IMG/VR virus record: IMGVR_UViG_3300035698_016128
Span: 60,120 to 124,119 of that record
DNA length: 64,000 nt
From: a virus
Reading direction: 5' to 3' (one strand)
Shown here piece after piece: positions 1 to 64,000 of this stretch; position 1 is the first letter of the stretch; each line of letters starts with the position of its first letter. The position numbers and the translations under genes are program-made. The notes below the pieces were generated by a model. The model searched no databases and was not told where the DNA came from. It saw only the letters and a program-made list of their open reading frames with translations.

Positions 1-92
1 TTCTTCTTTACTGGCTTGCGCACAGGCTTCTTCTCGGCCTCGTCCATGAACTCACCAAGCGAAACCGTCTTCTTCTTAGTCGCCACGTACAT
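1..92 (-). CDS. Lys-rich hypothetical protein, 5' part only (runs off window)
   Basis: ATG at 92 with GGGGG RBS; MYVATKKKTVSLGEFMDEAEKKPVRK; overlaps the stop of the upstream gene. Confidence 0.5.
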   Translation of the reverse strand, partial: MYVATKKKTVSLGEFMDEAEKKPVRKPVKK

Positions 93-582
93 CCCCCATA
101 TTAACTACCTTATCGCCCTTTGTAGGCTTGAGCTTCTTCTTCTTGTGCAGACTACCGGAGAGACTATCCTGATACCTGTCGGAAATGGTATCAAGCGAAC
201 CAGTTGCGGTCTTGGAAGTAACATCCCCAGGAGTATCGAGCCGTTGCTCGTGCTGGAGCTTTGCCACGATGTCCACAAGCTTCTTCGTGGACACCTCTTC
301 CAAATCACCCTCGACAGCACGAACCTGTAACTCCTCATACAGCGTAGGCAACAGCCTTGCCACCTGTATGCGACGGAAGTCCTGGTCGACACCTTCGATC
401 TGATTAATTGCCGAATCAATAGCCTCAATAAAATCAGGACGCCGGGTCCACTTGCCAACGGCATTCTGCGAAACGCCAAGGCGTTCGGCTATCTCAGCCT
501 TTGAAAGATTAGTTTGTGCAAGGTATTTCACAGCTTTCTTCTGCTTTGCACTTAGCGAAGTAGGGAATTCAATCTCGGGCAT
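76..582 (-). CDS. HTH protein, terminase small subunit-like
   Basis: GGAGG RBS before MPEIEF; HTH (LSKAEIAERLGVSQNAVGKW) followed by a helical region and basic tail, a typical TerS layout. Confidence 0.55.
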   Translation of the reverse strand: MPEIEFPTSLSAKQKKAVKYLAQTNLSKAEIAERLGVSQNAVGKWTRRPDFIEAIDSAINQIEGVDQDFRRIQVARLLPTLYEELQVRAVEGDLEEVSTKKLVDIVAKLQHEQRLDTPGDVTSKTATGSLDTISDRYQDSLSGSLHKKKKLKPTKGDKVVNMGDVRGD

Positions 583-651
583 GGTATTCCTCCTTATGAG
601 ACAAAAATACAATAGTTTGGTATACAAAGTCAACATGTCACAAACATGTCA

Positions 652-678
652 CAAAAAAAAACGGGCCAAAAGGCCCGT
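652..678 (-). terminator. Rho-independent terminator after the exonuclease
   Basis: ACGGGCC-TTTT-GGCCCGT hairpin followed by a T run on the minus strand. Confidence 0.75.
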
Positions 679-722
679 CTCAAGTGCGTTCTATTATTGG
701 TAATCATTTTTCTCTTGTAATA

Positions 723-1694
723 CTACCGCCCTTTCTTCTGCGGTACCCGCCTCGCCCCCACGCCATACACTGATCCGCTATTGCCAAGGAATTTCATTGG
801 CCTCATGCTGGCAATCGAAACCCGTTCGACATTGCGAAGAAAACTGATCATCTTGTATTTGCGCACCACAGCTCTTAACTTGCTACGCTTATGTGTGAAA
901 TGAAACATGCTTCCGATAACGCCTTCACCAGTACGCAACTTAACAAGCTTGCGGTTACGCATATAATCTTCGTACTTATCATCCGCTAACTCGCCCAAGG
1001 TACCACCACGTATCATAGCCGTCGCTGTCTTGGGGCCAATGCCTTTGACACCTGGGATGTTATCAACCTTGTCACCATCAAGAGCCAAGTAATCAATATG
1101 CTCATTTGGCTCAAACCCGAAACGCTTTCTAAACCGTGCTCTGTTCATGACTACATCACCACGGCAATGCATCTGCACCGTACACTTGGCTGTAGCCTCA
1201 ATGAGTTGAAAGAAGTCCTTATCCTCGGAAACAATCACCACCTTATCATCTGGCCCCTTGCACCGCTTCTTGCATAGCTTGACGGCACGGGCCACAACAT
1301 CATCAGCCTCCCATGCAAGACTGCTGTATATAACCGTAATGCTCATATTGGAAAGGAACTCCATCAGCATCAGGAATCCGTCACCAACCTCATCGTCTAA
1401 GGTTCGCCCTTCCTTGTAGGTAGGCAACAGCTTGGCCCGTTCAGAAATCACCGGCGGGAGCCCCCTAGACGGCGCTACGCCCCTTTTCATGCTTGCATAT
1501 AGGTGAGCGCTAGGGTCAAAGGCAATGACCGTGTGACAGGGCTGATACATGGCATTGATGCGAATGATGGTTCTCATTACACCGTAGGCAATACCGGTCT
1601 TAACGGGTTCGCCATCAATGACCATGGAAAGCTTCGAATGCACGTGCTTACTTTTGTGCAGAGCCAGATTCCCATCTATTACCACGAAGTTCAT
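723..1694 (-). CDS. 5'-3' exonuclease / flap endonuclease (PolI N-terminal / T5 D15-like)
   Basis: Motifs VIDGN, IAFD, WEADDVV, SEDKDFFQL, LDGDKVDNIPGVKGIGPKTA (H3TH). Confidence 0.92.
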   Translation of the reverse strand: MNFVVIDGNLALHKSKHVHSKLSMVIDGEPVKTGIAYGVMRTIIRINAMYQPCHTVIAFDPSAHLYASMKRGVAPSRGLPPVISERAKLLPTYKEGRTLDDEVGDGFLMLMEFLSNMSITVIYSSLAWEADDVVARAVKLCKKRCKGPDDKVVIVSEDKDFFQLIEATAKCTVQMHCRGDVVMNRARFRKRFGFEPNEHIDYLALDGDKVDNIPGVKGIGPKTATAMIRGGTLGELADDKYEDYMRNRKLVKLRTGEGVIGSMFHFTHKRSKLRAVVRKYKMISFLRNVERVSIASMRPMKFLGNSGSVYGVGARRVPQKKGR

Positions 1695-1702
1695 ACCGCC
1701 TC

Positions 1703-1981
1703 CTACAGACGAGTTGATTTCAACGTTACATTCTTGAACCCATGCATCGCCATGATTGCAAGATGAGACATTCCTATCGACCGAGCCTTCAGTCCACCAA
1801 GCTCACGCCTTGCAGTGGCGAGAGCAGTCGTTTTTGTTTTGTCATAATAAAAGCACAGTTCCTTCCTGACCTGTGTGCTACCGTCGACTTCCTGCGCCAT
1901 TATCAAACTCTTCTTGGCAATGCGTACACAGTCACATACCTTCAACTTGCCTTCCGGTGTAAGGACTACGAATTGCGCCAT
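1703..1981 (-). CDS. hypothetical protein
   Basis: GGAGG RBS; tightly packed with neighbours. Confidence 0.6.
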   Translation of the reverse strand: MAQFVVLTPEGKLKVCDCVRIAKKSLIMAQEVDGSTQVRKELCFYYDKTKTTALATARRELGGLKARSIGMSHLAIMAMHGFKNVTLKSTRL

Positions 1982-2190
1982 TACATTCCTCCATTTCGTA
2001 TGTTGATATCTGCTTGCAACGCCTTCCTCATGAAACTTACCCTACCAGCGTAACCTATCTCTGGTCGTACCTTGGTACCGCCTGACCTATTGCATAAATC
2101 CTCGTCATAATTCGAACACTTTCCAGTTATGCAACGACAACTCATAAAATCTGTTCTCACGAACCGGCAACGCATAGGCTTGCGTTTCAT
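1981..2190 (-). CDS. small Cys-rich hypothetical protein
   Basis: ORF coupled to the next gene. Confidence 0.55.
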   Translation of the reverse strand: MKRKPMRCRFVRTDFMSCRCITGKCSNYDEDLCNRSGGTKVRPEIGYAGRVSFMRKALQADINIRNGGM

Positions 2191-2210
2191 ATAGTCGTCT
2201 CCGCTAGTAA

Positions 2211-2516
2211 CTACCCATTCACCGCAATCGGCTTCTCACAGCGCTCCTCGCTACAGCCATCAGTCCCATAATATACCAGAGGGGTATCCATTGCTTCTTC
2301 ATATGCGTCAGCCGCATCGTGTTCTTTCCGTTCAGTGTCTCCGGTCTTATAAATTAAAATGAGCGCACGGCAATGACCACATACAAATGCGCCATCGTCG
2401 GCACTCATGAAGCTCGCATCATAGAAAAGTCCAAACCCACAATCAGGGCATATTGGGTTCTTCATACGCTTCTTCTCAAAAGCTTCATTTTGTTTTTTCT
2501 TTTTGAAAGGCCACAT
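2211..2516 (-). CDS. Zn-ribbon protein
   Basis: CPDC...CGHC. Confidence 0.6.
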   Translation of the reverse strand: MWPFKKKKQNEAFEKKRMKNPICPDCGFGLFYDASFMSADDGAFVCGHCRALILIYKTGDTERKEHDAADAYEEAMDTPLVYYGTDGCSEERCEKPIAVNG

Positions 2517-2517
2517 G

Positions 2518-2760
2518 CTAACCTCCCCGCCTCTTCAGCTTCTCGCGTATTGCTTCCAACGAACCAACCACAACCGACCCAAGTGACTCCTCAGCACATA
2601 CCTCCTCCAACGTCACCTTTGGTCCAGTGTAAACGCTATTAAAAGATTTACCAATTGCCGTCATAGCCTCACTGAATTCATTTACTGAAAAGGTGGTATT
2701 CGCCATGGCTTCAGAGAATGCCTCCAGGTTGATACTTAAGCCCTCTGGTAGCAGTGCCAT
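2518..2760 (-). CDS. hypothetical protein
   Basis: Likely start MALLPEG; packed in operon. Confidence 0.5.
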   Translation of the reverse strand: MALLPEGLSINLEAFSEAMANTTFSVNEFSEAMTAIGKSFNSVYTGPKVTLEEVCAEESLGSVVVGSLEAIREKLKRRGG

Positions 2761-3139
2761 TCTTGCGCCCCTTACGGTATGCGTTAAACTCATGCAGTGG
2801 CATTGCGCCACAGTCTAGCCTAAGCATCTTACTTTGCTTTTCACGCTTCAGAATATTGTCCCAATTCATATAGCGCCAGATCAACTCTCTTATGTTCGGT
2901 ATTTCTTTTGATTCAGGGTAGTGCTTCCGCATGCTCCTATCAAACGCCCTTCCCTTGATCGGGCCACGCAACGGAACGCCATAGTGCTTCAGGAATGCCT
3001 TGTTAAACCGCGTAGAGTACCTCTCAACACTCTTGTGGACTTTGATTGCATCATGGACTAGCCCGAAACCGTATGCCATCTCAACACGGAGTCTAAACAC
3101 ATATCGCTTAGCCATTCCCTCAAGTGTCTTTCCGCCCAT
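2711..3139 (-). CDS. hypothetical protein
   Basis: GGAGGG RBS; 142 aa. Confidence 0.6.
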   Translation of the reverse strand: MGGKTLEGMAKRYVFRLRVEMAYGFGLVHDAIKVHKSVERYSTRFNKAFLKHYGVPLRGPIKGRAFDRSMRKHYPESKEIPNIRELIWRYMNWDNILKREKQSKMLRLDCGAMPLHEFNAYRKGRKNGTATRGLKYQPGGIL

Positions 3140-3222
3140 GAAGCCCTCCTAGTATCACCCCCAAACTCATACAATCAATTCATCCAGTTCACAGTATACA
3201 ACAAGGATTACCTTATTACAAA

Positions 3223-3612
3223 CTAATGCAGAGGGTCACCCGGTTGCCATAACACTCGCCTGCTCATGACTTCCCTTATTTTTTGGCTACGCAGGAACTT
3301 CTGAAGCAAATCCATGATGAGGCCAACAGCCAGATCCTTATTCGTGCAATTGTGGTCCCAACCAAAGGTCTCGGTATCGGTATTGAAGCCAATATCAACT
3401 TCGTAAAGCTCCTTGTACTTTGCGGCCCGAATGTCCTTGCCTCTATCAAGCTGAGTTTCAAGGAAGGCACTCAGGAACTTTATAGCGGCCTCTTCGTCGG
3501 CAAGGTTTGTGTAGAAGCAGGTATCGCGGAACTCTTCATCAACCACAGCCACATCAATCAGCATCCAAATATTCATATCCACATCATCAGGACTACCAGT
3601 GTCCGTTTCCAT
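3223..3612 (-). CDS. hypothetical protein
   Basis: GGGGGAG RBS; 129 aa. Confidence 0.6.
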   Translation of the reverse strand: METDTGSPDDVDMNIWMLIDVAVVDEEFRDTCFYTNLADEEAAIKFLSAFLETQLDRGKDIRAAKYKELYEVDIGFNTDTETFGWDHNCTNKDLAVGLIMDLLQKFLRSQKIREVMSRRVLWQPGDPLH

Positions 3613-3622
3613 ATTTCTCCCC

Positions 3623-4144
3623 CTACGGCAAATTGTTGATTGCGTCCTGGGCTTCCATAAGGACTAAATCTCTGTCGAGTGGCACTTCTGAGAACCACGA
3701 TATCGACGCGTCCTTCTTATCACCGGCATTGCACATGACATAATACCACACGTACCCCGGAGGCGCATACTCAAGCAGGGTCCACATGCCGTCAGCGGTT
3801 CTGAACCCAAAGGAGGAATCGCCTTCGCGTATGATCGTATTGATTGGCACGTATGGCGAAAGCTCTGCCTCCGTAAACATCTTCCAAGGCTCGTTGGTCC
3901 TCCCGGTGTACTTCCATGTTTTCTGAAAGAAGGCCCACATGCAGTTATCAACCTCCCACGGCGCAGTATCATCGTCGGTAACGACCAAGTCGCCAATCGT
4001 GTACTTGGCTATGGGCCTATCCGGGGCGGTGATAGCAACGGCAGGAAAGATTATGAAGTAGGCCAGGATGATTGCCAACGATAACAATAGATAATTTCTG
4101 CTTGTCACTTGCTTCCCCCTCTCTACCTGTTGCCTATCTCCCAC
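3623..4144 (-). CDS. membrane-anchored hypothetical protein
   Basis: N-terminal hydrophobic helix LLLSLAIILAYFIIFPAVAI; two Trp/Tyr-rich beta repeats. Confidence 0.6.
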   Translation of the reverse strand: MGDRQQVERGKQVTSRNYLLLSLAIILAYFIIFPAVAITAPDRPIAKYTIGDLVVTDDDTAPWEVDNCMWAFFQKTWKYTGRTNEPWKMFTEAELSPYVPINTIIREGDSSFGFRTADGMWTLLEYAPPGYVWYYVMCNAGDKKDASISWFSEVPLDRDLVLMEAQDAINNLP

Positions 4145-4650
4145 AGGATCTGTCGGGATTCAACTACCGTAAGCCCACGGCTCTCCAGCATTGACGGCAA
4201 TTCGATTACGGGCTGGCCTTTCCTCGGGTACTCGGTAATCTCCTTGTACACACCTGCGGGTATGCTTCCGTCGAAGTGCGCACGGAAGGCGATAACGTCA
4301 CATGACTGTACCATATCACGGAACATTTCCATACCAGTACCACCGGCGTCCTTCTCGGCAATACACGCGGCCTGTGTCTCGGGGGTATTCGGGTTCAGCA
4401 CGGTAAACCCAAGGGCTTCGAGAAGAGCCACATCGCGCCTCTCCTGCTTGGTTCCGTACAGGTGCAGGGAATGCGCATAATATACAGACTTCACACCATC
4501 AGGCTTTCCGAGTGCATAAGAATCTTTTCCCGCCATACTCGCACCAGCCTTTCTCAGAGCTTCCTCATCGCTCATGAATTTGGGAAAAAGGATTTCAATA
4601 TTAACGTCTTCATCATGTGGCCTACATGGGCCTTTAAATCGTTTGCTCAT
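4123..4650 (-). CDS. nucleoside 2-deoxyribosyltransferase-like (NDT-fold) protein
   Basis: VYYAHS...GFTVLNPN...CDVI...AGVYKEI...GQPV pattern. Confidence 0.55.
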   Translation of the reverse strand: MSKRFKGPCRPHDEDVNIEILFPKFMSDEEALRKAGASMAGKDSYALGKPDGVKSVYYAHSLHLYGTKQERRDVALLEALGFTVLNPNTPETQAACIAEKDAGGTGMEMFRDMVQSCDVIAFRAHFDGSIPAGVYKEITEYPRKGQPVIELPSMLESRGLTVVESRQILWEIGNR

Positions 4651-4826
4651 AATGTTTTATCTCTCCTTTGTGTCTAAACCATGAAGATAATGCGGGTCTT
4701 TCTTCTTATCAAATATTTTAAACGTGGGTCGTAGCTTATACGAGCCAATGGTCAACAGATTATGGTCAACCCATCGCCATGTACGTTTGACCTTCTTGAT
4801 AGAACTCCTCACTCGCCGTTTGAATT

Positions 4827-5129
4827 TCATTCGTCATCCATTTGCATCAGCTCTTGATTATTTATTTTGAGATTGAATTGCAACTCCCGGTACTCTTGCA
4901 AATCATTCCGGTTCCAATCGCCCTCCTGTTCTCCAGTATCCCTATACCTATCTTCAATCATCCATATCCTCTTCTTCATTGACATCGAATCGTCTGATTT
5001 AATCTTTCTATCAAGACGGTTGGCGACTTGTTGTAAATCAGAAGAGTGGGCGAAATACTCCAGGGCTCCGGCGACCATAGCAACCAGAGTAAATAGCGTA
5101 ACGAGCAGTGTAGCAAATTTCTTATTCAT
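4827..5129 (-). CDS. single-pass membrane protein with coiled coil
   Basis: N-terminal TM helix. Confidence 0.55.
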   Translation of the reverse strand: MNKKFATLLVTLFTLVAMVAGALEYFAHSSDLQQVANRLDRKIKSDDSMSMKKRIWMIEDRYRDTGEQEGDWNRNDLQEYRELQFNLKINNQELMQMDDE

Positions 5130-5403
5130 CTTTCTTCTCCTTCAATACGGCGTTAGCCATCACTCCACTATCTCGTTCCAGAATCGCCAGCGAGTAGTCA
5201 TGCTCCCATAGCTCGTCGTGGGTCTCCTTTCGTCCTAAGTCTTCGCAGTGATCGCGGTACCATCCCAGAGCTTCTCGTAATTTCTTCACCTCAGTGAGTA
5301 GTTGCCAGATATAAGCTTCGTGAATCGGTACAGTCGTACCTGCTGATAACTCCGACTGAGTTCGTTGGGGCAGGTAGGCTTGAATCGCTTTCAGGTCAAT
5401 CAT
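5122..5403 (-). CDS. hypothetical protein
   Basis: GGAGG RBS before MIDLKAI. Confidence 0.55.
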   Translation of the reverse strand: MIDLKAIQAYLPQRTQSELSAGTTVPIHEAYIWQLLTEVKKLREALGWYRDHCEDLGRKETHDELWEHDYSLAILERDSGVMANAVLKEKKDE

Positions 5404-5433
5404 AACTCCTCCTTTTCGGGCCATAGGCACGAG

Positions 5434-5823
5434 TTACGGACACTTACAATCGCACTTCGTTAGGTGCTCTATAAATACTTTGACGGATGCCTCTATATCC
5501 TTTCCCTCCCAACGAAAATTCGGCTCTCCGTCGTTATCAGTATCGTCCCAGAGAATACTACCGACTTCTCCTTCAACTCCACCGCCAAACGTCACAGCCG
5601 TGTAGGGGGCATACATCGTAGCGGCATACAGAGCAGAATCATCAAACGATTTAACAGAGAATGCCTCAAGGATTACATCGTCATTGACATAAATCTCTCC
5701 TGTTGAAGGAAGCTCCACAATGTCTATATCGCCAGCGGCACTCTCACGGTCCCCAATCGACATTACCGCCAAGGCGATTAGCACAAAGCCGATTAGTATA
5801 ACCAAAGTTATTGATTCTCTCAT
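5434..5823 (-). CDS. secreted or membrane hypothetical protein
   Basis: N-terminal hydrophobic helix. Confidence 0.55.
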   Translation of the reverse strand: MRESITLVILIGFVLIALAVMSIGDRESAAGDIDIVELPSTGEIYVNDDVILEAFSVKSFDDSALYAATMYAPYTAVTFGGGVEGEVGSILWDDTDNDGEPNFRWEGKDIEASVKVFIEHLTKCDCKCP

Positions 5824-5834
5824 AACTCATAACT

Positions 5835-6307
5835 CCTCCCATTACGTTTTGATTTAATTAATCTACATGACGAATCATTGCATTAAGCCTGTATTCTAAT
5901 GATTCATTTTCTTTCTTTAATCGCTCGTTCTCGGCCTGGAGTTCTCTTCGATCCGGCATCATGCACAACGGGCAAACCGGCAACTCTGTGTCGAAAGGCT
6001 CGCTGTTCTCTTTCTTCAACCGATCCACCTCCTCCAGCAGGGTGTCCCGATGCTCCCTGATTGTTTTGTGATAGAGGCACTCCGTCACAGGTTCATTTAC
6101 GGCATAATCGAACCGGCACGAACAGATGCCTTCGTTTTCCTCTGCCTCATCAACAGCCTCTTGTTCCAGCAGACCAATTCTGTCCAGCAGGGTGCGGATG
6201 TCTGTTGCGGTAAACTCCACAATGCAGAATGGTGGGTTGTATCGTTCGTACTTATCACGAATCTCTTGCAGGTCATCCATACCCACCTCCCATTACGTTT
6301 TGATTTA
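5835..6307. repeat. 22-bp identical direct repeat CCTCCCATTACGTTTTGATTTA at 5835-5856 and 6286-6307
   Basis: Read directly from the sequence. Confidence 0.9.
5858..6286 (-). CDS. coiled-coil hypothetical protein
   Basis: GGGAGG RBS; flanked by 22-bp direct repeats. Confidence 0.55.
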   Translation of the reverse strand: MGMDDLQEIRDKYERYNPPFCIVEFTATDIRTLLDRIGLLEQEAVDEAEENEGICSCRFDYAVNEPVTECLYHKTIREHRDTLLEEVDRLKKENSEPFDTELPVCPLCMMPDRRELQAENERLKKENESLEYRLNAMIRHVD

Positions 6308-6640
6308 GTTTATCTATTTGTTGTTTATCTATTTGTTGTTTATCTGATCGCTGTGCTGTTTATGGTTGGTTATTGGGCTTTCCTTATTATGTACCACTTA
6401 TGCCCTGAAAAGCCAAGGGGATGGGGAAATAATTCATTTGTTTGATTTTGAGGGGCTGAACAGGCTGGCAGGCTAGAAAGGGGCTAATGGGGTATATGAG
6501 GGCTTTGTGGGTATATATAATGATATGCGTGTGAGTGGGTGTTGAGTAAGTGTTGAATGAGTGGGAATGAGTGTGAGTGAGTGTGAATTGGTGTGAGTGA
6601 GTGTGAGTGGGGGTTGATGCGGGTATGAGGGTGTGCGGGG
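6305..6640. repeat. G/T-skewed low-complexity tract: 15-bp GTTTATCTATTTGTT tandem and GTGTGAGTGA-like microsatellite
   Basis: Read directly from the sequence. Confidence 0.8.
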
Positions 6641-6850
6641 ATTCGTCCCAAGTGACGGTTAAATGGGACAAATAGGTATGAACCCGCCATGTTTGCCGAA
6701 TTGAACTCGCATAGTGTTTATTATTCGTCCGATATGGCTACAGGTGGGGATAAATGGGGTATCTACTCGTATATACGTAAAAATGGGATGGGGTTTTTTT
6801 GGGAGGGGCAGGTTTTGTTTCAATGTGAGACCTTCGAGTGGTCTATAGGA

Positions 6851-6892
6851 GTTTCGTAGCGGGTTCGAGTGGTTTCGTAGCGGGTTCGAGTG
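6851..6892. repeat. 21-bp tandem repeat x2 (GTTTCGTAGCGGGTTCGAGTG)
   Basis: Read directly from the sequence. Confidence 0.9.
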
Positions 6893-7198
6893 GGGCAGTA
6901 CAACAAGTTGTGTTTTGGTAGATCGTATACAACTTATTGTACAGAGTTACAAAACTCGGGGACGTAGGAAAATGGGGACCCCCGACACGTGGTTACGTTT
7001 TTGTAACATATGCGTATATATTTGTAACAAGTTTTCGGCAGTATTCGCACGCGGTTTTCGCATGCAAGAATTGCAATACGAAATATGTACCCACGTGCGA
7101 AAAACGTAATACGAAACCGTACCAGTACGAAAACGTAACAACATGACAGAAACGTAATCACATTACGAAAGCGTAACAACGTGACGAAAACGTAACAA

Positions 7199-7282
7199 GG
7201 CAGGCAGGGTGACAGCAGGCAGGCAGGGTGACAGCAGGCAGGCAGGGTGACAGCAGGCAGGCAGGGTGACAGCAGGCAGGCA
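7199..7282. repeat. 19-bp perfect tandem repeat x4 plus a partial copy (GGCAGGCAGGGTGACAGCA)
   Basis: Read directly from the sequence. Confidence 0.95.
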
Positions 7283-7314
7283 AAAAAACCCAAGTGACGA
7301 AAAACGGCGTTTCG

Positions 7315-7331
7315 GTGACGTATTACGTCAC
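7315..7331. promoter_or_regulatory. palindrome GTGACGTA-T-TACGTCAC, candidate enhancer/operator
   Basis: Perfect 8-bp arms about 120 bp upstream of the sigma54 promoter at 7449. Confidence 0.5.
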
Positions 7332-7448
7332 TTTCTTGCCTATTTTCAGGGTGCCATATTGACAGAAAAAAAGCTTGAAAAAAAACTTTCGCCTACAAGT
7401 TATTGTATTCATTACATAAAAAAAAACTTTGTACAATTTCTTGTATGT

Positions 7449-7464
7449 TGGCACACGGCATGCA
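7449..7464 (+). promoter_or_regulatory. sigma54 (-24/-12) promoter
   Basis: TGGCACACGGCATGCA, GG-N10-GC; intergenic, upstream of an operon. Confidence 0.7.
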
Positions 7465-7622
7465 ATGCATAGGGTTGATTCGAACACAGCGTCACGCCAG
7501 CCCCAACTAAGTAAATGGCGAAACACAAGGCACCCGAAAGTCAAGGGTGAAAGGCAAGAAGAAAGCCTGCCGAAATAGGAAACCGCCCTTAAGGGTGCCA
7601 CTTAAAATGCGTTTCCAAAAAA

Positions 7623-8188
7623 TTCTAGTTTTTGGCTTTGCAAGCCGTTTCCGTTTTCCTTCAGAAAGGTAGGTGCCATATGGCGAAAGCCAAAAAGCGC
7701 TTCCTGTCAATGAAGGAAATGATGTATTTTCATTTCCTTGCTATTGCAACGGCAGGGGAAAGCACCCTGAAAGCTGGGGCGCTTCTGAAGGCCTATCACG
7801 GGGGGAAAGAAACTTCCCGTGAGGTTGGCAATGTGACCGGCGAATTGTTCGCACCTGCTATCATGCTTCGGCACCTTGAAAGCTTCGGCACAGTTTCAAG
7901 CGCAGAAGCGAATGACGGCACAATCATTCGCCTGTTTGACGGCTTCGGCAAAGAAAGCTTCCGGGTTTTCTTTTCCAAGCGGGGAAAATGGGCGGGCCGC
8001 TATGGTGTTTCTGGCGCAGTGAAAAGCGCTATGGAAAACGCCCTGCCTGATTGTTCCTTTGACTGGGAACAGCAGGGCACAAAAAATTACTTCTTCTCAG
8101 GGAACAATGAAGCGCTTCTGCGCTTCGCACCCTGACAGGCAGTAATCAACCGGGAAACGGAAACGGCTTGCAAAACCCAAAACTAGAA
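7623..8188. repeat. 34-bp inverted repeat pair (7623-7656 / 8155-8188) bracketing a gene
   Basis: TTCTAGTTTTTGGCTTTGCAAGCCGTTTCCGTTT vs AAACGGAAACGGCTTGCAAAACCCAAAACTAGAA; 2 mismatches. Confidence 0.9.
7680..8135 (+). CDS. early protein of unknown family, paralog A
   Basis: RBS AAAGGTAGG; clear paralog of 9934-10440 (AYHGGK, NDGT, SKRGKW, FGVSG/YGVSG, KNY.FSGN). Confidence 0.85.
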   Translation: MAKAKKRFLSMKEMMYFHFLAIATAGESTLKAGALLKAYHGGKETSREVGNVTGELFAPAIMLRHLESFGTVSSAEANDGTIIRLFDGFGKESFRVFFSKRGKWAGRYGVSGAVKSAMENALPDCSFDWEQQGTKNYFFSGNNEALLRFAP

Positions 8189-8204
8189 CAAGAAAGGGGA
8201 AACC

Positions 8205-8291
8205 ATGGAAATTTTTCTTTTTGGCTGTTTTTGGTTTAGCCTGTTTTGCAGTTTCGTCATTCTTTGCATCATGCTCAGCAACAAGTGGTAG
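8205..8291 (+). CDS. 28-aa hydrophobic micropeptide
   Basis: AGGGGAAACC-ATG; MEIFLFGCFWFSLFCSFVILCIMLSNKW. Confidence 0.6.
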   Translation: MEIFLFGCFWFSLFCSFVILCIMLSNKW

Positions 8292-8303
8292 TAGGGGGAA
8301 ACC

Positions 8304-8426
8304 ATGTTAGAAAGCTTGCACCTTCAGTTTTTCACATTGTTCGTTGATGCTGAAGCGCTTCTGTTTTGGAAAAGGGCGTTTCAGGCTTCGGAAAGCATAA
8401 CCGGGGAAAACTGGTTTGTTTTCTGA
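8304..8426 (+). CDS. 40-aa micropeptide
   Basis: AGGGGGAAACC-ATG; MLESLHLQFFTLFVDAEALLFWKRAFQASESITGENWFVF. Confidence 0.6.
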   Translation: MLESLHLQFFTLFVDAEALLFWKRAFQASESITGENWFVF

Positions 8427-8481
8427 GAAAACCGGGGGGAAGGAAACTTCCCCCCCTACAATTTCTTGTAAAGGGGAAACC

Positions 8482-8592
8482 ATGATTTTAGGCTTCTACT
8501 TGATTGCCAACAGGCCGGTTTTCTTGATGCTCACAAACGTGGGGGAAGTTGATCAACTGTTCCAGAAAACAATATGGCTTCAGTTTGTTTGA
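8482..8592 (+). CDS. 36-aa micropeptide
   Basis: AGGGGAAACC-ATG; MILGFYLIANRPVFLMLTNVGEVDQLFQKTIWLQFV. Confidence 0.6.
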   Translation: MILGFYLIANRPVFLMLTNVGEVDQLFQKTIWLQFV

Positions 8593-8641
8593 AGCCGTCA
8601 ACCGGGGGGAAGGAAACTTCCCCCCCCAGAAAGGGGAAAAA

Positions 8642-8851
8642 ATGGAATACGAACACCCAAAAATGAGGAACAAGTTTTTTAAGTTTCTTGGTGACAGCGT
8701 GCTTGAACCACTTTTCTACAAGCTTGGCTTGTGGTACGGCTGTGATGACTGTGATGACTGCGTGAACCACTGGGTTTACAAGGTTTCCGGTTGCAAGGTG
8801 TGCACGCAAAGGAAGTGTGGCAAAATTCTTGACGCAGTGATTTGGAAGTAG
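8642..8851 (+). CDS. small Cys-rich (Zn-binding) protein
   Basis: AAAGGGG RBS; CDDCDDC...CKVC...C. Confidence 0.7.
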   Translation: MEYEHPKMRNKFFKFLGDSVLEPLFYKLGLWYGCDDCDDCVNHWVYKVSGCKVCTQRKCGKILDAVIWK

Positions 8852-8915
8852 GTCAACCGGGGGGAAGGAAACTTCCCCCCAAGCTTTTACAACTTCTTGC
8901 AGAAAGGAAACTGAT

Positions 8916-9155
8916 ATGACACTTGGCAAGGCAAAAAAGCCGAACGGGAAAATGTGTGCAAGGGTAGTTTCGAACGGCTTGGGTGTTGAAATAGAAGTTG
9001 GCTTGCAGAAGGCAGAAAGTGACACACTCATGGCAGTTGGCACCATTCGCCCCAAGTACAAGAATGAAGAAGCGGGCGCGTTTTTCATGACCATGCTGAA
9101 AGAATACGCTGAGGCGCACGGCATTGAATTTGATGTACAGCAATGGGAAGAATAG
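8916..9155 (+). CDS. hypothetical protein
   Basis: AAAGGA RBS; 79 aa. Confidence 0.7.
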   Translation: MTLGKAKKPNGKMCARVVSNGLGVEIEVGLQKAESDTLMAVGTIRPKYKNEEAGAFFMTMLKEYAEAHGIEFDVQQWEE

Positions 9156-9204
9156 TCAACCGTCAACCGGGGGGAAGGAAACTTCCCCCCAGAAAGGGGA
9201 AAGT

Positions 9205-9342
9205 ATGAGAAAGCCTTTCAGCGCAGTACACATTTGTAACAGGTGCAAGCGCAAAGTAGTAATCATCAAACGGCACAAAGCGCTTCCGCTTCCTTACTGC
9301 TACATGTGTGGCAAGTGTTTCAAGAAGGAATACGGCACGTGA
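9205..9342 (+). CDS. small Zn-ribbon protein
   Basis: AAAGGGG RBS; CNRC...CYMC. Confidence 0.65.
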   Translation: MRKPFSAVHICNRCKRKVVIIKRHKALPLPYCYMCGKCFKKEYGT

Positions 9343-9432
9343 ACGGCTTTGAAGGGGGAAGGCGGGTGCAAGCCTGCTTTCCCCTTTTAACACGCTCAAA
9401 CAGGCGCACAGGCGCACGCACGTGGAAGGAAC

Positions 9433-9475
9433 GGGGAAGGGGAAGCCAAGCGCTTTCCTTTCCCCCCTTTTTTTT
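9433..9475 (+). terminator. Rho-independent terminator closing the island operon
   Basis: G-rich/C-rich stem followed by T8. Confidence 0.75.
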
Positions 9476-9933
9476 GTGCCAAGCAGGGCGTGCGTGACCG
9501 CCATACGACCCCGATATCTGTTTAAGCGCCGGTGGATCCTTTGATTTGTGGATCACTACGTGACGACCCCTCGTAGGTTAAGCGCTGGTGGATCCTTTGA
9601 AGTACCAAAGCACTCTCAATCAATCGCTGAGGAATAGACCTATACCTGTGCCTATACGTAGACGTGGAAGAACCGGAAGGGTCGGGAAATATAAGCGAGT
9701 AGGAGGCGAGCGAGTTGATCGTACTCCCCACAGAGTCGAACCCCTTCGCCTACCCGATATCCCTGGAACCCTATCGGTTACGAAAAGAGTTACTAACCCC
9801 CGAGCAGGGAGAAGACCTCCACCCCTCCCCGGTCCACGAGCGGTGGATCCTTTGGCCTTTCCAAAAGGAACCCCCTATCCAACCATAAGCCGGAGTAGGG
9901 GGTTCGTACTACACGATATTCGGTACTACCGGA

Positions 9934-10440
9934 CTACGCGCCTAAGTAGCGCATGAGAGCTGCGGTATTCCCGGAGAAGTAGTAGTTCTTACTTTCGGAC
10001 TGACGTACCCAACCGAACTCATCGTTGGTATTGACCGCTTCAATCTGCGTGCGTGCCTTACCCGACACACCGAACTGCCCCGACCATTTGCCCCTTTTCG
10101 ACAGGAAGAACCGGAATGCTTCGGACCCGCAGTTATCAAAGACGCGAACCACCGTACCATCGTTGCATTCCGCTTCCGTGAACCTGAGATCAGCAGCGCT
10201 CATGACCGACGCCACAATGGCGCTTCCGAGGAGTTTGCCAGTAGGACCGTCAACTGCCCTTTCGGTATCCTTCCCACCGTGGTACGCGGAGTTGAACATT
10301 CTGGCGGTCACATCCTCCGGGGTCATTTCCGGGATGACCGGCGCTTCGGGTTCAACGATGGGTTCCACCGGGGCGATGATGACTTCTTCCGCCTTCGGGG
10401 ATACTGCCTTCTTCCGCCTGATCGTTTTCTTGGTTCCCAT
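9934..10440 (-). CDS. early protein of unknown family, paralog B
   Basis: AAAGGAG RBS before MGTKK; paralog of 7680-8135. Confidence 0.85.
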   Translation of the reverse strand: MGTKKTIRRKKAVSPKAEEVIIAPVEPIVEPEAPVIPEMTPEDVTARMFNSAYHGGKDTERAVDGPTGKLLGSAIVASVMSAADLRFTEAECNDGTVVRVFDNCGSEAFRFFLSKRGKWSGQFGVSGKARTQIEAVNTNDEFGWVRQSESKNYYFSGNTAALMRYLGA

Positions 10441-10503
10441 TTTGAATCTCCTTTCAGAAGGGTTTTGAGTCCCACCACACCACGTGGTGGTACCCGTATA
10501 TAC

Positions 10504-10519
10504 TGCAAGTCGCGTGCCT
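10504..10519 (-). promoter_or_regulatory. sigma54 promoter
   Basis: AGGCACGCGACTTGCA on the minus strand. Confidence 0.75.
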
Positions 10520-10644
10520 AACAAGGGCATCGGAAATAAAAAAAAAAGGTGGTCGTTTCAGGTACTTACAACTCCGCCCAAAACCGTCGTTCAACGAGTG
10601 GGTAAAATAGTGCCGTTTTTGGGCTCTTTGGTGACAATTTGCGC

Positions 10645-10782
10645 CGGAGTACCAAGAGTTACGATATCGTACTCGTATAGTTACAAGAGTGTAACTGGTT
10701 ACATTATCGTACTCGGCAGTTACAGGAGCGTAACAGGATATCCCAGTTACAAAAACGTAACTAGAGTTACATAATCGTAACA
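10645..10782. repeat. dense cluster of GTTAC/GTAAC pentamers
   Basis: About 10 copies in about 135 bp; a similar cluster lies at 6990-7196. Confidence 0.7.
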
Positions 10783-10907
10783 GGATGTCCCCCGAGGCAG
10801 GTTGCTCCTGGTGGATCCTTTGGATATCGGGACGACGAAGATATCCCCAAGGTGGGAATATAGCTGTGGATCAGTTAAGATCTACCGACTCACACAATCA
10901 TCTTATC

Positions 10908-11132
10908 TTATTTGACGGCCTTCAAGCCGGTTCTTCTCTTCTCCTTGTATTCAATCACCAGCTCGCGTTCAACATCCTCCATCACATGACGCATACGCTC
11001 GGCGGCGCGAGTCAACACTTTGTCGACCTCATAGGCTACAGAGCGATCGCCGTGCACGAAGGCTTTCTCGGAAGCCACATACTCCAGGTCGTGGCCCAAC
11101 TGCTTAACGAGCGCGTTAATGAAAGCTTTCAT
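10908..11132 (-). CDS. hypothetical protein
   Basis: AAGGAG RBS. Confidence 0.6.
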   Translation of the reverse strand: MKAFINALVKQLGHDLEYVASEKAFVHGDRSVAYEVDKVLTRAAERMRHVMEDVERELVIEYKEKRRTGLKAVK

Positions 11133-11299
11133 CGTATCTCCTTCCTACAGGCTCAGCCAACGATGCATCAGGTTAAGATGCAGTACGCCGAAGAACGACA
11201 CTTCGCTTGCCATGTTAAGAGTTGCGGGCGGAAGAGTCTGCCCATCATAGAAGTTCCCAAGGGATAACAAATCGTACATGTGAAGGTAGAACATAGGAT

Positions 11300-11581
11300 T
11301 TAGTTCCTTCCCCTAAGGATGTTTCTGATTTCCTCACGATTCTCAATGCCAAGAGTTTCATCACTCAACAGCTGGATGCGCAGTTCCTTCAGCGACACCC
11401 ACAGCGCTTCGAGAACGTCAGGCTCAACGATTGACCTGTACCCCAGAGGCTCATCACCAACTTCGTCGATCAGCGGGGCCAAGACAGTTTGCAGTGACTC
11501 AGCGAGTTGACCAACCAGCCGATACTTGTCAAGCTTGTTGAGCGAGTTGATGTGAGGAAGATCAATTTTCAGCTTTTTCAT
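11300..11581 (-). CDS. hypothetical protein
   Basis: GGGAGG RBS. Confidence 0.65.
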   Translation of the reverse strand: MKKLKIDLPHINSLNKLDKYRLVGQLAESLQTVLAPLIDEVGDEPLGYRSIVEPDVLEALWVSLKELRIQLLSDETLGIENREEIRNILRGRN

Positions 11582-11593
11582 TACGACTCCTCC

Positions 11594-11782
11594 CTACTGG
11601 GTTACCAGCGTCATGCCGACGTTGTCACATTCCATGCAAAAGAGGTTGCATGCATCAGCGATAGGAATGTCATACGATACAAGGTGAACCTCACCGCAGA
11701 CATTACACTTGAACCGACGCGCACCCTTCCTCAGCAGATAACCAAGCAACTTAGACATGATTCCCCCTACTGGCCGATGCAA
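11594..11782 (-). CDS. small Zn-ribbon protein
   Basis: CNVC...CMEC. Confidence 0.55.
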   Translation of the reverse strand: MHRPVGGIMSKLLGYLLRKGARRFKCNVCGEVHLVSYDIPIADACNLFCMECDNVGMTLVTQ

Positions 11783-11982
11783 ACGTTAAGATTGACGTAG
11801 CCCGCTTCCCGCAGATTGATCAGGGCCGTGTTCAACGACCCATCAGTGCGATAGTCACGTGCCTTCACAGCCGATGCAGCCCACGATGTGGTGATTTCCG
11901 ATAAGCCTGTTCGCCTGACTGACCAGACGAACCCGTGTAAAGGATGCTGAATGGTTCTGCGATACATGCGCTTCTTTCCCAT
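11767..11982 (-). CDS. hypothetical protein
   Basis: AAGGA RBS; first gene after the sigma54 promoter at 12040. Confidence 0.6.
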   Translation of the reverse strand: MGKKRMYRRTIQHPLHGFVWSVRRTGLSEITTSWAASAVKARDYRTDGSLNTALINLREAGYVNLNVCIGQ

Positions 11983-12039
11983 GGCGATTCCTTTCCTTTC
12001 TGGTTGACGATAGTTGCCTTTGCCTTCACCCTATATATA

Positions 12040-12055
12040 TGCAAGTCGCATGCCT
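12040..12055 (-). promoter_or_regulatory. sigma54 promoter
   Basis: AGGCATGCGACTTGCA. Confidence 0.75.
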
Positions 12056-12318
12056 AGAAATAGGCGTCGTACGACATCGTATGGACATCGCTAGACAACG
12101 AGTTGGAAAACAATTACTATCCATGGGCAATAATTGTCACTCATGTGACTCTTTACGCATATCGGTCATTAATCGCATATATATAAGGATATCCACACGA
12201 TGATCTACATAAGAGTAGAGTATCTGTATATAAGGGCGTCTTCGAGTATAAAAGTGCAAGTATCTGTATAAAGAGTGGGAGTTGGCAAACAATGAAGTGA
12301 TGTCCTTTAAGAGCGTTT

Positions 12319-12362
12319 ATATACGAGTTATAGAGTTAAGATATACGAGTTATAGAGTTAAG
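12319..12362. repeat. 22-bp tandem repeat x2 (ATATACGAGTTATAGAGTTAAG); also TAGAGTT x3 at 12937-12957
   Basis: Read directly from the sequence. Confidence 0.85.
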
Positions 12363-12618
12363 AGAAGGGAGTTATACAACATTTGGTAACGATCTCAGTT
12401 TCTTGTAAAACTCACGATCTATATATAATATCTATGATATTAGCTTGGATAAAAGCATCGCCCATATAACATCCCCCTGAGAGTAAACAAGTAAGGAGCT
12501 TATCCATACATCGTAAGGAGAACGATATCCCCCAGTCAGAATATAGCTGTGGATCAGTTGATAACAAGCTCTCTATAATAATATATATATAAGAGAGTCT
12601 AAATGTATCTTACCGTAA

Positions 12619-12822
12619 CTACTTAGGCAGATACGCCTTACAGTCGTTGTGCTTATTACGATCAAGGAAGGTTCTTGTCTGTATCCATACCCTTTCCTCC
12701 CTGACCGGGGTGCGTACCAGCTCCCAGTAACCGCAGTGCTTATCGAGCACACACTCCTGATGTAACCCCCTGAAGAGGGTTCTGAACCTACTACACTCTG
12801 AACAAAAGACCTTATCAGGCAT
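12619..12822 (-). CDS. Cys-rich hypothetical protein
   Basis: CSEC...C..HC...C. Confidence 0.55.
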   Translation of the reverse strand: MPDKVFCSECSRFRTLFRGLHQECVLDKHCGYWELVRTPVREERVWIQTRTFLDRNKHNDCKAYLPK

Positions 12823-12956
12823 AGTGTATCCCCTTCTACTAGCGTTAATACATCTCCCCCTATATGGCTACTTCCAACACCGACGGAAAAGGAAGGGATG
12901 GGATATTATTATATATATAGTATATAGAGGGACGAGTAGAGTTTAGAGTTTAGAGT

Positions 12957-13553
12957 TTACATATCGAATGGGAAAGGCGACCCCTTACCCTTACTCTTAC
13001 TCTCCATCTTCGGGGTAGCCTTCTTCCTTCTCGCCTTCTTCGCCAGCGGCCTCGGGGGGGTAGTAGCGATATATTCCTTCTTCTTCGGCTTCGGGGGCGG
13101 AGTAACGATATATGCTAGCTCTACCGCTACGTCCTCGAGAGTAAGAAGAATCTCTATATCGCTCTCGCTGATAAGGAAGATATTACCGTCGAGCGTTCTT
13201 ATAATAACCTCCCGCTCGGTACCGCCAAGAAGAAACGGCGTTTCGACTTCGAACATCTGGTTCGTATATTCCTCGGGGAAGTAATTCGGTAACCCTCCCA
13301 TAAGGCTCCACTTGATAGTCGTAACTCGGGGAAGGTTAAACCCCGCGTCGTTACGTATACATCCCTTTAACATACCGTAGGTCTTACGAGCGTTATGCAA
13401 ATCCATAACTTCTCCTCTTTCTGTGAAAGGTGTACCGAATCTATCGTCCTTACTTAACTCCGCGATAAGGTTCTTTCTTTCTCTACCTCGGAAGACCGGG
13501 TTAGTATCGCCCTCCTTTAATTGATTTATGAACCTAGAGCTTGCCCCTCTCAC
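12957..13553 (-). CDS. hypothetical protein with Pro/Lys-rich tail
   Basis: 198 aa; strongly TG/CA-depleted DNA. Confidence 0.65.
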   Translation of the reverse strand: MRGASSRFINQLKEGDTNPVFRGRERKNLIAELSKDDRFGTPFTERGEVMDLHNARKTYGMLKGCIRNDAGFNLPRVTTIKWSLMGGLPNYFPEEYTNQMFEVETPFLLGGTEREVIIRTLDGNIFLISESDIEILLTLEDVAVELAYIVTPPPKPKKKEYIATTPPRPLAKKARRKKATPKMESKSKGKGSPFPFDM

Positions 13554-13867
13554 ACCGCACCTCCTTCCAGCGGCATCTCGGTAAGACTCGCCAGTACCCG
13601 TTCCTTGGCGTTCGGGAACTCCATGGCGTAAGCCGGATTGGTAGTACCCAGTTCATAGATCGAGCCTGAGAAGGTGACGACCATACCATCACGCTTACCG
13701 ATGATCTTGGAAGAGCGTACTTCAAGACCGTTAAGGTTAGCACGTGGGTGATCAACGGGGACACCGAGAAGATGTGAGGAAATGAGTTCGGGGGCCATAT
13801 ACGGACTCGTCTGCCCGACTATGATTGCCCAGTTGTTGATCGTAATCGGTTTAACTTTATCTGCCAT
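13550..13867 (-). CDS. hypothetical phage protein
   Basis: GGAGG RBS before MADKVK. Confidence 0.65.
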   Translation of the reverse strand: MADKVKPITINNWAIIVGQTSPYMAPELISSHLLGVPVDHPRANLNGLEVRSSKIIGKRDGMVVTFSGSIYELGTTNPAYAMEFPNAKERVLASLTEMPLEGGAV

Positions 13868-13880
13868 TACGCACCTCCTT

Positions 13881-14051
13881 CTAGACTTTGACCAGCCCGA
13901 GCCGACCCGGCTCAACCATTGTCATCTTGTTGAGTTCAGCCATTGCCTCTTCCAAAGAAGTAAAGACACGAGCCGCCTCAATATGTTCGACCCAGCGACG
14001 AATACCGTCACGAGTCTCAAAGTACCACAGGGTACCGACCGGCGATGACAT
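13881..14051 (-). CDS. hypothetical protein
   Basis: Likely start MSSPVG. Confidence 0.45.
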   Translation of the reverse strand: MSSPVGTLWYFETRDGIRRWVEHIEAARVFTSLEEAMAELNKMTMVEPGRLGLVKV

Positions 14052-14257
14052 ACTAATGTGATGCTCCACCTCACACCTCCTTAGAAAGGACAATCGCCCT
14101 TACAGGGCTGATCATCACAGTCCTTGTCTTCGTTCTCGTAATCGTACGGTTCAAGCCCACAACCTTCGCGAGCCCGATTACATTCAGCCATTGCCTCTGT
14201 TTCCTGACCAGCGATGAATGTCTCCCACCGCATACCTCCCATACTGCACCTCCCTTC

Positions 14258-14503
14258 TTACGAGCGGTTATCGGAACGACTCAAGTTACGGCTTGCGTAA
14301 AGGTTATCCATAAGCTGATCGCAAACATCCATCGGCGCGGACTTGTACAATTCGGAAACCCGCTGGCTGAGGATGCTTGTGTACTCCGCATCTATACCGT
14401 GATGCTTGATGCAGACACAGCCACGCTTGACGATAATGTAGTGCTGGCGCTCGCTGACCTTCCACTCTGCCTTGCACACGAAACAAACGACAGGTTTACC
14501 CAT
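14258..14503 (-). CDS. hypothetical protein
   Basis: AAGGAG RBS; CFVC. Confidence 0.55.
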   Translation of the reverse strand: MGKPVVCFVCKAEWKVSERQHYIIVKRGCVCIKHHGIDAEYTSILSQRVSELYKSAPMDVCDQLMDNLYASRNLSRSDNRS

Positions 14504-14678
14504 CTTTAATCTCCTTCTTGGCCTTGTACCACTCGTTGTATTCCTCCCGTTGAGGACACCAGCGCATGTGGGGGTTGCTTTCAGGTCGCCCGTTCATAGT
14601 CCAAGCATACCCTCCGCAAGTACAGTAATGCTTAAAGCTCTTTAATGCCTCCGCCTCTGCCCTTGTCACCCTAGTCAT
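14496..14678 (-). CDS. small Zn-binding protein
   Basis: HYCTCG...H...C. Confidence 0.55.
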   Translation of the reverse strand: MTRVTRAEAEALKSFKHYCTCGGYAWTMNGRPESNPHMRWCPQREEYNEWYKAKKEIKDG

Positions 14679-14883
14679 CCTCCACTGTGCTGACCTTGAT
14701 CTGGTTAACAGCCTTCATGTTGGTCTGAAGGTTCTTGATCACATCCCTATGGTGCTCGAAGACCAGATTCTTGGCGGCTCCAAGAGTCTTCTGTGCGTTG
14801 TGATACTCCGGGTTACCTTCCTTAACCCTGAAGATCCAACTACATGAGCCATCAACGAGGGCGAGATACCTTGCTACTGCCAT
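14671..14883 (-). CDS. hypothetical protein
   Basis: GGAGG RBS before MAVARY. Confidence 0.55.
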   Translation of the reverse strand: MAVARYLALVDGSCSWIFRVKEGNPEYHNAQKTLGAAKNLVFEHHRDVIKNLQTNMKAVNQIKVSTVEDD

Positions 14884-15254
14884 CACTTCACCTCCTTGGC
14901 CAATCGCAGAAGAGCAGTTTAACATAGGAGGACATGATGTACACCGACTCAGGTATCCACGTTACACCATCAGCGCAGAGTACAAGAAAGTATGGTGCGA
15001 CGTACAATCCCTTGACGATCACGCCCCCATTGTCCTCATAGTAATGAGTTGGAGTCAACATTCCCTTCTCCTTATCTTACTTCTTGTGCGGTTGCAAGAC
15101 TGTACTCACTGAAGTAGAGGATGAAGCACCCATGTTTGGTGTTCATATCTTCCAGGATGTCATCCGTAACTTCCGTCTGTCCAACGTTGAAGTCATAACA
15201 GCAGGAGTTCAGCCACCAATCGTAGAATGTAAGCCAGAACATAATTGCCTCCGT

Positions 15255-15635
15255 CTAAAGTAGTTTTCCACAAAGAGCCATTAACCGCTGAGCAATATCG
15301 AGATGTTCGGCTTGCTGTGCCTCTGTGAACGGAGTGCCATTGATTTCAGCCAACCGAATAATCTCACTGGCGGAACCAAGAAATGATTTCTCCCAAAAGG
15401 CCATTTCTTCTTTGATCGGTACAGGCTCGTCTGCCTGTTTGACCATAGCCCTGATCGCATCTTTAGTAGGCATGGTATAGAATGGAGCACCCAAGTTGAT
15501 ACACTCCCCATCGCTGTTCTCAACATCATAGTAGTCGATGATACCTTCAGGTGTCTCCGAGTCCCAACACCCATAGACGTAATACGTCATATTGTCAATG
15601 AAATAGACAGTGGTTATCTCGCTTCCCGTTTTCAT
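15255..15635 (-). CDS. hypothetical protein
   Basis: AAAGGAG RBS before MKTGSE; follows the sigma54 promoter at 15676. Confidence 0.65.
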   Translation of the reverse strand: MKTGSEITTVYFIDNMTYYVYGCWDSETPEGIIDYYDVENSDGECINLGAPFYTMPTKDAIRAMVKQADEPVPIKEEMAFWEKSFLGSASEIIRLAEINGTPFTEAQQAEHLDIAQRLMALCGKLL

Positions 15636-15675
15636 TTTCCTATCTCCTTTTCTGGTTGGTGTTACCCTTATTAGT

Positions 15676-15691
15676 TGCAAGTCGTATGCCA
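15676..15691 (-). promoter_or_regulatory. sigma54 promoter
   Basis: TGGCATACGACTTGCA. Confidence 0.8.
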
Positions 15692-15786
15692 AGCAAAAAC
15701 CCGTCTATAGACTATGCGATAGGTGTCTGCTTCTCGGTCCATAGGTAATTGTTTTCTTCTTTTGGGTAATCCCTTACCCACTCGTT

Positions 15787-15954
15787 TTACCATACGACAA
15801 CATAGCCTTCCCTATCGGCTATCTCCACCAATGTATCCCAGTTATCTTCGACCCACTTGGTGTGCTTATCGCACGAGTCCTTTTCAAACTTCCTGATGCG
15901 CTCTGCAACACGCCCACCTGCCTCATCCATATCTATTACATTTGACTCGTCCAT
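15787..15954 (-). CDS. 55-aa acidic hypothetical protein
   Basis: AAAGGAG RBS; MDESNVIDMDEAGG; follows the promoter at 15996. Confidence 0.6.
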   Translation of the reverse strand: MDESNVIDMDEAGGRVAERIRKFEKDSCDKHTKWVEDNWDTLVEIADREGYVVVW

Positions 15955-15995
15955 AATGTGGCTCTCCTTTCAAGTGTTGGTTCACCATTATATGA

Positions 15996-16011
15996 TGCAA
16001 GTCGTATGCCA
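15996..16011 (-). promoter_or_regulatory. sigma54 promoter
   Basis: TGGCATACGACTTGCA, identical to the site at 15676. Confidence 0.8.
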
Positions 16012-16360
16012 ACACTTGGCGACGGTCTTAGATATATATGAGTAATCCACGGAGCTCTATGGTGACGAAATACGGCACCCGATGACGCAAATTGTCACCG
16101 GGGCCGTCAGACAGTCTAAGGTAGGATGTTATGTAAGAGCCCTGACTCTACGCCTTCTTGACCTTGCCGGTTCCCGGGACAGAGGCCGCCGCACGAGCAC
16201 GCTTCATGCCACGCGGAGCATTGGGGTTCTTCTGTCCGGTGTTGCGGTTCTTCGAGCAGTTGCTCCGTGCGCCACACGCATCGTAACACGCCTTAACCCT
16301 GAATCCTGTACAAGCCATCTCATCTTCTCCTTCGTACCTTCTTGGGTTTAATCCGGTTGG

Positions 16361-16720
16361 CTACAGCGCTTTGTCATCCACCTCCAACGAAGGGTGCTTG
16401 CCTTTGGCCGACCGCAACGTGAAGTTGAACTCGCTTGCCATGATACCGACCTGCTTCGCCGTGAGGGTGAAGATTCTTCCGTCATCCAACGTGCCACGAA
16501 TGGTCTCGACAGTCTTGGCATTGTGAACAACGAAGATGTTGACGATTTTGCCACCGCCAACAACTTCCGGCAGAGGCGGAGCGGGTTCGGGTACCTTCTC
16601 AACGAGTATGCCGGTCCACTGCTTGCCACACTCAGGGCAAGTATGGACCGCCGAAATCTCACCACCACAGCGGTAGCAAGTCTGCTCGTCGGCCTTCTTG
16701 TGGCAGTATGGACATTCCAT
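16361..16720 (-). CDS. double Zn-ribbon protein
   Basis: CPYC, CYRC, CPEC; GGAGG RBS. Confidence 0.7.
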   Translation of the reverse strand: MECPYCHKKADEQTCYRCGGEISAVHTCPECGKQWTGILVEKVPEPAPPLPEVVGGGKIVNIFVVHNAKTVETIRGTLDDGRIFTLTAKQVGIMASEFNFTLRSAKGKHPSLEVDDKAL

Positions 16721-16784
16721 ACGCTTTCCTCCTCATGTTGTGCTACGTTCACGATTTGTAACCCTGCCTTCAGCAGTTAGTATA

Positions 16785-16800
16785 TGCGAATCGCATGCCA
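16785..16800 (-). promoter_or_regulatory. sigma54 promoter
   Basis: TGGCATGCGATTCGCA. Confidence 0.7.
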
Positions 16801-17295
16801 AGCTAAATAGACTACGTAGACACGTCTTTGTATACCAAGGGATATCGGTACGATAAATTATATAGGAACCTCCTTACCCAATATGTGAAACTCTTTTCCC
16901 ACTCGTTCGCCGACCAATAGATATCGTACCATATATATCTTTATACAAGCAAGATCCCAATACGATATCCCCCAGTCAGGTTTATACTGTGGATCAGTTA
17001 ATACCTAACGATAAAGAAAGATAATCTAATTAGATAACGATATCCCCAGGTCAGTTTATTGCTGTGGATTATTAGATATCGCTTGATAGAATAAAAAAGG
17101 AGACTTCAACCGCCACAGGGTCATAATAAGAGTCAGAAAGGATAACACCCTCTTACTATGAAGCGAAAACGTGTCGGCTAAAGTCCCCTATACAACTCAC
17201 ATGCACCGGCGACGCGCTAGAACTTTGCATAAAGTCCCGGCAGCATGAGGATGCTCACCTATGAACGAAGCCACCCACCTCCTTGATTGTTTATC

Positions 17296-17532
17296 CTACA
17301 ACATCCACCCCTTGGGGGTCAAGTTCTTCTGAAGGACAACCTCATATGATACCCTGTTGATGAACAAGGACAGAACAGTCCACCTGGGCCTTGATTGATA
17401 CGCCACCGACACCCCATGCTTGAAGTCACGGTGGATTGTAACCTGCTTCCTGTTGCTGGTCAGGTGGACAGTGATATGATTCCTACCGCTCGAACCCAAG
17501 CGGTATCTTCTTATATGCAAATTCAATTCCAT
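17296..17532 (-). CDS. hypothetical protein
   Basis: AAGGAG RBS; follows the promoter at 17565. Confidence 0.6.
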   Translation of the reverse strand: MELNLHIRRYRLGSSGRNHITVHLTSNRKQVTIHRDFKHGVSVAYQSRPRWTVLSLFINRVSYEVVLQKNLTPKGWML

Positions 17533-17564
17533 CTCCTTTTCGCTGTGCTGTTACAGGTTAGTAC

Positions 17565-17580
17565 TGCAAACGGTATGCCA
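17565..17580 (-). promoter_or_regulatory. sigma54 promoter
   Basis: TGGCATACCGTTTGCA. Confidence 0.8.
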
Positions 17581-17968
17581 ACCTAACAAAGTCGCACCCG
17601 ACCCTATATATATATCGTATTACATCCATAGACATCGTTTATCGCACCCTTTTGCTCAGTTATATGTACTCTAGGAAAACTTTTACCCACCTCTATACCA
17701 TCGTAGTTGCATCTACCTAGTCTATTCAGGTACTTACGCCACTTAACGAGTGGGTAAAGAGTTTCACATAATAAGTAATACCTTACCCAATACGACATCG
17801 CAATAGTATCTTTCAACACCACTTAGAGTATTTACCTATGCTAACGACTCACCTTTCAACACCCTTTTTAATCTTTTAATACAATTTATTGTCTAAAAAT
17901 ACATATTCTTGTATCCAACTAATCTTTTTTACACTCTACAAGTCTTTGTAATTGTCTTTCCTTAACGA

Positions 17969-17984
17969 TGGCACATGTTTTGCA
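17969..17984 (+). promoter_or_regulatory. sigma54 promoter (divergent partner of 17565)
   Basis: TGGCACATGTTTTGCA. Confidence 0.85.
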
Positions 17985-18040
17985 CCTACTACCTTATAAC
18001 AACACACACGTACAAGGCGAGTTCAGAAAGGAAAGATGAT

Positions 18041-18352
18041 ATGCCTGAGAAAGATTTGGTAGTTGACCTTGTTGTCGTATACCACATAAACTCTGTGTTC
18101 AATGAGGACGGAGAAGAAGGGTTATCGAGGGTAGCTGAATGGATTGGCAAAACCAAGCTTAACCCGAAGACAATGTTCAGCATCTCATCCAGCATGTTCA
18201 GCAAGCACACAGCTCAGCTCTCCATACGGGGTACAATCAAAGAGTCTAAGTTGCAACGCTTCACCGATATAATTCTCAATGCTCGGTGCTTCGGCACTAC
18301 CACTGACGCTCGTTGGCGGTATGCCAACACATCCGAATGGAATGACCTGTAA
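18041..18352 (+). CDS. hypothetical protein
   Basis: AAAGGA RBS before MPEKDL. Confidence 0.6.
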   Translation: MPEKDLVVDLVVVYHINSVFNEDGEEGLSRVAEWIGKTKLNPKTMFSISSSMFSKHTAQLSIRGTIKESKLQRFTDIILNARCFGTTTDARWRYANTSEWNDL

Positions 18353-18362
18353 AGGAGCCGAT

Positions 18363-18554
18363 ATGCCAAAGCTTGAGTTCAATCTTGATGAGGTAGGCAC
18401 AATCATATCGTTGGTGAGCAGGAATCTGTATGGCATTGACGATAGTAATGTCCGTGAGAAGCAACGGAGTGAAGATATTCTTCGCAAGATAAGCAAAGTA
18501 ATCAGCAAACCCATAAAGAAAGGATGTGAACCATGCCAATCATCACCGAAGTAA
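18363..18554 (+). CDS. hypothetical protein
   Basis: AAGGAG RBS before MPKLEF. Confidence 0.55.
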   Translation: MPKLEFNLDEVGTIISLVSRNLYGIDDSNVREKQRSEDILRKISKVISKPIKKGCEPCQSSPK

Positions 18555-18814
18555 CCGACGCAATCATGAAGATGAGCATTGAAGATCTCATGGCTGTGCG
18601 CAAATGCGTGACGCACAGACACGAAGCTCTCTCGAACGAGAAACGTTATTCCTTCCGAAGCGGTACACGTGTCGAATGGGTTGGCCCGAAGTCCGGTTAC
18701 AACAAAGGCACCATCAAGAGGCGCAACCCCAAGACCGCTACCATCGACGCTGACGGAAACGGCGAATGGCGTGTCCCCTACCACATGCTCACCGCTATCG
18801 GCGCAGAGGCGTAA
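18533..18814 (+). CDS. small SH3-like beta protein
   Basis: FRSGTRVEW...GTIKRRNPKTATI...WRVPY. Confidence 0.6.
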   Translation: MPIITEVTDAIMKMSIEDLMAVRKCVTHRHEALSNEKRYSFRSGTRVEWVGPKSGYNKGTIKRRNPKTATIDADGNGEWRVPYHMLTAIGAEA

Positions 18815-18820
18815 TCATGG

Positions 18821-19297
18821 GTGACGGATAGCAAGGAAATTCATGTGAAAAAATGGATGCGCAAGGGCATCAACGCCCTACAAGCAAGCTCTTGCCGTGT
18901 ATGGGAATTCGACATTGGTGAGGTCCCCATAAAGCGGTACGCTACACCGGACTCGTTCACTACGAAGGAAGCACGGCTAGATTTGTGGATGGGCAACATG
19001 ATGTGGCAACTCAAAGATCACCACGGCACGAAGATCAACGGAGAACAAGCACGACAGATCATGTTTGAGTATATGTCGTCAGAATTTTACGAGAAAGTTA
19101 ATGCCAAGTTCCATCGTAAGAAGGTGGTACCCAAGGAGAAACCGAGGCTGACCTCTAAGGATGTTGGCTGGCTTGCGGAGACAGCACCACCTCCACCCGA
19201 AGATAAAACCACACCACTACGTAGACCAGTACATAAACCAAATCGCAAACCTGTTCGTAAGCCTACAAGAGTACCAATGAGGAAGGCCATCGAATGA
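18821..19297 (+). CDS. hypothetical protein with Pro/Lys/Arg tail
   Basis: 158 aa. Confidence 0.6.
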   Translation: MTDSKEIHVKKWMRKGINALQASSCRVWEFDIGEVPIKRYATPDSFTTKEARLDLWMGNMMWQLKDHHGTKINGEQARQIMFEYMSSEFYEKVNAKFHRKKVVPKEKPRLTSKDVGWLAETAPPPPEDKTTPLRRPVHKPNRKPVRKPTRVPMRKAIE

Positions 19298-19402
19298 CGA
19301 GTGAGAAAACTTTTACTATCTACTGGAAACAATGTACCGCTTATGGTATGCAGGTTGCCCATCTAACGGGCCTTAGACGCCATCTAAGGCGTCTGAACGT
19401 AT

Positions 19403-19418
19403 TGGCATGGGCATTGCA
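19403..19418 (+). promoter_or_regulatory. sigma54 promoter
   Basis: TGGCATGGGCATTGCA. Confidence 0.8.
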
Positions 19419-19458
19419 CTAAATACTAATAAAAAGGGCGCACACAGGGGGAAACGAT

Positions 19459-19659
19459 ATGTTTTGGGTTAATTTTTACGACTGGTTCCTTATCTCATTC
19501 GGCACAGAAGTTTACGGTGTCGGTAATGACACCACTCTTTACTTCCTTGACAGCATCGATGAAGAATGTCTCGGTGAATTTGCCGACCTGTATATGACAT
19601 ACACCGGATATAGCGCTGAAGAATGTGTAGACGAATTCATTGGAGTGCAAAATGGCTAA
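19459..19659 (+). CDS. hypothetical acidic protein
   Basis: AGGGGG RBS. Confidence 0.55.
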   Translation: MFWVNFYDWFLISFGTEVYGVGNDTTLYFLDSIDEECLGEFADLYMTYTGYSAEECVDEFIGVQNG

Positions 19660-20380
19660 GGGAAGCGACAGGGTATTTCTTCGTGCCGAAGCACTTGATA
19701 TCTTCGATGAAGTGCATGGCGCATTAACCGCAGACGGCATGGTCGTTAAGGCTACGGCTTGTGGTTCGATCAGGCGTGGCAAGATGATGGTCAACGACCT
19801 TGATGTGGTTGTGGTATCGTGCTATGATAATGCCACACCCATCTGGGAGACGATAGCCACAAACCTGTGGGAACCTACCGAACGGCTTACCTGTGGCCCA
19901 GTCGAATTCAAGTTCAAATACAAGGGACTTCAAATTGATCTGAGAAATTTCCTTCCCGAACAAGAAGGAGCCGGACTACTGTTCAGTACAGGCAATGCCA
20001 TGTTCAACATCTCAATGCGCAGTAGGGCTAAGGTGGTCGGCGACAAGAGGGGCGAAACCTTCAAGCTTAACAGGTACGGCGTCCAATTAATCAAAGGTGG
20101 CATTGACGAGAACGTCACCTTTGGCTTCAGCGAGTCAGGTATATTCGGCTTCCTCGGTATGCCATTCGTTGAACCTGCCGACAGAAGCTTGGCTGAATAC
20201 GAAATGCACAGAGCCGACTCACACTCCATACCAATTGAAAACAGCAAAGGAACTGGAGTCTACAATGTGGTGCTGTCTGGGGGCAAGCTCTCCTGTCCGT
20301 GTAAAGGCTTCACATTCCGAGGTAAGTGCCGTCATGTAACCGAGGCACGTGCAATGGTCGATAACATACCCGAAGGGTGA
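19652..20380 (+). CDS. compact family X DNA polymerase with C-terminal SWIM Zn finger
   Basis: CGSIRRGK...NDLDVVV, QIDL, LLFSTGNAMFNISMRSRA, LNRYG, SESGIFGFLGMPFVEP; SCPCKGF...CRH. Confidence 0.8.
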   Translation: MAKGSDRVFLRAEALDIFDEVHGALTADGMVVKATACGSIRRGKMMVNDLDVVVVSCYDNATPIWETIATNLWEPTERLTCGPVEFKFKYKGLQIDLRNFLPEQEGAGLLFSTGNAMFNISMRSRAKVVGDKRGETFKLNRYGVQLIKGGIDENVTFGFSESGIFGFLGMPFVEPADRSLAEYEMHRADSHSIPIENSKGTGVYNVVLSGGKLSCPCKGFTFRGKCRHVTEARAMVDNIPEG

Positions 20381-20383
20381 GAC

Positions 20384-20824
20384 ATGGACGATAGGAAAGA
20401 AAAGATATTAGATAGAATGAAGAAGCAGGGCAAGCCACAAGATGATACGCTTGTGTCGAAGGAAGACCTTGTGATGTGGTACTCAACAGCAATCGAACAT
20501 GTGCTACGGTCTAACCAAGATATGTTGGCAAGCATAGCAGAAAGACTTGCCAAGCAGTACCCTAATATCTTCTGCGAACTGGCTGAGTATGACGATGAGG
20601 AAGAGAGCGAGAACAACGAAGTATTTAATCTAACTGATGCGGTCAGCCAAGAAGTTGCATCTCATCTTAGACGTGGCGAAAGTGAAAATGTAATAACTAT
20701 CCTCATGAGGTTAGGTCGCACGAGAGATGAAGCAATAAAATTTATGGAGAAATATACAGGCAGAATGTTAAGAGGATATGTTGGCCCAAAGAAAACAAAG
20801 GAAGATGAAAACATTCCATTTTAA
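20384..20824 (+). CDS. hypothetical protein
   Basis: 146 aa. Confidence 0.6.
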   Translation: MDDRKEKILDRMKKQGKPQDDTLVSKEDLVMWYSTAIEHVLRSNQDMLASIAERLAKQYPNIFCELAEYDDEEESENNEVFNLTDAVSQEVASHLRRGESENVITILMRLGRTRDEAIKFMEKYTGRMLRGYVGPKKTKEDENIPF

Positions 20825-20833
20825 GGAGATGAT

Positions 20834-21079
20834 ATGCCTACCAAGGCGAAGCAAAGAGATTACATAGAAGATGAGGCAGTGCCATGTATAGTGATCGGGT
20901 ATGACTTCGCATGCCGAGAGGAGAGAACCTTTCCCGAATGGTACGACAGCACTCAGCCCGACATGCTTGATGCCTTCTTCTTCAACACAATCTTGATCGA
21001 CCCAAATGATAACTCGAAGTATTACATCGTACAGTCAATTGACATGGAGTTTAAAACCACCAACGAACAAGGAGAATGA
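20834..21079 (+). CDS. hypothetical protein
   Basis: AAGGAG RBS. Confidence 0.55.
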   Translation: MPTKAKQRDYIEDEAVPCIVIGYDFACREERTFPEWYDSTQPDMLDAFFFNTILIDPNDNSKYYIVQSIDMEFKTTNEQGE

Positions 21080-21082
21080 ATC

Positions 21083-21355
21083 ATGGGACAAGGTTATGAT
21101 CCGAAGCAGAACAAAGTGTTGAAGGAAGTCGAAGCAGGTGAAAGCCTCTTCATCACCGTGAACTCCTACAAGGATGGCGAACCCAAGATCCAGATCGCCC
21201 GCACCTACCTCAAGAAGGATGAGACACGCGGGTACGGCAAAACAGGTCGGCTCACCGTCACGGAATACGAAGACCTGTGCGGGGCCATGGAGGAAGTGCT
21301 TGACGGGATCGAACGCACCCCGGCTCCCAAGAAAAAGAAGAAGAAGGGCAAGTGA
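21083..21355 (+). CDS. PC4-like ssDNA-binding / transcription-coactivator-fold protein
   Basis: YDP...ITVNSYKDGEPKIQIAR...KTGRLT pattern; poly-Lys tail. Confidence 0.55.
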   Translation: MGQGYDPKQNKVLKEVEAGESLFITVNSYKDGEPKIQIARTYLKKDETRGYGKTGRLTVTEYEDLCGAMEEVLDGIERTPAPKKKKKKGK

Positions 21356-21460
21356 TGTACTCGGTGCTAGATAGGGAAAAATGCTTCCACTCTATGGTAA
21401 GTAATTGCCCTATCAAAGCGCCGAAGATGTACAATACAGCATCTATAGACGGTTTCCGAG

Positions 21461-21476
21461 TGGCATGCTGTTTGCA
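21461..21476 (+). promoter_or_regulatory. sigma54 promoter
   Basis: TGGCATGCTGTTTGCA. Confidence 0.85.
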
Positions 21477-21517
21477 TTACTTAATGGTACACGCACAGCA
21501 CCAGAAAGGATAAGCAA

Positions 21518-21871
21518 ATGAATTGTGATAGAAGCGGGGCCACTCCGGTAACGAACCCGGCGCTCCTAGGAATATGGGAACAAATCCAGAATGAAGATGA
21601 ACAAAGAACCAAGGAAGAGAAAACGGAAACTGACATACTCAAACCAATCTTCATGGAATACATCTTAGCAATACAAATCAGCGAAGATCGCACATGTGTT
21701 TCGCTTGCCTTTGCTACATTAATCGGGGCCATGCGCAGTCTAATCGCACCACCATTACGTAATAGGGTAGCGAGCGTCGTAACAAGCGATAGAGCATATC
21801 AGGCTATGGTAGCCACACTCGACAACACCCAATGCAAGGAGAACAGAGATGGCGAGCAAGAAGAAGGGTAA
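21518..21871 (+). CDS. hypothetical protein
   Basis: AAAGGA RBS. Confidence 0.55.
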   Translation: MNCDRSGATPVTNPALLGIWEQIQNEDEQRTKEEKTETDILKPIFMEYILAIQISEDRTCVSLAFATLIGAMRSLIAPPLRNRVASVVTSDRAYQAMVATLDNTQCKENRDGEQEEG

Positions 21872-22493
21872 GAAGAACTCAGTCTCCGGTACCAAGAAGG
21901 AGCTGAAGAAGAAGCTGTCGAAGCCCCAGGACATCAGCCTCAAGAAGAGCGCACCCGAAACGAAGCCGGAGAAGGCTCCGAAGGGCGAGCCGGGAACCAA
22001 GCGGATTCCACTCAGGAAGGTGAAGGCCAGCGATACGGCTTCCTTCCGCGACCGTGCCTACAACGGACCCAACGTGGTCAGGCGCACCGTTGGCTCCACC
22101 CTCGAAGGCAAGGCCCGCGAGAAGTTGGAAAACACGGTGTTCATGGAGGAACTGCGCAATCGTTTCGCCGACGCAAAGCGGTGCATCATGACCTGTGCCG
22201 ACAATGCGAACGGCCTGATCTGGCGCTTCTTCCTCGTGGGAACTGACAAGAACATCCGGTTCTGCACCGACGCCACCTTCTCCAAGGGCATTGGCATGGG
22301 CAACCCGACGTGGACCGGCAAGAAGAAGACCACTGGTGGCTTCGGCTGTGTCGACTACGTTTCGGGCGACGGCGTGATTCCCCAGAGGAACAAGCCGGAG
22401 AGCTACCGTTACATCCCGTCAACGGAAGCGAACCTCGAAGGCGTGACGGAATTCATGGAGGCAATGGGGTTCGAGCGCATTGTGGCCGACTGA
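21849..22493 (+). CDS. Lys-rich early protein, possible remote member of the paralog A/B family
   Basis: AYNG...R.V...GK, NGLIWRFF, GKKKTTGGFG resemble A/B motifs; GC3-rich codon usage. Confidence 0.7.
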   Translation: MASKKKGKKNSVSGTKKELKKKLSKPQDISLKKSAPETKPEKAPKGEPGTKRIPLRKVKASDTASFRDRAYNGPNVVRRTVGSTLEGKAREKLENTVFMEELRNRFADAKRCIMTCADNANGLIWRFFLVGTDKNIRFCTDATFSKGIGMGNPTWTGKKKTTGGFGCVDYVSGDGVIPQRNKPESYRYIPSTEANLEGVTEFMEAMGFERIVAD

Positions 22494-22529
22494 CAACCCA
22501 AACACCCAACATACACGGAGGGCAAGGTA

Positions 22530-22955
22530 ATGGCAGGAGAAAAGAGATTCGTCCCCATTGATTTGATCGAAGAAGAATGGGAAACCGTGAACATCGGCAT
22601 GACCAAGCACATGGGTTGTATCACGACCCCCACCATTTTCTGGACGAAAAGCAAGAGAAACAGGTACAGCCTCACGCTCATGGGCGACCTTCCGTTCCAG
22701 ACGGGCGAAATGGTCACCTTCAGGGTGAAGAGAGCCCCGGCTGACGGCAAGGCTGTCGCCATTATGATCACACCGGGAGACGGTGTACACGAGAAACGGC
22801 TGACGCTCAACACAACCGACCGCAATTCGCGGACCCGCAAGCACAGAATCTCGTGCAAGGAATTGTGGGAGGCGACCCGACCCCCCGCTGGCCTTCGCAT
22901 TGAAGGAGTTTCTGGCCTGACCGGGGAAAACCCCACCATCATCTTCATGTTGTAA
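22530..22955 (+). CDS. hypothetical beta-rich protein
   Basis: 141 aa; GC3-rich. Confidence 0.65.
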   Translation: MAGEKRFVPIDLIEEEWETVNIGMTKHMGCITTPTIFWTKSKRNRYSLTLMGDLPFQTGEMVTFRVKRAPADGKAVAIMITPGDGVHEKRLTLNTTDRNSRTRKHRISCKELWEATRPPAGLRIEGVSGLTGENPTIIFML

Positions 22956-23011
22956 GCATCTGTGGGTATTCTCACGAATACCCACGGACCTTAACACATG
23001 AGGAGGGAAGA

Positions 23012-23248
23012 ATGTCTAAGCCAAAATTTACGATGAGAAAATACATGGGTGATGATAAACTCTCATGGGCTGTGTTCAAGGACGGCAGAGCATACATAAC
23101 AGGGCTGTCAAGGAACATGGCCTCTTACTACAAGAAGCAAGAGGAAGCAAAGTACGACGCGCCCATACAGAGGAAGCCACACGCAAGGGCTACCGAAATC
23201 CATAAGGATAAAACAAAATATGACCGCAAGAGAAAAGATCGTAGTTAG
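23012..23248 (+). CDS. hypothetical protein
   Basis: GAGGAGGG RBS. Confidence 0.6.
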   Translation: MSKPKFTMRKYMGDDKLSWAVFKDGRAYITGLSRNMASYYKKQEEAKYDAPIQRKPHARATEIHKDKTKYDRKRKDRS

Positions 23249-23972
23249 TGATCTCTCTATTGAGGTAACTCGCCGATGTAACCTACACTGCGAGCACTGC
23301 CTTCGTGGACCGGCTCAGTACAGAAGCATATCTGACGATATACTGCGCAAGCTGTTCAAACAACTGGACAGTGTCATATCGCTAACAATCACCGGAGGCG
23401 AACCAAGCCTCGTGCCCTCCCGCATAGCAAAGGTACTCCACTTCGCCAAACTCTACAAGGTAACCATAGAGAACTTCTTCATATCCACAAACGGAGTAGA
23501 AACAAAGCAGACTCCCAAGTTTATAACAGAGGTAATGAATCTCTGGCAGTACTGTGACGACAACGAGTACAGCGGTATACAAATAAGCGACACAGAGTTT
23601 CACAAGTGGGAACATGATGAAGAAATAGACTTCAGTAGACACCCGTTAAACATCTTCAAAAACACCACGCTACGTGGTGAGTACGGAAACCTTAACGACA
23701 GCAGGTACCCCGTCCTCATTGATCAGGGACGTGCTTCGGAAAGCTCATGGCCCACACGTAAGAACAGTGTTGCAGAGCTTGAGTTAGAAGAGTATGCCGA
23801 CACTGTCAATGTAGCTGGCGACAGCCTGTACATCAACGTCAAGGGACAACTAATAGAGGGATGTGATTGGTCGTATGAAAGCCAGAACAAGAGAGCATTC
23901 GGCACTCTACATGACGGTCTTATAATCGAACAACTCTTAAAAATAATTAAAGAAAGAGAAGTGAAAGACTAA
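23220..23972 (+). CDS. radical SAM protein
   Basis: EVTRRCNLHCEHC (CxxxCxxC), ITGGEP, ISTNG. Confidence 0.9.
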   Translation: MTAREKIVVSDLSIEVTRRCNLHCEHCLRGPAQYRSISDDILRKLFKQLDSVISLTITGGEPSLVPSRIAKVLHFAKLYKVTIENFFISTNGVETKQTPKFITEVMNLWQYCDDNEYSGIQISDTEFHKWEHDEEIDFSRHPLNIFKNTTLRGEYGNLNDSRYPVLIDQGRASESSWPTRKNSVAELELEEYADTVNVAGDSLYINVKGQLIEGCDWSYESQNKRAFGTLHDGLIIEQLLKIIKEREVKD

Positions 23973-23976
23973 GAAA

Positions 23977-26818
23977 ATGCTTGACCACGATTTGACCCCC
24001 TTGTATCATATAAGTATGGGAAAAACCACACTGAAAGGAGTTGAGATGAAAGGCGCAGGTCAGGCACTTAAGAAGATTCTACAGGAAGAAGAACATTTAT
24101 CTCAGTTCGTTGCAAGAAGGAAGGAGAACGAAGCCAGAGTCAAGGCTCGCCAAGCCAGGGAGATTGCTAAAAGGGCAGCAGATCCCGTGAAAACCATGTG
24201 GTCCATATTCGTGATCGCCGCAAGAAGGTCGGCAATCGAAATGAAGGCGCATGATGAATTCTGGCAGAAAGATGAACACTATGATTTGATCAAGGAGATT
24301 CATGATGCCGACCGTAAGTGAGTGGCGACAAAAACTGAAGAAGCCAGCACCGGCTCCGGCCCCCACTGAAGACGATGAAGATGGTGGGTACAATGCGCTT
24401 GATCCCCCGCCGGATGAAGTTGTATTCGATCACACCGCCAACATAGTGCCTCTGATCAAGCGTGACCCCAGTAAGATCCGTGATAAAATCATCGGCAAGT
24501 TCTCACTCAAGACAGCACACAAAGCAACACCTCCACCGCCAGCCTTACCGGAAGACACCGAAGAACATCACGCAGGGTTCAGTCCAACCCAGACAGAAGC
24601 GTATGCCTACGTAACAAGGCGAGTAGTTGATTATGCCGACCGCAACGCCTTCTTCGGGTCAATCCATGAGAAGTACCGCAAGTATGGTCGGTTCACGCCA
24701 AGGCAACTAGAGGCCGTTGCTAAGGCAATGCTCCGTGAGCCGATAGCAACCATCGGGCCACGGCTATTACTCGTCAAAAGCTTTAACGAGATACTTAAAT
24801 ATCTCAATGATGAAGTACACCCCAACATCGGTACCAACAGCAAGAAACGACAGCATATGAATGAACTGGTCGGTGTCATTAAGAACAGCGAAGACTACAA
24901 CGGAAGTGTAACAGAGAAACAATTCCACTATGCAGTATACAGACTATATAAAATAGCACCACATTTCCTCAAGGGGATTGATACATCCAGGACAAGAGGT
25001 ATACCTGTTGGCTGGAAGGCGTGAGACTATGGATAAGAAAGAATTTATGGCTATCGTTGATACTATTTATTGGGCAGTCTATGGCAGTGGTTTTATCTAC
25101 ACAGTCGTTATAGGTTTTAATATTTAAAGGAGCCATGATGGAATCGGCCAAGCAAACAATTTTGCAACGCATGGAGCGCAACAGCACATACGGGTTGCAA
25201 AAAGAGTCCGAAGGTTTGCGTAAGGAAATGGCAATCAAACAGATTAACATCAACACCCTCAAAGATCTTAACGAAGTACAAAAAGTTAAGATGAAAGAAC
25301 AAGAACGTAAAATAATCTCACTCGCATCACAGCTTGAGTCAATAGCCGAACACAGTCGCGCCAAAGATAATGTCAATGTTTATTTGCAGACAGTAAGCAT
25401 TGAAGCTGAAACGCAGGAGCAACACATTCTAGATAAACTACTCATGCCATTGGGTCTGACCCACAGAACAAAGGCGCTCGCGATATTCTTCAGGCATAAA
25501 GGAAAGATCCCTCAACATATCCACAAGGTTCAATATCACCGTGACTCTCGCACAAACGCTTGGGTAAAGAGCCCTATACTTCACAACCTTGCATTCATCT
25601 ACAATTTGGCTGACGAGATGGGGGAAAGAAATCAATTGGCCTTTGCCCTGATGATCTACAATAGGATGCTGAATGGCTCGCCAATGTCAGGTGCATATAT
25701 AGACTTTACTTTAAGACCTGAAACAACAGAACAAAGGGAAAAGATTATAAAGATGTGGGATGCTATACGCCCTCCTACATTTAAGAAATGGCGCACAGCA
25801 GGGAATATCATCGTGAAGCACTTCGAAGACATAGAGAAGAGGAAGGCAAAAAAGAAAGCTAAAGGGATGATGAAATAATGACAACGAAGGATAAAATCTT
25901 AAATAGAATGAATGACCAAGGAGTTACCAAACTCCAAAAGGAAATAAGTGATACTAGGTCCCAGCTTAATAGTGAATTGAATGATCTTAGGTACCATCTT
26001 ATAACTGTTAAAGATAGTAGAACTGCTATGCGAAAAGATCTTGACAACCAAACGTCCCGTATAGGTAGTCTATCTACATTGGTGACTGATCTTCAATTCA
26101 GGCTTGTAGAAGAAGAGAGTACAGTGCGCTCGCTCACAAAAGAGAATGAAGAATTGAAGCACGACCTTAAAGAATTGAGAGGTTAAGCAAATGAATTCAT
26201 ACAAATCTAGAACAGACTTTGAGGAAGAAGCCAAGGCTCTCAAGGAAGCAAACGAAAAGCTATCGTATGAGAATGGACAGCTTACTGAGAAGGTAGGCCG
26301 ACTCGAAGATGAAATTGAAGGCGGTATATCTGAACATGAACTCACTGATGAACTCGCAACACACCACAGGACCTTGCTCAAGCTTCAGCGGTTCGTCGAG
26401 AAACTACCAATGAGACGACGTGACCAGCGCACAACGTTTGATCTATTCAGAGAGGTTTTAGGAGACTTCGAACAGGCTATAGAACTAGGCAATGTCGAAG
26501 AAGAAAGGGTGTACCGTATACTCAACGGAGAGAGGTGGGGAGATGGCTACAAACAGGTGTGGTAAGAGCGACAACGCCCATCATAAGAGGCCTTCGCTAT
26601 TGAGCGAGAAGGCAGGAACATCGCCATTCTTCCACCTTGAAGACTGGTGCACATATCACAGTGGCTCCTGCCAGGACAACTGCGGAACCAACATGCCACA
26701 CATGCGCCCTTGCATCCAGGCAGTCATGATCCACAAACGCAAGACAGAAATAGAAGAAAAGATAAGCTTCGATCAGTGGGTCGAAGAGTACGCCAGCGGC
26801 AATAGGAGCTTGATATGA
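23977..26818 (+). other. run of hypothetical CDSs (23977-24321, 24302-25024, 25135-25878, 25878-26186, 26191-26565, about 26543-26818)
   Basis: Contiguous or overlapping ORFs, several coiled-coil. Confidence 0.6.
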
Positions 26819-27021
26819 GATTTATCTTTGGCTTCAATGGTGATCATATTAATCTAAGACCATTTGATTCTCCAGGATCAACTTCATTTGAGAAGGCAAA
26901 GAAAGAAGCACTTGAATATCTCTCTTGCCATATCAAAACAATTGCCGACAAGACAAAACAGTTAAGAGAATTAACAGAAAAAGACTTTGTAGAAGGAAAG
27001 GTGAAGGTATTCAAGCTATGA
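26815..27021 (+). CDS. hypothetical protein
   Basis: Coupled ORF. Confidence 0.5.
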   Translation: MRFIFGFNGDHINLRPFDSPGSTSFEKAKKEALEYLSCHIKTIADKTKQLRELTEKDFVEGKVKVFKL

Positions 27022-27746
27022 ATCCATTTCGCGACAGTGAGGTATTTAAAGCTATCGGCGCTCATGGCATAGAGCCATACGAAAAAGGCAACATGAAGAT
27101 TGTCAAGCGCAAGCTGTTTGGCACAGTAGACGACTACCTGACAAAGCAAATCCATTTCGGGGAACATGACATCCCCATTCTAATCATAGACGGTGTGCTT
27201 TGGATGAGCCTTACCCCAATGGAGATTCAAAGCATGTGGGTACCGCTCGAGGAGGCCACAGGAACGGTCGCTACGGCAGGGCTTGGGCTTGGGTGGTTCG
27301 CACTCAGGGCCGCTCGTAAGACTAACGTGAAGCGTGTCATTGTGGCAGAACGTGATCGGCGTGTGATTGACTGGTTCACCAAAACATTCAAGGGTCGAAA
27401 AGGTTTCAATAAGATCGAAATAATTGAAGGTGACGCACGAACCATCTTCAACAAAGGCACCTACGATTTTATGTTTATGGACATTTATAGTTCCTTGTGC
27501 GGTGATGTCGCCATTACCGACTCAGCATTGTTCATGCGCAATAACGAGATAGAAAATTATAGATTTTGGGGGCTTGAAAGAGTTATCATATCAGCCCACA
27601 TAGAACATCGCATGCGCCCAACCATTAACGAATCGGAAAGGGAATTCGCCCGCATGTTCTTAAGGTCCAGGAAGGCACAACTATACGACCCTTTCTGGAA
27701 TAAAGACTTTGTAGGTGACGTACTCAAGGAGCTTGGAAGAATATGA
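27018..27746 (+). CDS. class I SAM-dependent transferase, spermidine-synthase-like
   Basis: VATAGLGLGW, VIVAERD, IIEGDA, FMFMDI. Confidence 0.8.
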   Translation: MNPFRDSEVFKAIGAHGIEPYEKGNMKIVKRKLFGTVDDYLTKQIHFGEHDIPILIIDGVLWMSLTPMEIQSMWVPLEEATGTVATAGLGLGWFALRAARKTNVKRVIVAERDRRVIDWFTKTFKGRKGFNKIEIIEGDARTIFNKGTYDFMFMDIYSSLCGDVAITDSALFMRNNEIENYRFWGLERVIISAHIEHRMRPTINESEREFARMFLRSRKAQLYDPFWNKDFVGDVLKELGRI

Positions 27747-28159
27747 CTACAGCAAAACAAAAACTCCTCAAGCAATTAGCCGACAAGGATGCTAAGCGCA
27801 AGAGGGAAGAATCTAAAAAACTAAAGAGAAAACCTATCAAGAAGATTGACCATACCAAAGATACATTCCGTAATGATGATGAAGAACCTGAAGAAGATGA
27901 AGAAATAGATGAAGAGGATGAAGAAATAGATGACGAAGATGATGAATATGAAGAACCTGATTGCCACGGAGAATATAAAGATCCAAAAGAATGTTTTGAA
28001 ATGGGTTGTGAAGACGCCATGAGGCGAGATTGTGCAGGTAGACGTTACATCAAAGAGAACAAGGAGGAGTTCAATGACTGGTTCGAAAGAAAAGAAAAGA
28101 CTGCCGAAGGGAAGCGAAAGCGAAAGCGAAAGAAAGTCGTCAGCGGTCGCGTCTGGTGA
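27743..28159 (+). CDS. acidic/basic low-complexity protein with 4-Cys module
   Basis: E/D tract, then PDCHGEYKDPKECFEMGC...C. Confidence 0.65.
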   Translation: MTTAKQKLLKQLADKDAKRKREESKKLKRKPIKKIDHTKDTFRNDDEEPEEDEEIDEEDEEIDDEDDEYEEPDCHGEYKDPKECFEMGCEDAMRRDCAGRRYIKENKEEFNDWFERKEKTAEGKRKRKRKKVVSGRVW

Positions 28160-29445
28160 GGCAGGGGTCCCGGTGCAGGTGCAAATCATGCCCGACCAGT
28201 TCAGCGTGATCACGGCAAGCCAATCCAGCACGGAAATCAAGCGTGATGCCAAGGGTGTCGTGGGATTTACCGTCAAGGCTTACGCCAACTCGGTAGAGGA
28301 AGCCGCATCGGACGCCATGAAGACCTTCAACAGTGTCGTCGCAGAATTCGAAACGGGGGAAGAGTAACAATGAAAGCAATCCTGGTCCTGGCTACTTGGG
28401 TGCTCGCGTTCGTTCCAGTCTATACTTGCCTATGGCTTTGGAATGTTCTCGACCCGACTTCCTTCCTAGAGAAGTTGGCAACGATCGCCCTGTTCTGCAT
28501 TGGCGGAGGCACAGTACAATTACTTCTCTTGTGCGTGGCTGTTATCTTAACGGATGTCATACTCGAAGAAGAATGAAAGGTAGGGCAACATGATAAAGAG
28601 ACGAGTGAAACCTATCAAGGTAGGTAAGTCTGGCGGCTCCCTCGCGGACATGATAGCGAAGAGTGTTGAAAGAGCACGTAAGGCCGCAGAGTATGTTGAA
28701 AAAACCGGCCTCTGCAGTGCTTGCAAGAAGCATCCCGCCATGATCAATAGCCTTATCTGCACGGTGTGTAACGATGAAAAGGAAGAGGCGCTCAAGCAAC
28801 TTCGCGGACCCGGCTTCATGGAGTTAAGTATCCCTATAACCCGAAAGTAAGGCGAGGGTAAATTAAATGAAAATCATAACGACTATACGTGGCTATGCCC
28901 CTGTCAACTATGGACTCAACGGCCCGGTCCAGAGCGCAATCCTACACAGGAGGAACTGTACGAAGGCAGAGCTCAAAAAGGAAATGAAGGACTTTTGGCA
29001 AAGGTATGCTCCCGGAAAAAAGCTGAGGAAGAGCGACCTCAGAGGAAAGATAGACCTGTTTCACAACATGTGGGAGGGCAGATACGAAATAGAACGCGGG
29101 CTAAGGAAGATCCGCATAACAAACACAATAACTGTTAAGGCAGTCGAAGAGCCACTGCTTGACTACGTTGTGAAGATGACTTGCACCGGGTACATCCCAG
29201 CCAAGGCACCGCTGAAGACATTAGTTGCAATGGCAATCGCCGATGAAGCATGGCATGCCATTGACTTGGACAATGACTTGCCTAACATTACCGAAATAGG
29301 GAAGTTCATCGAACTCTCCTTCAACGAGAGCATGCCGAAGCGTTTAAAGGATGCCAACGAATGCTTCGAGTCCATTCCCAACAAAGACAGATTCATGATG
29401 CTCATTGGCTTAACCTCTTGTGTTGAAATTGAAGAATCGAAATAA
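28032..29445 (+). other. hypothetical CDSs (about 28032-28367, 28370-28576 TM, 28590-28850 Zn-ribbon, 28867-29445)
   Basis: Contiguous ORFs. Confidence 0.55.
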
Positions 29446-29448
29446 CTT

Positions 29449-29686
29449 GGGGAAAGGGGGTAGGGGGATAGGGGTATAAGGTAAAGTGATTCATTATATG
29501 ATCTATATCTTAACATATCTTAGTATAGTGATTTATTTGATAGTATAATCCTTTACCTTTCCTTTCCTTAAGATAGTCATCTTGTTAATATACGAACGAA
29601 GTGAGTTTCCGAGCGTAAGCGAGGAAGTATATAGATCATAGTGTATTACGCCGGAAACTACGAGTAGAAAAAAGTATTAGCATCAC
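29449..29686. other. non-coding origin-like gap with G-quadruplex motif and AT-rich tract
   Basis: GGGG-aaa-GGGGG-ta-GGGGG-ata-GGGG, TATA-rich stretch, ACGAACGAAGTGAG / GAGCGTAAGCGAG. Confidence 0.4.
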
Positions 29687-29715
29687 TTGACCCCGATAAG
29701 GCGAAATGTTATGCT
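29687..29715 (+). promoter_or_regulatory. sigma70-type promoter
   Basis: TTGACC-N17-TATGCT with TGn extension. Confidence 0.6.
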
Positions 29716-29795
29716 GTTTCAAGGTAGGAAATACGGCGTTGTAAAACTCCATTGTAGGATATCACTTAACTCCAACGGAGATAAGGTAACCCTAC

Positions 29796-30188
29796 ATGGA
29801 GAAGAAACGAACCGACTACCTTATCAAGCGAATCTACAAGCTACTCATGAACGACACCGGAGACCTGATAATTCGCCTGAAGAAAATACACGACCCAAGC
29901 GTATACGGAATGTGCTGGTCATGGCTTGGGGTTATCCACATCGACCCAAGAAAGGAATTACTGCCAACGCTTATCCATGAAGCCCTTCACATGCTCTACC
30001 CAGAGTGGTGTGAAACAATTGTGTTAAGATCAGAGAAATCAATATGCTACAAAATGAGCGACAGGCAATACGCAAACCTCTTAGTAAGATTCGCAGACTA
30101 CCTTGTGCGTATTGGCTTAGCTGATCGTAAGGAAACAAATGGCAACCATAATCGTAAACGGAAAGAAGTACCACAGGTCCGGTCATGA
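29796..30188 (+). CDS. zincin-like metallopeptidase-fold protein
   Basis: YGMC...IHIDP...LIHEALH (HExxH). Confidence 0.65.
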   Translation: MEKKRTDYLIKRIYKLLMNDTGDLIIRLKKIHDPSVYGMCWSWLGVIHIDPRKELLPTLIHEALHMLYPEWCETIVLRSEKSICYKMSDRQYANLLVRFADYLVRIGLADRKETNGNHNRKRKEVPQVRS

Positions 30189-30747
30189 TTTGATCGAATG
30201 CAAAGCTCCTAAGGATTCTGAAGATTGCCCAGTCTGTAACGTAGAAAAAGAAAAGGAGATTAAAGCGTGGCTTGCCATGTGCAAGACGGCATGCCTATTG
30301 TGTCATGAGAAACCTCCTTGTTTTATCTGCATGAAGGCGCAATGCAAAGACTGGCACGCTGATAAGAAATATCTTGAAGAGGTTGGCTCTCATCATGGCT
30401 GTCGTAAGCTGAGCCTGAGTAGTTATTGCACAGAGTTTTTTTGCAGATACGGTTTAAGGGGATGGTGGAAGAAAAACTGGAGGGGAATTAACAAGCCCCT
30501 CGTTTTAAAGATAAAAGCAAAAATGCACAAGCGAAAGATTGCTGAGTTGTCTACAGCAAAAAGTAAGGAGAAGCGCCGTGCGAATAAAGAAACAAAAAAA
30601 CCGACTAACCGTAAGGCTCTGGTCAAGAAACACTCTGTGGCGAAGGTTGTTCGAAGACCTACCCGTAATAAATCATCCGTGGAAAGCCGACATAGAAACG
30701 TACATCCAAGAGTTCGTATTCCCCAGAGTAGAAAATCACATCCGTAG
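30139..30747 (+). CDS. Cys-rich, basic hypothetical protein
   Basis: Multiple CxxC motifs. Confidence 0.5.
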   Translation: MATIIVNGKKYHRSGHDLIECKAPKDSEDCPVCNVEKEKEIKAWLAMCKTACLLCHEKPPCFICMKAQCKDWHADKKYLEEVGSHHGCRKLSLSSYCTEFFCRYGLRGWWKKNWRGINKPLVLKIKAKMHKRKIAELSTAKSKEKRRANKETKKPTNRKALVKKHSVAKVVRRPTRNKSSVESRHRNVHPRVRIPQSRKSHP

Positions 30748-31300
30748 TGTATCCATTACGGACATTGATATCGAAGTTCGATGGCTGTGGGAACACCCTT
30801 GGGAAATATACGCATCGTCTGAAAGCACAATAACTATCTCCGAAGTCAGGCATAGTGATCCACAAAAATTCCACGGAGGCATGGGCTTCTGGTCGCTCAA
30901 CCTGAACAACCAACTCATAGACCCTGAGCAATTTGTCTTAGCTACTGCGTGGAGTGATAAACACAGATTCTTTAAAAGTAACCTCACATCTGAGAAGTTC
31001 ACCGAATTGCTGACAGCCACCATTATCAAAACCCCCCTAGATAGCCTGAGGATGGCCCCTGTTGCGTCTGAAGCTGGTTTTGATGTCAACACCCATAGGA
31101 AGGAACGGGAAGGCAAGGAAGACGTGTTTACAGTACTTCATAAAGACCTTGTGAGCGCCTGTAAATCGCTTGGGTACAACCAGAACGAGATAGACCCATC
31201 ATTACTTGATAACATCGTCCATGAATCCATGAAGGATGGTGCGGGTACAATTGAAGACTGTGTTAGTATCTTCCTGAAGAGAAGAAGAGAATATTTGTAG
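30539..31300 (+). CDS. hypothetical protein with RuvA-C-terminal-like domain (start uncertain)
   Basis: DLVSACKSLGYNQNE...TIEDCVSIFLK. Confidence 0.5.
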   Translation: MLSCLQQKVRRSAVRIKKQKNRLTVRLWSRNTLWRRLFEDLPVINHPWKADIETYIQEFVFPRVENHIRSVSITDIDIEVRWLWEHPWEIYASSESTITISEVRHSDPQKFHGGMGFWSLNLNNQLIDPEQFVLATAWSDKHRFFKSNLTSEKFTELLTATIIKTPLDSLRMAPVASEAGFDVNTHRKEREGKEDVFTVLHKDLVSACKSLGYNQNEIDPSLLDNIVHESMKDGAGTIEDCVSIFLKRRREYL

Positions 31301-31366
31301 GGGTTTAAGAATCTTCTTCAGATAAAAATAAAAATAAAAAAGATTATTAGTAGATAACAAAAGTGC

Positions 31367-31395
31367 TTGACCGGGATTTTTGGGCCTTGTAATAT
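31367..31395 (+). promoter_or_regulatory. sigma70-type promoter
   Basis: TTGACC-N17-TAATAT after an A-rich UP-like tract. Confidence 0.7.
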
Positions 31396-31447
31396 GTAGG
31401 TATGGCAAAAAACGGCAACAGTAAACCACAGAGAAGGAGACAGTAAG

Positions 31448-32527
31448 ATGACAGAGAAGAAACACAAAAAGAAGAAGAAGGCTCCTGAAGAAGGGGAAGA
31501 GTATTTCTTCGGTAATGCGCGTCTGGTAAAGCGTGACCGGAAGAATTACGGCTCGTGTGCCTGGAAGGGTGCCTGCAAGGTTGATCCGAAGTGTGACGGC
31601 AAAGATGAGGAATGCGAAGACTTCGAAAGCATTCAGCCGTTCATTCCCCCGATCGATGAACACTATAACCTTAACCTTGAGATCGGCGAAACCATTGCCT
31701 TTGCTCTTGCTGACGAAAACAGGCACAACATCCTGCTGGTTGGCCCTCCTGGGTGCGGTAAGTCTTCGCTGGTCATGATGATCGGGGCAATCACTGATTG
31801 GGAAGTCATGCGCTTCTCTTGCTCTGAGGAAACACGGCAGTCACAGGTTATCGGCCAATGGATTGTGGTGGGTGACAAGATGCGGTGGGTTGACGGCTAC
31901 GTCACCGATGCGCTTCGGCAGGGCAAAATCCTTCTTGAGGATGAAGCTGACTTCATGCGTCCTGAACTGCGTGGCGCTCTCCACCCACTGCTTGAGAAGG
32001 ATGGTACCATCACCCTTCAGGGGTACCATCCGAAAACAGGGGAACCTTTCCTCGAAGTGGTTGACCGTCATCCGAATTTCCGGTGGGTCTCCACAGCCAA
32101 CACCACAGGGCTTGGCGATGATTCCTTCATGTATCACGGGACTCAGTTCATGAATGCCGCCGCTCGCGACCGTTATGCGGTGATCATCCCCATGAATTAC
32201 CTGAGCGTCGAGGAAGAAACTGAGATTCTGGTCAACAAGACCAAAACGGAAACTTCAATAGCTGAGTCGATGAGCAAAACGGCACACGCAATCCGCGAAG
32301 TGTTCGAACAGCAGAAGGTCCAGTACCAGTTCAGTATGCGCCGTCTGCTTGCGTGGGCTGACTACCACAACTTCTACAAAGACCGCAAGCCCTCGGAGGC
32401 CGTGAGGCTTGCCATTCTGTCGTTCGCCCGGGATGATGACATTCAGCAACTCGTTGATCTGATTCGGCTCAACATGGGCGCTGACTTCATCGAAGGTATC
32501 AACCGGTCGGCCAAGGGGGTGAGATAA
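31448..32527 (+). CDS. MoxR-family (CobS/CbbQ-like) AAA+ ATPase
   Basis: GPPGCGKS, LLEDE, TANT, NAAARDRY; Cys-rich N-terminus. Confidence 0.9.
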   Translation: MTEKKHKKKKKAPEEGEEYFFGNARLVKRDRKNYGSCAWKGACKVDPKCDGKDEECEDFESIQPFIPPIDEHYNLNLEIGETIAFALADENRHNILLVGPPGCGKSSLVMMIGAITDWEVMRFSCSEETRQSQVIGQWIVVGDKMRWVDGYVTDALRQGKILLEDEADFMRPELRGALHPLLEKDGTITLQGYHPKTGEPFLEVVDRHPNFRWVSTANTTGLGDDSFMYHGTQFMNAAARDRYAVIIPMNYLSVEEETEILVNKTKTETSIAESMSKTAHAIREVFEQQKVQYQFSMRRLLAWADYHNFYKDRKPSEAVRLAILSFARDDDIQQLVDLIRLNMGADFIEGINRSAKGVR

Positions 32528-34953
32528 TGGCAGGTAAACGTAGTCCTCTAACAGCAAGGAAGGTCGACGCACTGACCACCCTTGTCCAGTTTCAAACTGG
32601 TCACTATGGCGATGTGCGAATTATCCACAGCGCAGAAGCACACCTGAAAACCGATGGCAAGAATGTCTTCGTGCCGTGGATACCTGATGATGTGTTTGAT
32701 GAATACTCCGACCTGATGTTCAGCGGGGTGGTCCACGAGGGTGCGCACATCAAGCGTTCCTCCTTCACTGCACTCAGGCTCTTCAGGGGGCAACGCCTTG
32801 CGCAGATGTTTGGCAATGCCATTGAAGACTCACGCATTGAACACTTCGAACAGATTGAATACCGGTCGCTTGAAAGGGAATTCAGGGCATTCTCTGATTA
32901 TTTCCAAAGAGACTACCTGAAGGAAAAGAAGGAAAACGAAGATAAGGCAATCAAAGACCCCGGCTACATGCTGTTCCTTGTGGGATGTGTCATGAACCTG
33001 TATCTGAGTGGGTATGAGTACGATTACTTTCCTTACCATGTAATCGAACTCGCCATGTCATGCAAGGATATTCTTGATGATTTTAAAGAGAATTGGCCCA
33101 GTGATAAGACTGGCTCAAGTAAGGCTCTTGAGGCCGGGGCCAAGATTGTTGAGCGTTTCGAAAAGCTCTTCAAGACAATGCCGAAGATCAAACCCCCCAA
33201 AGGTGCCGGTGCATGGGGCGATGATGGTGATGATGAAGGAGAGGGCGAAGAAAAGGAGAGCGACAGCAAAAAAGGCAAACCAAAACCGGGTTCATCGGAA
33301 GAAGGTGATGAAGATGAAGACGACGATGGAAGAAGAGATGAGGATGATGAGGGAAGCGGTGAAGGAGATGGGATGGGCGGCGGCGGAGATGAGGAGGATG
33401 AAGAGGACGGGGAAAGTGGAAGCGGAGACAGTGACAGTGAAGAGGACGATGACGGCAGTGACGAAGGAGACAGTGAAGGTAGTTCCGCTGGCGGGGAAGC
33501 AGGGGACGGTGACGATGAGGAACGTGATGACGAGGAAGATGACAACCCCCTGGACAGTGGCATTGGAACGAACGAAGACGGCCCTGACGCTGATAAGAAG
33601 AAGAATAGCAAAAACGATGGCGATGACGGTGGCGAAAGCGCTGAAGGACTTGGTGACGAAAGTGACGCGGACGGCGGTGAAGAAGAAGGCGAGGCAGAAG
33701 GCGAAAGAGACACAATCACCGACGAAGAATACGGAAAAAAGAAAGACGGCTCAGAAGTAGAAGTAGAATCGGAATTTGAAGGCATGATTCATGAAGATGA
33801 TATGCCAAAGGAAGACCCTGCAATGAAAAGGGCAGGTAAGAAAATCGCCAATGCCTTGGAGAACGCCATGGCGGAGGCCGCTGATGCCGATGGCAACCTT
33901 GACATTACAAAGATTGATGATCACATTGACAGTGGTGGTCCTGGTGGTATTCCTGCATGGAAGATGCTTGAAAAGGCAAAGGACGCCGGAGTTAAAACCA
34001 TCAGGGAACATATCTATGATAAGGCACGTGGCGAGATCATTGCCAAGTCTTCCACAGGTAAGCAACACATGGCACATCCTGATGCGATGAAGCATGACAA
34101 GGAAGTCACCCCCAGTCTCGATGCAACGCCTATGGAGAAAGCACATTACACCAACATAGTCAATGCTCTCGGGCCTGAAATAGGCCGACTTTCAACTCAA
34201 ATGCTCAGCCTCATTATGTCTCAGAAGCGAGTGCACTTCGCACCTGACTCTGAGGAAGGCGAAATTGACACCGCCGCTCTTTGGTCCTTGAAGCACGGCA
34301 ACAAGCGCATCTTTAACCGACATACTTGGGGGCGTAAGCTGAACACAGCAATTGAGATTCTTGTTGATTGCTCAGGCTCCATGGGTAGCAGTGGAAAGGT
34401 CGAAGGGGCGATGAAAGCAGCAATCGCCTTCGGGGAAGTGTTGACAAGAATCGGCGGTGTGCCTTTCGAGGTTACCGGCTTCACCACACACGGATATGGT
34501 GCCCTTTACGGTAAGGAATCGGCAATGTACAACCGCTTTGAATCTTTACTGCACTATGTCTACAAAACGTTTGAAGAGAACTACCACACAGTGAAGTATC
34601 GGCTTCTTGCGATTAAGGCCGGTGGCAATAACTGTGACGGTGAGTCTGTCATGTGGGCAGGGAAACGTCTCATGGCAAGGCCCGAAAAGAGAAAAATGAT
34701 GTTCGTTTTCTCTGACGGTATGCCAGCATGTTACGATGGCGGTCACCCCGGACTGCTTGACCAAGATCTTAAAGAAACAGTCATAAGGCTTGAGAAGCTT
34801 AAGGTCGAAGTCTATGGCATAGGCATTTACACAGATGCCCCTGCTGAATTTTACAAGGACCATGCAATCATCAACCGCAGAGAAGATGATATTGCCCGAG
34901 CACTGTTTGGGTGCCTCAAGAAGAGATTCATGGGTGGTATGAACGGAATGTGA
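32527..34953 (+). CDS. CobT-like VWA protein with long acidic linker
   Basis: HEGAH, about 200-aa D/E/G tract, MIDAS DCSGS, FSDG. Confidence 0.9.
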   Translation: MAGKRSPLTARKVDALTTLVQFQTGHYGDVRIIHSAEAHLKTDGKNVFVPWIPDDVFDEYSDLMFSGVVHEGAHIKRSSFTALRLFRGQRLAQMFGNAIEDSRIEHFEQIEYRSLEREFRAFSDYFQRDYLKEKKENEDKAIKDPGYMLFLVGCVMNLYLSGYEYDYFPYHVIELAMSCKDILDDFKENWPSDKTGSSKALEAGAKIVERFEKLFKTMPKIKPPKGAGAWGDDGDDEGEGEEKESDSKKGKPKPGSSEEGDEDEDDDGRRDEDDEGSGEGDGMGGGGDEEDEEDGESGSGDSDSEEDDDGSDEGDSEGSSAGGEAGDGDDEERDDEEDDNPLDSGIGTNEDGPDADKKKNSKNDGDDGGESAEGLGDESDADGGEEEGEAEGERDTITDEEYGKKKDGSEVEVESEFEGMIHEDDMPKEDPAMKRAGKKIANALENAMAEAADADGNLDITKIDDHIDSGGPGGIPAWKMLEKAKDAGVKTIREHIYDKARGEIIAKSSTGKQHMAHPDAMKHDKEVTPSLDATPMEKAHYTNIVNALGPEIGRLSTQMLSLIMSQKRVHFAPDSEEGEIDTAALWSLKHGNKRIFNRHTWGRKLNTAIEILVDCSGSMGSSGKVEGAMKAAIAFGEVLTRIGGVPFEVTGFTTHGYGALYGKESAMYNRFESLLHYVYKTFEENYHTVKYRLLAIKAGGNNCDGESVMWAGKRLMARPEKRKMMFVFSDGMPACYDGGHPGLLDQDLKETVIRLEKLKVEVYGIGIYTDAPAEFYKDHAIINRREDDIARALFGCLKKRFMGGMNGM

Positions 34954-35063
34954 TTAAAAATCCGCCGGGGGGTAACCTTGTGGAGTTGCCGCCACATCGG
35001 GGGCAAAAGTCTCCTACCCCCCACCGCCCTCCGGCGGATTCCTTTTCCCAAAAGGGGAATTAG

Positions 35064-35705
35064 ATGAAAAAGTATGAAGACTTCATTGCCTTAGCAACAC
35101 CGATAATAAGACAAGAGGCAAGGCGGTTCAGCAAACGAATTCAAAGTCATGATGTTGAAGATCTTGAGCAAGAAATAAAGTTTAAGATTTGGCGAAGTTT
35201 TGACACCATTGATTTGGATAAATATCCCCCAAAGGCTGTTGCGAGAAATATCGCTGTGCAGACGTGCTTGCGAATATACGGACGTAAGCCGAAGGAAATT
35301 GGCAGTATCAAATTGGAAGAGAACTTTTGGGGGACAAGTGGTTTTGCCAGCATCGAAGTAAGACACTTATCAGATAAACCACATGCGGATGCCGTCATAC
35401 GGGAAGAGGACTTTACCTGCACGGCAGGTACAGCGGAAGTCGAAGTCTGTGACCTACTGGCTACGCTGTCACCACAACTAAGCGATGTAGCGCATACCGT
35501 TCTACGCATCCGGCTTGATCCCCCGCAGGGTTTGATTTCAAAGGCATGCCGTGGTATGCTTGAAACTAAGAAGACCAGCAGGGACAGGTCTACCTTTCGC
35601 ATAACAAATAAAATGTTCAGCGACTACCTTGGCCTAACAAGGTACCGCTATGCTGTTGCTCTTGAAGAGATAAGAGAAAAGCTTGGGGCGCTAGGAGAAT
35701 TGTGA
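35064..35705 (+). CDS. phage sigma70-family-like factor
   Basis: Region-2-like HDVEDLEQEIKFKIWR; C-terminal HTH FSDYLGLTRY. Confidence 0.65.
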   Translation: MKKYEDFIALATPIIRQEARRFSKRIQSHDVEDLEQEIKFKIWRSFDTIDLDKYPPKAVARNIAVQTCLRIYGRKPKEIGSIKLEENFWGTSGFASIEVRHLSDKPHADAVIREEDFTCTAGTAEVEVCDLLATLSPQLSDVAHTVLRIRLDPPQGLISKACRGMLETKKTSRDRSTFRITNKMFSDYLGLTRYRYAVALEEIREKLGALGEL

Positions 35706-37246
35706 AGACCATACCTATTAAAATATCTGGCAACAAGGCCAGAATTCTTTGCAAATTACCATCTGCTTTGGATGACGTTCTAACCCGAAAGCTTGGATAT
35801 TACACCACAGTCATGGCTATACAGAAAAACTCCACCGGGGGTGTTATCTTCCAAGGTGGTAGGCCTCTGTTCAGACCATCACGCGAGTTAAAGACAAAAT
35901 ACGCTTACCTTGATCGTGAATTCCCTGCCGGTATGGTTAATCGTGCAGTGAAGGTCTTTAAGAAACGCGGGTACAGGGTAAAAATCCTTGATGAACGCCC
36001 AAGGCCGACAATAGACAATGATGCCGTGGCTGAGCGAATTGGTGAACTGCCGATAACCTTACGCCCCTACCAGATTGATGCTGTGACCCGCGGACTACGC
36101 AAGCCACACATGACTTTCCACATGGCTACCGGGACAGGCAAAACAATTACCTTTGGTGCAATAATTGCGGCTCTCAATCTGAAAACACTTCTGGTTGTAG
36201 ACCGCACCGACCTCGTCAAACAACACTATGACACATTAGTCTTTCTTTTTGGAGAAGAACGGGTAGGTATCATTCAGGGCAATAAGCTAGACACAGAGAA
36301 GCAAATAAACATTGCTATGGTACCGACTGTTTGCTCGAAGCTGAAGCAAGGCAATAAACTCCGAAACAAGATGATAAAATATTTGTTAAGTATTGAATAT
36401 CTTATCGGCGATGAGTGCCACCACTCACGCAGTACTACATGGAAGAGAGTCTATGTTAATTGTAAAAATGTCTTAGCCACCCACAGCTTCAGTGGCTCGC
36501 CTTGGGATCAATCATCACAAAACATTGAACTTGAATCTGTCAGTGGCCCTATTCTCTTCAAGTACACTACAAGCGATGCCATTGAAGAAGGATATTTAGC
36601 AACACCTCATATACGATTCCACAAGTACCCCGGTAACACAGATCCATGTGAGAATGGGAACATGCAAGCTGTGTACGAAAGTGCGATTGTTAACAACGAA
36701 GATCGCAACCTTGAGATCGCAATAGTTGCACAAAAAGTTTGGCAAACAACAGAGTTTCTTACTCTCATAGTAGTACAAAGGATTAAGCACGGGTATATCA
36801 TAGCTGACTATCTTCGTAGGGTCGGAATACCTGACGACGAAATTGGTTACCTTCATGGTCGCAAGGGAAAAATAATACGGGAAGAAGGCAAGAAGGAATT
36901 TGAGTCTGGGCGAACAAGGATTATGATCGTGAGCCATATCTGGAATGAGGGCATTGACATACCCGCCTGTGATGTTCTCATCAAAGCAGACGCCCTAGGA
37001 GGCGGTGCCGAAGTTAAAGAAGGAGAAGGTGTACGGGCTTACGTACAGCAGATAGGTCGCGTACTACGTAAACCAGTAGACCCAAAAACAGGCAGTATTT
37101 GTGTCACAAAGGAACATATTGTTTATGTCCATGACTTCGTTGATGCTCAGCATAGGTTTGTCGATAACTGGACTACCAATAGGTACGACACGTGCGAGAA
37201 TGAACGTGCATTTATCGTGAAAATGGACGGTGGTCCCCCTACCTAG
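35702..37246 (+). CDS. superfamily II DNA helicase (UvsW-like)
   Basis: LRPYQ, ATGTGKT, DECHH, EGIDIP, QQIGRVLR. Confidence 0.92.
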   Translation: MKTIPIKISGNKARILCKLPSALDDVLTRKLGYYTTVMAIQKNSTGGVIFQGGRPLFRPSRELKTKYAYLDREFPAGMVNRAVKVFKKRGYRVKILDERPRPTIDNDAVAERIGELPITLRPYQIDAVTRGLRKPHMTFHMATGTGKTITFGAIIAALNLKTLLVVDRTDLVKQHYDTLVFLFGEERVGIIQGNKLDTEKQINIAMVPTVCSKLKQGNKLRNKMIKYLLSIEYLIGDECHHSRSTTWKRVYVNCKNVLATHSFSGSPWDQSSQNIELESVSGPILFKYTTSDAIEEGYLATPHIRFHKYPGNTDPCENGNMQAVYESAIVNNEDRNLEIAIVAQKVWQTTEFLTLIVVQRIKHGYIIADYLRRVGIPDDEIGYLHGRKGKIIREEGKKEFESGRTRIMIVSHIWNEGIDIPACDVLIKADALGGGAEVKEGEGVRAYVQQIGRVLRKPVDPKTGSICVTKEHIVYVHDFVDAQHRFVDNWTTNRYDTCENERAFIVKMDGGPPT

Positions 37247-37305
37247 TAAAACATCTTTATAGGACCTTTCAAAACAGGGATTTTCGCTAAGACGGGAGGG
37301 CAGTC

Positions 37306-37620
37306 ATGTATCTAATCTTTATCGTTGCATTATTCGTCTTCGTTTCCCCGGCTGATGCTGGTACAATGTTCTGTGGAGACCATATCATCTCAGAAGGTGA
37401 CAGCCAAGCCGATGTTGAACGTGCATGCGGTGATCCATACATGAAAAGTCCTGCACGGTATGTATTCCGTAAGAAAAAGAGACGGATGGTACCAATAGAG
37501 GGCGGTACATGGTACTACAATCAAGGGAGTAACGCATCAAGGAAGACTCTTAAGTTTCAAGACGGAAAGCTATTGTTGATTGAAGAAGAAGATAGGCGTG
37601 GTTGGGGATCAAGTCGCTGA
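37306..37620 (+). CDS. DUF2845-like secreted protein
   Basis: Signal peptide; CGDHIISEGDS...CGDP...WYYN...F.DGKL. Confidence 0.7.
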   Translation: MYLIFIVALFVFVSPADAGTMFCGDHIISEGDSQADVERACGDPYMKSPARYVFRKKKRRMVPIEGGTWYYNQGSNASRKTLKFQDGKLLLIEEEDRRGWGSSR

Positions 37621-37655
37621 CTGAAACCTAGACTACAACAAGAGAGGGTAAGGAG

Positions 37656-37952
37656 ATGAAATCACGTAACACGGTGGTAATGATCCACCAAAAGGGACAG
37701 ACATCGTACCGCTACACCCACGAAATCCCCGAGTTGGGCGAGGAAAACAGGGAGGTCATCCGAATCATGGGTAGTGGCAAGAAATTCCATCTCAAACCGG
37801 GAAGCAACAAAGATCTCTGGGAGGCAGTGCTCGGCAACATCCAGAAGCTTGCAATCAAGGACAAAGGTGACATATTGAAGACTCGTGTCTACCGAGGCCA
37901 CAAAACGCCAAAGGAGGTCAAGGCGATATCGGCTAAACTTCGAAGGACGTAA
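37656..37952 (+). CDS. hypothetical protein
   Basis: AAGGAG RBS. Confidence 0.65.
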   Translation: MKSRNTVVMIHQKGQTSYRYTHEIPELGEENREVIRIMGSGKKFHLKPGSNKDLWEAVLGNIQKLAIKDKGDILKTRVYRGHKTPKEVKAISAKLRRT

Positions 37953-37998
37953 AGGCAGGTTGGAAATTCGACTTGGATGTAGACTTATGAGGCATTGA

Positions 37999-38550
37999 AT
38001 GGATTTGAAGAAATCAGAATCAGTCTTCATACGTGAACTCGGCATATACTATAACTCCACACCCTCACCAGCGAGTATCGCAAAACTTTCTTGGATATTC
38101 GAGGAAATACAAGACAGTAATTATTGCGAGCAGGATATAATTAATTATGTTGAGTTCACATACATTGTAATCAAAAGAATCAAGGACCGGTCAAGACGTG
38201 GAAGCGCCCCCTACTTTGTAGCGATACTTGCTAACAAAGAAAACTGGGCAAGGTTCCTTGATCAACTTGATGCCCAACGGGAAATAGAAAATGAGACGGG
38301 TACGGATGCAGAAGAACCAGCCCCTTCGGTATCAATGGTTGAATGGAATGACAAGCCCTATGTTAAGGTCGGGACAATTGGTAACGTTGATGTGTATTTC
38401 TCCAAAGAGGAAACCAATTTCGTCATTTGTGATTTAAATGAAATTGTGCCAAAATACATGAGGCTACCAAAGTGGAATAAGAACAACCCATCCGAGAAGA
38501 TTACCTACAAACAACTTAAAAAGCTATTGGAGAAAAAGGGGTTGCTATGA
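37999..38550 (+). CDS. hypothetical protein in replication cluster
   Basis: 183 aa. Confidence 0.6.
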   Translation: MDLKKSESVFIRELGIYYNSTPSPASIAKLSWIFEEIQDSNYCEQDIINYVEFTYIVIKRIKDRSRRGSAPYFVAILANKENWARFLDQLDAQREIENETGTDAEEPAPSVSMVEWNDKPYVKVGTIGNVDVYFSKEETNFVICDLNEIVPKYMRLPKWNKNNPSEKITYKQLKKLLEKKGLL

Positions 38551-39026
38551 ATTTCAATTTCCTTTTTAATCTATTGGCATTTATCTTTATGTGGCTGACC
38601 GGAGCCTCACGGTTCATGAACGGCTTCAAGACAATAATGATTGACTTTGACGGCGTGCTGTTCCCGACGAACGGAAAGCTTTTCGAAACAGATTTTGAAA
38701 ACAACTCAGTTCCATACACAATGATCTTATTTATTAGCTGGCTATACGAAAATGATTTTAAGGTCATCATCCATACAAGCAGGGTTATCAACAACCCCCT
38801 TCATTATTTCAAAATAAGAAAATATCTTAAAAGATATGGCATCAGGTTTGAATACATCACGGCGATAAAATTTCCAGCCCTGCTATATGTTGACGACTCA
38901 GCCGTTGTGTTCAGCACCGAATGCAAGGGGCAGGATAATAAATACTTCTTTCATTACCTTGTAGAGAAAACAGAAAGAACATTGGAAGAGAAATTGCACA
39001 AACGTAAGGACCAGTGGGGGTTCTAG
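38547..39026 (+). CDS. HAD-family phosphatase
   Basis: IDFDGVL, IHTSR, YVDD. Confidence 0.75.
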   Translation: MNFNFLFNLLAFIFMWLTGASRFMNGFKTIMIDFDGVLFPTNGKLFETDFENNSVPYTMILFISWLYENDFKVIIHTSRVINNPLHYFKIRKYLKRYGIRFEYITAIKFPALLYVDDSAVVFSTECKGQDNKYFFHYLVEKTERTLEEKLHKRKDQWGF

Positions 39027-39027
39027 T

Positions 39028-39924
39028 ATGTCAGGCGAACGATCAGGGCGTTACTTAAAAGAGTTATCCCGCCTTTCTTATATAATTCAAGAGTGTGATA
39101 AGTGCGGAGGCACTGGCCTTTCGAAAGAAGGACTGTTATCGGAAGCACGCGTGACCAAGGCTTCTCTTAAAGATCTTCGTAAGGCAGAATTGAGAAGTTC
39201 AAGCAGAACGCAACGAGCCCAACAGGAATGGGTGAAGAAGAACAAGGAGAATCCACGCAACCCCGGCTTTGGACTATGTGCGTGCAAACGAAAGTCAGAA
39301 GCGTTGAGAGAAATAATCATTGCTGACATACCCCGCAAGTTCCATACCATCGTACCCGCCGACCTTGTCCCCCGCAACATAACTGTGCTTGGCGTACAGA
39401 AAATGCCGATGCAAAAATTTATCAAATGGTATACCAACAAATTCGATGAGGCCAAGAAGAACGCAATGGGCCTTAATATCTATGGCAAGTACGGTAGGGG
39501 TAAGACTTTTGCTACCCAATACATATGCACACAACTCGCCAAGCACAGGTACTCTGTTCACCACATCCCATTCTTCCAATTACTTGACCTAGTTCGATAT
39601 CCAGATAAACAACTTGATTTCCTCAGAGAAATCCTTGAAGTTGATTTCCTTGTGGTCGATGATATTGGTGCTGAACATGCATCACGCCGTGGATTCTGCG
39701 GTGAGGTTGCCTACTCACTCAGGCGGCGAATTGCAAAGAAGCGCCCTACCTGTTTCGTATTTGATGAGGGGGTACAGAAGCCAGATGAAATCCTGGGTGT
39801 GTACGGCGCACCCTTCTCAGCGGTATGCCGTGAACGCAATATGAATCTCGTATTAGCCAAGCGTGTAATTGATTCGGCAACAAGCGATAGATTTGTGAAG
39901 CGGTTCTTCCAAGGAATAACTTGA
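39028..39924 (+). CDS. DnaC/IstB-like helicase loader ATPase
   Basis: CDKC...CAC Zn motif, GKYGRGKT, LVVDDIG. Confidence 0.8.
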   Translation: MSGERSGRYLKELSRLSYIIQECDKCGGTGLSKEGLLSEARVTKASLKDLRKAELRSSSRTQRAQQEWVKKNKENPRNPGFGLCACKRKSEALREIIIADIPRKFHTIVPADLVPRNITVLGVQKMPMQKFIKWYTNKFDEAKKNAMGLNIYGKYGRGKTFATQYICTQLAKHRYSVHHIPFFQLLDLVRYPDKQLDFLREILEVDFLVVDDIGAEHASRRGFCGEVAYSLRRRIAKKRPTCFVFDEGVQKPDEILGVYGAPFSAVCRERNMNLVLAKRVIDSATSDRFVKRFFQGIT

Positions 39925-39934
39925 AAGGTAACCA

Positions 39935-41263
39935 ATGAGTAGTGCGAACGTTGAGCGAGACGTATTAGCTACACTCCTAGTTGATCAATCAATCTTGACC
40001 AAAATGGGAACAAAGCTAAAAACAGAACATCTCACAGTTCCATATTTGAGATGGATATACAAGAAGCTTTCACGCTTTGAAGCGAAGTACGGTGACTTGC
40101 CCAAGGTTTCATATTTTGTAAGAGAAATTGCAAAGGATAAGAGACTATCTAGGGAAGAGAAGGAACGATACGAAAGACTTGTGCGCCGGTTGTACAGAAG
40201 AAAGATCTCAAAGGGTTCAAAGTTATATGCCCTCGAAGAAGTTGAGAGGTTTGCCGCCAAGCAACAGGTCATGCTAAGTATAGAAAAAAGTCTTGATAGG
40301 CTTGAGCGTGACGAGTTGGAAGAGGCAGTTGGAGAACTCACATCAACCGCAAGGATACGTTCATCAGAACGAGACTTTGAAATATCAAATTGGGGTACCG
40401 GCTGGAAGGAACGCCAGCAGTTCAGAAAACTTTGGAAGAAAGATCCCGCCGCAGTAGGTATCATTCCCTTTCCATGGGACGGTCTCAACAAAATCATTCA
40501 CGGGATTCAGCGCAAAGAAGTATGCACCATAGCCGCTACCACGAACGTCGGCAAATCAATTGCAATCATGCTGTGCGGTAGGTATGCATTCACTGATGGA
40601 AAGAAAGTTCTACATATAGAAATTGAGGACAGCAAGGAATTGATTGAGCGCAGGTATGATTCTTCAATACTTGGGGTATCCTCTGAAGCATTGAAGACCT
40701 TTTCGTTAAGCAAGGGCCAGAGAAGAAAGATTAATGAGAAGGTAAAGTTTATCCGTAGCGCACTTGGTGATAATCTTATAGTTGCCAAATGCTACCCCCG
40801 TAAATCAAGTATCATAACGATAGATAGAATCCTTTGGGAACTTGAACAGCAGGGTTGGAAGCCTGACTTCGTAGTCATCGATCACGCTGACGTTATGGCC
40901 CCATCAGAAAAACAAGATCAATACCGTCTTGATCAGGGCGTTGTATATTGGGATTTAAATACATTAGCTGACATGCGCAAGCTTCCCATACTCACAGCCA
41001 CACAGGTGAAGGTTGGGTTCAAGGGGAAACGTGCAACAGCGGAGGCACTATCAGAAGCGTATGACAAGGCACGGATTTTGAATATGATTCTCACCCTGAA
41101 TCAACCTGACGAATCATCCCCCGAAATGGCCCTGTTTGTTGCCAAGAATCGTGATGGTCCAAAGGGTGCAGTCATACCACTCATTGCAAGATTTAATATG
41201 ATGAGACTATATGAGGCTAGGTTCATTAAAGGCGCAGTAACAGAGGAGGATGAAGATGAGTAA
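39935..41263 (+). CDS. dnaB: replicative helicase
   Basis: ATTNVGKS, VVIDHAD, TATQ, AKNRDG. Confidence 0.85.
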   Translation: MSSANVERDVLATLLVDQSILTKMGTKLKTEHLTVPYLRWIYKKLSRFEAKYGDLPKVSYFVREIAKDKRLSREEKERYERLVRRLYRRKISKGSKLYALEEVERFAAKQQVMLSIEKSLDRLERDELEEAVGELTSTARIRSSERDFEISNWGTGWKERQQFRKLWKKDPAAVGIIPFPWDGLNKIIHGIQRKEVCTIAATTNVGKSIAIMLCGRYAFTDGKKVLHIEIEDSKELIERRYDSSILGVSSEALKTFSLSKGQRRKINEKVKFIRSALGDNLIVAKCYPRKSSIITIDRILWELEQQGWKPDFVVIDHADVMAPSEKQDQYRLDQGVVYWDLNTLADMRKLPILTATQVKVGFKGKRATAEALSEAYDKARILNMILTLNQPDESSPEMALFVAKNRDGPKGAVIPLIARFNMMRLYEARFIKGAVTEEDEDE

Positions 41264-41681
41264 GAAACCTAGGAAATTTAAGGCTCCAAGCAAGCGCCCC
41301 ATGTCAACAGTAAAGGCAGGGGGTGGTACCAAGTATGATCCAATGCAAGATTTTTTCCAAAAGACAATGGAACAGGTTGAGCAACGGGTTCGCATTGCAG
41401 AGATGAAATCTCAAATGGCTACCGATAAGCTTGAAGGTGCGCTTGATGCAATCAAAGCGAATCAGGCAGTCATGCAATTGCTTGTTGGCAAAAGCGGATT
41501 GTATACCGCTGAGCAATTTCAATTTGAATTTGCCAAATATGTAGAAGAGGAACTCGGCATAGTTGAGGATGGCAAAATCAAAGGTGCTGTGTTTGTCAAC
41601 TTTTTCAACGTTGGAGCGATGGCGCCGGTCACAAGCGCAGTAGCCGAGCATGATGGCAAGGGTCCTGTATTTTTTCAATAA
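41256..41681 (+). CDS. hypothetical protein
   Basis: Coupled to dnaB. Confidence 0.6.
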   Translation: MSKKPRKFKAPSKRPMSTVKAGGGTKYDPMQDFFQKTMEQVEQRVRIAEMKSQMATDKLEGALDAIKANQAVMQLLVGKSGLYTAEQFQFEFAKYVEEELGIVEDGKIKGAVFVNFFNVGAMAPVTSAVAEHDGKGPVFFQ

Positions 41682-41693
41682 TGGAGGGGTATC

Positions 41694-43442
41694 ATGAAAA
41701 TAGTAAAAATCGTAAAAGACATTGATCTCAGTAAGCTCATTGGCACCAACAAAAAACTGAAGGCAGGAAGGTCGTATTTATTCTCTGATCTCTTAGTGGG
41801 CCAGTTAAGCTATATAATCCCAGAGAATATCGGCGTAGCCCTCGATATTAGCGCCATGTACAATGGATACAAAGGAGAAGACCTCAGCGATAAAACTCTT
41901 CTGTGCTGGCGGCACGGTGGCATCGGCGACCTCATGTTTATGATGCCCCCCTTGAGACTGCTGAAGAAGAAATACCCCACATGCAAACTCGTAGTTGCGG
42001 TTGGCGCAAAGTACATAGACATATGGAGAAATATACCATACATAGATGAAGTACATCAGCTTCCAATAGATTCGGATATTCTCAAAGCGGCCGACTACCA
42101 TCTCCACTTCGAACAGATTATTGAGGGAAGCAAGAAGGCAGAAGCCATGAACGCCTATGACTTGTTTCTTGAACGGTTTGGATTCAATTCGGAGGAGGTA
42201 CCCAGTGCAGAAAAGCGCCCCGATATATTCTTTACCACAAAAGAGAAATTGGATGCTGACGCTTTGATGCACAGCGTCAAGTTCAACAACGGAATTACCG
42301 TGGTGGGGCTACAGCTATCCGCAAGCACACCGCTTCGCTCCTTCCCCCATCAGAAAAACTATCTGCTAATCAAAGAATTGGTAAGCCGGGGTATTGCCGT
42401 GATATTATTCGGCGGTCCTGCGCAGATCAAAATGGCAGAGAACATCATGGCAACATTAATCGGCGAAGAACTTCCCGACATTGAAGTCAACGGAGTAACA
42501 TACAAGACAGAAGAGTTGGTGATAAACCTTCCCGGTATGCGATTTTCATTACGGCAATCAATGACTATCGTTGCTCACTGCAACGTCATGGTATGCCCTG
42601 ACAGTTCAATGATACACATATCTGCTGGCATTGGGGTGCCTGTGGTGGGTCTGTACGGGCCGTTTCCTTCTGAGCTACGTATGAAGTACTACTACAACGC
42701 AATTGCCCTTGATGCCAGTACTGCGTGCTCCCCCTGCTTCACTCACACGCATGCGGGTTGCCCGAAGGGGGTACCGTCACCATGCTTCAGCCTGATTGAG
42801 ATTGAACAGATATTAATTGCAATCAATGTCCTGCTCAGCAAGACAAAGCAATGTGCTATGGCAGAAATGGATAAATACAGAAAGAATAAGTTCGCAAATA
42901 TGCTAACCCACTGCGATGACTATCTCACAGGGCATGGGATTGATTTCGGAAGCGGCTACTCTGCATGGCGGTATGAAGATGGTAAGAGAAAGTATGATTG
43001 CATGACAATCGACTTCAACCCGCTGTGCGAACCCGATACGATATTTGATTTCATGGACCCGGTCTTCGTACAAGACAAGCCACCCGAAGGTAAGGAGCTT
43101 GATTATGTTATTTCAAGCTTCAGCGTCAACACAGAGGCACAGCTTACACGAGTCATTGATATGGCCGATACATTGCTTGCCGTAGGCGGTCACCTCATTC
43201 TGTACATAGGTGACAGCAGGTTAACACAGAGCATTGATAACTCCGACGGACTTATGTCGAAGCAAATGGCCGACTACATGCGCAGTGAATTGACTCACGA
43301 GCAGATTGTCGATGCGGTATCCAAAAGAAAATATATGCAAGCCCACGAAGTATTGCCTACTGCAAAATTGACAGATGAAGATTTCGAGCCCATCAGTTCA
43401 AACTTCGGAATCCTTACAGTGTGGAAAAAGTATGCCGACTAA
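41694..43442 (+). CDS. GT9-family glycosyltransferase fused to a SAM-methyltransferase-like domain
   Basis: GGIGDL, CPDSSMIHISAG.GVPVVGLYGP, CSPC...C...C; C-terminal IDFGSG. Confidence 0.85.
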   Translation: MKIVKIVKDIDLSKLIGTNKKLKAGRSYLFSDLLVGQLSYIIPENIGVALDISAMYNGYKGEDLSDKTLLCWRHGGIGDLMFMMPPLRLLKKKYPTCKLVVAVGAKYIDIWRNIPYIDEVHQLPIDSDILKAADYHLHFEQIIEGSKKAEAMNAYDLFLERFGFNSEEVPSAEKRPDIFFTTKEKLDADALMHSVKFNNGITVVGLQLSASTPLRSFPHQKNYLLIKELVSRGIAVILFGGPAQIKMAENIMATLIGEELPDIEVNGVTYKTEELVINLPGMRFSLRQSMTIVAHCNVMVCPDSSMIHISAGIGVPVVGLYGPFPSELRMKYYYNAIALDASTACSPCFTHTHAGCPKGVPSPCFSLIEIEQILIAINVLLSKTKQCAMAEMDKYRKNKFANMLTHCDDYLTGHGIDFGSGYSAWRYEDGKRKYDCMTIDFNPLCEPDTIFDFMDPVFVQDKPPEGKELDYVISSFSVNTEAQLTRVIDMADTLLAVGGHLILYIGDSRLTQSIDNSDGLMSKQMADYMRSELTHEQIVDAVSKRKYMQAHEVLPTAKLTDEDFEPISSNFGILTVWKKYAD

Positions 43443-44499
43443 TGCAATAATCTGTAAGCGAGGGGCTTCAAAGTATAAAGCCCCTAAGGATGTACCTGCA
43501 ACCCTAAAACGCCTCGGGGTAGAATTTGTTCCCGCCAGCACAGGTGCGGAATTACGCATGGATTGCATTGATCCGTCATGCCCCAACCCAAAGAAACATC
43601 TGTACATGAATAAGAAAACTGGGCTGTTCATCTGTCACCGCTGTGGATTAACGGGCAACATTCTAGTACTGGTTAAGATTGTAAAGAAGGTTACAATCTC
43701 TACAGCTAGGTTGATGATCTTCGGTGAGGAAGTATCCTGGGCTCCTACCATGGCCGACCTTCGAAAACGTATTGCCGAAATGCCTGAGCTGGAAACAGAC
43801 ATCGAGCAGACGTTTGGCCTTAAGGTTATCATCAATCCTCCGCCGGGAAGCAAGGGCATAAAGAAAAAACTTTTCCCGAAGATCCTCAACGAACGAAAGA
43901 TACCATATAGTCTTGCCAAGGAGATGGACGTTCGCATGTGCCACACCGAACGATATACCAACAGGTTGATATTTCCTTTCAAATGTAACGGCAATAAGAG
44001 CTTCGTTGCATACAGGACAAACGAGTACCAGAAACCCAAAACCCTTAACCCTTTTGGGTCAGAAAACGAACACCTACTTTACCCCTTCGATTGGGCGCAG
44101 GAAAAAGGCCCAAATTCCAATGACTTAATAGTTGTCGAAGGTATATTTGACTGTTTGCGAATACTTTTGTATAATTATTGTAGTGTTGCACTTCTGAAGA
44201 GCTACCTTAGCGAAGAACAAGCAATACTCCTGAATCAAAGTAAATGCAAACGCATAATTTTTATTCTGGATGGCGATGTGCCACCGGAAAGGTATGAGCG
44301 CAATGCAAAGAATGTTTCCCTTATCACAGAACGTCCTACCTTCTTCTCACCAATCAGTGACGAATGGAAAGACCCTGATCAATTCTCACTAGAGGAATTG
44401 GAGCACCATATTGCTATGGCTAGGCCAGCCGGTCGTGAATTCAGAGTAAGATCCAAGTTAGCAAAAATTCGCAAAAGCACTCGGCATACTATGGCGTGA
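43432..44499 (+). CDS. dnaG: DNA primase (Zn finger + TOPRIM)
   Basis: C...CP...H...CHRC; VVEGIFD; LDGD. Confidence 0.85.
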   Translation: MPTNAIICKRGASKYKAPKDVPATLKRLGVEFVPASTGAELRMDCIDPSCPNPKKHLYMNKKTGLFICHRCGLTGNILVLVKIVKKVTISTARLMIFGEEVSWAPTMADLRKRIAEMPELETDIEQTFGLKVIINPPPGSKGIKKKLFPKILNERKIPYSLAKEMDVRMCHTERYTNRLIFPFKCNGNKSFVAYRTNEYQKPKTLNPFGSENEHLLYPFDWAQEKGPNSNDLIVVEGIFDCLRILLYNYCSVALLKSYLSEEQAILLNQSKCKRIIFILDGDVPPERYERNAKNVSLITERPTFFSPISDEWKDPDQFSLEELEHHIAMARPAGREFRVRSKLAKIRKSTRHTMA

Positions 44500-44569
44500 A
44501 CGGCATATAATAAAGTGAACGGGGTGTGCAAAGAACATAGCAATAAACCAGAGTAAAAAGGAGAGTATC

Positions 44570-45700
44570 ATGGCACGTAAGAAGAAGGATGAGGAAAAGA
44601 AAAAGAAAGAAGAGGAACTGGAGGAAAGCGAATGTCCTGAGTTCGGTAACCCCGATGAGGAGGACGATGCCTGTCAGTCATGCGAGGCGCTGAAAGCATG
44701 CAAGAAGCAGAAGAAGAAGAAACTCGCCGAAGAAGAAGAACCCGACGATGACGATGAAGGGGACGACGATCTCGAAGAAGGTGATGACGAAGATGGCGAC
44801 GATGGGGATGACGACGCCGACGACGAAAACACCGACGACGATGAGGACGATGACGATGATGATGACACCGACGGGGACGAGGACAGCGAAAAAGAAGGCG
44901 ATGACGATCCGGACGATGAAGACGACGAAGACTCGGGCGACGATTCGGGTGAGGCCGACGACGGCGACGATGACGATGATGACGGCGATGATGGCGATGA
45001 TGAAGAGGACGGCGATGGCGATGATGACGATGATGAAGAAGAGCCGCCGCCTCCCAAGAAGAAAAAGGGTAAGAAGAAAATTCAGGTCGACAAATCGGTG
45101 AAGAAAACCAAGGAAGAGAAACCCGCAAGGAAAGAGGGAAAGAAGGAGGACGAGACGATGGCGAAGAAAGGTAAGACGGCGAAGCCCGCCAAGAAGCGTG
45201 AATCGGCCCCGCGAACGCCGATGATTGAAGGAACCCACATCCCCGAGGGGTTCGAGAAGATGATGGCGCTCCTGGAGAAGCGCGGTGAACTTTCGAACAA
45301 GGCCACGGCAACGGTCGTGAAATTCAAGGACGCTCGTATCGGCTCCTTCGTCCGGGGTACGGGCAACGCAGACCGTGCGCGGTTCATCATTTATCGCTCT
45401 GGGGACTGGAAATGCCCCTCCGAATTGGATGCTATGAACAGCGAGAACACCCGGCACAACAGTGAACTGATCGTTACGATCCCGGCCCGGTCCCAGGTCA
45501 AGACCACCAAGGCCATCCTGGAACTGGTCGAGAGCAACATGGCTTCCTTCCGCGCCAAGGCTCCCAAGAAGAAAGCGCCTCCGGCGGAACCCAAGAAGGA
45601 TGTAAAGAAGGCTGGCAAGGCGAAGAAGGCCGCGGAGACGGACGATCCCCCGCCTACCGGGAAGAGCAAGAAGAAGAAGGGCAAGAAAAGCAAAAAGTAA
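44570..45700 (+). CDS. highly charged protein: 4-Cys module, D/E tract, Lys-rich tracts, globular C-terminal domain
   Basis: CPEFG...CQSC...C; about 110-aa acidic tract; PPPPKKKK. Confidence 0.75.
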   Translation: MARKKKDEEKKKKEEELEESECPEFGNPDEEDDACQSCEALKACKKQKKKKLAEEEEPDDDDEGDDDLEEGDDEDGDDGDDDADDENTDDDEDDDDDDDTDGDEDSEKEGDDDPDDEDDEDSGDDSGEADDGDDDDDDGDDGDDEEDGDGDDDDDEEEPPPPKKKKGKKKIQVDKSVKKTKEEKPARKEGKKEDETMAKKGKTAKPAKKRESAPRTPMIEGTHIPEGFEKMMALLEKRGELSNKATATVVKFKDARIGSFVRGTGNADRARFIIYRSGDWKCPSELDAMNSENTRHNSELIVTIPARSQVKTTKAILELVESNMASFRAKAPKKKAPPAEPKKDVKKAGKAKKAAETDDPPPTGKSKKKKGKKSKK

Positions 45701-45804
45701 GGGGAAGCATTTAAATCCCCCCGGTGCTTCACCTTACTGAAAAAAGTGGGTACATGGTCTCGTGTTCGGGGCCGTGTACCCACATCTTCCTTCAGGAGTA
45801 TGCA

Positions 45805-46713
45805 ATGCCCTCCACAGATAAGCAGAAAGAATATGTAGAACGAGCAATCAACAATGCAAACAAGCCGTTCGTCAAACTCATAGGTAAACCACGAGTAGCC
45901 ACAGACGGACGAATCATATATAACACCAAGCCCACCAACCCTGAAGATACCTACCTTGGACATTTCGGCGCAGAAGATATCATATTCCAAAGCCGGTTGA
46001 GCTACAGCGCTTTTGTCCATTACTTCCGCTACACTCATGCAGTCAAGCTGATACCCCGGCAGAAGATGAACATTCTCGACCTTGGGGGTGGCGTCGGAAG
46101 TATTGGTCGAATGCTGTATCAAGCCTTGAAGAAACCCAACTACGCCATGATAGACCTTGACGAACGCATACTCCGCAAGGCAATCAAACGTGGCTATGGA
46201 TTCTGCGACACCCTGTTCATACAGCGCGACCTTCACAGAAAGCTTCCCTTTCGAGATAACTCTTTTGATTTCGTTTTCGCTTACGAAATTCTTGAACATA
46301 TGGATGAAGCCCACGGGCGGAAATTTATCAACGAGATCCACCGGGTACTACGCCGGGGTGGACGCGCCAGCATCAGCACTCCAAACAACTGGCGTGGTGA
46401 AGACCCGAAGGTAAAGGCGCAGAAGTTCCGTAAGTACAAGAAGCATGCCGAGATAACCAAGGGCGGAGCGCTTGACTATCATCCATACGAATGGCATTGG
46501 AAAGATCTCAAATCAATGTTGCTTGAAGCTGGCTTCAAACTCGATAGCTTCTTTGGCCTTGGGTGCCTGAAGCTTAAGGATGTTGACAGCCTTGAGTCAA
46601 AGCAAATGAGTACGCTTGCCGAGTTCCTACCGTCTGATATGGCACGTGCCTTGTGCTATATCCGTAAGCCGCAATGCGCGGAAAATGTTCTCTTTGACTG
46701 CACAAAGGAGTAG
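45805..46713 (+). CDS. class I SAM-dependent methyltransferase
   Basis: ILDLGGGVG, LPFRDNSFDFV, EILEH, STPN. Confidence 0.85.
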   Translation: MPSTDKQKEYVERAINNANKPFVKLIGKPRVATDGRIIYNTKPTNPEDTYLGHFGAEDIIFQSRLSYSAFVHYFRYTHAVKLIPRQKMNILDLGGGVGSIGRMLYQALKKPNYAMIDLDERILRKAIKRGYGFCDTLFIQRDLHRKLPFRDNSFDFVFAYEILEHMDEAHGRKFINEIHRVLRRGGRASISTPNNWRGEDPKVKAQKFRKYKKHAEITKGGALDYHPYEWHWKDLKSMLLEAGFKLDSFFGLGCLKLKDVDSLESKQMSTLAEFLPSDMARALCYIRKPQCAENVLFDCTKE

Positions 46714-46716
46714 GCT

Positions 46717-47315
46717 ATGAAGAGGATCATAACCATGATGATGGTTATTGCTATGTGTGCTGTTATCTCTGGGTGTGTTCGCACCGACAACAAAGATGAA
46801 TGCATGGTAAAGAGCGAAGTAAAGGACGTTGTCATGCAATCGTATGAGGCTGGCATACTCGGCGGATTCGGTGGGGCGCTCAAGTGCACTGGCGAATTAA
46901 TGGAGAAGGCAACGAACGGCGATATGCCCTCGTACAAGATTGAGAGGTTTCTTGAAGAATGCACGACGGCCTCGAAGCGAGACCTCATGCGGAAATTCAA
47001 AAGAGAAATGGGTAGAATAGACTGAGGGGGCAACTCATGAGGCGCAAGAAAGCACTCAAGAAACTCCAGGCATTCAGAACAAACCTTGATAGGCCATGTT
47101 TTGAGGACAAGTACCTGCTGGCAAAGGCCGAGCATATAAATGTAGTCAATTGGCTCATAGGTTTCTATTATAGAAAGCCACATAGGAGAGACATAACGCC
47201 GGAGGAGATGATTGAATTGGTTTTTGACAATTATCATTGTTCGGCTGAACAGAAATTAGTATGGGGGAAGATCTTATATTATTGGAATAAATATAAAACA
47301 ATAAGGGGATTTTGA
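46717..47315 (+). other. two small CDSs: lipoprotein-like 46717-47025 and hypothetical 47037-47315
   Basis: Lipobox-like ISGC; RBSs. Confidence 0.6.
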
Positions 47316-48634
47316 TGGCGAACAGAATTCCAAAACTTAAAGATGACTACAATCCGTATGTTGATAAACTTACTGGCGGTAGAATCAAACGCAATCTGCA
47401 TATTGGATTCTGTTCATATTGGTTCAAGCTGATCCCTGTGATGGACGACCACATTTCGAAGAACAACCTTGAAACGATCTACATCCGGGAACTGCTCAAG
47501 CTTGGGTATGTTTATTGGCTTGGCCTTAGCCCCAAAACATTCCAAATAGAGCACCCTAGAGCCATAAATACGGCACTTGAAGTGATGAAAACCCCCCAGT
47601 GGAACCGTGAGCGCTTCGGCACCACACCAGACTATATGCAGTACTGCATTGAGAACTACGATAAACCAGAAGTCGGCATGAACTTGCCGAAGTTGGACTT
47701 TGTTTTTTGGAACGCCATGCCAACCTTCGTTCGAAGGAACGCACGCAATTACATCATGCTCCATGAGTATTCAATCAAGCAACGGGTGCCTGTGGTAACG
47801 TATGACCTCGGCCTTGAAATTGTAGGACAAGGACTGAAGCATGTGGACAGCGGTGGGCTACGTGAAGACTTCAACGAGGGTAAGCTCATGAACATCTCGG
47901 GGTATGACTACCGGGATAAAGCGGCTCACCTGAAGATGAAGGACAAGCTAGTGCACATTGTCCAGACAGGCGATTGGGGTGTTGAACTTTTACAACGCGG
48001 GCATCCGTTGCTTCGCTTCTGTACATGGTGGTTGCCCTACGATGAAGAGCAGTTGCCCGTTCAGCCAATCATAACCGATAAGAAAGAACTTGAATACAAA
48101 ATGGTATACGTGGGCAACGATAACAGACGCCGTGGCACCATGAAGAAATGGTACGGTAAGCTTCCGAGTGGGTACATGAGTATATTCGGCGGGAACTACC
48201 GGAAAGATTTAGGCACCTCATGGCCCGAGGAAGTCGTTGCCCGTTACCCCAACATCAAATTCAACGGCCCCGTAGCCATTAAGGATGTCAACGGAGTGTA
48301 CAGCAAGGCGGTAGCCACCCTCAACTTGGCAGTACCCCCGTTCGAAAAAGTAGGAGTTCAGGTATGGCGGCATTTTGAAGCGCCGCTTGGCGGGTGCGTC
48401 CTATTGATACCAAGCTCAACATACCACGCCGAAGACCTCTGCTTTGATGAAGCCCTTGTTATGGATGGCCCTGAGCATACCGTTGCCACGGTAAATATGC
48501 TCAGAAAAAACATGAAGCTCCGACGCGATATAATTATGATGCAGAGAGAAGAAGTGAAAAAGCGCTACACCATGAAGAAGAACATGCGTAATCTATTCAG
48601 GGAAATTGGCAAGGAAATCCCGCCAACGAGGTAG
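47315..48634 (+). CDS. GT-B glycosyltransferase (CgeB/T4 beta-glucosyltransferase-like)
   Basis: VYVGNDNRR, FNGPV, WRHFEAPLGGCVLL. Confidence 0.7.
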   Translation: MANRIPKLKDDYNPYVDKLTGGRIKRNLHIGFCSYWFKLIPVMDDHISKNNLETIYIRELLKLGYVYWLGLSPKTFQIEHPRAINTALEVMKTPQWNRERFGTTPDYMQYCIENYDKPEVGMNLPKLDFVFWNAMPTFVRRNARNYIMLHEYSIKQRVPVVTYDLGLEIVGQGLKHVDSGGLREDFNEGKLMNISGYDYRDKAAHLKMKDKLVHIVQTGDWGVELLQRGHPLLRFCTWWLPYDEEQLPVQPIITDKKELEYKMVYVGNDNRRRGTMKKWYGKLPSGYMSIFGGNYRKDLGTSWPEEVVARYPNIKFNGPVAIKDVNGVYSKAVATLNLAVPPFEKVGVQVWRHFEAPLGGCVLLIPSSTYHAEDLCFDEALVMDGPEHTVATVNMLRKNMKLRRDIIMMQREEVKKRYTMKKNMRNLFREIGKEIPPTR

Positions 48635-48636
48635 TC

Positions 48637-49005
48637 ATGGGCAACCTGACTGTTCTGAAATTACTCCGGCAAGCAAGCGGAATGACACTTGATCATGTCG
48701 ATAAGACTGGCGTATCAAAGTGGACATACACACTTGTTGAAGCTGGCACTTACAAAACATCAGCCAATATCAGGGTTAAGATATCAAAGCTGTATGGGCT
48801 TAAGTCAAAACGTTTGTTTGATTCCAAGGGATATGCAAAAAAGATTTCAATGAAAGAAGCAAAAATATTTGTTAAACATAAGAGTAAAGGAGAGCCTAAT
48901 GAAGTGGTTGATAAAAGTAAACCTGTCAAGCGCAGAGTGCGTAAACCTGTCAAGCGGTCTGGCGGTACAATTAGAAGTAGTCCCACGAAAAGAAGACCAT
49001 CATAA
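48637..49005 (+). CDS. XRE-like HTH protein with basic tail
   Basis: LKLLRQASGMTL...GVSKWTYTLVEAG. Confidence 0.7.
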   Translation: MGNLTVLKLLRQASGMTLDHVDKTGVSKWTYTLVEAGTYKTSANIRVKISKLYGLKSKRLFDSKGYAKKISMKEAKIFVKHKSKGEPNEVVDKSKPVKRRVRKPVKRSGGTIRSSPTKRRPS

Positions 49006-49565
49006 AGTTACTACATGGCTATATAATGTAGGCCATGAGAATGATGCTACTCACATGGACTCCTTCCATGACAGTTATATCGAAGCCTGCACTTACATCA
49101 AAGATTTTGTGGAGTTTATCAAAGACGAAAATGCAGACTTCTTCATGATAGAAAGCGAGTGACCCCGGCATGGAAAATCCTTCTGTACGTATTGATTTCT
49201 TTGGCCCACAGACATGGATACAGCGGTGGCGCAACATCTTTATCATATGCAAGAAATCAAATGAGATGCGCAAAATCACCGGCTACCGTGCAAAGTGGAG
49301 GACTATCAAGAGTTTCATTTGGTACCTGCACATGACGCGATGCTCCAAGAAGGCTGGAAGTTGGATGTATAGGCGCAGCAATGCTCAGGCAGCGGCAGCT
49401 AAAAATGGGCTTGTCCTAAATATTAGCCCGCTTCCGCCAAAGAAGATACGCAAGGAAATGTACAGGCAAATGAATGAAGTCAAGAAGGCCGAAGAAGAAA
49501 TGAAGAGAAGACTTCCAAATTTATATATACCATTCCCTCCCACCGGCAGTCAGGAGCCACAATGA
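48899..49565 (+). other. two small hypothetical CDSs (about 48899-49162, 49170-49565)
   Basis: ORF track and RBSs. Confidence 0.5.
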
Positions 49566-50197
49566 AAGCAGACGTGCTTCGAATTCAAAGAACATTATTC
49601 GCCAGAAACCTCAGTACCACCCATTATGTGGACGGTAAATTCATAGCCGATTGTGTTACACTCTTCTCCCGCCTCAAGTGCCAGAATTGCGGACTGTACG
49701 GACGCGCTATTCTCTGCCCACCGCTTCAAGCCATGACGCTACCGCAATTTGAGACCATTAATGGGTGCCGGGACTACTACCTTCATCATGTCAAAGGGGC
49801 AACAGTCTTCGTGTTTAAGAATGACGGCACTAAGCCGTGGAAACGCAATGAGAAGGAACTTGCACACATTGAGTTTAAAAGACGCTATGGGAGGCAACTC
49901 AAGGGCGTGGAAAACGGTTCTGCAAAGGAAATCAACAAGCAAATGAAGAAGCTTCAAACCCGTATGCGAAAAAGCGGGTTCAAGGCACGTTCTCTTATCG
50001 CTGGTCACTGTGACGTATGCGTGGGGCATCACAGGTGTCCGAACCGTGAGAACCCTCCGTGCAAAAAGGATGGCCTCACAAGCCTGGAGGCTACCGGCAT
50101 TGATGTATACAAAATGCTACACGGGCTGAAGGTATCGTTTGAGTATCCTGCTTTAAACGAGCTCACTCAGGTAACGATGATGGTGGTGGAAAAATGA
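49562..50197 (+). CDS. DUF2284-like metal-binding protein
   Basis: CQNCGLYG...CPP; AGHCDVC...C...C...SLEATGIDV. Confidence 0.75.
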   Translation: MKADVLRIQRTLFARNLSTTHYVDGKFIADCVTLFSRLKCQNCGLYGRAILCPPLQAMTLPQFETINGCRDYYLHHVKGATVFVFKNDGTKPWKRNEKELAHIEFKRRYGRQLKGVENGSAKEINKQMKKLQTRMRKSGFKARSLIAGHCDVCVGHHRCPNRENPPCKKDGLTSLEATGIDVYKMLHGLKVSFEYPALNELTQVTMMVVEK

Positions 50198-50738
50198 AAC
50201 GCTATGATGCATACAAGATTGAAAGAAGAGGCACGCAATTCAGAGTATTACGTAAGATAAAAACTTTTTTCAAAGGAGTGCATTGGCGTGAAATGGGCAA
50301 TAACCACGTTGATATGGGCGGATTAATTACATTTGTACCAAAAATATATAATTGTGAAGAAGATGCGCTTGGCTCAATTGCTAAGATGAGAGAGGCTGAA
50401 TCAAATATTAGCAAAGAATGGAAACAAATAAACAAATTGGGGAAAGACAAATGAAAAAAGCAATCGTATTGTTTGCGCTGGCTATGGCCCTAGCAACTCT
50501 CCCTGCGTGCACAGAGGCAGAAACATATTGGTGTAAGCAAATCGCTGATATGGATGTTAGGCAAGGTAGTTGGGGAGCCTCATCCAAATTCATAATAATA
50601 TTTACAGATAAAACAAAAATTATATATATATGCGACGGAAATAGACCAAGAGATTTCTGTTGGAGTACCCCAATGTCCGGCGGTTTCTTTTGCATGACAA
50701 ATAGGGGAGCAACGTATAGTTCAAGGAGGAGCAAATAA
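50194..50738 (+). other. two small CDSs: 50194-50454 and lipoprotein-like 50451-50738
   Basis: Lipobox-like LPAC. Confidence 0.55.
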
Positions 50739-50739
50739 T

Positions 50740-51360
50740 ATGAACGAAGAAGAACGCATTGCAAAATACTTTGCCGATCATAAGAGTTTCACATGGGCAC
50801 CGCCCAACAATCCCGGCATACGATTGGTTAGAAAAATAAGATTAAAAAATGTTGAGGTTAAGCTTGACATAAAGAAGCTGACGAAGTTAAAATGTTACCT
50901 ATACCAAGTGGAAAAGCTTGGTATCACTGCGCTAAACCTCCAGCAAGAATTCGAAGGCAAGACTCTGATGATATACGAAAAGAAGGGTGGCAACCCCTCT
51001 TCTCGACGCAGGAAGTGTCCGTGGTGCTATGCCCCAACTGATGATTTTTTAGAACACATCAGCGAGGTTCATAACAAAAGCATTACAAATATTGTGTATC
51101 TTAAGTTTCAACAGAACCTTTACAAAGAATTGTTACGTGTCGTGCGGGAAACCCGCTTCTACTTCGCAACCATGTTTCTGAACGCTGGCTGTCAGTTATG
51201 TGATAATCCGGTAATGAAGGGGCGGGAACTGTGCTGTTCCATTCCAACATCGTTTCGCGACAGGGCAAGGAACCTGAGAGTGCTTGGGCTTTATGCAGAC
51301 GGGCTTGATCAGGAGTACCTGACGAACCCTGAAATGGGGCAGATACTTCTCGCACCGTAA
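50740..51360 (+). CDS. C2H2 Zn finger plus DUF2284-like protein
   Basis: CPWC...H...H; FLNAGCQLC...C...RARNL..LG. Confidence 0.6.
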   Translation: MNEEERIAKYFADHKSFTWAPPNNPGIRLVRKIRLKNVEVKLDIKKLTKLKCYLYQVEKLGITALNLQQEFEGKTLMIYEKKGGNPSSRRRKCPWCYAPTDDFLEHISEVHNKSITNIVYLKFQQNLYKELLRVVRETRFYFATMFLNAGCQLCDNPVMKGRELCCSIPTSFRDRARNLRVLGLYADGLDQEYLTNPEMGQILLAP

Positions 51361-51375
51361 GGAGAGTAACCCGCA

Positions 51376-52566
51376 ATGCTATTGACTGTAGAAGAAACTA
51401 ATGTCAATTCTCTATTTTATAAGACAATAAAAGACCATGACCTTCATGGGGAGATACAGCATATACGTGGCACTACTCGCAAAGAAATACAGAATTATAT
51501 GTTCAGGCTTCATACCCCCGCACAGAATATGTTGTTCATCCCATACCGCTACACGAACCCTCCTGCTATCATCGCAGAGACCCTGTGGGTACTAGCTGGC
51601 CGAGATGATATGTGGTTTCTGAAGTACTATCTTAAGAACGCCGTGAAATATAGCGACGACGGTTTAGTATGGCGTGGAGCATACGGGCCACGACTGTGCA
51701 ACTACCCCACCAAAGATGATGAGGGTCGGGGCGTGATCGTTAATCAAATTGACAGGTTGCTTTCTTACATGAGACGGGACCGCCTCACCACACGCGGTAT
51801 GCTGGTAATCCCTGACGGTAGGGATTATCAACTCAACGAGGACGGCGAAGAGAAGATAGATGAACCCTGCACCATATTCGTTCAGTACATGCACCGGGAG
51901 TCAACTCTCAACTGTACAGTAAACATGCGAAGCAACGACATAGTATTAGGATGCTTCAATGTGAACCTATTCGAATGGACATACCTACAGCAACTTATCG
52001 CTAATGAATTGAATACCGCAACTGGTTTCTACACAGTCACCGCAACGAGCATGCACATGTATCAGAATTGGATTAAAGCCCTGCCCCTTCTCATTGACAA
52101 TGAACCTTCCCTTGATATATATTCAGTCATAGAACCTAAGAAGCAAACCCTTAATTGGACGCAGTTTAAAGTAGAGCTTCCGAAGCTATTATATTTCGAA
52201 CAGGAACTACGTAAAACGAGTCATGATCAATTCACTGATTATGCCCTAAGCCTACAGCCAAAACTCCACGAAGACCTTTATGATGCCCTATTGGTGATGA
52301 TGGTTACGCTTGCGCATAAGCAGTCAGCCCACGCTTCATTGGGCGTCCTATTGCCCTTGATGAAGAATGACGTTTGGCTTGTGGCAAGCCTTGAGTATAT
52401 GGTCAGACGGCTAGGCACCACCTTTCACAGCTTGGTACGTAAAATCTTTGAAGAGACCCTTGCTGTACGATATGAAAAATACCAACTCATTTTGTTCAAC
52501 TACATCTTCCATAGCTTGAACGAAAAAGAAGCTAGGGATCGACTAGAAGGAATAAGGGCAAGGTGA
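51376..52566 (+). CDS. thymidylate-synthase-fold protein, dUMP hydroxymethylase-like
   Basis: AETLWVLAGR, GAYGPR, EPCT, MRSNDIVLGCFNVNLFEW, SMHMY; long C-terminal extension. Confidence 0.75.
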   Translation: MLLTVEETNVNSLFYKTIKDHDLHGEIQHIRGTTRKEIQNYMFRLHTPAQNMLFIPYRYTNPPAIIAETLWVLAGRDDMWFLKYYLKNAVKYSDDGLVWRGAYGPRLCNYPTKDDEGRGVIVNQIDRLLSYMRRDRLTTRGMLVIPDGRDYQLNEDGEEKIDEPCTIFVQYMHRESTLNCTVNMRSNDIVLGCFNVNLFEWTYLQQLIANELNTATGFYTVTATSMHMYQNWIKALPLLIDNEPSLDIYSVIEPKKQTLNWTQFKVELPKLLYFEQELRKTSHDQFTDYALSLQPKLHEDLYDALLVMMVTLAHKQSAHASLGVLLPLMKNDVWLVASLEYMVRRLGTTFHSLVRKIFEETLAVRYEKYQLILFNYIFHSLNEKEARDRLEGIRAR

Positions 52567-52771
52567 TGGGCCATAAATTCACACAGGCAAATATAGATAA
52601 ATTAGAAATGGATAAGAAGATTGCTAAGATTTTAAATGATTTTCAAGAGAAATGGAGATTGAAAGTTACATCTGTATACCTTCAATACCTTTAAGAAGAA
52701 TTCTCAACTGATCAGCCAATAAGAAATGTAGATGTAAATACATCAATAGAAGAATCACTATAGGAGAAAGA

Positions 52772-54970
52772 ATGAAGCTTACACCTACGGCGCGAAAAGT
52801 CCTGAACAAACGTTACCTCAGAAAGGATGAGCATGGGGTTGTAATTGAGAAGCCCGAAGATATGTTTCGGCGAGTTGCTGACGCAGTATCTGAACCTGAA
52901 TCTCGAAAAGAAGATGGAACAAATGGCCCTCCGTATCAAACGCAAAAAAGAGAAGAATGGAGAGATAAATTTTACAATGCAATGACCAGCATGGAGTTCC
53001 TCCCCAACAGCCCTACGCTCATGAATGCTGGCCGAGTGCTTGGTCAGCTATCTGCATGCTTTGTCCTTCCGGTTGGGGATAGCATCGAAGAGATATTTGA
53101 TGCTGTAAAGTATACTGCCTTGATTCATAAGAGTGGGGGCGGTACAGGGTTTGACTTCTCTAAGCTACGTCCAAGTAACGATACCGTTAAGACAACACAG
53201 GGTATATCAAGTGGCCCTGTGAGTTTCATGTCCGTGTTTGACTGCGCCACGGAAACAATAAAGCAGGGCGGTACACGCAGGGGTGCCAACATGGGCATTC
53301 TCCGATGCGATCACCCGAACATCCTCGACTTCATTGACTGCAAGGATTCCAGCCGACACAGCAACTTCAATATCAGTGTAGCCGCCACCGATGAATTTAT
53401 GCGAGCCGTCAACAACGATGAGAACTACAATATCACCAACCCACGCACCGGAGAAGTCGTAAGGGAAATTAGTGCCGTCCATGTCATGCAGTGCATTGTC
53501 GAACAGGCATGGCGACACGGCGACCCCGGTCTTATCTTCATTGATGAAATAAATAAGCACAATCCCACCCCGCACCTTGGTCGTATCCGTGCAACAAACC
53601 CATGTGGCGAACAGCCGTTATTGCCATGGGAAAGTTGCAACCTCGGAAGTATCAACCTTGCAAAGTTCGCTTCTGATAGCGGATTTGACATGGTACGGTT
53701 GGAAGAAACTATCCGCCTTGGGGTACGGTTTCTTGATAATGTTACAGACATTAATAAGTATCCTCTTGAAGAAATTGACAGGGTGACCAAAAGCACAAGG
53801 AAGATAGGGCTTGGCGTTATGGGGTGGGCTGATGCGCTTGCCATAATGGGCTTGAGATATGACAGTGAAAAAGCAATCACCAAGGCCCAAAGATTAATGC
53901 ATGAATTCAGATCCATTGCAACTGAGGAAAGCAAACACCTTGGCGAACAACGAGGCTTCTACCCTGAATGCCAAAATGTGCCAAACAACCCCGAGCATCC
54001 AAGGCGCAATGCGACCGTCACAACTATCGCACCCACCGGAACCCTCAGTGTCATTGCCGGATGCAGTAGTGGTATTGAACCGTTCTTCGCATTAGCTATG
54101 CGCCGTAACATAATGGACGACGATACCTTTTTTGAAATTCAAAACACAGTGGAAGACATGTTGGCGGAAGCGCCTGATGGTTTTCGTATCTCCGAACACA
54201 TCAAGAGTACAGGTTCTCTCGAAGGATGCAAATATGTCACACCTGACATGGAAAGCATTTTTCGAACAAGCCACCAAATCCATTTCAAATGGCATATCAG
54301 AATGCAAGCGATGTTTCAGGTATACATCGACAATGCTGTGAGCAAGACCATCAACCTGCCACACGAGGCAACCGAAGAGGATATCAAAGAAGCTTATCTA
54401 GAAGCATGGGGAACAAAGTGTAAGGGCATTACGATTTATCGCGACCGTAGTAGAGATGCCCAAGTTCTTGAAGCTGGTCATGGAGAAGTAACAATCATGG
54501 TTGATGAAAAGGCAAAAACAGAACCGAAGGACAGGCCAAAGCAAATGAATGGCACCACCGGCAGGATTGATACGAGTTGTGGAACAATGTATGTGACCCT
54601 GAATCGTGATGCGAGTGGCAAGCCATTTGAGGTTTTCACAACCATAGGAAAGGCCGGGGGGTGTGCTTCCAGCCAAAGCGAAGCGCTTGGTAGGCTCATT
54701 TCCCTTTGTTTAAGGGCCGAAATCAAGCCCTCACACGTAATTAAGCAGTTGAGGGGTATCACGTGCCACCTACCGTGTGGCTTCGGCCCTAACAAGGTAT
54801 CTTCGTGTCCTGATGCTGTTGCCCTTGCAATACAGGAGATACTTGGCGAAGAAGCAGTGCCGGAAGAAGTCAAGAAGAATAATCGTGGTGCTTGTCCCGA
54901 TTGTAATGCGCCCATTGAACCCGGAGGCGGTTGTGTCGCGTGCAGAATATGCGGCTGGGCAGAATGCTGA
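52772..54970 (+). CDS. nrdJ: class II (B12-dependent) ribonucleotide reductase with TSCPD-like C-terminus
   Basis: PNSPTLMNAG, SACFV, GGGTG, TNPCGEQ, CNLGSIN, TIAPTGT, KGITIYRD. Confidence 0.92.
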   Translation: MKLTPTARKVLNKRYLRKDEHGVVIEKPEDMFRRVADAVSEPESRKEDGTNGPPYQTQKREEWRDKFYNAMTSMEFLPNSPTLMNAGRVLGQLSACFVLPVGDSIEEIFDAVKYTALIHKSGGGTGFDFSKLRPSNDTVKTTQGISSGPVSFMSVFDCATETIKQGGTRRGANMGILRCDHPNILDFIDCKDSSRHSNFNISVAATDEFMRAVNNDENYNITNPRTGEVVREISAVHVMQCIVEQAWRHGDPGLIFIDEINKHNPTPHLGRIRATNPCGEQPLLPWESCNLGSINLAKFASDSGFDMVRLEETIRLGVRFLDNVTDINKYPLEEIDRVTKSTRKIGLGVMGWADALAIMGLRYDSEKAITKAQRLMHEFRSIATEESKHLGEQRGFYPECQNVPNNPEHPRRNATVTTIAPTGTLSVIAGCSSGIEPFFALAMRRNIMDDDTFFEIQNTVEDMLAEAPDGFRISEHIKSTGSLEGCKYVTPDMESIFRTSHQIHFKWHIRMQAMFQVYIDNAVSKTINLPHEATEEDIKEAYLEAWGTKCKGITIYRDRSRDAQVLEAGHGEVTIMVDEKAKTEPKDRPKQMNGTTGRIDTSCGTMYVTLNRDASGKPFEVFTTIGKAGGCASSQSEALGRLISLCLRAEIKPSHVIKQLRGITCHLPCGFGPNKVSSCPDAVALAIQEILGEEAVPEEVKKNNRGACPDCNAPIEPGGGCVACRICGWAEC

Positions 54971-55108
54971 ATTTTGCCCAGACTGCAATGTAGAAATGAA
55001 ACAGAAGCGTATGTACCTTGTACGTGATATGTCAGAACTCTTCTGGCTATGCCCAAAATGCGGTAAAGTATGGCGATTGTATAATAACCTAAAGTAAAGG
55101 AGACCATC

Positions 55109-55606
55109 ATGGCAGAGAAAAAGAAACACGCCCATTCAATCAACGACACATTCACCCTACAAGGCAACGGAATTGATGGGGGCTTCTACGCCATACCGGA
55201 CAGCAGTGGGTTGCCAGTTATCGTAGGATGCATACTGACTGACGGTACGAATATTGCGCGGGGTATGTCCTTCTACAAATACGAGCCGGAGTGGCCCTGC
55301 AATATCGAGATGGGTTCTCGCGGTGCTCTGTGGAATGCGATGAAGGCCATGACGGAAAAGAAAAACTCAAGCCCATTCAATATATTCTCACAGACAGAAT
55401 ATGAAACGGATGGTAAGAAAATCACGCCACGTATTCGTGACTGCGGGAAGCACCTGTTTATCCACGGACTTGAATGGCTGGTTGACGCACAGCACAACAT
55501 CTACCACAGCTTCTATAACCCGAAGCGCCTCACCAAGAAAGAAAAACGAATCATCTTCAGCATCAAGCGTAAGGAGAGAGAAGCCAGCAAAACCGACACC
55601 GTTTAA
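55109..55606 (+). CDS. hypothetical protein
   Basis: AAGGAG RBS. Confidence 0.65.
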   Translation: MAEKKKHAHSINDTFTLQGNGIDGGFYAIPDSSGLPVIVGCILTDGTNIARGMSFYKYEPEWPCNIEMGSRGALWNAMKAMTEKKNSSPFNIFSQTEYETDGKKITPRIRDCGKHLFIHGLEWLVDAQHNIYHSFYNPKRLTKKEKRIIFSIKRKEREASKTDTV

Positions 55607-55621
55607 GCCAAGGGGAAGGGC

Positions 55622-56200
55622 ATGCTTGTACAACCAAACCTGAATAAAGAACAGTTGTTCATGGAGATGTGCGTGACACTCTCTCGGGCGAGCAAGTGCA
55701 TTTCGAGAAGGGTAGGCGCTGTCATTGTCGGCCCTGAGAATGTGGTCCTGTCTACAGGATACAACGGCCCTCCGAGAAATGTTCCGCATTGTGGTGACAG
55801 ATACTTCGCCGACCAAGCGCTTATCAAGGAACTTACGAGGCGGGGTATTGATCCCAACCTATACAACCGGCGACATTCCTCCTTCGGCGGCACGGTTCCT
55901 TGTCCCAGAAATGTCATGCAGTTCCCCTCTGGTGAAGGAATGGAGTGGTGCATAGCAAGCCACGCAGAACAGAATGCAATACTTCAATCAGCAATGGTAG
56001 GGGGGCCAGCGCTTCGGGGAAGTCGTATGTATATCAGTGCTCCTTCGCCGTGCAGAGAATGCATGAAGGCAATCATCCAAGCTGGCATTGTTGAGTTGAT
56101 ATGCCAAGGCAAAGGGTGGTATGATGGTTCTGTCAAATTCTTGGCACAGTCAACGGGCATCAAAATCCGCAAGCACATAGACCCTAGGCAAGAGGCATAG
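55622..56200 (+). CDS. dCMP deaminase
   Basis: STGYNG, HAEQNA, PCRECMK. Confidence 0.92.
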   Translation: MLVQPNLNKEQLFMEMCVTLSRASKCISRRVGAVIVGPENVVLSTGYNGPPRNVPHCGDRYFADQALIKELTRRGIDPNLYNRRHSSFGGTVPCPRNVMQFPSGEGMEWCIASHAEQNAILQSAMVGGPALRGSRMYISAPSPCRECMKAIIQAGIVELICQGKGWYDGSVKFLAQSTGIKIRKHIDPRQEA

Positions 56201-56201
56201 C

Positions 56202-59200
56202 ATGAAATTCGCCCACCTCCATCTTCATTCTGACGGTAGCTTACTTGATGGTGTAGCTACCCCAAAGTCATTTCTCGAAGCGGCAAAGAAAAAAGGGATA
56301 GCCGCGATTGCATTCACAGACCATGGTGCCATGGGCGTGCACTTGGAGGCTCAGCTTGAAGCGGCGAAGATTGAAGATTGCCCGAAGGTACTATTTGGGA
56401 GTGAATTCTATGTTGTGGATGACATTGATGCCCGTGTACGTGCTGAACCCAAACGGCACCTCGTACTCATTGCCAAGGATAATGATGGATACAAGAACCT
56501 CATTGCCCTGAACAACTTTGCATGGCGCAACTTCTATTACAAGCCAAGGGTAGACTTCGAAACAATCAAGAAGCATTCCAAAGGGCTCGTAGCCCTAAGC
56601 GCTTGTGCGAAGGGCGTTGTTGGCAGTCACATACTTGCCAATGATTACGACAACGCGATTAAAGCCACCAAGAAGTACAAGAAGGTCTTTGGCAGTGACT
56701 TCTATCTTGAGATGCAATTAATCAACATCATGGTTGATGGCGTTAATCTCCAAGAGAATGTCAACGAGGCAATGCTCGTACTATCCAAGAAGTTTAATAT
56801 TGAATACGTCATTACAAATGATTGCCATTACATTGAGGCAAAGGACCACGAGCTCCAATCAAAGGTGCTTCACCTTTCCACCGATGTCGGGTTTATATTT
56901 GCAACGAATGACCTTTGGCTACGTACCAAAGATGAATTCGAACAGGCCCGCAAGGAGTACTTTGAAGATACCATCACGCATAAGGCCATGCTCAAAGGGC
57001 TGAAGAATACAATAAAGATTGCTGAGCAGTGCGATGTTAATATACCGATTGGCGGTCAGCACATCCCTGAGTTCGATCACACCATGCATAAGGAATACAA
57101 GAAGGGCAGTAAGAAAGAGTTCTTTCATCGCCTATGTAAGAGAAAACTGAACGCATTCCTCATGGATAATCCAAAGCTTGATCAGGCTGAATACATGGAG
57201 CGACTTGATTATGAGCTCGACGCGATTGATAAGATGGGTGCGATTGATTATTTCCTTATTGTGGAAGATCTCATTGCTTACCTCCGTGGTCTTGGCAATC
57301 TCGTTCTTATCAGAGGCAGTGCCAACGGCAGTCTGGTTTGCTACGTTCTTCGGTTTGGTTACATTGACCCTATTAAACACCAGATACTTTTCGATAGATT
57401 TATTTCTCCTGCTCGTGTTGAATCTGGCCTTTTTGATGTTGACATTGATATTGATATGGAGTCAGAAATCAGGTCTGTTGCCCTAGTTTATTTAAAGGAG
57501 CGCTACGGCGAAGATAAAGTCTGTAGCGTTGGCAGTTACGGGCGCTTGCAGTGGAAGGCCGCGATTAAAGATATGGCACGTGTTGAGGCGCTGGAAATCA
57601 AATACAAAATTGATAAGGATAAGTCTTTATCGACAGGTGAAATATTAGAGTTGGAAGATAGGCTGTCGCAGGTAAGTTTCCAGCAAATGAATAATGTCAC
57701 CCGCCTACTTGAGCATGGTAGCAAGCAGGAAGGTGGGGATATTTCCATAGAAGAGAGCATTCAGAAGTACCCCGAACTTGAGAAGTGGTGGGCTATAAAT
57801 AAAAATTGGATCAAACGCTTTGTTGCCCCTGTTGTTGGCATACGCAAGAGTGCCAGCATACATCCCGCCAGTGTTGTCGTGCTCCCCGGTGCGCTTGATG
57901 ATTGGCTTCCGGTCAGAAGTCAACCTAATCCCAGAAATAAAAATGAAAGACTTCTCTGTACCCAGTGGGAAGGCTCACATACAGGCCGAGAAGACTTACG
58001 TGCATACGGGGTAATGGCACTCGACGTCCTTGGAGTTAAAACATTATCAATCTGTGCCGCCGCAATGCGGGATGTCAAAAAGAATCATGGTGCTGATATT
58101 TCTTTCGAATCAATGTCACTGAAAGACAAGAGAACAATCCGTGGCTTCAAGGAGGGAGAAACTCTTGGCGTGTTCCAGTTGAGCGCCCCAACGGTTACAC
58201 AGATTGTTAAAGACATTGCCCCTGACTGCTTCGCTGATGTAGCCAACCTGACAGCCATTGACAGGCCGGGGGCGTTAGCGAATAAGGCCCATGTGAGCTA
58301 TGCCAAGCGTAAACACGGCAAGGAACCCGTTGAGGTACTGCACCCTAGCATTTCCCCTATCATGCATGACACCTACGGCATTCCAATATACAGTGAACAC
58401 ATCATGCTTATATCCAAGGCGTTCGCAGGGTTCTCTCCCGTTGAGGCCGAACACTTACGGCAGTTGATGAAAAGCAAGGACAGGAAAATATTCGCCCAGT
58501 ACGAAGAGAAATTTATTAAGGGCGCAATGAAACTCCATGGGAAAAAGGTTGAAGCGCGGGCCAATAAAATTTGGAAGATGATACTAAAATTCGGGGCGTA
58601 CAGTTTTCCAAAAGCGCACGCCACAAGTTACGGACTCATCTCGTGGATGACAATGTACCTCAAAACAAATTACCCGGCTGAGTTTTTCGCAAGCCATCTG
58701 AACTACAGTGATCATAAGGGCTACGCCGAAATCAGAGCAGTTGCCAAGCGTCACTATAAGATAAAATTTGTACTTCCTGAAGTTAATGCCTCGTCCGATA
58801 AATTCACAGTAAGGGACGGAAAGATTATATGGTCACTCAGTGGCATCAAGGGCATTGGCGGTAAGGCGCTTGAAGATATTGTAGCAAAGCAACCCTTCAC
58901 ATCGTTTGACGATTTCCATGAGCGTGTGAATAAGCGACAGGTAAACGTAGCAAGGATAACAAGTCTCATATATGCAGGGTGCTTCAGAAAGTTTGGAGAA
59001 CCGTTGCAGTTATTCAAGCGACTGTTTGATCTTCGCAAGGCTGAGAAGAAGAAAGAGGTATTCAATAAAGAGCTTGAGTCATATGGGAAATCAGATTGGC
59101 TTAAGGCCAAGACTGAATTCCTTGGCTTCCAAACAGCAGGGTTCCAAACCTTATTCAAGGCTGATATAGTGGGCTATACGTTCACCCCGCTATCAGAATT

Positions 59201-59477
59201 CAGCTTCGCTTCGTCGTACGATAACGTGCGCATGTTCGGGCAAGCCAACAAGGTGAGAGTATTCGACTCGCGTGTGGGGCGTATCATGTCCGGCGTTATC
59301 ACAGACATAGACGGCACAATCAATTGGGTAGTATGGGCAGATAAATATGAGGAGATAAAAAAGGAAATCGCAATACGCGATGGCGATATGATTATGATTG
59401 AAGGAACCAAACGTAAGAACCGTGATGAATGGAGCTTGTCAATAGGCAAGGGTGGCTCCATTAAAAAGGTGGCATGA
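56202..59477 (+). CDS. dnaE: DNA polymerase III alpha subunit
   Basis: PHP domain HLHLH/TDHG/NDCH; RGSANGS; DVDIDID; YSFPKAHA; OB fold. Confidence 0.95.
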   Translation: MKFAHLHLHSDGSLLDGVATPKSFLEAAKKKGIAAIAFTDHGAMGVHLEAQLEAAKIEDCPKVLFGSEFYVVDDIDARVRAEPKRHLVLIAKDNDGYKNLIALNNFAWRNFYYKPRVDFETIKKHSKGLVALSACAKGVVGSHILANDYDNAIKATKKYKKVFGSDFYLEMQLINIMVDGVNLQENVNEAMLVLSKKFNIEYVITNDCHYIEAKDHELQSKVLHLSTDVGFIFATNDLWLRTKDEFEQARKEYFEDTITHKAMLKGLKNTIKIAEQCDVNIPIGGQHIPEFDHTMHKEYKKGSKKEFFHRLCKRKLNAFLMDNPKLDQAEYMERLDYELDAIDKMGAIDYFLIVEDLIAYLRGLGNLVLIRGSANGSLVCYVLRFGYIDPIKHQILFDRFISPARVESGLFDVDIDIDMESEIRSVALVYLKERYGEDKVCSVGSYGRLQWKAAIKDMARVEALEIKYKIDKDKSLSTGEILELEDRLSQVSFQQMNNVTRLLEHGSKQEGGDISIEESIQKYPELEKWWAINKNWIKRFVAPVVGIRKSASIHPASVVVLPGALDDWLPVRSQPNPRNKNERLLCTQWEGSHTGREDLRAYGVMALDVLGVKTLSICAAAMRDVKKNHGADISFESMSLKDKRTIRGFKEGETLGVFQLSAPTVTQIVKDIAPDCFADVANLTAIDRPGALANKAHVSYAKRKHGKEPVEVLHPSISPIMHDTYGIPIYSEHIMLISKAFAGFSPVEAEHLRQLMKSKDRKIFAQYEEKFIKGAMKLHGKKVEARANKIWKMILKFGAYSFPKAHATSYGLISWMTMYLKTNYPAEFFASHLNYSDHKGYAEIRAVAKRHYKIKFVLPEVNASSDKFTVRDGKIIWSLSGIKGIGGKALEDIVAKQPFTSFDDFHERVNKRQVNVARITSLIYAGCFRKFGEPLQLFKRLFDLRKAEKKKEVFNKELESYGKSDWLKAKTEFLGFQTAGFQTLFKADIVGYTFTPLSEFSFASSYDNVRMFGQANKVRVFDSRVGRIMSGVITDIDGTINWVVWADKYEEIKKEIAIRDGDMIMIEGTKRKNRDEWSLSIGKGGSIKKVA

Positions 59478-59478
59478 T

Positions 59479-60261
59479 ATGGCTAAGCTTGTAAGGAAGA
59501 ATGGCGATATAAAGATAAAAGAAATAGATGGCGTGATTGGCTTGAAGATGCCGCGCTCAGCGCTCAAACATTCAGATAAACTTGAAAAATATGACATCAA
59601 CAAAGCGCTTGCTATTCGCAAGAGTGTAGCATCTGAAGTAATGCCAGATGGCACCAACAAAATATGGCTTGGTGAAGATGATGACTTTGTGGCCTTCATG
59701 GAGAGCGGTAAGGTCTTGTTTACAAGAGACAACTTAGGTATATTTCAAATTGCTTCGGGATTAAGATTTGAAACAACAGGGCATAGAAAAGAGTACCCAA
59801 TAATAAAGACAGGTGTTGCCGGGGTGTCCTTTAAGGATGGTAACATCAGCAGACAGGTAACTATCCAGCAACTTGGCTCATACAACAAGATTGAAGGGTC
59901 CTCATTCTCAGCAGCACTCAAGAGAGAGCATGACGATTTTGCCAGAAGCGTACTGATTTCAGTGCATACCAGAAACGGCACCCCAATGATTGATAAAAAA
60001 GTTGGCTTTCTTCCCCGCCAGCTATCAAGAATATTGACAATACTAAGTGAATGGTATAGTATTGAATACACTGCCGAAGTGCACAAAATCAAATCAAATC
60101 TGACGAAGGGAAGCAAGCCATTGCGCTTTCCGTGTAGTGTCTCTCTTATTCTACGCCCGAACGTATTTTTGACAAAGGCTCCAATGATCAGGAATATAAA
60201 TGTGTCCGGAATGTCTGTCTCTGAAATACGAAACAAGCTAAAGAAAAAGAGGGAAATGTAA
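59479..60261 (+). CDS. HIRAN-like domain protein
   Basis: VAGVSF...LKREHD...KVGFLPR. Confidence 0.55.
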   Translation: MAKLVRKNGDIKIKEIDGVIGLKMPRSALKHSDKLEKYDINKALAIRKSVASEVMPDGTNKIWLGEDDDFVAFMESGKVLFTRDNLGIFQIASGLRFETTGHRKEYPIIKTGVAGVSFKDGNISRQVTIQQLGSYNKIEGSSFSAALKREHDDFARSVLISVHTRNGTPMIDKKVGFLPRQLSRILTILSEWYSIEYTAEVHKIKSNLTKGSKPLRFPCSVSLILRPNVFLTKAPMIRNINVSGMSVSEIRNKLKKKREM

Positions 60262-60263
60262 CT

Positions 60264-60608
60264 ATGCCGATCCATGATTACACATGCGAAAACTGCGGTC
60301 ACTCTTTCGATGCTTACATACATGTTTCGAAAGATGTTAAGAAGAAGCTCAAGTGTCAAGTTTGCGGTGGTAAGGCGGTCAAGGTGCTATCGGCCTTCAA
60401 CACAGGCGGTAGGCTTTTCAAAAAACTGAGTGGCGTTGACGACACAGACGACCTCACGATTGGAAAGATTGTGGCCGAAGGAAAAATCCCAGCTGAACAT
60501 GCGAGGCCAGTCCGTGAAAGAATCTCTAAACATAAAAAAAACAAGGCAGAATTCGAAGAAAGAAAACGAACCATTGGCTTCAAAGAGGATGGAAAGCGAA
60601 CAGATTGA
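60264..60608 (+). CDS. FmdB-like Zn-ribbon protein
   Basis: MPIHDYTCENCG...CQVCG. Confidence 0.8.
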   Translation: MPIHDYTCENCGHSFDAYIHVSKDVKKKLKCQVCGGKAVKVLSAFNTGGRLFKKLSGVDDTDDLTIGKIVAEGKIPAEHARPVRERISKHKKNKAEFEERKRTIGFKEDGKRTD

Positions 60609-62124
60609 AATCAAACGCACAGTCCATCTCAAGTACAACTTCCGTTCTGAAGAGGCGCAAGGAAAAGCAAGGAAGCTTTGCAGTAGCTTTACAGAGAAGG
60701 GGTATGAGATCATATATTACGAGCCCGGATTTGTAGAGTTCGCCGTAGTACGGAGAGTTGTAAGCGGGTAGCGAAATGGCTTTCTTAGAAATAATAGGTA
60801 ATATGAGAACCACGCATTCTCCTAATGATTTGTATGACCGCATCGAGTACGGTGCTAAAGACGTAAGATCAAACCTAGGAGAAAAGCCAACCGTAGAAGT
60901 TTCAGTAGACCCAGTCTCCCACGAGTACACATTCCAAGTAGTAAAGAAATTTTCCTCCCACGAAAGCTATGGATACGCAGAAATAAAAATGACCCACGCC
61001 GTTGTCCGTGAGCATTCTGTTCTGCGTGACGCTAGGCCCCACCACCCTCTTGATATTGATGTATTATTTATACAGAAAACGTTCAGGAAATCGCCATACT
61101 TTGGCATTATTGCATTATCAAAAGGAACTCCTATCTTTTATATCTTTGCAACAGAAGAAGATATTGTGCACACATCGGATGACCTGAAAATAACTGCAAA
61201 TATTAAAGCGCCGTGGCATAATCTCTGGACCAGAATGGCAGGCGACACACAACTCAAAAATATACACTGCCTTATGAAACCAGAATCAAAGACAGTTGTT
61301 ACTCGCACAGCAGTTAGCGAAATAACATGTGGCGCTCTTGTTTGCAATAACCCTATGAAAACAGGAGTTGAACATACCAGCGGCGGTAGTAGCAGTGCCA
61401 TAGGCGTTGCGATAGCTGATGCAAAAGCAGGAGAATTAGTAGAAATTGCCTTAGTGAACGCCACCCACTTTCCAACCAAAATGTCAATGAGCGATGGCAC
61501 GAGCGCCGCCACAATGTTTGTTGGTCCTGCTACCGCCTTTGTTGATGATGAAAATAAATTAGTACCAATGCCAGGAGAAGCTACAATAGAGATTAAAAGC
61601 ATTCCAGTAAAGAAGCCTGATACTGTAACGGTTGGTTCAATTGATAACATCAGGAAAAGACTTAGGAGGAAATAATGCTAAACGATAAGCTTCTTGATAA
61701 CAAAGAGATACGTAAATTTATTACAACCATTGAAGCGGTTGATGGAGACGTAATACATCGGCCCCTGATCATGGACAATGAGCAGGTAAGGCAACACTTC
61801 CTTGAAACTGCCGAGGCGCTTGACTTGGATACCATCACCCTCCGTTACGAGAAAGCTCAGGTGTACGGCATCAGCTTTTGTCAAAACGGGTTGGACAGCG
61901 TATTCGAAAACATCAGGCGCAAGTACGACATTGTAGCAGAGAACATGTTCAGGCGATTAATCCTTGCACGGCAAGCCCCCACCAAGAAACACCTTCGGTA
62001 CCTGTATGATGGACTCCTCGACCTGAAGAACTACAGCGGTATGGCCCTGTGGTTCATCATTGCCGTATATGGCGACATGCTTCTTGAAGTCAAACATGAA
62101 CTCGAAGAGCAAAGGCAGGTTTGA
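60586..62124 (+). other. hypothetical CDSs (60586-60771, 60776-61675, 61675-62124)
   Basis: Contiguous ORFs. Confidence 0.6.
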
Positions 62125-62125
62125 A

Positions 62126-62698
62126 ATGGGCGATGAATATATTGATTATGAAGATGTGCAAACTCTCGTAACCATTGAGGCTGACCTTGGCGGTGACATT
62201 TACGAGATAAGTGTTGCCCGCGACCTTAACATGGGGGGCTTCGAAAATGCAGTGAATACCATATCCATGAAAATAGCCTTCATGGAGAAAGTCGCCGCCG
62301 CATGTTGGGCCGCATACGAGAACTGCAAGGCCGAACTCACAGTGCTTGAGGCTGAAATTGATGAAAAGGTACGTGCCATTAGGGGAATGCGTGGGGAACA
62401 GCGCATCATGAGGCACATACAGCGCAATCCTAGCTGGCTCAAGAAGAAGTATGTGGTCAATGAGGCCAATGCAAACTATCTTGCCGCCAAGGGTGCCGTG
62501 GATGCGTACAAATCATTTGACCGTATGCTTGAGGTCAAGAGTAACAACATGCGCAAATTCCCCGAGATGAGAGAACAGAAAGCCTTCTTCACAAAGAAGA
62601 AATTCTTCATACGGAAAAGCGCCAAGCTGATAGAGGATGATGAAATCCGCAAACCCAAACGAAAGAGGATCAAACTTCACAAGAAAAAGGAGGAGTAA
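62126..62698 (+). CDS. UvsY-like recombination mediator (coiled coil)
   Basis: Helical repeat pattern and position next to the SSB gene. Confidence 0.5.
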   Translation: MGDEYIDYEDVQTLVTIEADLGGDIYEISVARDLNMGGFENAVNTISMKIAFMEKVAAACWAAYENCKAELTVLEAEIDEKVRAIRGMRGEQRIMRHIQRNPSWLKKKYVVNEANANYLAAKGAVDAYKSFDRMLEVKSNNMRKFPEMREQKAFFTKKKFFIRKSAKLIEDDEIRKPKRKRIKLHKKKEE

Positions 62699-62923
62699 AT
62701 GAAAGATGCCCTTTTTATTCAAAATGAGGGAACACCAGAGGAAATGACTCTGGACCTATCTGAAGCAATGAGGATGGTGGCAAGAGCATCATCCACTTCA
62801 GCGCCGAATTTGATTGCAGACCTCATCACCTTACTGACAGAGAAAGGGGTAATCAGTCCGGAAGAAGCAGTCATGCTCATCCCAAGAAAAGAACGTGAAG
62901 TGGTTAGCATTAAACTCTCGTAA
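62699..62923 (+). CDS. hypothetical protein
   Basis: GGAGGAG RBS; LLTEKGVISPEE. Confidence 0.6.
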   Translation: MKDALFIQNEGTPEEMTLDLSEAMRMVARASSTSAPNLIADLITLLTEKGVISPEEAVMLIPRKEREVVSIKLS

Positions 62924-62959
62924 CAAGGCCATCACATCCAACCAAGGAGGAAAGTACAA

Positions 62960-64000
62960 ATGGCTATCAACATGAAGAAACTGAGGAAGAAGAGCCGTGA
63001 CCGGGAAGAACACAAGAAGCAAAGAGAGGAGAGCAGAAAGAACCGTGTGAACTTCTACCAGCCTATTGAAGGTTGGAACTACGTGGCGATTCTGCCTGAT
63101 CACCCGAACATGAATGAACTTCCCTACTGCCCCAAGGGACGCCACCGGAAATGCGGGCCGGACGGCAAGGCTGAATTCCTGTGTCGCCGTGGTGAAGAGC
63201 AAGACCCCATCAACGACTGCCCCCAGTGCGAGAAGGTCATCTCCCTGTACGGCACCGGCAAGGAACGGGACAAGAATATCGCAGGTGACCAGCGCCGAAA
63301 CCAGCGGTACTACTGGAACTCCTGTACACTGGAAGCCGCCAGCGATGGCGATACACCGACCATGCCGGATTGCTTCCTCCAGTACCCTTCCGAGGAAAAT
63401 GCAGAAGCCGACAAGAAGAAGCGCAAGAAGGTGTGCGCCAAGTGCGAATGGGAAGCCGATTGCAAGCGTGGCCTCATGGTCCTCAGTACGGGCGTGACCC
63501 TGTTCGACGAATTCATGGACATGTTCGAAGAACACGACGGCGACATCACCAACCTCAAGGAACTTATCGGCGCGAAGTTCAAGCGGGTTGGGTCCACAGC
63601 CACCAACACGAAGTACAAGTCGGTCAAGTCGATGAAGGCCATTGAATTTCCCAAGGCCGTGCGGAAATTCATCGAGGAGAACCTCGCTGACCTCACCCTT
63701 ATCAGCCCCTCGAAATCCAAGGACGAGATCAAGAACTTGATGCAGGGCATCGAGACGACTGAGGCTGAGGAGGAAGAGGAAGAGGGCGAAGAGGAAACCC
63801 CGGAACCTGACTGCTACGGCAACTTCGACAAGAGCAAGAAGAAGTGCAAGAAGTGCCAGTTCAACGAGAAGTGTCAGGTCGAAACCGACGGCGAAGAAGA
63901 AGGCGACGACGATGACGATGAAGAGGACGAGCCGCCGCCCCCCAAGAAGAAGCGCAAGAGCAAAAAGGCAGTGAAGGAGGAAGAGAAGGAGGAAGAGCCC
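62960..64000 (+). CDS. gp32-like ssDNA-binding protein with Cys modules and acidic tail (runs off window; absent from ORF track)
   Basis: AAGGAGG RBS; MAINMKKL...CPQCE...RYYWN...DITN...TKY; open to the window end. Confidence 0.7.
   Translation, partial: MAINMKKLRKKSRDREEHKKQREESRKNRVNFYQPIEGWNYVAILPDHPNMNELPYCPKGRHRKCGPDGKAEFLCRRGEEQDPINDCPQCEKVISLYGTGKERDKNIAGDQRRNQRYYWNSCTLEAASDGDTPTMPDCFLQYPSEENAEADKKKRKKVCAKCEWEADCKRGLMVLSTGVTLFDEFMDMFEEHDGDITNLKELIGAKFKRVGSTATNTKYKSVKSMKAIEFPKAVRKFIEENLADLTLISPSKSKDEIKNLMQGIETTEAEEEEEEGEEETPEPDCYGNFDKSKKKCKKCQFNEKCQVETDGEEEGDDDDDEEDEPPPPKKKRKSKKAVKEEEKEEEP

What the first reader, a model, noticed from the sequence alone, without database searches (positions are those of the whole stretch)
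6987..9505. 2.5-kb island with no VGAB or VTCB tetramer on either strand
Seen: between CGAC at 6983-6986 and CGAC at 9506-9509, every GA I read is either preceded by T or followed by A, and every TC is either preceded by T or followed by A. I found 0 VGAB/VTCB sites (V=A/C/G, B=C/G/T). A hand count in nrdJ gave 11 per 180 nt, so roughly 150 would be expected here. The constraint reshapes the genes: RBSs read AGGGG, AAGGA or AGGTAGG instead of the GGAG common elsewhere, and GAG, GAT and GAC occur only after T. GATC itself is tolerated as TGATCA (8550). Because both strands obey the rule, the selection is on DNA rather than mRNA. Inference, two options. (a) VGAB/VTCB is the context the phage's own hypermodification machinery targets, and this operon must stay unmodified so host RNAP can read it first; context-specific modification has precedent, such as GA/GGC-directed preQ0 in phage CAjan. 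(b) This is first-injected DNA purged of a host nuclease or toxin target, like the T5 first-step-transfer region.
Basis: partly seen in the sequence, partly recalled or inferred. Interest (0 to 1): 0.93.

Follow-up and report, generated by a model that had tools for sequence, protein, structure and literature searches.

The report
Motif-free early operon in phage
One 2.5-kb early operon of an uncultured salt-lake phage has been purged on both DNA strands of every GA/TC step not shielded by a neighbouring T. Related phages purge all GA/TC at the same genomic position, which points to a short DNA context that these phages cannot afford in their first-used DNA.

Summary
Window 6987-9505 holds 0 VGAB/VTCB sites against about 138 expected. 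Exactly the nine strand-symmetrised tetramers of that class are missing and no other tetramer is. The next-longest gap in the 124-kb genome is 225 nt, and Markov-simulated genomes reach 140-214 nt.

The island matches one transcription unit: upstream repeats, a sigma54-type promoter, seven small ORFan genes and two terminators. It lies where the packaging/structural arm and the early/replication arm diverge.

Four or five related uncultured phages (terL 37-52% identical) each carry one such island at the same position. Their island genes are unrelated, and the ban there is wider: almost all GA/TC is gone, giving roughly 200-codon ORFs almost without Asp or Glu.

In this phage's own sub-clade VGAB is also depleted genome-wide by 17-30%, equally on both strands and with the same flank rule.

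All long island-bearing genomes share a hydroxymethylase plus two Cys-rich proteins, and two complete island-less relatives lack them. The tree allows a single gain or loss, so this link is weak.

My best reading (about 0.5) is that GA:TC is the context of a lineage-encoded DNA-acting enzyme, and the first-used operon is kept free of it. The mechanism, the genome ends and the modification itself are all untested. No paper found in four literature searches describes such an island.

The parts
6987..9505 (.). Island free of VGAB/VTCB on both strands
   Evidence: 0 sites against 137.7 expected. Only the nine VGAB tetramers are absent.
7111..7292 (+). Upstream repeats: four copies of ACGAAAACGTAACAA-like 15-mers (7111-7198) and five tandem 19-mers GGCAGGCAGGGTGACAGCA (7198-7292). 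They may be enhancer or iteron sites.
   Evidence: the repeat finder families D1 and D5. Their function is inferred.
7394..7464 (+). Two TACAA-N4-TTGTA palindromes (7394, 7432), then a sigma54-type -24/-12 element TGGCACACGGCATGCA at 7449-7464
   Evidence: Pattern scan: 8 matches in the genome against 0.4 in shuffles. Repeat family D4.
7680..8135 (+). g1, 151 aa, ORFan. It has a paralog outside the island.
   Evidence: ORF with RBS. 46% identical to 9934-10530(-). No Pfam or PHROG match.
8205..8291 (+). g2, 28-aa hydrophobic peptide
   Evidence: ORF with AAAGGGGAAACC RBS
8304..8426 (+). g3, 40 aa
   Evidence: ORF with RBS
8482..8592 (+). g4, 36 aa
   Evidence: ORF with RBS
8642..8851 (+). g5, 69 aa, Cys-rich (CDDCDDC...CKVC...C)
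   Evidence: ORF with RBS. No family match.
8916..9155 (+). g6, 79 aa
   Evidence: ORF with RBS. No family match.
9205..9342 (+). g7, 45 aa, zinc-ribbon-like (CxxC...CxxC)
   Evidence: ORF with RBS. Only weak sub-threshold Pfam matches.
8425..9190 (+). Four intergenic copies of a GGGGGGAAG-GAAA-CTTCCCCCC hairpin at 8425-8455, 8595-8625, 8850-8880 and 9160-9190
   Evidence: Repeat family D2. Folds at -19.9 kcal/mol.
9349..9475 (+). Two intrinsic terminators that close the unit: 9349-9394, and 9433-9465 followed by a T-run
   Evidence: Fold energies -30.9 (z -6.4) and -25.1 kcal/mol. Terminator scan.
9934..10530 (-). Paralog of g1 just outside the island, used as a natural control
   Evidence: 29 VGAB/VTCB sites in 597 nt against 0 in 456 nt of g1. 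Fifteen of 53 shared residues are touched by a site in the paralog and recoded in g1.
6287..6986 (.). Non-coding spacer between the leftward exo-terS-terL operon and the island. It holds 10-nt-periodic TGAGTG repeats (6526-6623, itself VGAB-free for 220 nt) and 2 x 21-nt repeats (6851-6892).
   Evidence: A role in packaging or replication is a guess.
49562..52566 (+). Cassette that co-occurs with islands: DUF2284 protein (49562-50197), a Cys-rich partner of about 200 aa (50740-51360), and a MilA-like TS-fold hydroxymethylase (51376-52566)
   Evidence: Pfam. Same gene order in G001, G004 and G005; present in G011; absent in G006 and G007. Best PDB match is CMP 5-hydroxymethylase MilA at 2.7e-21, with Asn where MilA has Asp.

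Best explanation
The island is one complete early transcription unit. It comprises upstream repeats, a sigma54-type promoter, seven small fast-evolving genes and two terminators, and it sits where the packaging/structural arm and the early/replication arm diverge.

Purifying selection at the DNA level has removed from it every occurrence of a short context centred on the GA:TC step. In this phage the banned form is VGAB. The step is tolerated only if a T lies immediately 5' of it on either strand. In relatives the banned form is any GA/TC.

I infer that this context is the recognition site of a DNA-acting enzyme system encoded by the phage lineage. The most likely candidate is context-specific hypermodification of hydroxymethyl-uracil at T in TC. 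It may be paired with a frequent-cutting nuclease, as in a virus-borne restriction-modification system.

On this reading the first-used operon is kept as plain DNA that can be neither modified nor cut. Host RNA polymerase and host factors can then use it at time zero, and/or modification-directed or site-directed nucleases cannot hit it before its products act.

Shown: the ban, its symmetry, its match to the operon, its positional conservation, its variable specificity, and the genome-wide weaker avoidance.

Inferred: the enzyme, the modification, the timing and the order of DNA entry.
For: - The ban is absolute and limited to the exact motif.
- Codon-level recoding is visible, including against a paralog 400 nt away.
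- The island's edges lie within about 30-100 nt of the regulatory repeats on the left and the terminators on the right.
- G004, G005, G011/G002 and G003 each have one GA/TC void. G001 has a weaker one. All lie 5-9 kb upstream of terL and are transcribed away from it.
- The voids are extreme. In G004 the gap is 918 nt against a second-longest gap of 48 nt.
- Island proteins share no similarity between genomes. The constraint therefore belongs to the place, not to the genes.
- Specificity differs between lineages: NGAN against VGAB.
- Only this phage's sub-clade shows genome-wide VGAB depletion against synonymous shuffles: 0.70-0.83 against 0.93-1.03 elsewhere.
- In the 4x4 flank matrix all nine V..B cells are below 1 on both strands. 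Twelve of the fourteen T-row and A-column cells lie above 1, and the lowest is 0.98.
- The hydroxymethylase/DUF2284 cassette is present in all five long island-bearing genomes and absent from two complete island-less relatives.
- Published precedents: TC/TG-biased thymidine hypermodification (PMC6449724), an NTC-preferring phage T-dioxygenase (PMC13229309), and virus-encoded endonucleases with 2-4 bp sites plus protective modification (PMC7019647).
Against: - No modification has been observed.
- No 5-hmdU DNA kinase, pyrophosphorylase, DpdA or recognisable nuclease was found.
- The link between cassette and island is compatible with a single gain or loss on the terL and portal trees.
- A protective modification context should not be depleted genome-wide. 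That depletion needs an added assumption, such as a cost or a risk per site.
- Palindromes containing GA/TC are not clearly less avoided than other palindromes.
- G003's island holds only a promoter and a short transcript, so an essential early protein cannot be the general reason.
- Other sigma54-type promoters of this phage carry VGAB in their spacers, so the promoter type alone does not demand the ban.
- Phage M6, a characterised hypermodified-T phage, has no dinucleotide void.
Confidence: 0.5

Rival explanations
1. This is pure defence evasion with no link to the phage's own chemistry. The island is the leading, first-entering DNA. It is purged of the target of a host nuclease or other DNA-directed defence, as in the T5 first-step-transfer region and the T7-like leading regions. 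The rest of the genome is protected by products of the early genes.
For: - VGAB is avoided genome-wide in this sub-clade, as restriction sites are.
- Island+ genomes avoid palindromes in general, with observed/expected of 0.81-0.96 against about 1.0 in controls.
- The island genes are hypervariable ORFans, as anti-defence genes tend to be.
- The island lies beside a repeat-rich non-coding spacer upstream of the terS-terL operon, where a genome end could be.
- Published precedents: PMC10644984 and PMC12455610.
Against: - No known cellular defence reads a dinucleotide or a degenerate tetramer that still occurs thousands of times in the genome.
- The same GA:TC core is conserved across phages of 31-46% GC from different samples, which suggests a phage-borne agent rather than a host-borne one.
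- The genome ends are unknown.
- Contig depth over the island is not doubled, so it is not part of a long terminal repeat (weak evidence).
Confidence: 0.2
2. This is a replication-origin constraint. The island is the origin, with iterons, an AT-rich stretch and a priming transcript. The GA/TC context is excluded because it would be used by the replisome (for example as a primase start site) or would disturb initiator binding or R-loop formation.
For: - The island sits at the switch of gene orientation, and at or near the turning point of cumulative GC skew. In G004 the skew minimum is at 68769 and the island ends at 68671.
- There are iteron-like repeats and an AT-rich stretch at 6987-7440.
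- G003's island is only a promoter plus a short transcript.
Against: - The skew turn is expected from gene orientation alone.
- In G000 the skew minimum lies 8.5 kb to the right of the island.
- The ban covers 2 kb of ordinary coding sequence.
- This reading does not explain why VGAB is depleted across the whole genome.
Confidence: 0.1
3. Selection acts on RNA. An endoribonuclease from the host or the phage cuts at these contexts, and the early mRNA avoids them.
For: GGAG-type ribosome-binding sites are replaced in the island. T4 RegB, which cuts GGAG, is a textbook analogue; I cite it from my own knowledge.
Against: - Sense VGAB and sense VTCB are both zero in the island, and both are depleted equally genome-wide at 0.84 and 0.84.
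- The 460 nt upstream of the promoter obey the ban too.
- An RNase would not read both a motif and its reverse complement.
Confidence: 0.03
4. The island is not functional. It is a chance effect, an assembly chimera, or a recent insertion from a donor with a different composition.
For: The island's base composition differs somewhat from the rest of the genome, with more AA/TT and GG/CC and fewer AT/TA steps.
Against: - Identical sequence is present in contigs of at least four salt-lake runs, and two of them cross the right edge.
- The probability of zero sites is about e^-138.
- A native paralog and the phage's own promoter type lie inside the island.
- Relatives carry independent islands, with unrelated genes, at the same locus.
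Confidence: 0.02

Closest known systems
T5 first-step-transfer region and leading regions of T7-like phages (site avoidance in first-injected DNA)
   Same: A short early-gene region lacks nuclease-target sites that are tolerated elsewhere in the same genome, and its gene content is variable (PMC10644984, PMC12455610).
   Different: In those phages only a few 5-13 bp sites of particular host systems are missing. Here a dinucleotide or degenerate tetramer is excluded 100-200 times over, which reshapes codons, ribosome-binding sites and amino-acid content. Position at a genome end is not shown, and the region is not in a long terminal repeat.
Context-biased thymidine hypermodification in phages M6, ViI and PhiW-14, and phage T-dioxygenases
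   Same: There is a TS-fold hydroxymethylase with a uracil-type Asn, plus published TC/TG or NTC preferences of the modifying enzymes (PMC6449724, PMC13229309, PMC8989533).
   Different: No 5-hmdU DNA kinase, pyrophosphorylase or TET/JBP enzyme was found here. The conserved partners are two uncharacterised Cys-rich DUF2284-type proteins. M6 has no dinucleotide void, and no modification-free island is described in those papers.
Chlorovirus restriction-modification pairs with 2-4 bp sites (CviJI RGCY, Nt.CviPII CCD, Nt.CviQXI RAG)
   Same: These are virus-encoded enzymes that read very short degenerate contexts, degrade host DNA, and are matched by protective modification of the viral genome (PMC7019647).
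   Different: Those are eukaryotic giant viruses that use methylation. No site-free island was seen for them in that review, and no nuclease has been identified here.
Vertebrate CpG islands
   Same: A sharply bounded, promoter-linked stretch whose content of a modifiable dinucleotide differs from the rest of the genome.
   Different: The sign is reversed. CpG islands keep the dinucleotide because they are unmodified, whereas this island has lost it altogether through selection.

Membership tests
First-injected (leading / first-step-transfer) region with target-site avoidance | The region lies at the genome end that enters the cell first | not testable with these tools
   All records are metagenome contigs. 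The 'terminal repeats' of G005, G006 and G007 are 50-144 nt assembly overlaps or simple repeats. Only contigs, not raw reads, could be laid.
First-injected (leading / first-step-transfer) region with target-site avoidance | Target sites are absent from the region but present elsewhere in the genome | tested here: met
   0 sites in the island against 6646 in the genome.
First-injected (leading / first-step-transfer) region with target-site avoidance | The region lies within a long terminal repeat, as in T5 | tested here: not met
   Contig word depth is 4.95 over the island against 4.5-5.2 in the flanks in run X1. This is a coarse measure.
5-hmdU-derived thymidine hypermodification pathway | A TS-fold dUMP hydroxymethylase | tested here: inconclusive
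   PF00303 match at 8e-18. The best solved relative is CMP hydroxymethylase MilA at 2.7e-21. The query has Asn where MilA has Asp, which suggests uracil. The substrate has not been assayed.
5-hmdU-derived thymidine hypermodification pathway | A 5-hmdU DNA kinase and/or aGPT-type pyrophosphorylase | tested here: inconclusive
   No such Pfam family appeared among 63 proteins scanned from G000, 53 in the window and 10 in the left arm. The genome is only 75% complete, and not every ORF was scanned.
5-hmdU-derived thymidine hypermodification pathway | A modified base is present in virion DNA | not testable with these tools
   This needs LC-MS or native-DNA sequencing.
DpdA / 7-deazaguanine modification in GA context (phage CAjan type) | A TGT-family DpdA transglycosylase | tested here: not met
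   PF01702 was absent from G000, G001, G004 and G005, while it matched in all 14 control genomes.
Phage 5-methylpyrimidine (T) dioxygenase pathway | A TET/JBP-fold dioxygenase | tested here: inconclusive
   PF12851 was not found, but the control genomes did not match either.
Sigma54-dependent promoter | A -24 GG and -12 GC element with fixed spacing (TGGCAY-N5-TTGCW) | tested here: met
   TGGCACACGGCATGCA lies at window 7449. The genome has 8 matches against 0.4 in shuffles. The motif is also inside the islands of G011/G002 and G003.
Sigma54-dependent promoter | An enhancer-binding AAA+ activator and the host sigma54 | not tested
   The only AAA+ protein seen is MoxR/CbbQ-like. The host is unknown.

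The most novel reading that the evidence does not exclude
A clade of large uncultured phages carries a restriction-modification-like system that acts on the GA:TC dinucleotide step. It may be built on hydroxymethyl-uracil and two uncharacterised Fe-S/Zn proteins. These phages keep one 'clean' early operon, a reverse CpG island, that is invisible to this chemistry. Whatever gene lands there must be rewritten, even to the point of proteins without Asp or Glu. The flank rule of the enzyme (NGAN against VGAB) can be read directly from the genome.
Probability: 0.4. Interest if true: 0.92.

Novelty: new variant of a known kind. Interest (0 to 1): 0.88.

Why it matters
- It is a purely sequence-readable footprint of a DNA-acting enzyme's specificity, down to the flanking bases, in phages that have never been cultured.
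- If the context is a modification site, the island shows that phages can programme where their DNA stays unmodified, which has not been described.
- If the context is a nuclease target, it is by far the most extreme case of leading-region site avoidance.
- In either case it defines a testable candidate system (TS-fold hydroxymethylase plus two DUF2284-type proteins).
- It supplies natural examples of genes recoded without a whole dinucleotide.
- It offers a simple genome-scan signature, a single dinucleotide void, for finding more such phages.

Tried and rejected
- DNA searches of the island and of 20 kb of the window against cultured phages found nothing. terL by tblastn reached at most 33% identity.
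- Single-protein searches for g1 and for the exonuclease in IMG/VR found nothing. g1 has no relative among 5.8 billion proteins other than itself.
- The hairpin repeat was not found in IMG/VR.
- Sequencing runs: no RNA holder was listed, and only Logan contigs were available. No variants, read starts or molecule ends could be read from them.
- The metagenome scan with terS gave only short contigs that do not reach the island position.
- The palindrome observed/expected test, which asked whether GA/TC-containing sites are shielded from restriction, was inconsistent between 4-mers and 6-mers.
- AlphaFold models of the two cassette proteins had low confidence (pLDDT 57 and 69). Foldseek gave no match, and the PDB sequence search and a profile-profile comparison of the two proteins gave nothing.
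- The hydrophobic island protein of G004 looked PnuC-like by eye, but it has no Pfam match, so I dropped that reading.
- Rfam gave only sub-threshold matches in the island.
- Sigma70-type promoter matches were no more frequent than chance.
- Only the first 50 kb of phage ViI were scanned, and no void was seen.
Full report
**Observation**

The window is the right half of a 124,119-bp IMG/VR virus record, estimated 75% complete. VGAB and VTCB are reverse complements, so they form one strand-symmetric motif.

- A script finds 3507 sites in the window and 6646 in the genome, one per 18.7 nt.
- There is a single gap of 2523 nt, from CGAC at 6983 to CGAC at 9506. The next-longest gap is 225 nt.
- Thirty third-order Markov genomes gave longest gaps of 140-214 nt.
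- Of the 136 strand-symmetrised tetramers, exactly the nine that make up VGAB are absent from the island. Each was expected 10-22 times and together 137.7 times. No other tetramer is absent.
- GA itself is common in the island, but only as TGA or GAA. VGAA/TTCB rises to 141 against 84 expected.

**Anatomy**

The island lies where gene orientation switches. To the left, a minus-strand operon runs through small genes, a 5'-3' exonuclease, the small terminase and then the large terminase and portal. To the right, plus-strand early and replication genes follow.

The island holds, in order:
- 15-nt and 19-nt repeat arrays (7111-7292);
- an AT-rich stretch with two TACAA-N4-TTGTA palindromes;
- a sigma54-type -24/-12 element at 7449, with 8 matches in the genome against 0.4 in shuffles;
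- a leader of about 215 nt;
- seven small genes with AAAGGGG-type ribosome-binding sites;
- four copies of a GAAA-tetraloop hairpin between the genes;
- two strong terminators at 9349-9394 and 9433-9475.

The first VGAB site to the right comes about 30 nt after the last terminator. The island is thus co-extensive with one transcription unit and its upstream regulatory DNA. None of the five of its seven proteins that were scanned (g1, g3, g4, g5, g6) has a Pfam match, and g7 has only sub-threshold ones. g1, g5 and g6 have no PHROG match, and g1 has no relative among 5.8 billion proteins. g2 was not scanned.

**Selection acts on DNA**

- The seven proteins written with the genome's codon usage would carry about 63 sites. 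They carry none.
- Glu is GAA in 29 of 31 codons. Asp occurs only after a codon that ends in T, and it is half as frequent as elsewhere.
- g1 has a paralog 400 nt beyond the island's edge, 46% identical. The paralog has 29 sites in 597 nt. Fifteen of the 53 shared residues are touched by a site in the paralog and written differently in g1.
- Both orientations of the motif are absent, and so is the 460 nt upstream of the promoter. An mRNA-level cause is therefore very unlikely.

**Relatives**

No cultured phage is close. A full HMMER search with the large terminase, followed by an alignment-based scan of IMG/VR, gave 33 related loci. I fetched seven further long records (G001, G004-G008, G011) and two short ones (G002, G003) whole.

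| Record | Void | Notes |
|---|---|---|
| G004 (97 kb) | 918 nt without GA/TC | second-longest gap 48 nt |
| G005 (140 kb) | 524 + 158 + 129 nt | |
| G011 (122 kb; G002 is a near-identical or overlapping contig) | 1560 nt with 7 sites | about 213 expected |
| G003 (20 kb) | 248 nt | |
| G001 (88 kb) | weaker, partly low-complexity version | |

Each of these has one extreme void and no other. In every case where terL lies on the same contig (all but G011, whose contig ends before terL) the void lies 5-9 kb upstream of terL. Where its genes or promoter can be oriented (G004, G005, G011/G002, G003) it is read away from terL. In G004 and G011 it sits at or near the turn of cumulative GC skew, and in G005 near a local turn.

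In these relatives the ban is on the dinucleotide itself. TGA and GAA contexts are gone as well. Their predicted island ORFs of about 200 codons have good AAGGGG-type ribosome-binding sites and almost no Asp or Glu. One caution applies: without TGA stops, long ORFs arise more easily in such DNA.

Island proteins of different genomes share no detectable similarity. G003's island holds only a sigma54-type promoter and a short transcript. Sigma54-type elements also sit inside the islands of G011/G002.

Two complete relatives (G006, G007) and a more distant one (G008) have no void. Several other terL relatives, with 8-10 kb of upstream sequence held, have none in that stretch.

**A genome-wide echo**

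I shuffled synonymous codons within genes as a null model.

- VGAB outside the island is at 0.83 of expectation in this genome (z about -24). TGAB, VGAA and TGAA are all above 1.
- The closest relatives (terL or terS 62-78% identical: L008, L010, L107, L108) show 0.70-0.81. All other relatives show 0.93-1.03.
- In the 4x4 matrix of flanking bases all nine V..B cells are below 1, for GA and for TC in the sense strand alike (0.84 and 0.84). In this genome twelve of the fourteen T-row and A-column cells are above 1, and the lowest is 0.98.

It is weak everywhere and absolute in the island. It also means that a VGAB site is a liability, not an asset.

**What reads GA:TC?**

All long island-bearing genomes share a three-gene cassette. 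It is in the same gene order in G000, G001, G004 and G005, and G011 has at least its DUF2284 gene. It consists of:
- a DUF2284 metal-binding protein;
- a second Cys-rich protein of about 200 aa;
- a TS-fold enzyme whose best solved relative is the CMP hydroxymethylase MilA. It has Asn where MilA has Asp, which is the uracil-type residue.

G006 and G007 lack the cassette, and G008 has only a distant TS. This genome also has a dCMP deaminase, several glycosyltransferases and methyltransferases, and radical-SAM enzymes.

Two points limit this link. The terL and portal trees allow a single gain or loss, so the association counts as one event. No TGT/DpdA is present, which rules out the CAjan-type route in the sequence held.

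The literature gives three precedents:
- a TC/TG bias of thymidine hypermodification in M6, ViI and PhiW-14 (PMC6449724);
- an NTC-preferring phage T-dioxygenase (PMC13229309);
- virus-encoded endonucleases with 2-4 bp sites and matching protective modification (PMC7019647).

The flank rule here can be restated simply: the step is ignored if a T sits 5' of it on either strand. This would suit an enzyme that is sterically blocked by a 5-substituted pyrimidine. That is inference only.

**Why a clean operon?**

Two readings fit, and they can be combined.

- *Template reading.* The operon must serve unaltered host machinery at time zero, so it must stay free of bulky bases. Supporting this, the phage has its own sigma-like factor for later genes.
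- *Leading-DNA reading.* The operon is the first DNA exposed in the cell. It must offer no target, either to a modification-dependent defence or to a site-directed nuclease, until its fast-evolving products act. T5 and T7-like phages do this (PMC10644984, PMC12455610).

The repeat-rich spacer next to the terS-terL operon (6287-6986) would be a natural place for a genome end. That would put the island on the last-packaged, first-ejected side. No data on the genome ends exist, and contig depth argues against a long terminal repeat.

An origin-of-replication constraint is a weaker third option. Chance, artefact, foreign origin and RNA-level selection are effectively excluded.

**Novelty**

None of the four literature searches aimed at this question returned a paper describing a dinucleotide-free or tetramer-free island in a phage. 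The characterised hypermodified phage M6 has none. The closest known kind is site avoidance in first-injected DNA. This case differs in the motif's shortness, in the completeness of the ban, in its effect on protein composition, and in its apparent link to the phage's own chemistry.

I rate it a new variant of a known kind, with a substantial chance of being a new principle.

Noticed in passing
window 7449, 15676, 15996, 17565, 17969, 19403, 21461; G000 30195: Eight TGGCAY-N5-(T/A)TGCA sigma54-type -24/-12 elements against 0.4 expected by chance. Most head small-gene operons right of the island. Two identical ones carry CGAC (a VGAB site) in their spacer. Phage use of sigma54 promoters is rarely reported, as far as I know.
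   Followed up: partly
window 35064-35705 (+): A 213-aa protein with a weak Sigma70 region 2 match, probably a phage sigma factor for later genes.
   Followed up: no
window 9125-9161: In all four salt-lake runs, a contig of much higher depth (7-24x against 3-5x) shares only this 37-nt stretch and continues with unrelated sequence on both sides. A short element appears to be shared with a more abundant genome.
   Followed up: no
window 6526-6623: About ten copies of a 10-nt-periodic TGAGTG-type repeat in the spacer left of the island. This stretch is itself VGAB-free for 220 nt, because every GA follows a T.
   Followed up: partly
window 6928, 7394, 7432, 8457, 8888: Five copies of a 14-nt palindrome TACAA-N4-TTGTA: one just outside the island, two before the promoter, and two after intergenic hairpins. 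It looks like an operator.
   Followed up: no
G004 67787-68404 (-), G005 82700-83311 (+), G011 119664-120275 (+): Predicted island ORFs of about 200 codons with zero to two acidic residues, written without GA or TC. None has a Pfam match.
   Followed up: partly
L008 3646-6513; G003 terL (971 aa): The large terminase of two relatives is interrupted by an intein with a LAGLIDADG domain. The terL of this phage is not.
   Followed up: no
window 31448-34953 (+): A MoxR/CbbQ-type AAA+ ATPase followed by an 808-aa CobT-like VWA protein, shared only with G001.
   Followed up: no
G000 5882-17352 (left of the window): A cluster of radical-SAM enzymes (one B12-binding), FkbM-type and other methyltransferases, and GT1 and GT2 glycosyltransferases on the structural-gene strand. 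It could tailor the virion or the DNA.
   Followed up: partly
flanks of the islands (window 9506-9600; L015 2100-2756; G003 12930-13130 and 13660-13850; G011 119250-119330): Arrays of short repeats rich in GATC/AGATCT/GGATCC abut the islands, and the 2-kb bins around the island have the highest VGAB density in the genome (151 and 165 against a mean of about 107). These may be boundary or stop elements.
   Followed up: no

Follow-up and report, generated by a model that had tools for sequence, protein, structure and literature searches.

Candidate host sigma-54 promoters before the small-gene cassettes of an uncultured large tailed phage

Ten near-perfect matches to the bacterial -24/-12 promoter stand in the contig of an uncultured large tailed phage (124 kb, ~75% complete), within a stretch of 64,000 nucleotides (the window). 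We consider it probable, from the DNA sequence, that these sites are genuine promoters of the host RpoN, served by an activator that is either host derived or a cryptic phage factor. The block that bears them lies between the virion genes and the replication genes and comprises ten cassettes of small genes, with one site before each. The sigma-54 reading advanced in the first-pass annotation accords with our tests of consensus, exact spacing, position, orientation, and the conserved predicted start, as well as with a core conserved in a divergent relative and with enhancer-like repeats upstream. Because near-perfect sites and their layout are kept in a distant relative, the pre-late program of this phage probably runs on the host sigma-54 route, which published work on phage transcription has probably barely touched.

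Textbook phage programs are started by host sigma-70 or a phage polymerase. The sigma-54 holoenzyme forms no open complex without an AAA+ enhancer-binding protein, and it is, to our knowledge, the one bacterial route that is fully silent until an ATPase fires. If our reading is true, ~35 phage genes and the entry to the replication module depend on sigma-54, and a signal from the host, or else a phage activator of a new kind, may control whether infection proceeds. The phage could then silence sigma-70 transcription and leave its own genes unaffected, and rpoN, which we infer the host to carry, would become, together with its activators, a determinant of host range and resistance. Since the sites are compact, strong, and uniform and candidate enhancer elements accompany them, they can be tested directly, and they could be tightly off-by-default genetic parts.

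The ten sites and their upstream repeats

All ten of the TGGCAY-N5-TTGCA sites claimed previously were found, coordinates and strands included. Six match the pattern exactly (15676-, 15996-, 17565-, 17969+, 19403+, and 21461+) and four carry one mismatch (7449+, 10504-, 12040-, and 16785-). The GG and the GC are invariant in all ten and exactly 10 nt apart, and a T precedes TGGCA in 8/10. Every site is intergenic and oriented toward the next gene, as had been proposed, and at nine of them a Shine-Dalgarno sequence and start codon follow 29 to 55 nt past the predicted start point.

The exception is the weakest member, TGGCACACGGCATGCA (7449..7464, plus strand), which heads a plus-strand micro-gene island. 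It has cATGCA at the -12 element, TAGGGT at the predicted +1, and a score of 12.2 bits in an independent matrix scan, and its leader runs for ~160 to 250 nt, the first gene with a ribosome-binding site being 7722-8135. Six sites lie on the minus strand: AGGCACGCGACTTGCA (10504..10519) before gene 9934-10440 (168 amino acids [aa]); AGGCATGCGACTTGCA (12040..12055) before gene 11767-11982 and four more small genes; the exact TGGCATACGACTTGCA (15676..15691) before gene 15255-15635 and ~12 small genes; the identical 16-mer, a duplication correctly reported earlier, at 15996..16011 before gene 15787-15954; TGGCATGCGATTCGCA (16785..16800) before gene 16361-16720, which has a weak zinc-ribbon match; and an exact site at 17565..17580 before gene 17296-17526, the best scorer in the independent matrix scan (21.8 bits). 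This last is the leftward half of a divergent pair, whose rightward half (17969..17984, plus strand, exact) precedes gene 18041-18352 and a plus-strand block. Two more exact plus-strand sites stand farther along, one (19403..19418) before gene 19459-19659 and a nucleotidyltransferase gene (19652-20380), the other (21461..21476) before gene 21518-21871 and a conserved gene for a 214-aa protein (21849-22493).

Matches with at most one mismatch number 14 in the window versus 2.7 +/- 1.7 in shuffled sequence, and 0/100 shuffles reach 14. Over the whole 124-kb contig there are seven exact matches against 0.1 expected from composition, six of them within the 14-kb block at 7.4 to 21.5 kb of the window, and the reversed control pattern gives none. 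All seven have a spacer of 5; other spacers within 0 to 11 yield 0 to 1 match. Information content is limited to motif positions -1 to 15, a TA at 21-22, and a GGT at 25-27, the last coinciding with the expected sigma-54 +1; ~29 bp are conserved with the TA..GGGT start region included. Such a conserved +1 region is unusual for bacterial sigma-54 promoters and more typical of promoters of phage polymerases; at these ten sites it counts against the sigma-54 reading. Two further matches with at most one mismatch fall inside the block and were left out of the set: the one at 17516 (minus strand) lacks the GG, and the one at 19820 (minus strand) is antisense within a gene.

A repeat, E1 (AACGAGTGGGTAA), recurs ~70 to 130 nt upstream of five or six of the sites, with 10 matches versus 1.5 expected; for five sites it falls between -67 and -132, and at four it is missing, which counts against our reading. 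The candidate enhancer site AACGAGTGGGTAAAA (10593..10607, plus strand) occupies -113..-99 of the 10504 site, and a degenerate copy with three mismatches (12097..12111, plus strand) occupies -81..-67 of the 12040 site. On the minus strand, the copy at 15772..15786 (-120..-106 of the 15676 site) adjoins a GGGTAA/TTACCC inverted repeat, and a long form with GAGTTTCACATA is found at 16893..16907 (-132..-118 of the 16785 site). Another long form (17745..17770, plus strand) lies in the divergent intergenic region common to the 17565 and 17969 sites, and a variant (19296-19310) stands at -132..-118 of the 19403 site. By position and recurrence these repeats look enhancer-like; no IHF consensus was found between them and the promoters, and a scan of IMG/VR with the E1 element gave no matches.

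Conservation in a divergent lineage

A related lineage (contigs G001-G003) has a portal protein 48% identical to that of this phage and early genes that are almost all different: of the proteins encoded in the first 30 kb of the window, only about five are matched in its syntenic block. That block nevertheless carries 8 to 9 sites, 7 to 8 of them exact, against 0 to 1 match per strand for the reversed control pattern in these records. The sites share the divergent-pair architecture and the GGGT of this phage, GG(G)T being kept at the predicted +1 in both lineages. All nine lie upstream of and are co-oriented with a gene, and across the two lineages the start codon falls 29 to 63 nt past the predicted +1 at 18/19 sites. 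Only the sigma-54 core is conserved between them; the spacer differs. A matrix scan against shuffles, which the first-pass annotation had named as a check, bears the sites out: a matrix built from the relative's nine sites alone, when used to scan the genome, ranks all ten window sites within the top 17, where shuffles give 0 to 5 matches.

The relative has an upstream element of its own that differs from E1, with 17 occurrences versus 3.2 expected, at 8/9 sites. A CTCTTT-type element considered as a link between the two lineages was dropped, being significant in the relative only.

Who would read and open the sites

The proposed sequence of events starts with host RNA polymerase and host sigma-54, which would dock on the sites as closed complexes; an ATP-driven activator, acting via the repeated elements ~70 to 130 nt from the start, would then open them, and transcription would proceed from the conserved GG(G)T ~12 nt past the GC. 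Six sites would drive leftward cassettes of ~30 small orphan genes with the look of host-takeover genes. From three others, transcription would run rightward and enter the replication and nucleotide block at its start; the same block holds the gene for a phage sigma-70-family factor. The remaining site would head the small plus-strand island.

The statement that no GAFTGA-type activator is visible in the window extends to the whole 124-kb contig and to the relatives' contigs, in which neither a Sigma54_activat profile match nor a GAFTGA motif was found (the phage contig being ~75% complete). The only AAA+ proteins encoded in the contig are a MoxR/CbbQ-type protein and a loader-like protein. 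Since no activator is recognizable as a phage gene, the role would fall to a host enhancer-binding protein or to an unrecognized phage factor, and if the genes are immediate-early, the activator would have to be already active in the cell or injected. One candidate for a putative DNA-binding factor is the conserved 214-aa protein (21849..22493, plus strand), which has a Lys-rich tail and an alpha/beta domain. In both lineages its gene lies close to the start of the replication-side operon, being the first to follow the site in G003 and the second in this phage. The closer homologues of the protein, P0087 and P0088, are 54% and 50% identical to it. The AlphaFold model has a pLDDT of ~90 for residues 60 to 210. 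Fold matches reach Z scores of 5 to 6.6 only (Mediator Med17, frataxin, and the T4 MotA C-terminal domain) and yield no assignment; the likeness to MotA is weak (Z 5.0 to 5.6), and we do not take it as evidence. Other phage candidates are the 117-aa product of gene 21518-21871 and a MoxR/VWA pair (31448-34953).

A phage-encoded reader of phage-specific promoters is, in our estimation, unlikely. Such a reader might be an RNA polymerase that escaped recognition, a polymerase delivered with the virion, or a divergent protein of the sigma-54 kind; its gene would lie in the quarter of the genome that the contig lacks, or its sequence would have diverged beyond the reach of our profiles. The extent of conservation, start region included, resembles that of T7-type promoters; the contig is incomplete, its 1,247-aa and 376-aa proteins have no family match, and the search for T7-type RNA polymerase (PF00940), which found nothing in the contig, had no positive control, the control genomes giving no match either. 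The sites, however, reproduce 10 to 11 sigma-54 consensus positions and the exact spacing, which makes an unrelated recognition system very unlikely, and it is the sigma-54 core alone that persists between lineages while the spacer changes. Moreover, neither an RNA polymerase nor Sigma54_DBD or Sigma54_CBD was matched in the contig, Sigma54_DBD had no match in the relatives either, and those large proteins without known function that we scanned showed no polymerase domain. The sole sigma factor of the phage is an ECF-like member of the sigma-70 family (35064..35705, plus strand). Its two domains read elements ~17 nt apart, and -24/-12 sites are not among its expected targets; it probably serves later genes. 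Its gene was not found in the relatives' partial contigs, and k-mer searches of intergenic DNA gave no late-promoter motif for it.

We think it quite unlikely that the sites bind sigma-54 holoenzyme or a phage regulator without being the promoters of the adjacent genes, whether as decoys that sequester host sigma-54 polymerase, as roadblocks, or as operators overlapping unseen promoters. Sigma-54 holoenzyme does bind stably without firing (PMC2725144), no activator was found, and a regulator that binds in tandem could be accommodated by the TKGCA half-sites, which are one helical turn apart. Against this, across both lineages 19/19 sites are oriented with the downstream gene, the ribosome-binding site follows at a short, fixed distance, the predicted +1 is conserved, and the gaps yielded no alternative sigma-70-type promoter. 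It is more improbable by far that the sites are ordinary sigma-70-type promoters (TTGGCA as -35, TAnnnT as -10) that resemble sigma-54 sites by chance. TTGGCA does fit TTGACA at 5/6 positions, and TAGGGT lies 16 to 17 nt downstream at 7449 and 12040, but a TAnnnT occurs at workable spacing in only 2 to 3 of the ten sites and the invariant TTGCA would land in the spacer, where it is left unexplained. A sigma-70-type consensus scan gave 23 matches versus 20.6 expected; neither the block nor the DNA downstream of it showed an excess, and the gaps yielded no strong site.

Within the preferred reading, that of host sigma-54 promoters, a bolder proposal is that the whole pre-late program of this phage family runs on host sigma-54 without an AAA+ activator of its own, which we put forward tentatively and regard as doubtful. 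Closed complexes might be opened in a noncanonical way, for example by a phage DNA-binding factor at the lineage-specific sites near -110; alternatively, an infection-triggered host enhancer-binding protein, such as a sensor of membrane stress or RNA damage, might act as the ignition key.

Comparison with known systems and the setting of the phage

Textbook sigma-54 promoters include glnAp2, nifH, and pspA. The sites described here resemble bacterial sigma-54 promoters in the 10-nt distance between GG and GC, in the TGGCA and TTGC blocks, in their place just upstream of genes, and in the enhancer-like repeats that lie ~100 nt upstream and can face either way. They differ in forming a phage-borne array, ten within 14 kb, of very uniform sequence with a conserved TA..GGGT start region, and in having neither a cognate activator gene nearby nor an IHF consensus between repeat and promoter. 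They fit the consensus drawn from 186 promoters in 47 species, which PMC2725144 quotes as mrNrYTGGCACG-N4-TTGCWNNw, and its YTGGCACGr-N3-TTGCW portion.

A sigma-54 regulon in a phage was called unusual in the first-pass annotation, and the literature that we searched agrees: Pseudomonas phage YuA (Yuavirus) is the sole precedent found there, a phage in which ONT-cappable-seq mapped a single sigma-54-like start site (PMC10914365). The YuA record (NC_010116) annotates three fragments as "-24/-12 consensus." All three lie among the virion genes and showed activity in a promoter trap; their best GG-N10-GC match reaches 8/11 consensus positions, and the YuA genome has no site with at least 10/11. 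YuA, also a tailed phage, has no RNA polymerase of its own and reportedly draws on host sigma-54 for part of its transcription, whereas the present phage has ten near-perfect sites, all in a nonstructural block, with upstream repeats and a second lineage that conserves them. The host-takeover module of Bacillus phage SPO1 and the middle promoters of phage T4 are comparable in their many small orphan early genes, a strong promoter per cassette, and a phage-encoded sigma for later classes, but the promoter type here is -24/-12. Recognition in SPO1 and T4 is by the sigma-70 family, and at T4 middle promoters the DNA-binding activator MotA acts from a box at a fixed upstream position.

No phage near-identical to this one was present in the cultured-phage collection searched, no prophage relatives were found, and the best relatives of its DnaE-type polymerase are <30% identical. 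Single-protein scans of IMG/VR with the nucleotidyltransferase, a 126-aa early protein, and the portal returned no matches; the nucleotidyltransferase is its own sole match in a set of 5.8 billion proteins, and 0/10 small early proteins tested have a PHROG match. Scanning IMG/VR for an exact 17-mer of the promoter produced seven single matches in unrelated low-GC contigs, which is chance level. Beyond this phage and the G001-G003 lineage, a metagenome scan recovered a single contig, which is unrelated, low in GC, and devoid of sites. The phage contig has no tRNA genes. The nearest cellular homologues of its ribonucleotide reductase, ~50% identical, come from Desulfobacterota and archaeal metagenome-assembled genomes, a weak hint of a connection to such hosts.

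Sigma-54-type sites in the small-gene block

The 124,119-bp contig is rated ~75% complete, and the window is its right half (60120-124119). The left arm, on the minus strand, encodes the virion genes (tape measure, minor tail protein, head protease, and portal), while the plus-strand right arm encodes a DnaE-type polymerase, a DnaB-like helicase, and a ribonucleotide reductase for replication and nucleotide metabolism. Also on the plus strand of the right arm, a MoxR/CbbQ-type AAA+ ATPase (AAA_5 + CbbQ_C) adjoins an 808-aa CobT/VWA-like partner (31448-34953); the pair lacks a GAFTGA motif. No close cultured relative of the phage was found. Between the two arms lies a block of ~35 small genes in which, a nucleotidyltransferase domain excepted, none of the 19 scanned gave a convincing family match.

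It is this block that houses the ten -24/-12 sites (7449-21476) reported in the first-pass annotation. All ten were located, each is intergenic and oriented toward an adjacent gene, and the GG and GC of the proposed GG-N10-GC core are kept throughout; sites 15676 and 15996 do share one 16-mer. Six match TGGCAY-N5-TTGCA exactly and four with one mismatch. When up to one mismatch is allowed, the window contains 14 matches where shuffles give 2.7 +/- 1.7, and the whole contig contains 7 exact matches against 0.1 expected, 6 of them within 14 kb. When the spacer was varied from 0 to 11 nt, all 7 exact matches fell at 5 nt and other spacers gave 0 or 1, and the reversed consensus had no exact match in the whole contig. 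The ten-site observation is confirmed. The seventh exact match (TGGCACGCTTTTTGCA; contig position 30195-30210, outside the window) lies on the minus strand within a late-region gene, has no ribosome binding site (RBS) downstream, and could be either chance or an internal promoter.

The six leftward sites (17565, 16785, 15996, 15676, 12040, and 10504) precede cassettes of 1 to ~12 small genes, and three rightward sites (17969, 19403, and 21461) precede the first replication-arm genes, with 17565 and 17969 forming a divergent pair ~400 bp apart. Site 7449 faces a small plus-strand island of micro-genes with hairpins between them. Information content peaks at tTGGCAYRCG, TTGCA, TA at positions 21-22, and GGT at 25-27. 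Taking the C of the GC as -12 makes position 26 the +1, so that the conserved GG(G)T falls exactly at the expected sigma-54 start. The predicted +1 lies 29-55 nt from the start codon at nine of the ten sites; site 7449, the exception, scores lowest with the matrix and combines cATGCA at -12 with a leader of ~160-250 nt.

Conservation and precedent

Early-gene proteins retrieved no relatives, and related phages were found through the portal, a profile of whose homologues yielded 19 IMG/VR loci. In each of three contigs from one lineage (G001-G003; portal 48% identical), 7-8 exact sites cluster within 12-18 kb, against 0-1 match per strand in the reversed control. One of them, G003, has nine sites, eight of them exact. 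All lie between genes and point the same way as the gene that follows, an RBS and ATG come 30-74 nt past the predicted +1, GGGT occupies the equivalent position, and the syntenic location again has a divergent pair. Only about five proteins from the window's first 30 kb match the 30-kb site-bearing stretch of G003, indicating that the promoters were conserved while their cargo turned over. Of the 19 sites in the two lineages, at least 90% retain GGCA and TGCA and at least 60% the T preceding each, and the spacer sequence is lineage-specific. In a matrix scan against a shuffled background, of the kind proposed in the first-pass annotation, a weight matrix built solely from the relative's nine sites placed all ten window sites in the genome's top 17, nine of them in the top ten, and shuffled genomes yielded 0-5 matches at the same threshold. 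More distant relatives (portal 42% identical) showed no clear site cluster. In one of these, G004 (stretch L033; 34% GC), two identical tandem TGGCATACTTTGTGCA sites (15507-15626) stand 104 bp apart in an AT-rich gap and may represent another form of this promoter type.

The first-pass annotation called a whole sigma-54 regulon in a phage unusual, and our full-text literature searches found no phage sigma-54 promoter array. In Pseudomonas phage YuA, one sigma-54-like start site has been mapped by ONT-cappable-seq (PMC10914365). The YuA GenBank record (NC_010116) lists three active fragments labelled '-24/-12' among the virion genes, and their best GG-N10-GC match is 8/11 positions; YuA has no site with at least 10/11. 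The present phage differs from it in site number, quality, location, upstream repeats, and conservation.

Recognition, activation, and host

As far as sequence reaches, the ten sites are probably sigma-54 promoters. A phage-specific reader is an unlikely alternative: the match spans 10-11 sigma-54 consensus positions at exact spacing, which makes sigma-54 recognition far likelier than an unrelated phage system. A search for a T7-type polymerase (PF00940), run without a positive control, gave no match, and no polymerase domain appeared in those large unknown-function proteins that were scanned. The phage's own sigma-70-family factor (35064-35705, right arm) resembles the two-domain ECF type, which reads elements ~17 nt apart, and we therefore assign it to later genes; a search for its promoter motif found none. 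That the sites merely bind a protein and are not promoters is quite unlikely, and that they are sigma-70-type promoters is very improbable. Neither the block (23 versus 20.6 expected) nor the DNA downstream of it (33 versus 28.2) shows an excess of sigma-70-type consensus promoters.

The absence of a GAFTGA-type activator held on closer search, a six-frame scan revealing no GAFTGA-like motif and the suggested full-genome Sigma54_activat profile search no match in the six-frame translation of the ~75%-complete contig. Equivalent searches found no Sigma54_DBD or Sigma54_CBD in the contig, and neither Sigma54_activat nor Sigma54_DBD in five relatives' contigs. The activator could be either an enhancer-binding protein of the host or a phage factor that escaped recognition. 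Both lineages conserve, close to where the rightward operon begins, a 214-aa protein (21849-22493) that combines a Lys-rich disordered tail with a confidently modelled alpha/beta domain; its best structural matches (Mediator Med17, frataxin, and the T4 MotA C-terminal domain) reach Z 5.0-6.6, below fold-assignment level, making it a lead and nothing more.

A candidate enhancer, E1, is a 15-26-nt repeat, AACGAGTGGGTAAAG(AGTTTCACATA), with 10 matches at up to three mismatches against 1.5 expected, 6 of them within the block. Counted from the predicted +1, E1 occupies -113/-99 (site 10504), -120/-106 (15676), -132/-118 (16785), and -204/-190 (17565), with a degenerate copy at -81/-67 (12040) and a variant at -132/-118 (19403); four of the ten sites lack it. 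It occurs in both orientations, and its distance and orientation-independence resemble those of enhancer sites for sigma-54 activators. No IHF consensus was found between E1 and the promoters. The relative has its own CTCTTT-centred upstream element (17 occurrences versus 3.2 expected, at eight of nine sites), which is not enriched in the present phage.

Neither tRNA genes in the phage nor prophage relatives were found. The nearest cellular homologues of the ribonucleotide reductase are ~50% identical and mostly from Desulfobacterota and archaeal MAGs, a weak hint as to the host; Desulfobacterota are rich in sigma-54 regulators. Actinobacteria and cyanobacteria are not known to carry sigma-54; from strong Shine-Dalgarno use and 47% GC, we infer that such hosts are disfavored.

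Other features in and around the block

The nucleotidyltransferase (19652-20380) is of polymerase-beta type with a C-terminal, SWIM zinc finger-like C-x-C...C-x-H motif. It is 45% identical to its counterpart in the related phage lineage (stretch L031, 11429-12286), and a 5.8-billion-protein set had no further homologue beyond these two lineages. A 46-nt repeat (ACGATATCCCCCAGTCAG..TATAGCTGTGGATCAGTT) has four copies (10835-10880, 12518-12563, 16958-17003, and 17033-17078), each holding a DnaA-box-like TGTGGATCA or TGTGGATTA; the 543-bp gap to the left of the divergent promoters contains two of the copies. These repeats may mark a replication origin or be sites for a different regulator.

Nine or ten TACAA-N4-TTGTA palindromes (6899-8901 and 17880-17950) may be operators or small RNA hairpins; one ends 3 bp ahead of site 7449, three lie 18-90 bp ahead of site 17969, and two others fall between a GAAA-tetraloop hairpin and the next RBS. 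The non-coding stretch 6526-7292, where the late genes give way to the early block, has three different tandem arrays, with a 10-nt GAGTG-rich unit, a 21-nt unit, and a 19-nt unit, AGGCAGGCAGGGTGACAGC (~5 copies). A 37-nt inverted repeat, 92% complementary (7623-7659 and 8152-8188), flanks the first island gene (7722-8135). The hairpin GGGGGGAAGGAAACTTCCCCCC occurs four times in 8434-9190, and a fifth, degenerate copy lies near 7800. A near-identical RBS (AGAAAGGGGAAACCATG) follows each one, and these units separate genes of 36-79 aa.

Follow-up and report, generated by a model that had tools for sequence, protein, structure and literature searches.

Textbook examples of DNA modification are glycosylated hydroxymethylcytosine (hmC), found in T-even phages, and glycosylated hydroxymethyluracil (hmU), known as base J in trypanosomes. 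The locus considered here raises the question of whether an uncultured phage with a DnaE-type polymerase could make a sugar-bearing hmU of its own, and by which enzymes. The window, that is, the whole stretch of 64,000 nucleotides that was analyzed, belongs to a 124-kb record that is approximately 75% complete, and all genes given below with start and end coordinates lie on the plus strand. A block of about 8 kb (44570-52566), flanked by the primase on one side and the ribonucleotide reductase on the other, contains genes for a thymidylate synthase (TS) homolog, a glycosyltransferase resembling the T4 beta-glucosyltransferase (BGT), a DUF2284 protein, a zinc-finger protein, and a protein with acidic and basic stretches. 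The class II-type ribonucleotide reductase (52772..54970; PF02867 E 1e-125) marks the downstream boundary. Most likely, the block is an acquired, accessory insertion that acts jointly with the dCMP deaminase encoded at 55622-56200. A preliminary description of this region proposed hmU carrying a multi-sugar, possibly methylated, chain. The glycosylated hmU core of that proposal agrees with the active-site signatures, the likeness to the T4 BGT fold, and the co-inheritance of the block, and the extended chain is disfavored. With moderate confidence, we suggest that hmU is formed before replication and then glycosylated on DNA by the products of the block together with the dCMP deaminase.

The first step of the argument concerns the TS homolog (51376..52566; PF00303 E 8e-18, phrog_5131 E 1e-45), a protein of 396 aa with the TS core at approximately residues 29-266, followed by a C-terminal extension. 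The databases name its family 'thymidylate synthase', and its scores with the NCBIfam TS equivalogs are 59 against a 175-bit cut-off and 51 against a 327-bit cut-off. The residues at the positions of E. coli L143 and D169 are described as diagnostic for TS homologs; an acidic residue replacing L143 lets water reach the exocyclic methylene, and some TS homologs are flavin-dependent hydroxylases, for which D169N is diagnostic (PMC13326640). In alignments and in the signature table, the phage protein keeps the catalytic cysteine (C165, corresponding to C146 of E. coli) and the R166/S167/Y94/H207/Y209 core, and it has D162 at the position of L143, D188 at D169, and N197 at N177. The asparagine at the dUMP-specificity position, already recognized in the preliminary description, is found in the motif MRSNDIVLGCFNVN, aligned to E. 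coli RSCDVFLGL-PFN; the same residue occurs in E. coli ThyA and in the TS homologs of the SPO1 type, the ViI type, and Glutamicibacter phage Montesquieu. The TS homolog of the Enterococcus phage vipetofem, whose gene adjoins an annotated beta-glucosyltransferase, has an aspartate at this position. The aspartate at the L143 position occurs in every tabulated hydroxymethylase (T4 gp42, SPO1-type, ViI-type, and Montesquieu). The W80 position is occupied by alanine, as in the ViI-type and Montesquieu enzymes, the SPO1-type residue being methionine, and positions 147 and 165 are threonine and methionine, like in cytosine-type enzymes.

Among the PDB structures, the CMP hydroxymethylase MilA matches best (E 3e-21, compared with 5e-8 for ThyA), and the most similar phage proteins are TS homologs from SPO1-like and ViI-like phages, both of which have hmU-derived DNA. 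A tree of 11 sequences placed the protein in no functional clade. Since the catalytic cysteine is combined with Asn at N177, Asp at L143, and Asp at D169, the TS homolog is predicted from its sequence to be a dUMP hydroxymethylase, that is, an enzyme of the uracil type. A flavin-dependent 5-hydroxy-pyrimidine synthase of the RB69 gp48/DLP3 gp80 type was also considered and rejected, as the retained Asp188 at the D169 position leaves the protein without the 5-hydroxylase signature.

The dCMP deaminase (55622..56200; PF00383 E 1e-18, phrog_174 E 2e-32), noted earlier among the neighboring genes, has intact HAE and PCxxC zinc motifs, and we infer that it supplies dUMP. PF00383 has no match in the genome fragments of the relatives G001-G004. 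The usual companions of full T replacement, namely dNMP kinase, thymidylate kinase, dUTPase, and MazG-type enzymes, were not detected in the 124-kb, approximately 75% complete record. Kinase-dependent thymidine hypermodification (5-HMUDK with aGPT-Pplase/AADT) was examined as a candidate and rejected for the same record: the absence of an hmU-DNA kinase, first noticed in the window, extends to all of its 124 kb (tblastn and phmmer with a ViI-type kinase query), and no homolog of the Montesquieu aGPT-Pplases was found there.

The candidate hmU-DNA glycosyltransferase (47312..48634) is a CgeB-like GT-B protein of 440 aa, for which the Pfam scan identified PF13524 only (E 2e-10). Its predicted structure, a middling model (pLDDT 66.7) with generic GT4-type enzymes within about 2 Z units, is a two-Rossmann GT-B fold that superposes on T4 BGT, which ranks at the top of both structure comparisons as the nearest fold. 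Structural scores almost as high were obtained for BshA, MshA, and PimA, GT-B enzymes that act on small molecules and lipids. The best structure match in the viral library is a model annotated as 'DNA beta-glucosyltransferase'. The original designation of this protein as BGT/CgeB-like is consistent with both its family and its fold. On the sequence level, no similarity to the T4 or vipetofem BGT was observed at E<=1 (BLAST, phmmer), and hhalign yielded a probability of 28% with the former and 56% with the latter, in the C-terminal domain only. According to a metaviromic study (bioRxiv 10.1101/2023.12.21.572611), BGT/BshA/MshA-like GT-B enzymes modify hydroxymethyl-pyrimidine DNA, and their genes show a statistical association with those for ThyS and dCMP deaminase. 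The phage protein is a candidate enzyme for adding a sugar to hydroxymethyl-pyrimidines within duplex DNA.

The genes for the glycosyltransferase, the DUF2284 protein, the zinc-finger protein, and the TS homolog show conserved synteny in the metagenome contigs L021-L026 of closer relatives, and wherever a contig spans both positions, the DUF2284 gene and the TS homolog occur together without exception. In the genome fragments of the distant relatives L002-L004, neither the block nor a dCMP deaminase was found; instead, they carry a TS-like gene of 248-251 aa, whose residue at the L143 position is bulky (Tyr or His). This co-inheritance argument is a single presence/absence contrast among related phages. 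The DUF2284 (PF10050) protein itself (49562..50197; E 2e-15, 57.4 bits against the Pfam cut-off of 25) has seven conserved cysteines, and its model, with a nitroreductase-like fold, matches flavoenzymes of the nitroreductase superfamily only, including NAD(P)H:FMN oxidoreductases; a redox role is possible. A second DUF2284-like protein was proposed in the preliminary description, and this part of the assignment was not upheld: the product of 50740..51360 gave BLASTP E 0.4 and an hhalign probability of 3.9%. The alignment of this Cys-rich, 206-aa protein reveals a C2H2-type finger (CPWC..H..H) and a CxxC..CC motif; Pfam, PHROG, and NCBIfam profile searches yielded no family match. Its gene is co-inherited in L021 (where the contig stops inside the gene), L023, L024, and L026.

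The block has additional members. It opens with a poly-Asp/Glu and Lys-rich protein (44570..45700) with a conserved domain at residues 218-329; the C-terminal domain is kept in L020, L022, L024, L025, and L028, and the protein shows weak structural likeness to DUF1801/DUF5655 in the structure atlas. Directly after the glycosyltransferase, a small HTH protein is encoded (48637..49005; PF01381 E 8e-4, under the curated cut-off), the position of which is kept in L020-L023, L025, and L027. The stand-alone class I SAM methyltransferase (45724..46713; PF13649 E 9e-17), correctly identified at the outset, probably starts near 45802, and a hairpin with a 17-bp stem (45746-45783) lies upstream of this likely start. 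The methyltransferase gene is a variable member of the block, present in L020, L021, L022, and L028 and missing from L023 and L024; the block of L023 includes an FkbM-type (sugar-type) methyltransferase. Finally, VGAB/VTCB words are entirely missing from one early operon (2.5 kb) of this genome, which would be explained if the modification occurs in a defined sequence context.

The 582-aa fusion of a GT9 (heptosyltransferase-like) domain and a C-terminal SAM methyltransferase (41694..43442; PF01075 E 6e-15), located between DnaB and the primase, was likewise described properly before. Its GT9 part matches PDB 3TOV/1PSW on the profile level (E ~1e-17), and the methyltransferase part, in which a GxGxDxGxG motif is invariant, matches 1VLM (E 5e-4). 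The GT9 scores are far under the cut-offs of the LPS-heptosyltransferase equivalogs, and therefore the protein is not an ortholog of the LPS enzymes WaaC/WaaF. As the fusion is present in all relatives compared, including L002-L004 without the block, it is not tied to hmU; it is a clade-core gene, probably outside the hmU module. For the small HAD-like phosphatase (38547..39026), the original assignment holds as far as the motifs (DFDGV...T/S...DD) and one PHROG match (phrog_1238 E 8e-10) are concerned, with no match in Pfam, NCBIfam, or PDB; the gene has no homolog in L002-L004 or L020-L028, being unique to the present phage, and its link to the hmU pathway is uncertain. The late operon contains, beside the tail genes, a cluster of GT1, GT2, FkbM, and radical-SAM genes, and given this second glycan-type cluster, the glycosylation of proteins or of the envelope is a clear option for the phage.

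In the pathway that we favor, hmU would be made before replication and glycosylated later, on the DNA. First, dCMP would be converted to dUMP by the deaminase, a recognized member of its family with a predicted role here. The TS homolog, using methylene-tetrahydrofolate, would then turn dUMP into 5-hydroxymethyl-dUMP rather than dTMP, as suggested by its active-site signatures. Kinases outside those identified would provide the triphosphate, and the DnaE-type polymerase could insert hmU for T. The BGT-like GT-B enzyme would move the sugar of a host nucleotide-sugar onto the 5-CH2OH group in duplex DNA, producing a base-J-like nucleobase; the fold, the gene position, and the co-inheritance point to this last step. 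Three further products of the block, the class I methyltransferase, the DUF2284 Fe-S/nitroreductase-fold protein, and the zinc-finger protein, may have tailoring or regulatory functions in this modification, and the GT9-methyltransferase fusion is a separate, clade-wide gene. With low confidence, we further suggest an undescribed thymidine hypermodification, in which pre-replicative hmU and BGT-like glycosylation would be followed by tailoring of the sugar or base by the methyltransferase and the DUF2284 protein, whose family is not known to act in DNA modification, maybe in a defined sequence context.

The strongest competing explanation, unlikely in our opinion, is that the DNA contains plain hmU as in SPO1, and that the substrates of the glycosyltransferases, the BGT-like enzyme among them, are other than DNA, for example virion proteins, host envelope glycans, or small molecules. 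It would agree with the near-equal structural scores of BshA, MshA, and PimA, the missing sequence-level match to T4 BGT, and the independence of the GT9-methyltransferase from the hydroxymethylase, and the late gene cluster makes non-DNA glycosylation plausible. However, the BGT-like gene is embedded in the replication/nucleotide module, where it and the TS homolog are inherited as one block, and T4 BGT and the viral 'DNA beta-glucosyltransferase' model rank first in their respective comparisons. The multi-sugar, methylated chain on hmU, to be made by the BGT-like enzyme, the GT9-methyltransferase, and the stand-alone methyltransferase, appears improbable, although two glycosyltransferases and two methyltransferase domains are encoded within 7 kb, and the L023 block has its FkbM-type methyltransferase. 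Thymidine oligosaccharide modifications are known in YerA41, Carin-5, and SP-15 (PMC13697223; PMC12686479), and a heptose on 5hmC DNA was reconstituted (bioRxiv 10.1101/2023.12.21.572611). Against such a chain, the GT9-methyltransferase occupies the same place in relatives without the hydroxymethylase, the BGT-like enzyme, and the dCMP deaminase; L023 and L024 keep the remaining block without the stand-alone methyltransferase; no genes for the synthesis of ADP-heptose or other nucleotide-sugars were found among the window proteins scanned; and of the other enzymes listed for it, the HAD-like gene occurs in this phage alone and the second DUF2284 protein is unsupported.

Two further explanations concern the TS homolog. 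That it is a conventional thymidylate synthase, or has no bearing on DNA modification, with its neighbors forming an unrelated accessory island, seems quite improbable: the database label, the N177 and D169 residues shared with true TS, the tree without a functional placement, and the lack of dUTPase and dNMP kinase in the 124-kb record would fit, but the water-excluding L143 is replaced by Asp, the W80 position is Ala, the equivalog scores are far under the cut-offs, and a hydroxymethylase, MilA, beats ThyA as the solved match. The least probable explanation is that the TS homolog and the DUF2284 protein form a redox pair installing another C5 group on dUMP, for instance a hydroxyl, which is then glycosylated. 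Flavin-dependent hydroxylases do exist among TS homologs, such as the 5-hydroxy-dCMP synthases (PMC13326640), the modeled DUF2284 structure resembles flavoenzymes only, and the two genes are strictly co-inherited where contigs cover both; nevertheless, the hydroxylase-diagnostic D169N is absent, and three genes separate the DUF2284 gene from the TS homolog.

If glycosylated hmU is indeed made here, bacterial viruses hold base-J-type DNA, produced by a route unlike the kinetoplastid one. We found no report of a phage sugar-hmU base made via a pre-replicative TS-homolog route in the searchable literature; base-J-like phage DNA was predicted from gene surveys, with no report found for native phage DNA. 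The glycosyltransferase would then represent a new DNA glycosyltransferase family, having the T4 BGT fold without detectable sequence similarity, and could help 5hmU labeling, and DUF2284 would gain its first functional context. Such DNA would be hard to cut with restriction enzymes and hard to amplify, a point relevant to the under-sampling of these phages. For annotation, TS homologs labeled 'thymidylate synthase' can be typed by three active-site positions.

Among the known systems, SP-15, YerA41, and Carin-5 also have glycosylated T-derived bases and genomes with TS homologs and several glycosyltransferases, but their sugars are on a long dihydroxypentyl-type linker and they use a special A-family polymerase; they have no block in common with the present phage, whose polymerase is DnaE-type and stays under 30% identity with every polymerase of the phage collection searched. 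The dUMP hydroxymethylases of SPO1 (gp29), ViI/Kuttervirus, and Montesquieu share C146, D at L143, D169, and N177 with the present TS homolog at 25-33% identity, and the SPO1-type protein partly shares its C-terminal extension. DNA modification in SPO1 is known to stop at hmU, and ViI-type and Montesquieu phages employ a DNA kinase and/or aGPT-Pplase after hmU, neither of which was found here. In the ThyS/5mYOX metaviromic clusters of Pyle et al. (bioRxiv 10.1101/2023.12.21.572611; cited as Cell Rep 2024, PMC13229309), T4 BGT/BshA/MshA-like GT-B genes adjoin ThyS and dCMP deaminase in viral contigs, and these three enzymes are likewise the structural neighbors of the present glycosyltransferase. 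That study reconstituted its products on 5hmC and counted the ThyS-linked clusters without uracil or cytosine typing; DUF2284, zinc-finger, and acidic-protein companions are absent from the co-occurring genes named in the available text.

Kinetoplastid base J (beta-D-glucosyl-hydroxymethyluracil, made by JBP1/2 and JGT) is the same kind of predicted end-product, with a sugar on the uracil 5-hydroxymethyl, but there a TET/JBP dioxygenase oxidizes T in DNA and the glycosyltransferase has a GT-A fold, whereas here a TS homolog would act on dUMP and the glycosyltransferase is of the GT-B type. TET/JBP (PF12851) had no match in the genome, the control genomes being equally silent. The pathway of T4, where the dCMP hydroxymethylase gp42 and BGT yield glucosyl-hmC DNA, follows the same logic, with a TS-fold hydroxymethylase acting on the mononucleotide before replication and a GT-B enzyme placing the sugar on the DNA hydroxymethyl; the hydroxymethylase and BGT genes are close together in both T4 and vipetofem. 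In comparison with T4 BGT, the present glycosyltransferase is 90 residues longer, belongs to PF13524, and lacks detectable sequence similarity. Finally, the specificity residue is Asn (uracil) here and Asp (cytosine) in T4, and the deaminase fits a dUMP-fed pathway.

The window forms the final 64 kb of a 124,119-bp IMG/VR virus record with an estimated completeness of 75%, and from about 18.8 kb on its plus-strand genes constitute a replication and nucleotide-metabolism module. The module begins with an AAA+/VWA (CobS/CobT-like) pair, a sigma-like protein, and an SF2 helicase, followed by DnaB (39935-41263), a fusion of a GT9 glycosyltransferase and a methyltransferase (41694-43442), primase (43375-44499), a block of about 8 kb (44570-52566), a class II-type RNR (52772-54970), dCMP deaminase (55622-56200), and a DnaE-type polymerase (56202-59477), all on the plus strand. 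The leading pair, an AAA+ ATPase of the CbbQ/NorQ type and an 808-aa protein with a CobT-type VWA domain (31448-34953), is kept in all relatives; CobS/CobT-like pairs occur in many large phages. The early and middle region contains genes for a Pol-beta/Pol X-like nucleotidyltransferase (19640-20380), a small radical SAM protein of activase/QueE-like size (23220-23972), and, by a weak match, a TRM5/TYW2-like methyltransferase (26925-27746). A scan of the region for sigma-70 promoters and terminators stayed at chance level. Megablast found neither a match to the region in the phage collection nor a related phage record, and the DnaE-type polymerase is less than 30% identical to every phage polymerase in the collection searched; judged by sequence, the phage is a new lineage.

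Comparative genomics was the most informative step of the analysis. In IMG/VR, only the GT9-methyltransferase led to relative loci, and scans with the thymidylate synthase (TS) homolog, the BGT-like glycosyltransferase (GT), and the DUF2284 protein, both single-protein and alignment-based, found no relative beyond the window's own record. Relatives of the block genes came from one metagenome scan, which yielded nine contigs of closer relatives with GT identities of 52-91%. Mapping of all genes of the window genome onto these contigs revealed the conserved order primase, acidic/basic 376-aa protein, (class I methyltransferase), BGT-like GT, HTH protein, (131-aa ORF), DUF2284 protein, zinc-finger protein, TS homolog, RNR. 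The distant relatives L002-L004 have the whole replication module in common with the window, including the GT9-methyltransferase between DnaB and primase; in these fragmentary records, no BGT-like GT, dCMP deaminase, or 396-aa TS homolog was found. Given the conserved order in the closer relatives and the absence from L002-L004, the hydroxymethylase, BGT-like GT, DUF2284, zinc-finger, and acidic proteins behave like a single acquired unit spanning about 8 kb. The relatives are fragments, 14-46% complete, and the contrast between presence and absence of the block amounts to one gain or loss event.

Other members of the block vary. The stand-alone class I methyltransferase noticed in the preliminary description (45724-46713) was confirmed; it is present in four of the closer contigs (L020, L021, L022, and L028) and missing from L023 and L024. 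In L023, the block contains a 670-aa protein without family (L023:1928-3940) and, where the class I methyltransferase is missing, an FkbM-type methyltransferase (L023:5512-6180); in L024, it contains a calcineurin-like phosphoesterase (L024:12388-13194). These extra genes indicate that the block is a variable tailoring cassette. The dCMP deaminase, with intact HAE and PCxxC motifs, was seen only in the block-bearing window genome, and no close-relative contig extends to its position.

The GT9-methyltransferase had been counted among the genes of the hydroxymethyluracil (hmU) pathway. The 582-aa fusion itself is genuine, with a GT9 Pfam match (E 6e-15), profile matches to PDB 3TOV/1PSW at about 1e-17, an invariant CxxC..H..C..C cluster (residues 345-364), and a C-terminal SAM methyltransferase part with an invariant GxGxDxGxG motif (profile match to 1VLM, 5e-4). 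All relatives found (L002-L004, L022, and L024) have it in the same place, flanked by DnaB and primase, and very long viral contigs, among them one of 469 kb (L013), encode shorter homologs of about 500 aa. Since it is present in the block-less L002-L004, the fusion is not part of the acquired unit, and it probably does not belong to the pathway.

The TS-fold gene (51376-52566) is a true family member (PF00303, E 8e-18). When its segment MRSNDIVLGCFNVN is aligned to E. coli ThyA, Asn197 falls on N177, in agreement with the dUMP specificity proposed for it earlier, and Asp188, Cys165, and Asp162 correspond to D169, C146, and L143, respectively. In TS homologs, Asn at N177 goes with uracil substrates and Asp with cytosine ones, a bulky residue at L143 leads to a methyl product and Asp or Glu at this position to a hydroxymethyl product, and D169N marks the flavin-dependent 5-hydroxylases (Lee et al., PMC13326640). 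The combination D143/D169/N177 of the window protein is identical in the TS homologs of the SPO1 type, the ViI type, and Montesquieu, the last encoded between two aGPT-Pplase genes, whereas E. coli ThyA has L/D/N and the vipetofem homolog D143/D169/D177. T4 gp42 is known to carry Asp179 at the specificity position, but our alignment is off by one column there. All four residues (D162, C165, D188, and N197) are kept in the homologs of L023 and L024. The closest solved structure is the hydroxymethylase MilA (E 3e-21, versus 5e-8 for ThyA), and the protein scores well under the cut-offs of the NCBIfam thymidylate synthase equivalogs. A maximum-likelihood tree of 11 TS homologs had very long branches and weak support for five of eight inner ones and was set aside as evidence in either direction, so the assignment relies on the signature residues and not on phylogeny. 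On these residues, the TS homolog is probably a dUMP hydroxymethylase. The block-less relatives carry instead, at another location, a divergent TS-like gene of 248-251 aa (L019:1090-1836 in G001 and L017:1081-1836 in G003). Its product keeps C146, R166, S167, D169, and N177 and lacks the E58/W80 region; N177 together with Tyr or His in place of L143 suggests ordinary dTMP synthesis.

The 440-aa GT (47312-48634) has only a CgeB-type domain (PF13524) in Pfam and belongs to a tiny family, with 10 clusters, all metagenomic, among 5.8 billion proteins. Among the contigs of database homologs, one of 14,242 bp appears to carry both GT homologs, P0018 and P0127. An AF2 model based on the metagenomic homologs has intermediate quality scores (pLDDT 66.7, pTM 0.67) but displays a clear GT-B fold. 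In Foldseek, ranks 1-6 are all T4 beta-glucosyltransferase (BGT; best E 6e-9), and the best match in a viral model library is labelled "DNA beta-glucosyltransferase" (E 1.4e-9). At the sequence level, the link to T4 BGT is weak: BLAST against BGT sequences found nothing, and hhalign of the C-terminal domain gave a probability of 28% to T4 BGT and 56% to the vipetofem BGT. According to Pyle et al. (bioRxiv 10.1101/2023.12.21.572611), GT-B enzymes shown to glycosylate 5hmC DNA have as structural neighbors T4 BGT, then BshA and MshA; the neighbor set of the window GT is identical to the one given there.

Among the remaining block proteins, the 376-aa protein (44570-45700) has about 110 consecutive residues that are almost all Asp or Glu, with Lys-rich stretches on either side, and might mimic DNA or bind to it. 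Atlas look-ups with it and with the 206-aa zinc-finger protein (50740-51360; a C2H2 finger and further Cys pairs) provided weak leads only, for instance, a weak likeness of the conserved domain 218-329 of the former to DUF1801/DUF5655. GmrSD restriction enzymes have DUF5655 as well, at their C-terminus. Downstream of the 376-aa gene and ahead of the probable true start of the methyltransferase, near 45802, there is a perfect hairpin whose stem measures 17 bp (45746-45783). Two DUF2284-like proteins had been listed; one (49562-50197) was confirmed, and the second found no support. The subfamily of the confirmed protein is rare, accounting for 27 cluster representatives in a set of 1.8 billion. 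DUF2284 is known as a fusion with class I methyltransferases in some selenoproteins (PMC13188914), an arrangement echoed by the presence of both in the window block.

From the assigned families and folds, the signature residues, and the linkage of the genes, we suggest that dCMP would be deaminated to dUMP, which the TS homolog would convert to 5hmdUMP; kinases would then yield hmdUTP, to be built into DNA by the polymerase, and hmU in DNA would be glycosylated by the BGT-like GT with sugar from a host nucleotide-sugar. The kinases of the third step are not among the genes found in the 124 kb. Genes for aGPT-Pplase, dNMP kinase, dUTPase, thymidylate kinase, and MazG were searched for across this 75% complete record and none was found, and the absence of dNMP kinase and dUTPase is a real gap in the pathway. 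The lack of an hmU-DNA kinase in the preliminary description also held, no ViI-type enzyme being present anywhere in the 124 kb. The 298-aa P-loop protein (39028-39924) was weighed as a candidate for this role and rejected: it has no relationship to the ViI-type kinase, and its position beside DnaB is also kept in relatives that lack the hydroxymethylase. A function as a helicase loader is therefore more likely. The predicted HAD phosphatase at 38547 (159 aa) has the DFDGV, T/S, and DD motifs and one PHROG match, with no match in Pfam, NCBIfam, or PDB. Its PHROG label, phosphoheptose isomerase, would tie it to the supply of ADP-heptose for the GT9 domain; this role was rejected, since the gene lacks conservation and its product has the motifs of HAD phosphatases and no SIS domain.

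A further gap for the mechanism is the late-operon tailoring cluster outside the window (genome G000:C1 5882-17352, L032; minus strand), which adjoins tail genes and, according to Pfam, encodes two radical SAM/SPASM proteins, a B12-binding radical SAM protein, a class I methyltransferase with an N-terminal P-loop, a GT1, an FkbM methyltransferase, and a GT2. Its products could modify proteins of the virion or work on DNA at a late stage. Either the cluster carries the DNA modification further late in infection, or its presence means that targets other than DNA are glycosylated by this phage. The tetranucleotides VGAB/VTCB, counted on either strand, are absent from 6983-9506 (2,523 bp, early operon), compared with about 55 per kb across the window; a tie between this stretch and context-specific DNA modification is speculation.

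The literature searched contained no report of glycosyl-hmU as a native constituent of phage DNA. The kind of system is known, as Pyle et al. (bioRxiv 10.1101/2023.12.21.572611) already found GT-B enzymes in metaviromes to be statistically linked to ThyS and dCMP deaminase. The ViI, M6, and Montesquieu pathways use a kinase or aGPT-Pplase, neither of which was found in the window phage, and SP-15, YerA41, and Carin-5 differ from it in having a long linker and an A-family polymerase. The predicted product is of the same kind as base J, although reached by a non-homologous route. We predict that the window system works like the T4 pair of gp42 and beta-GT, switched from cytosine to uracil.
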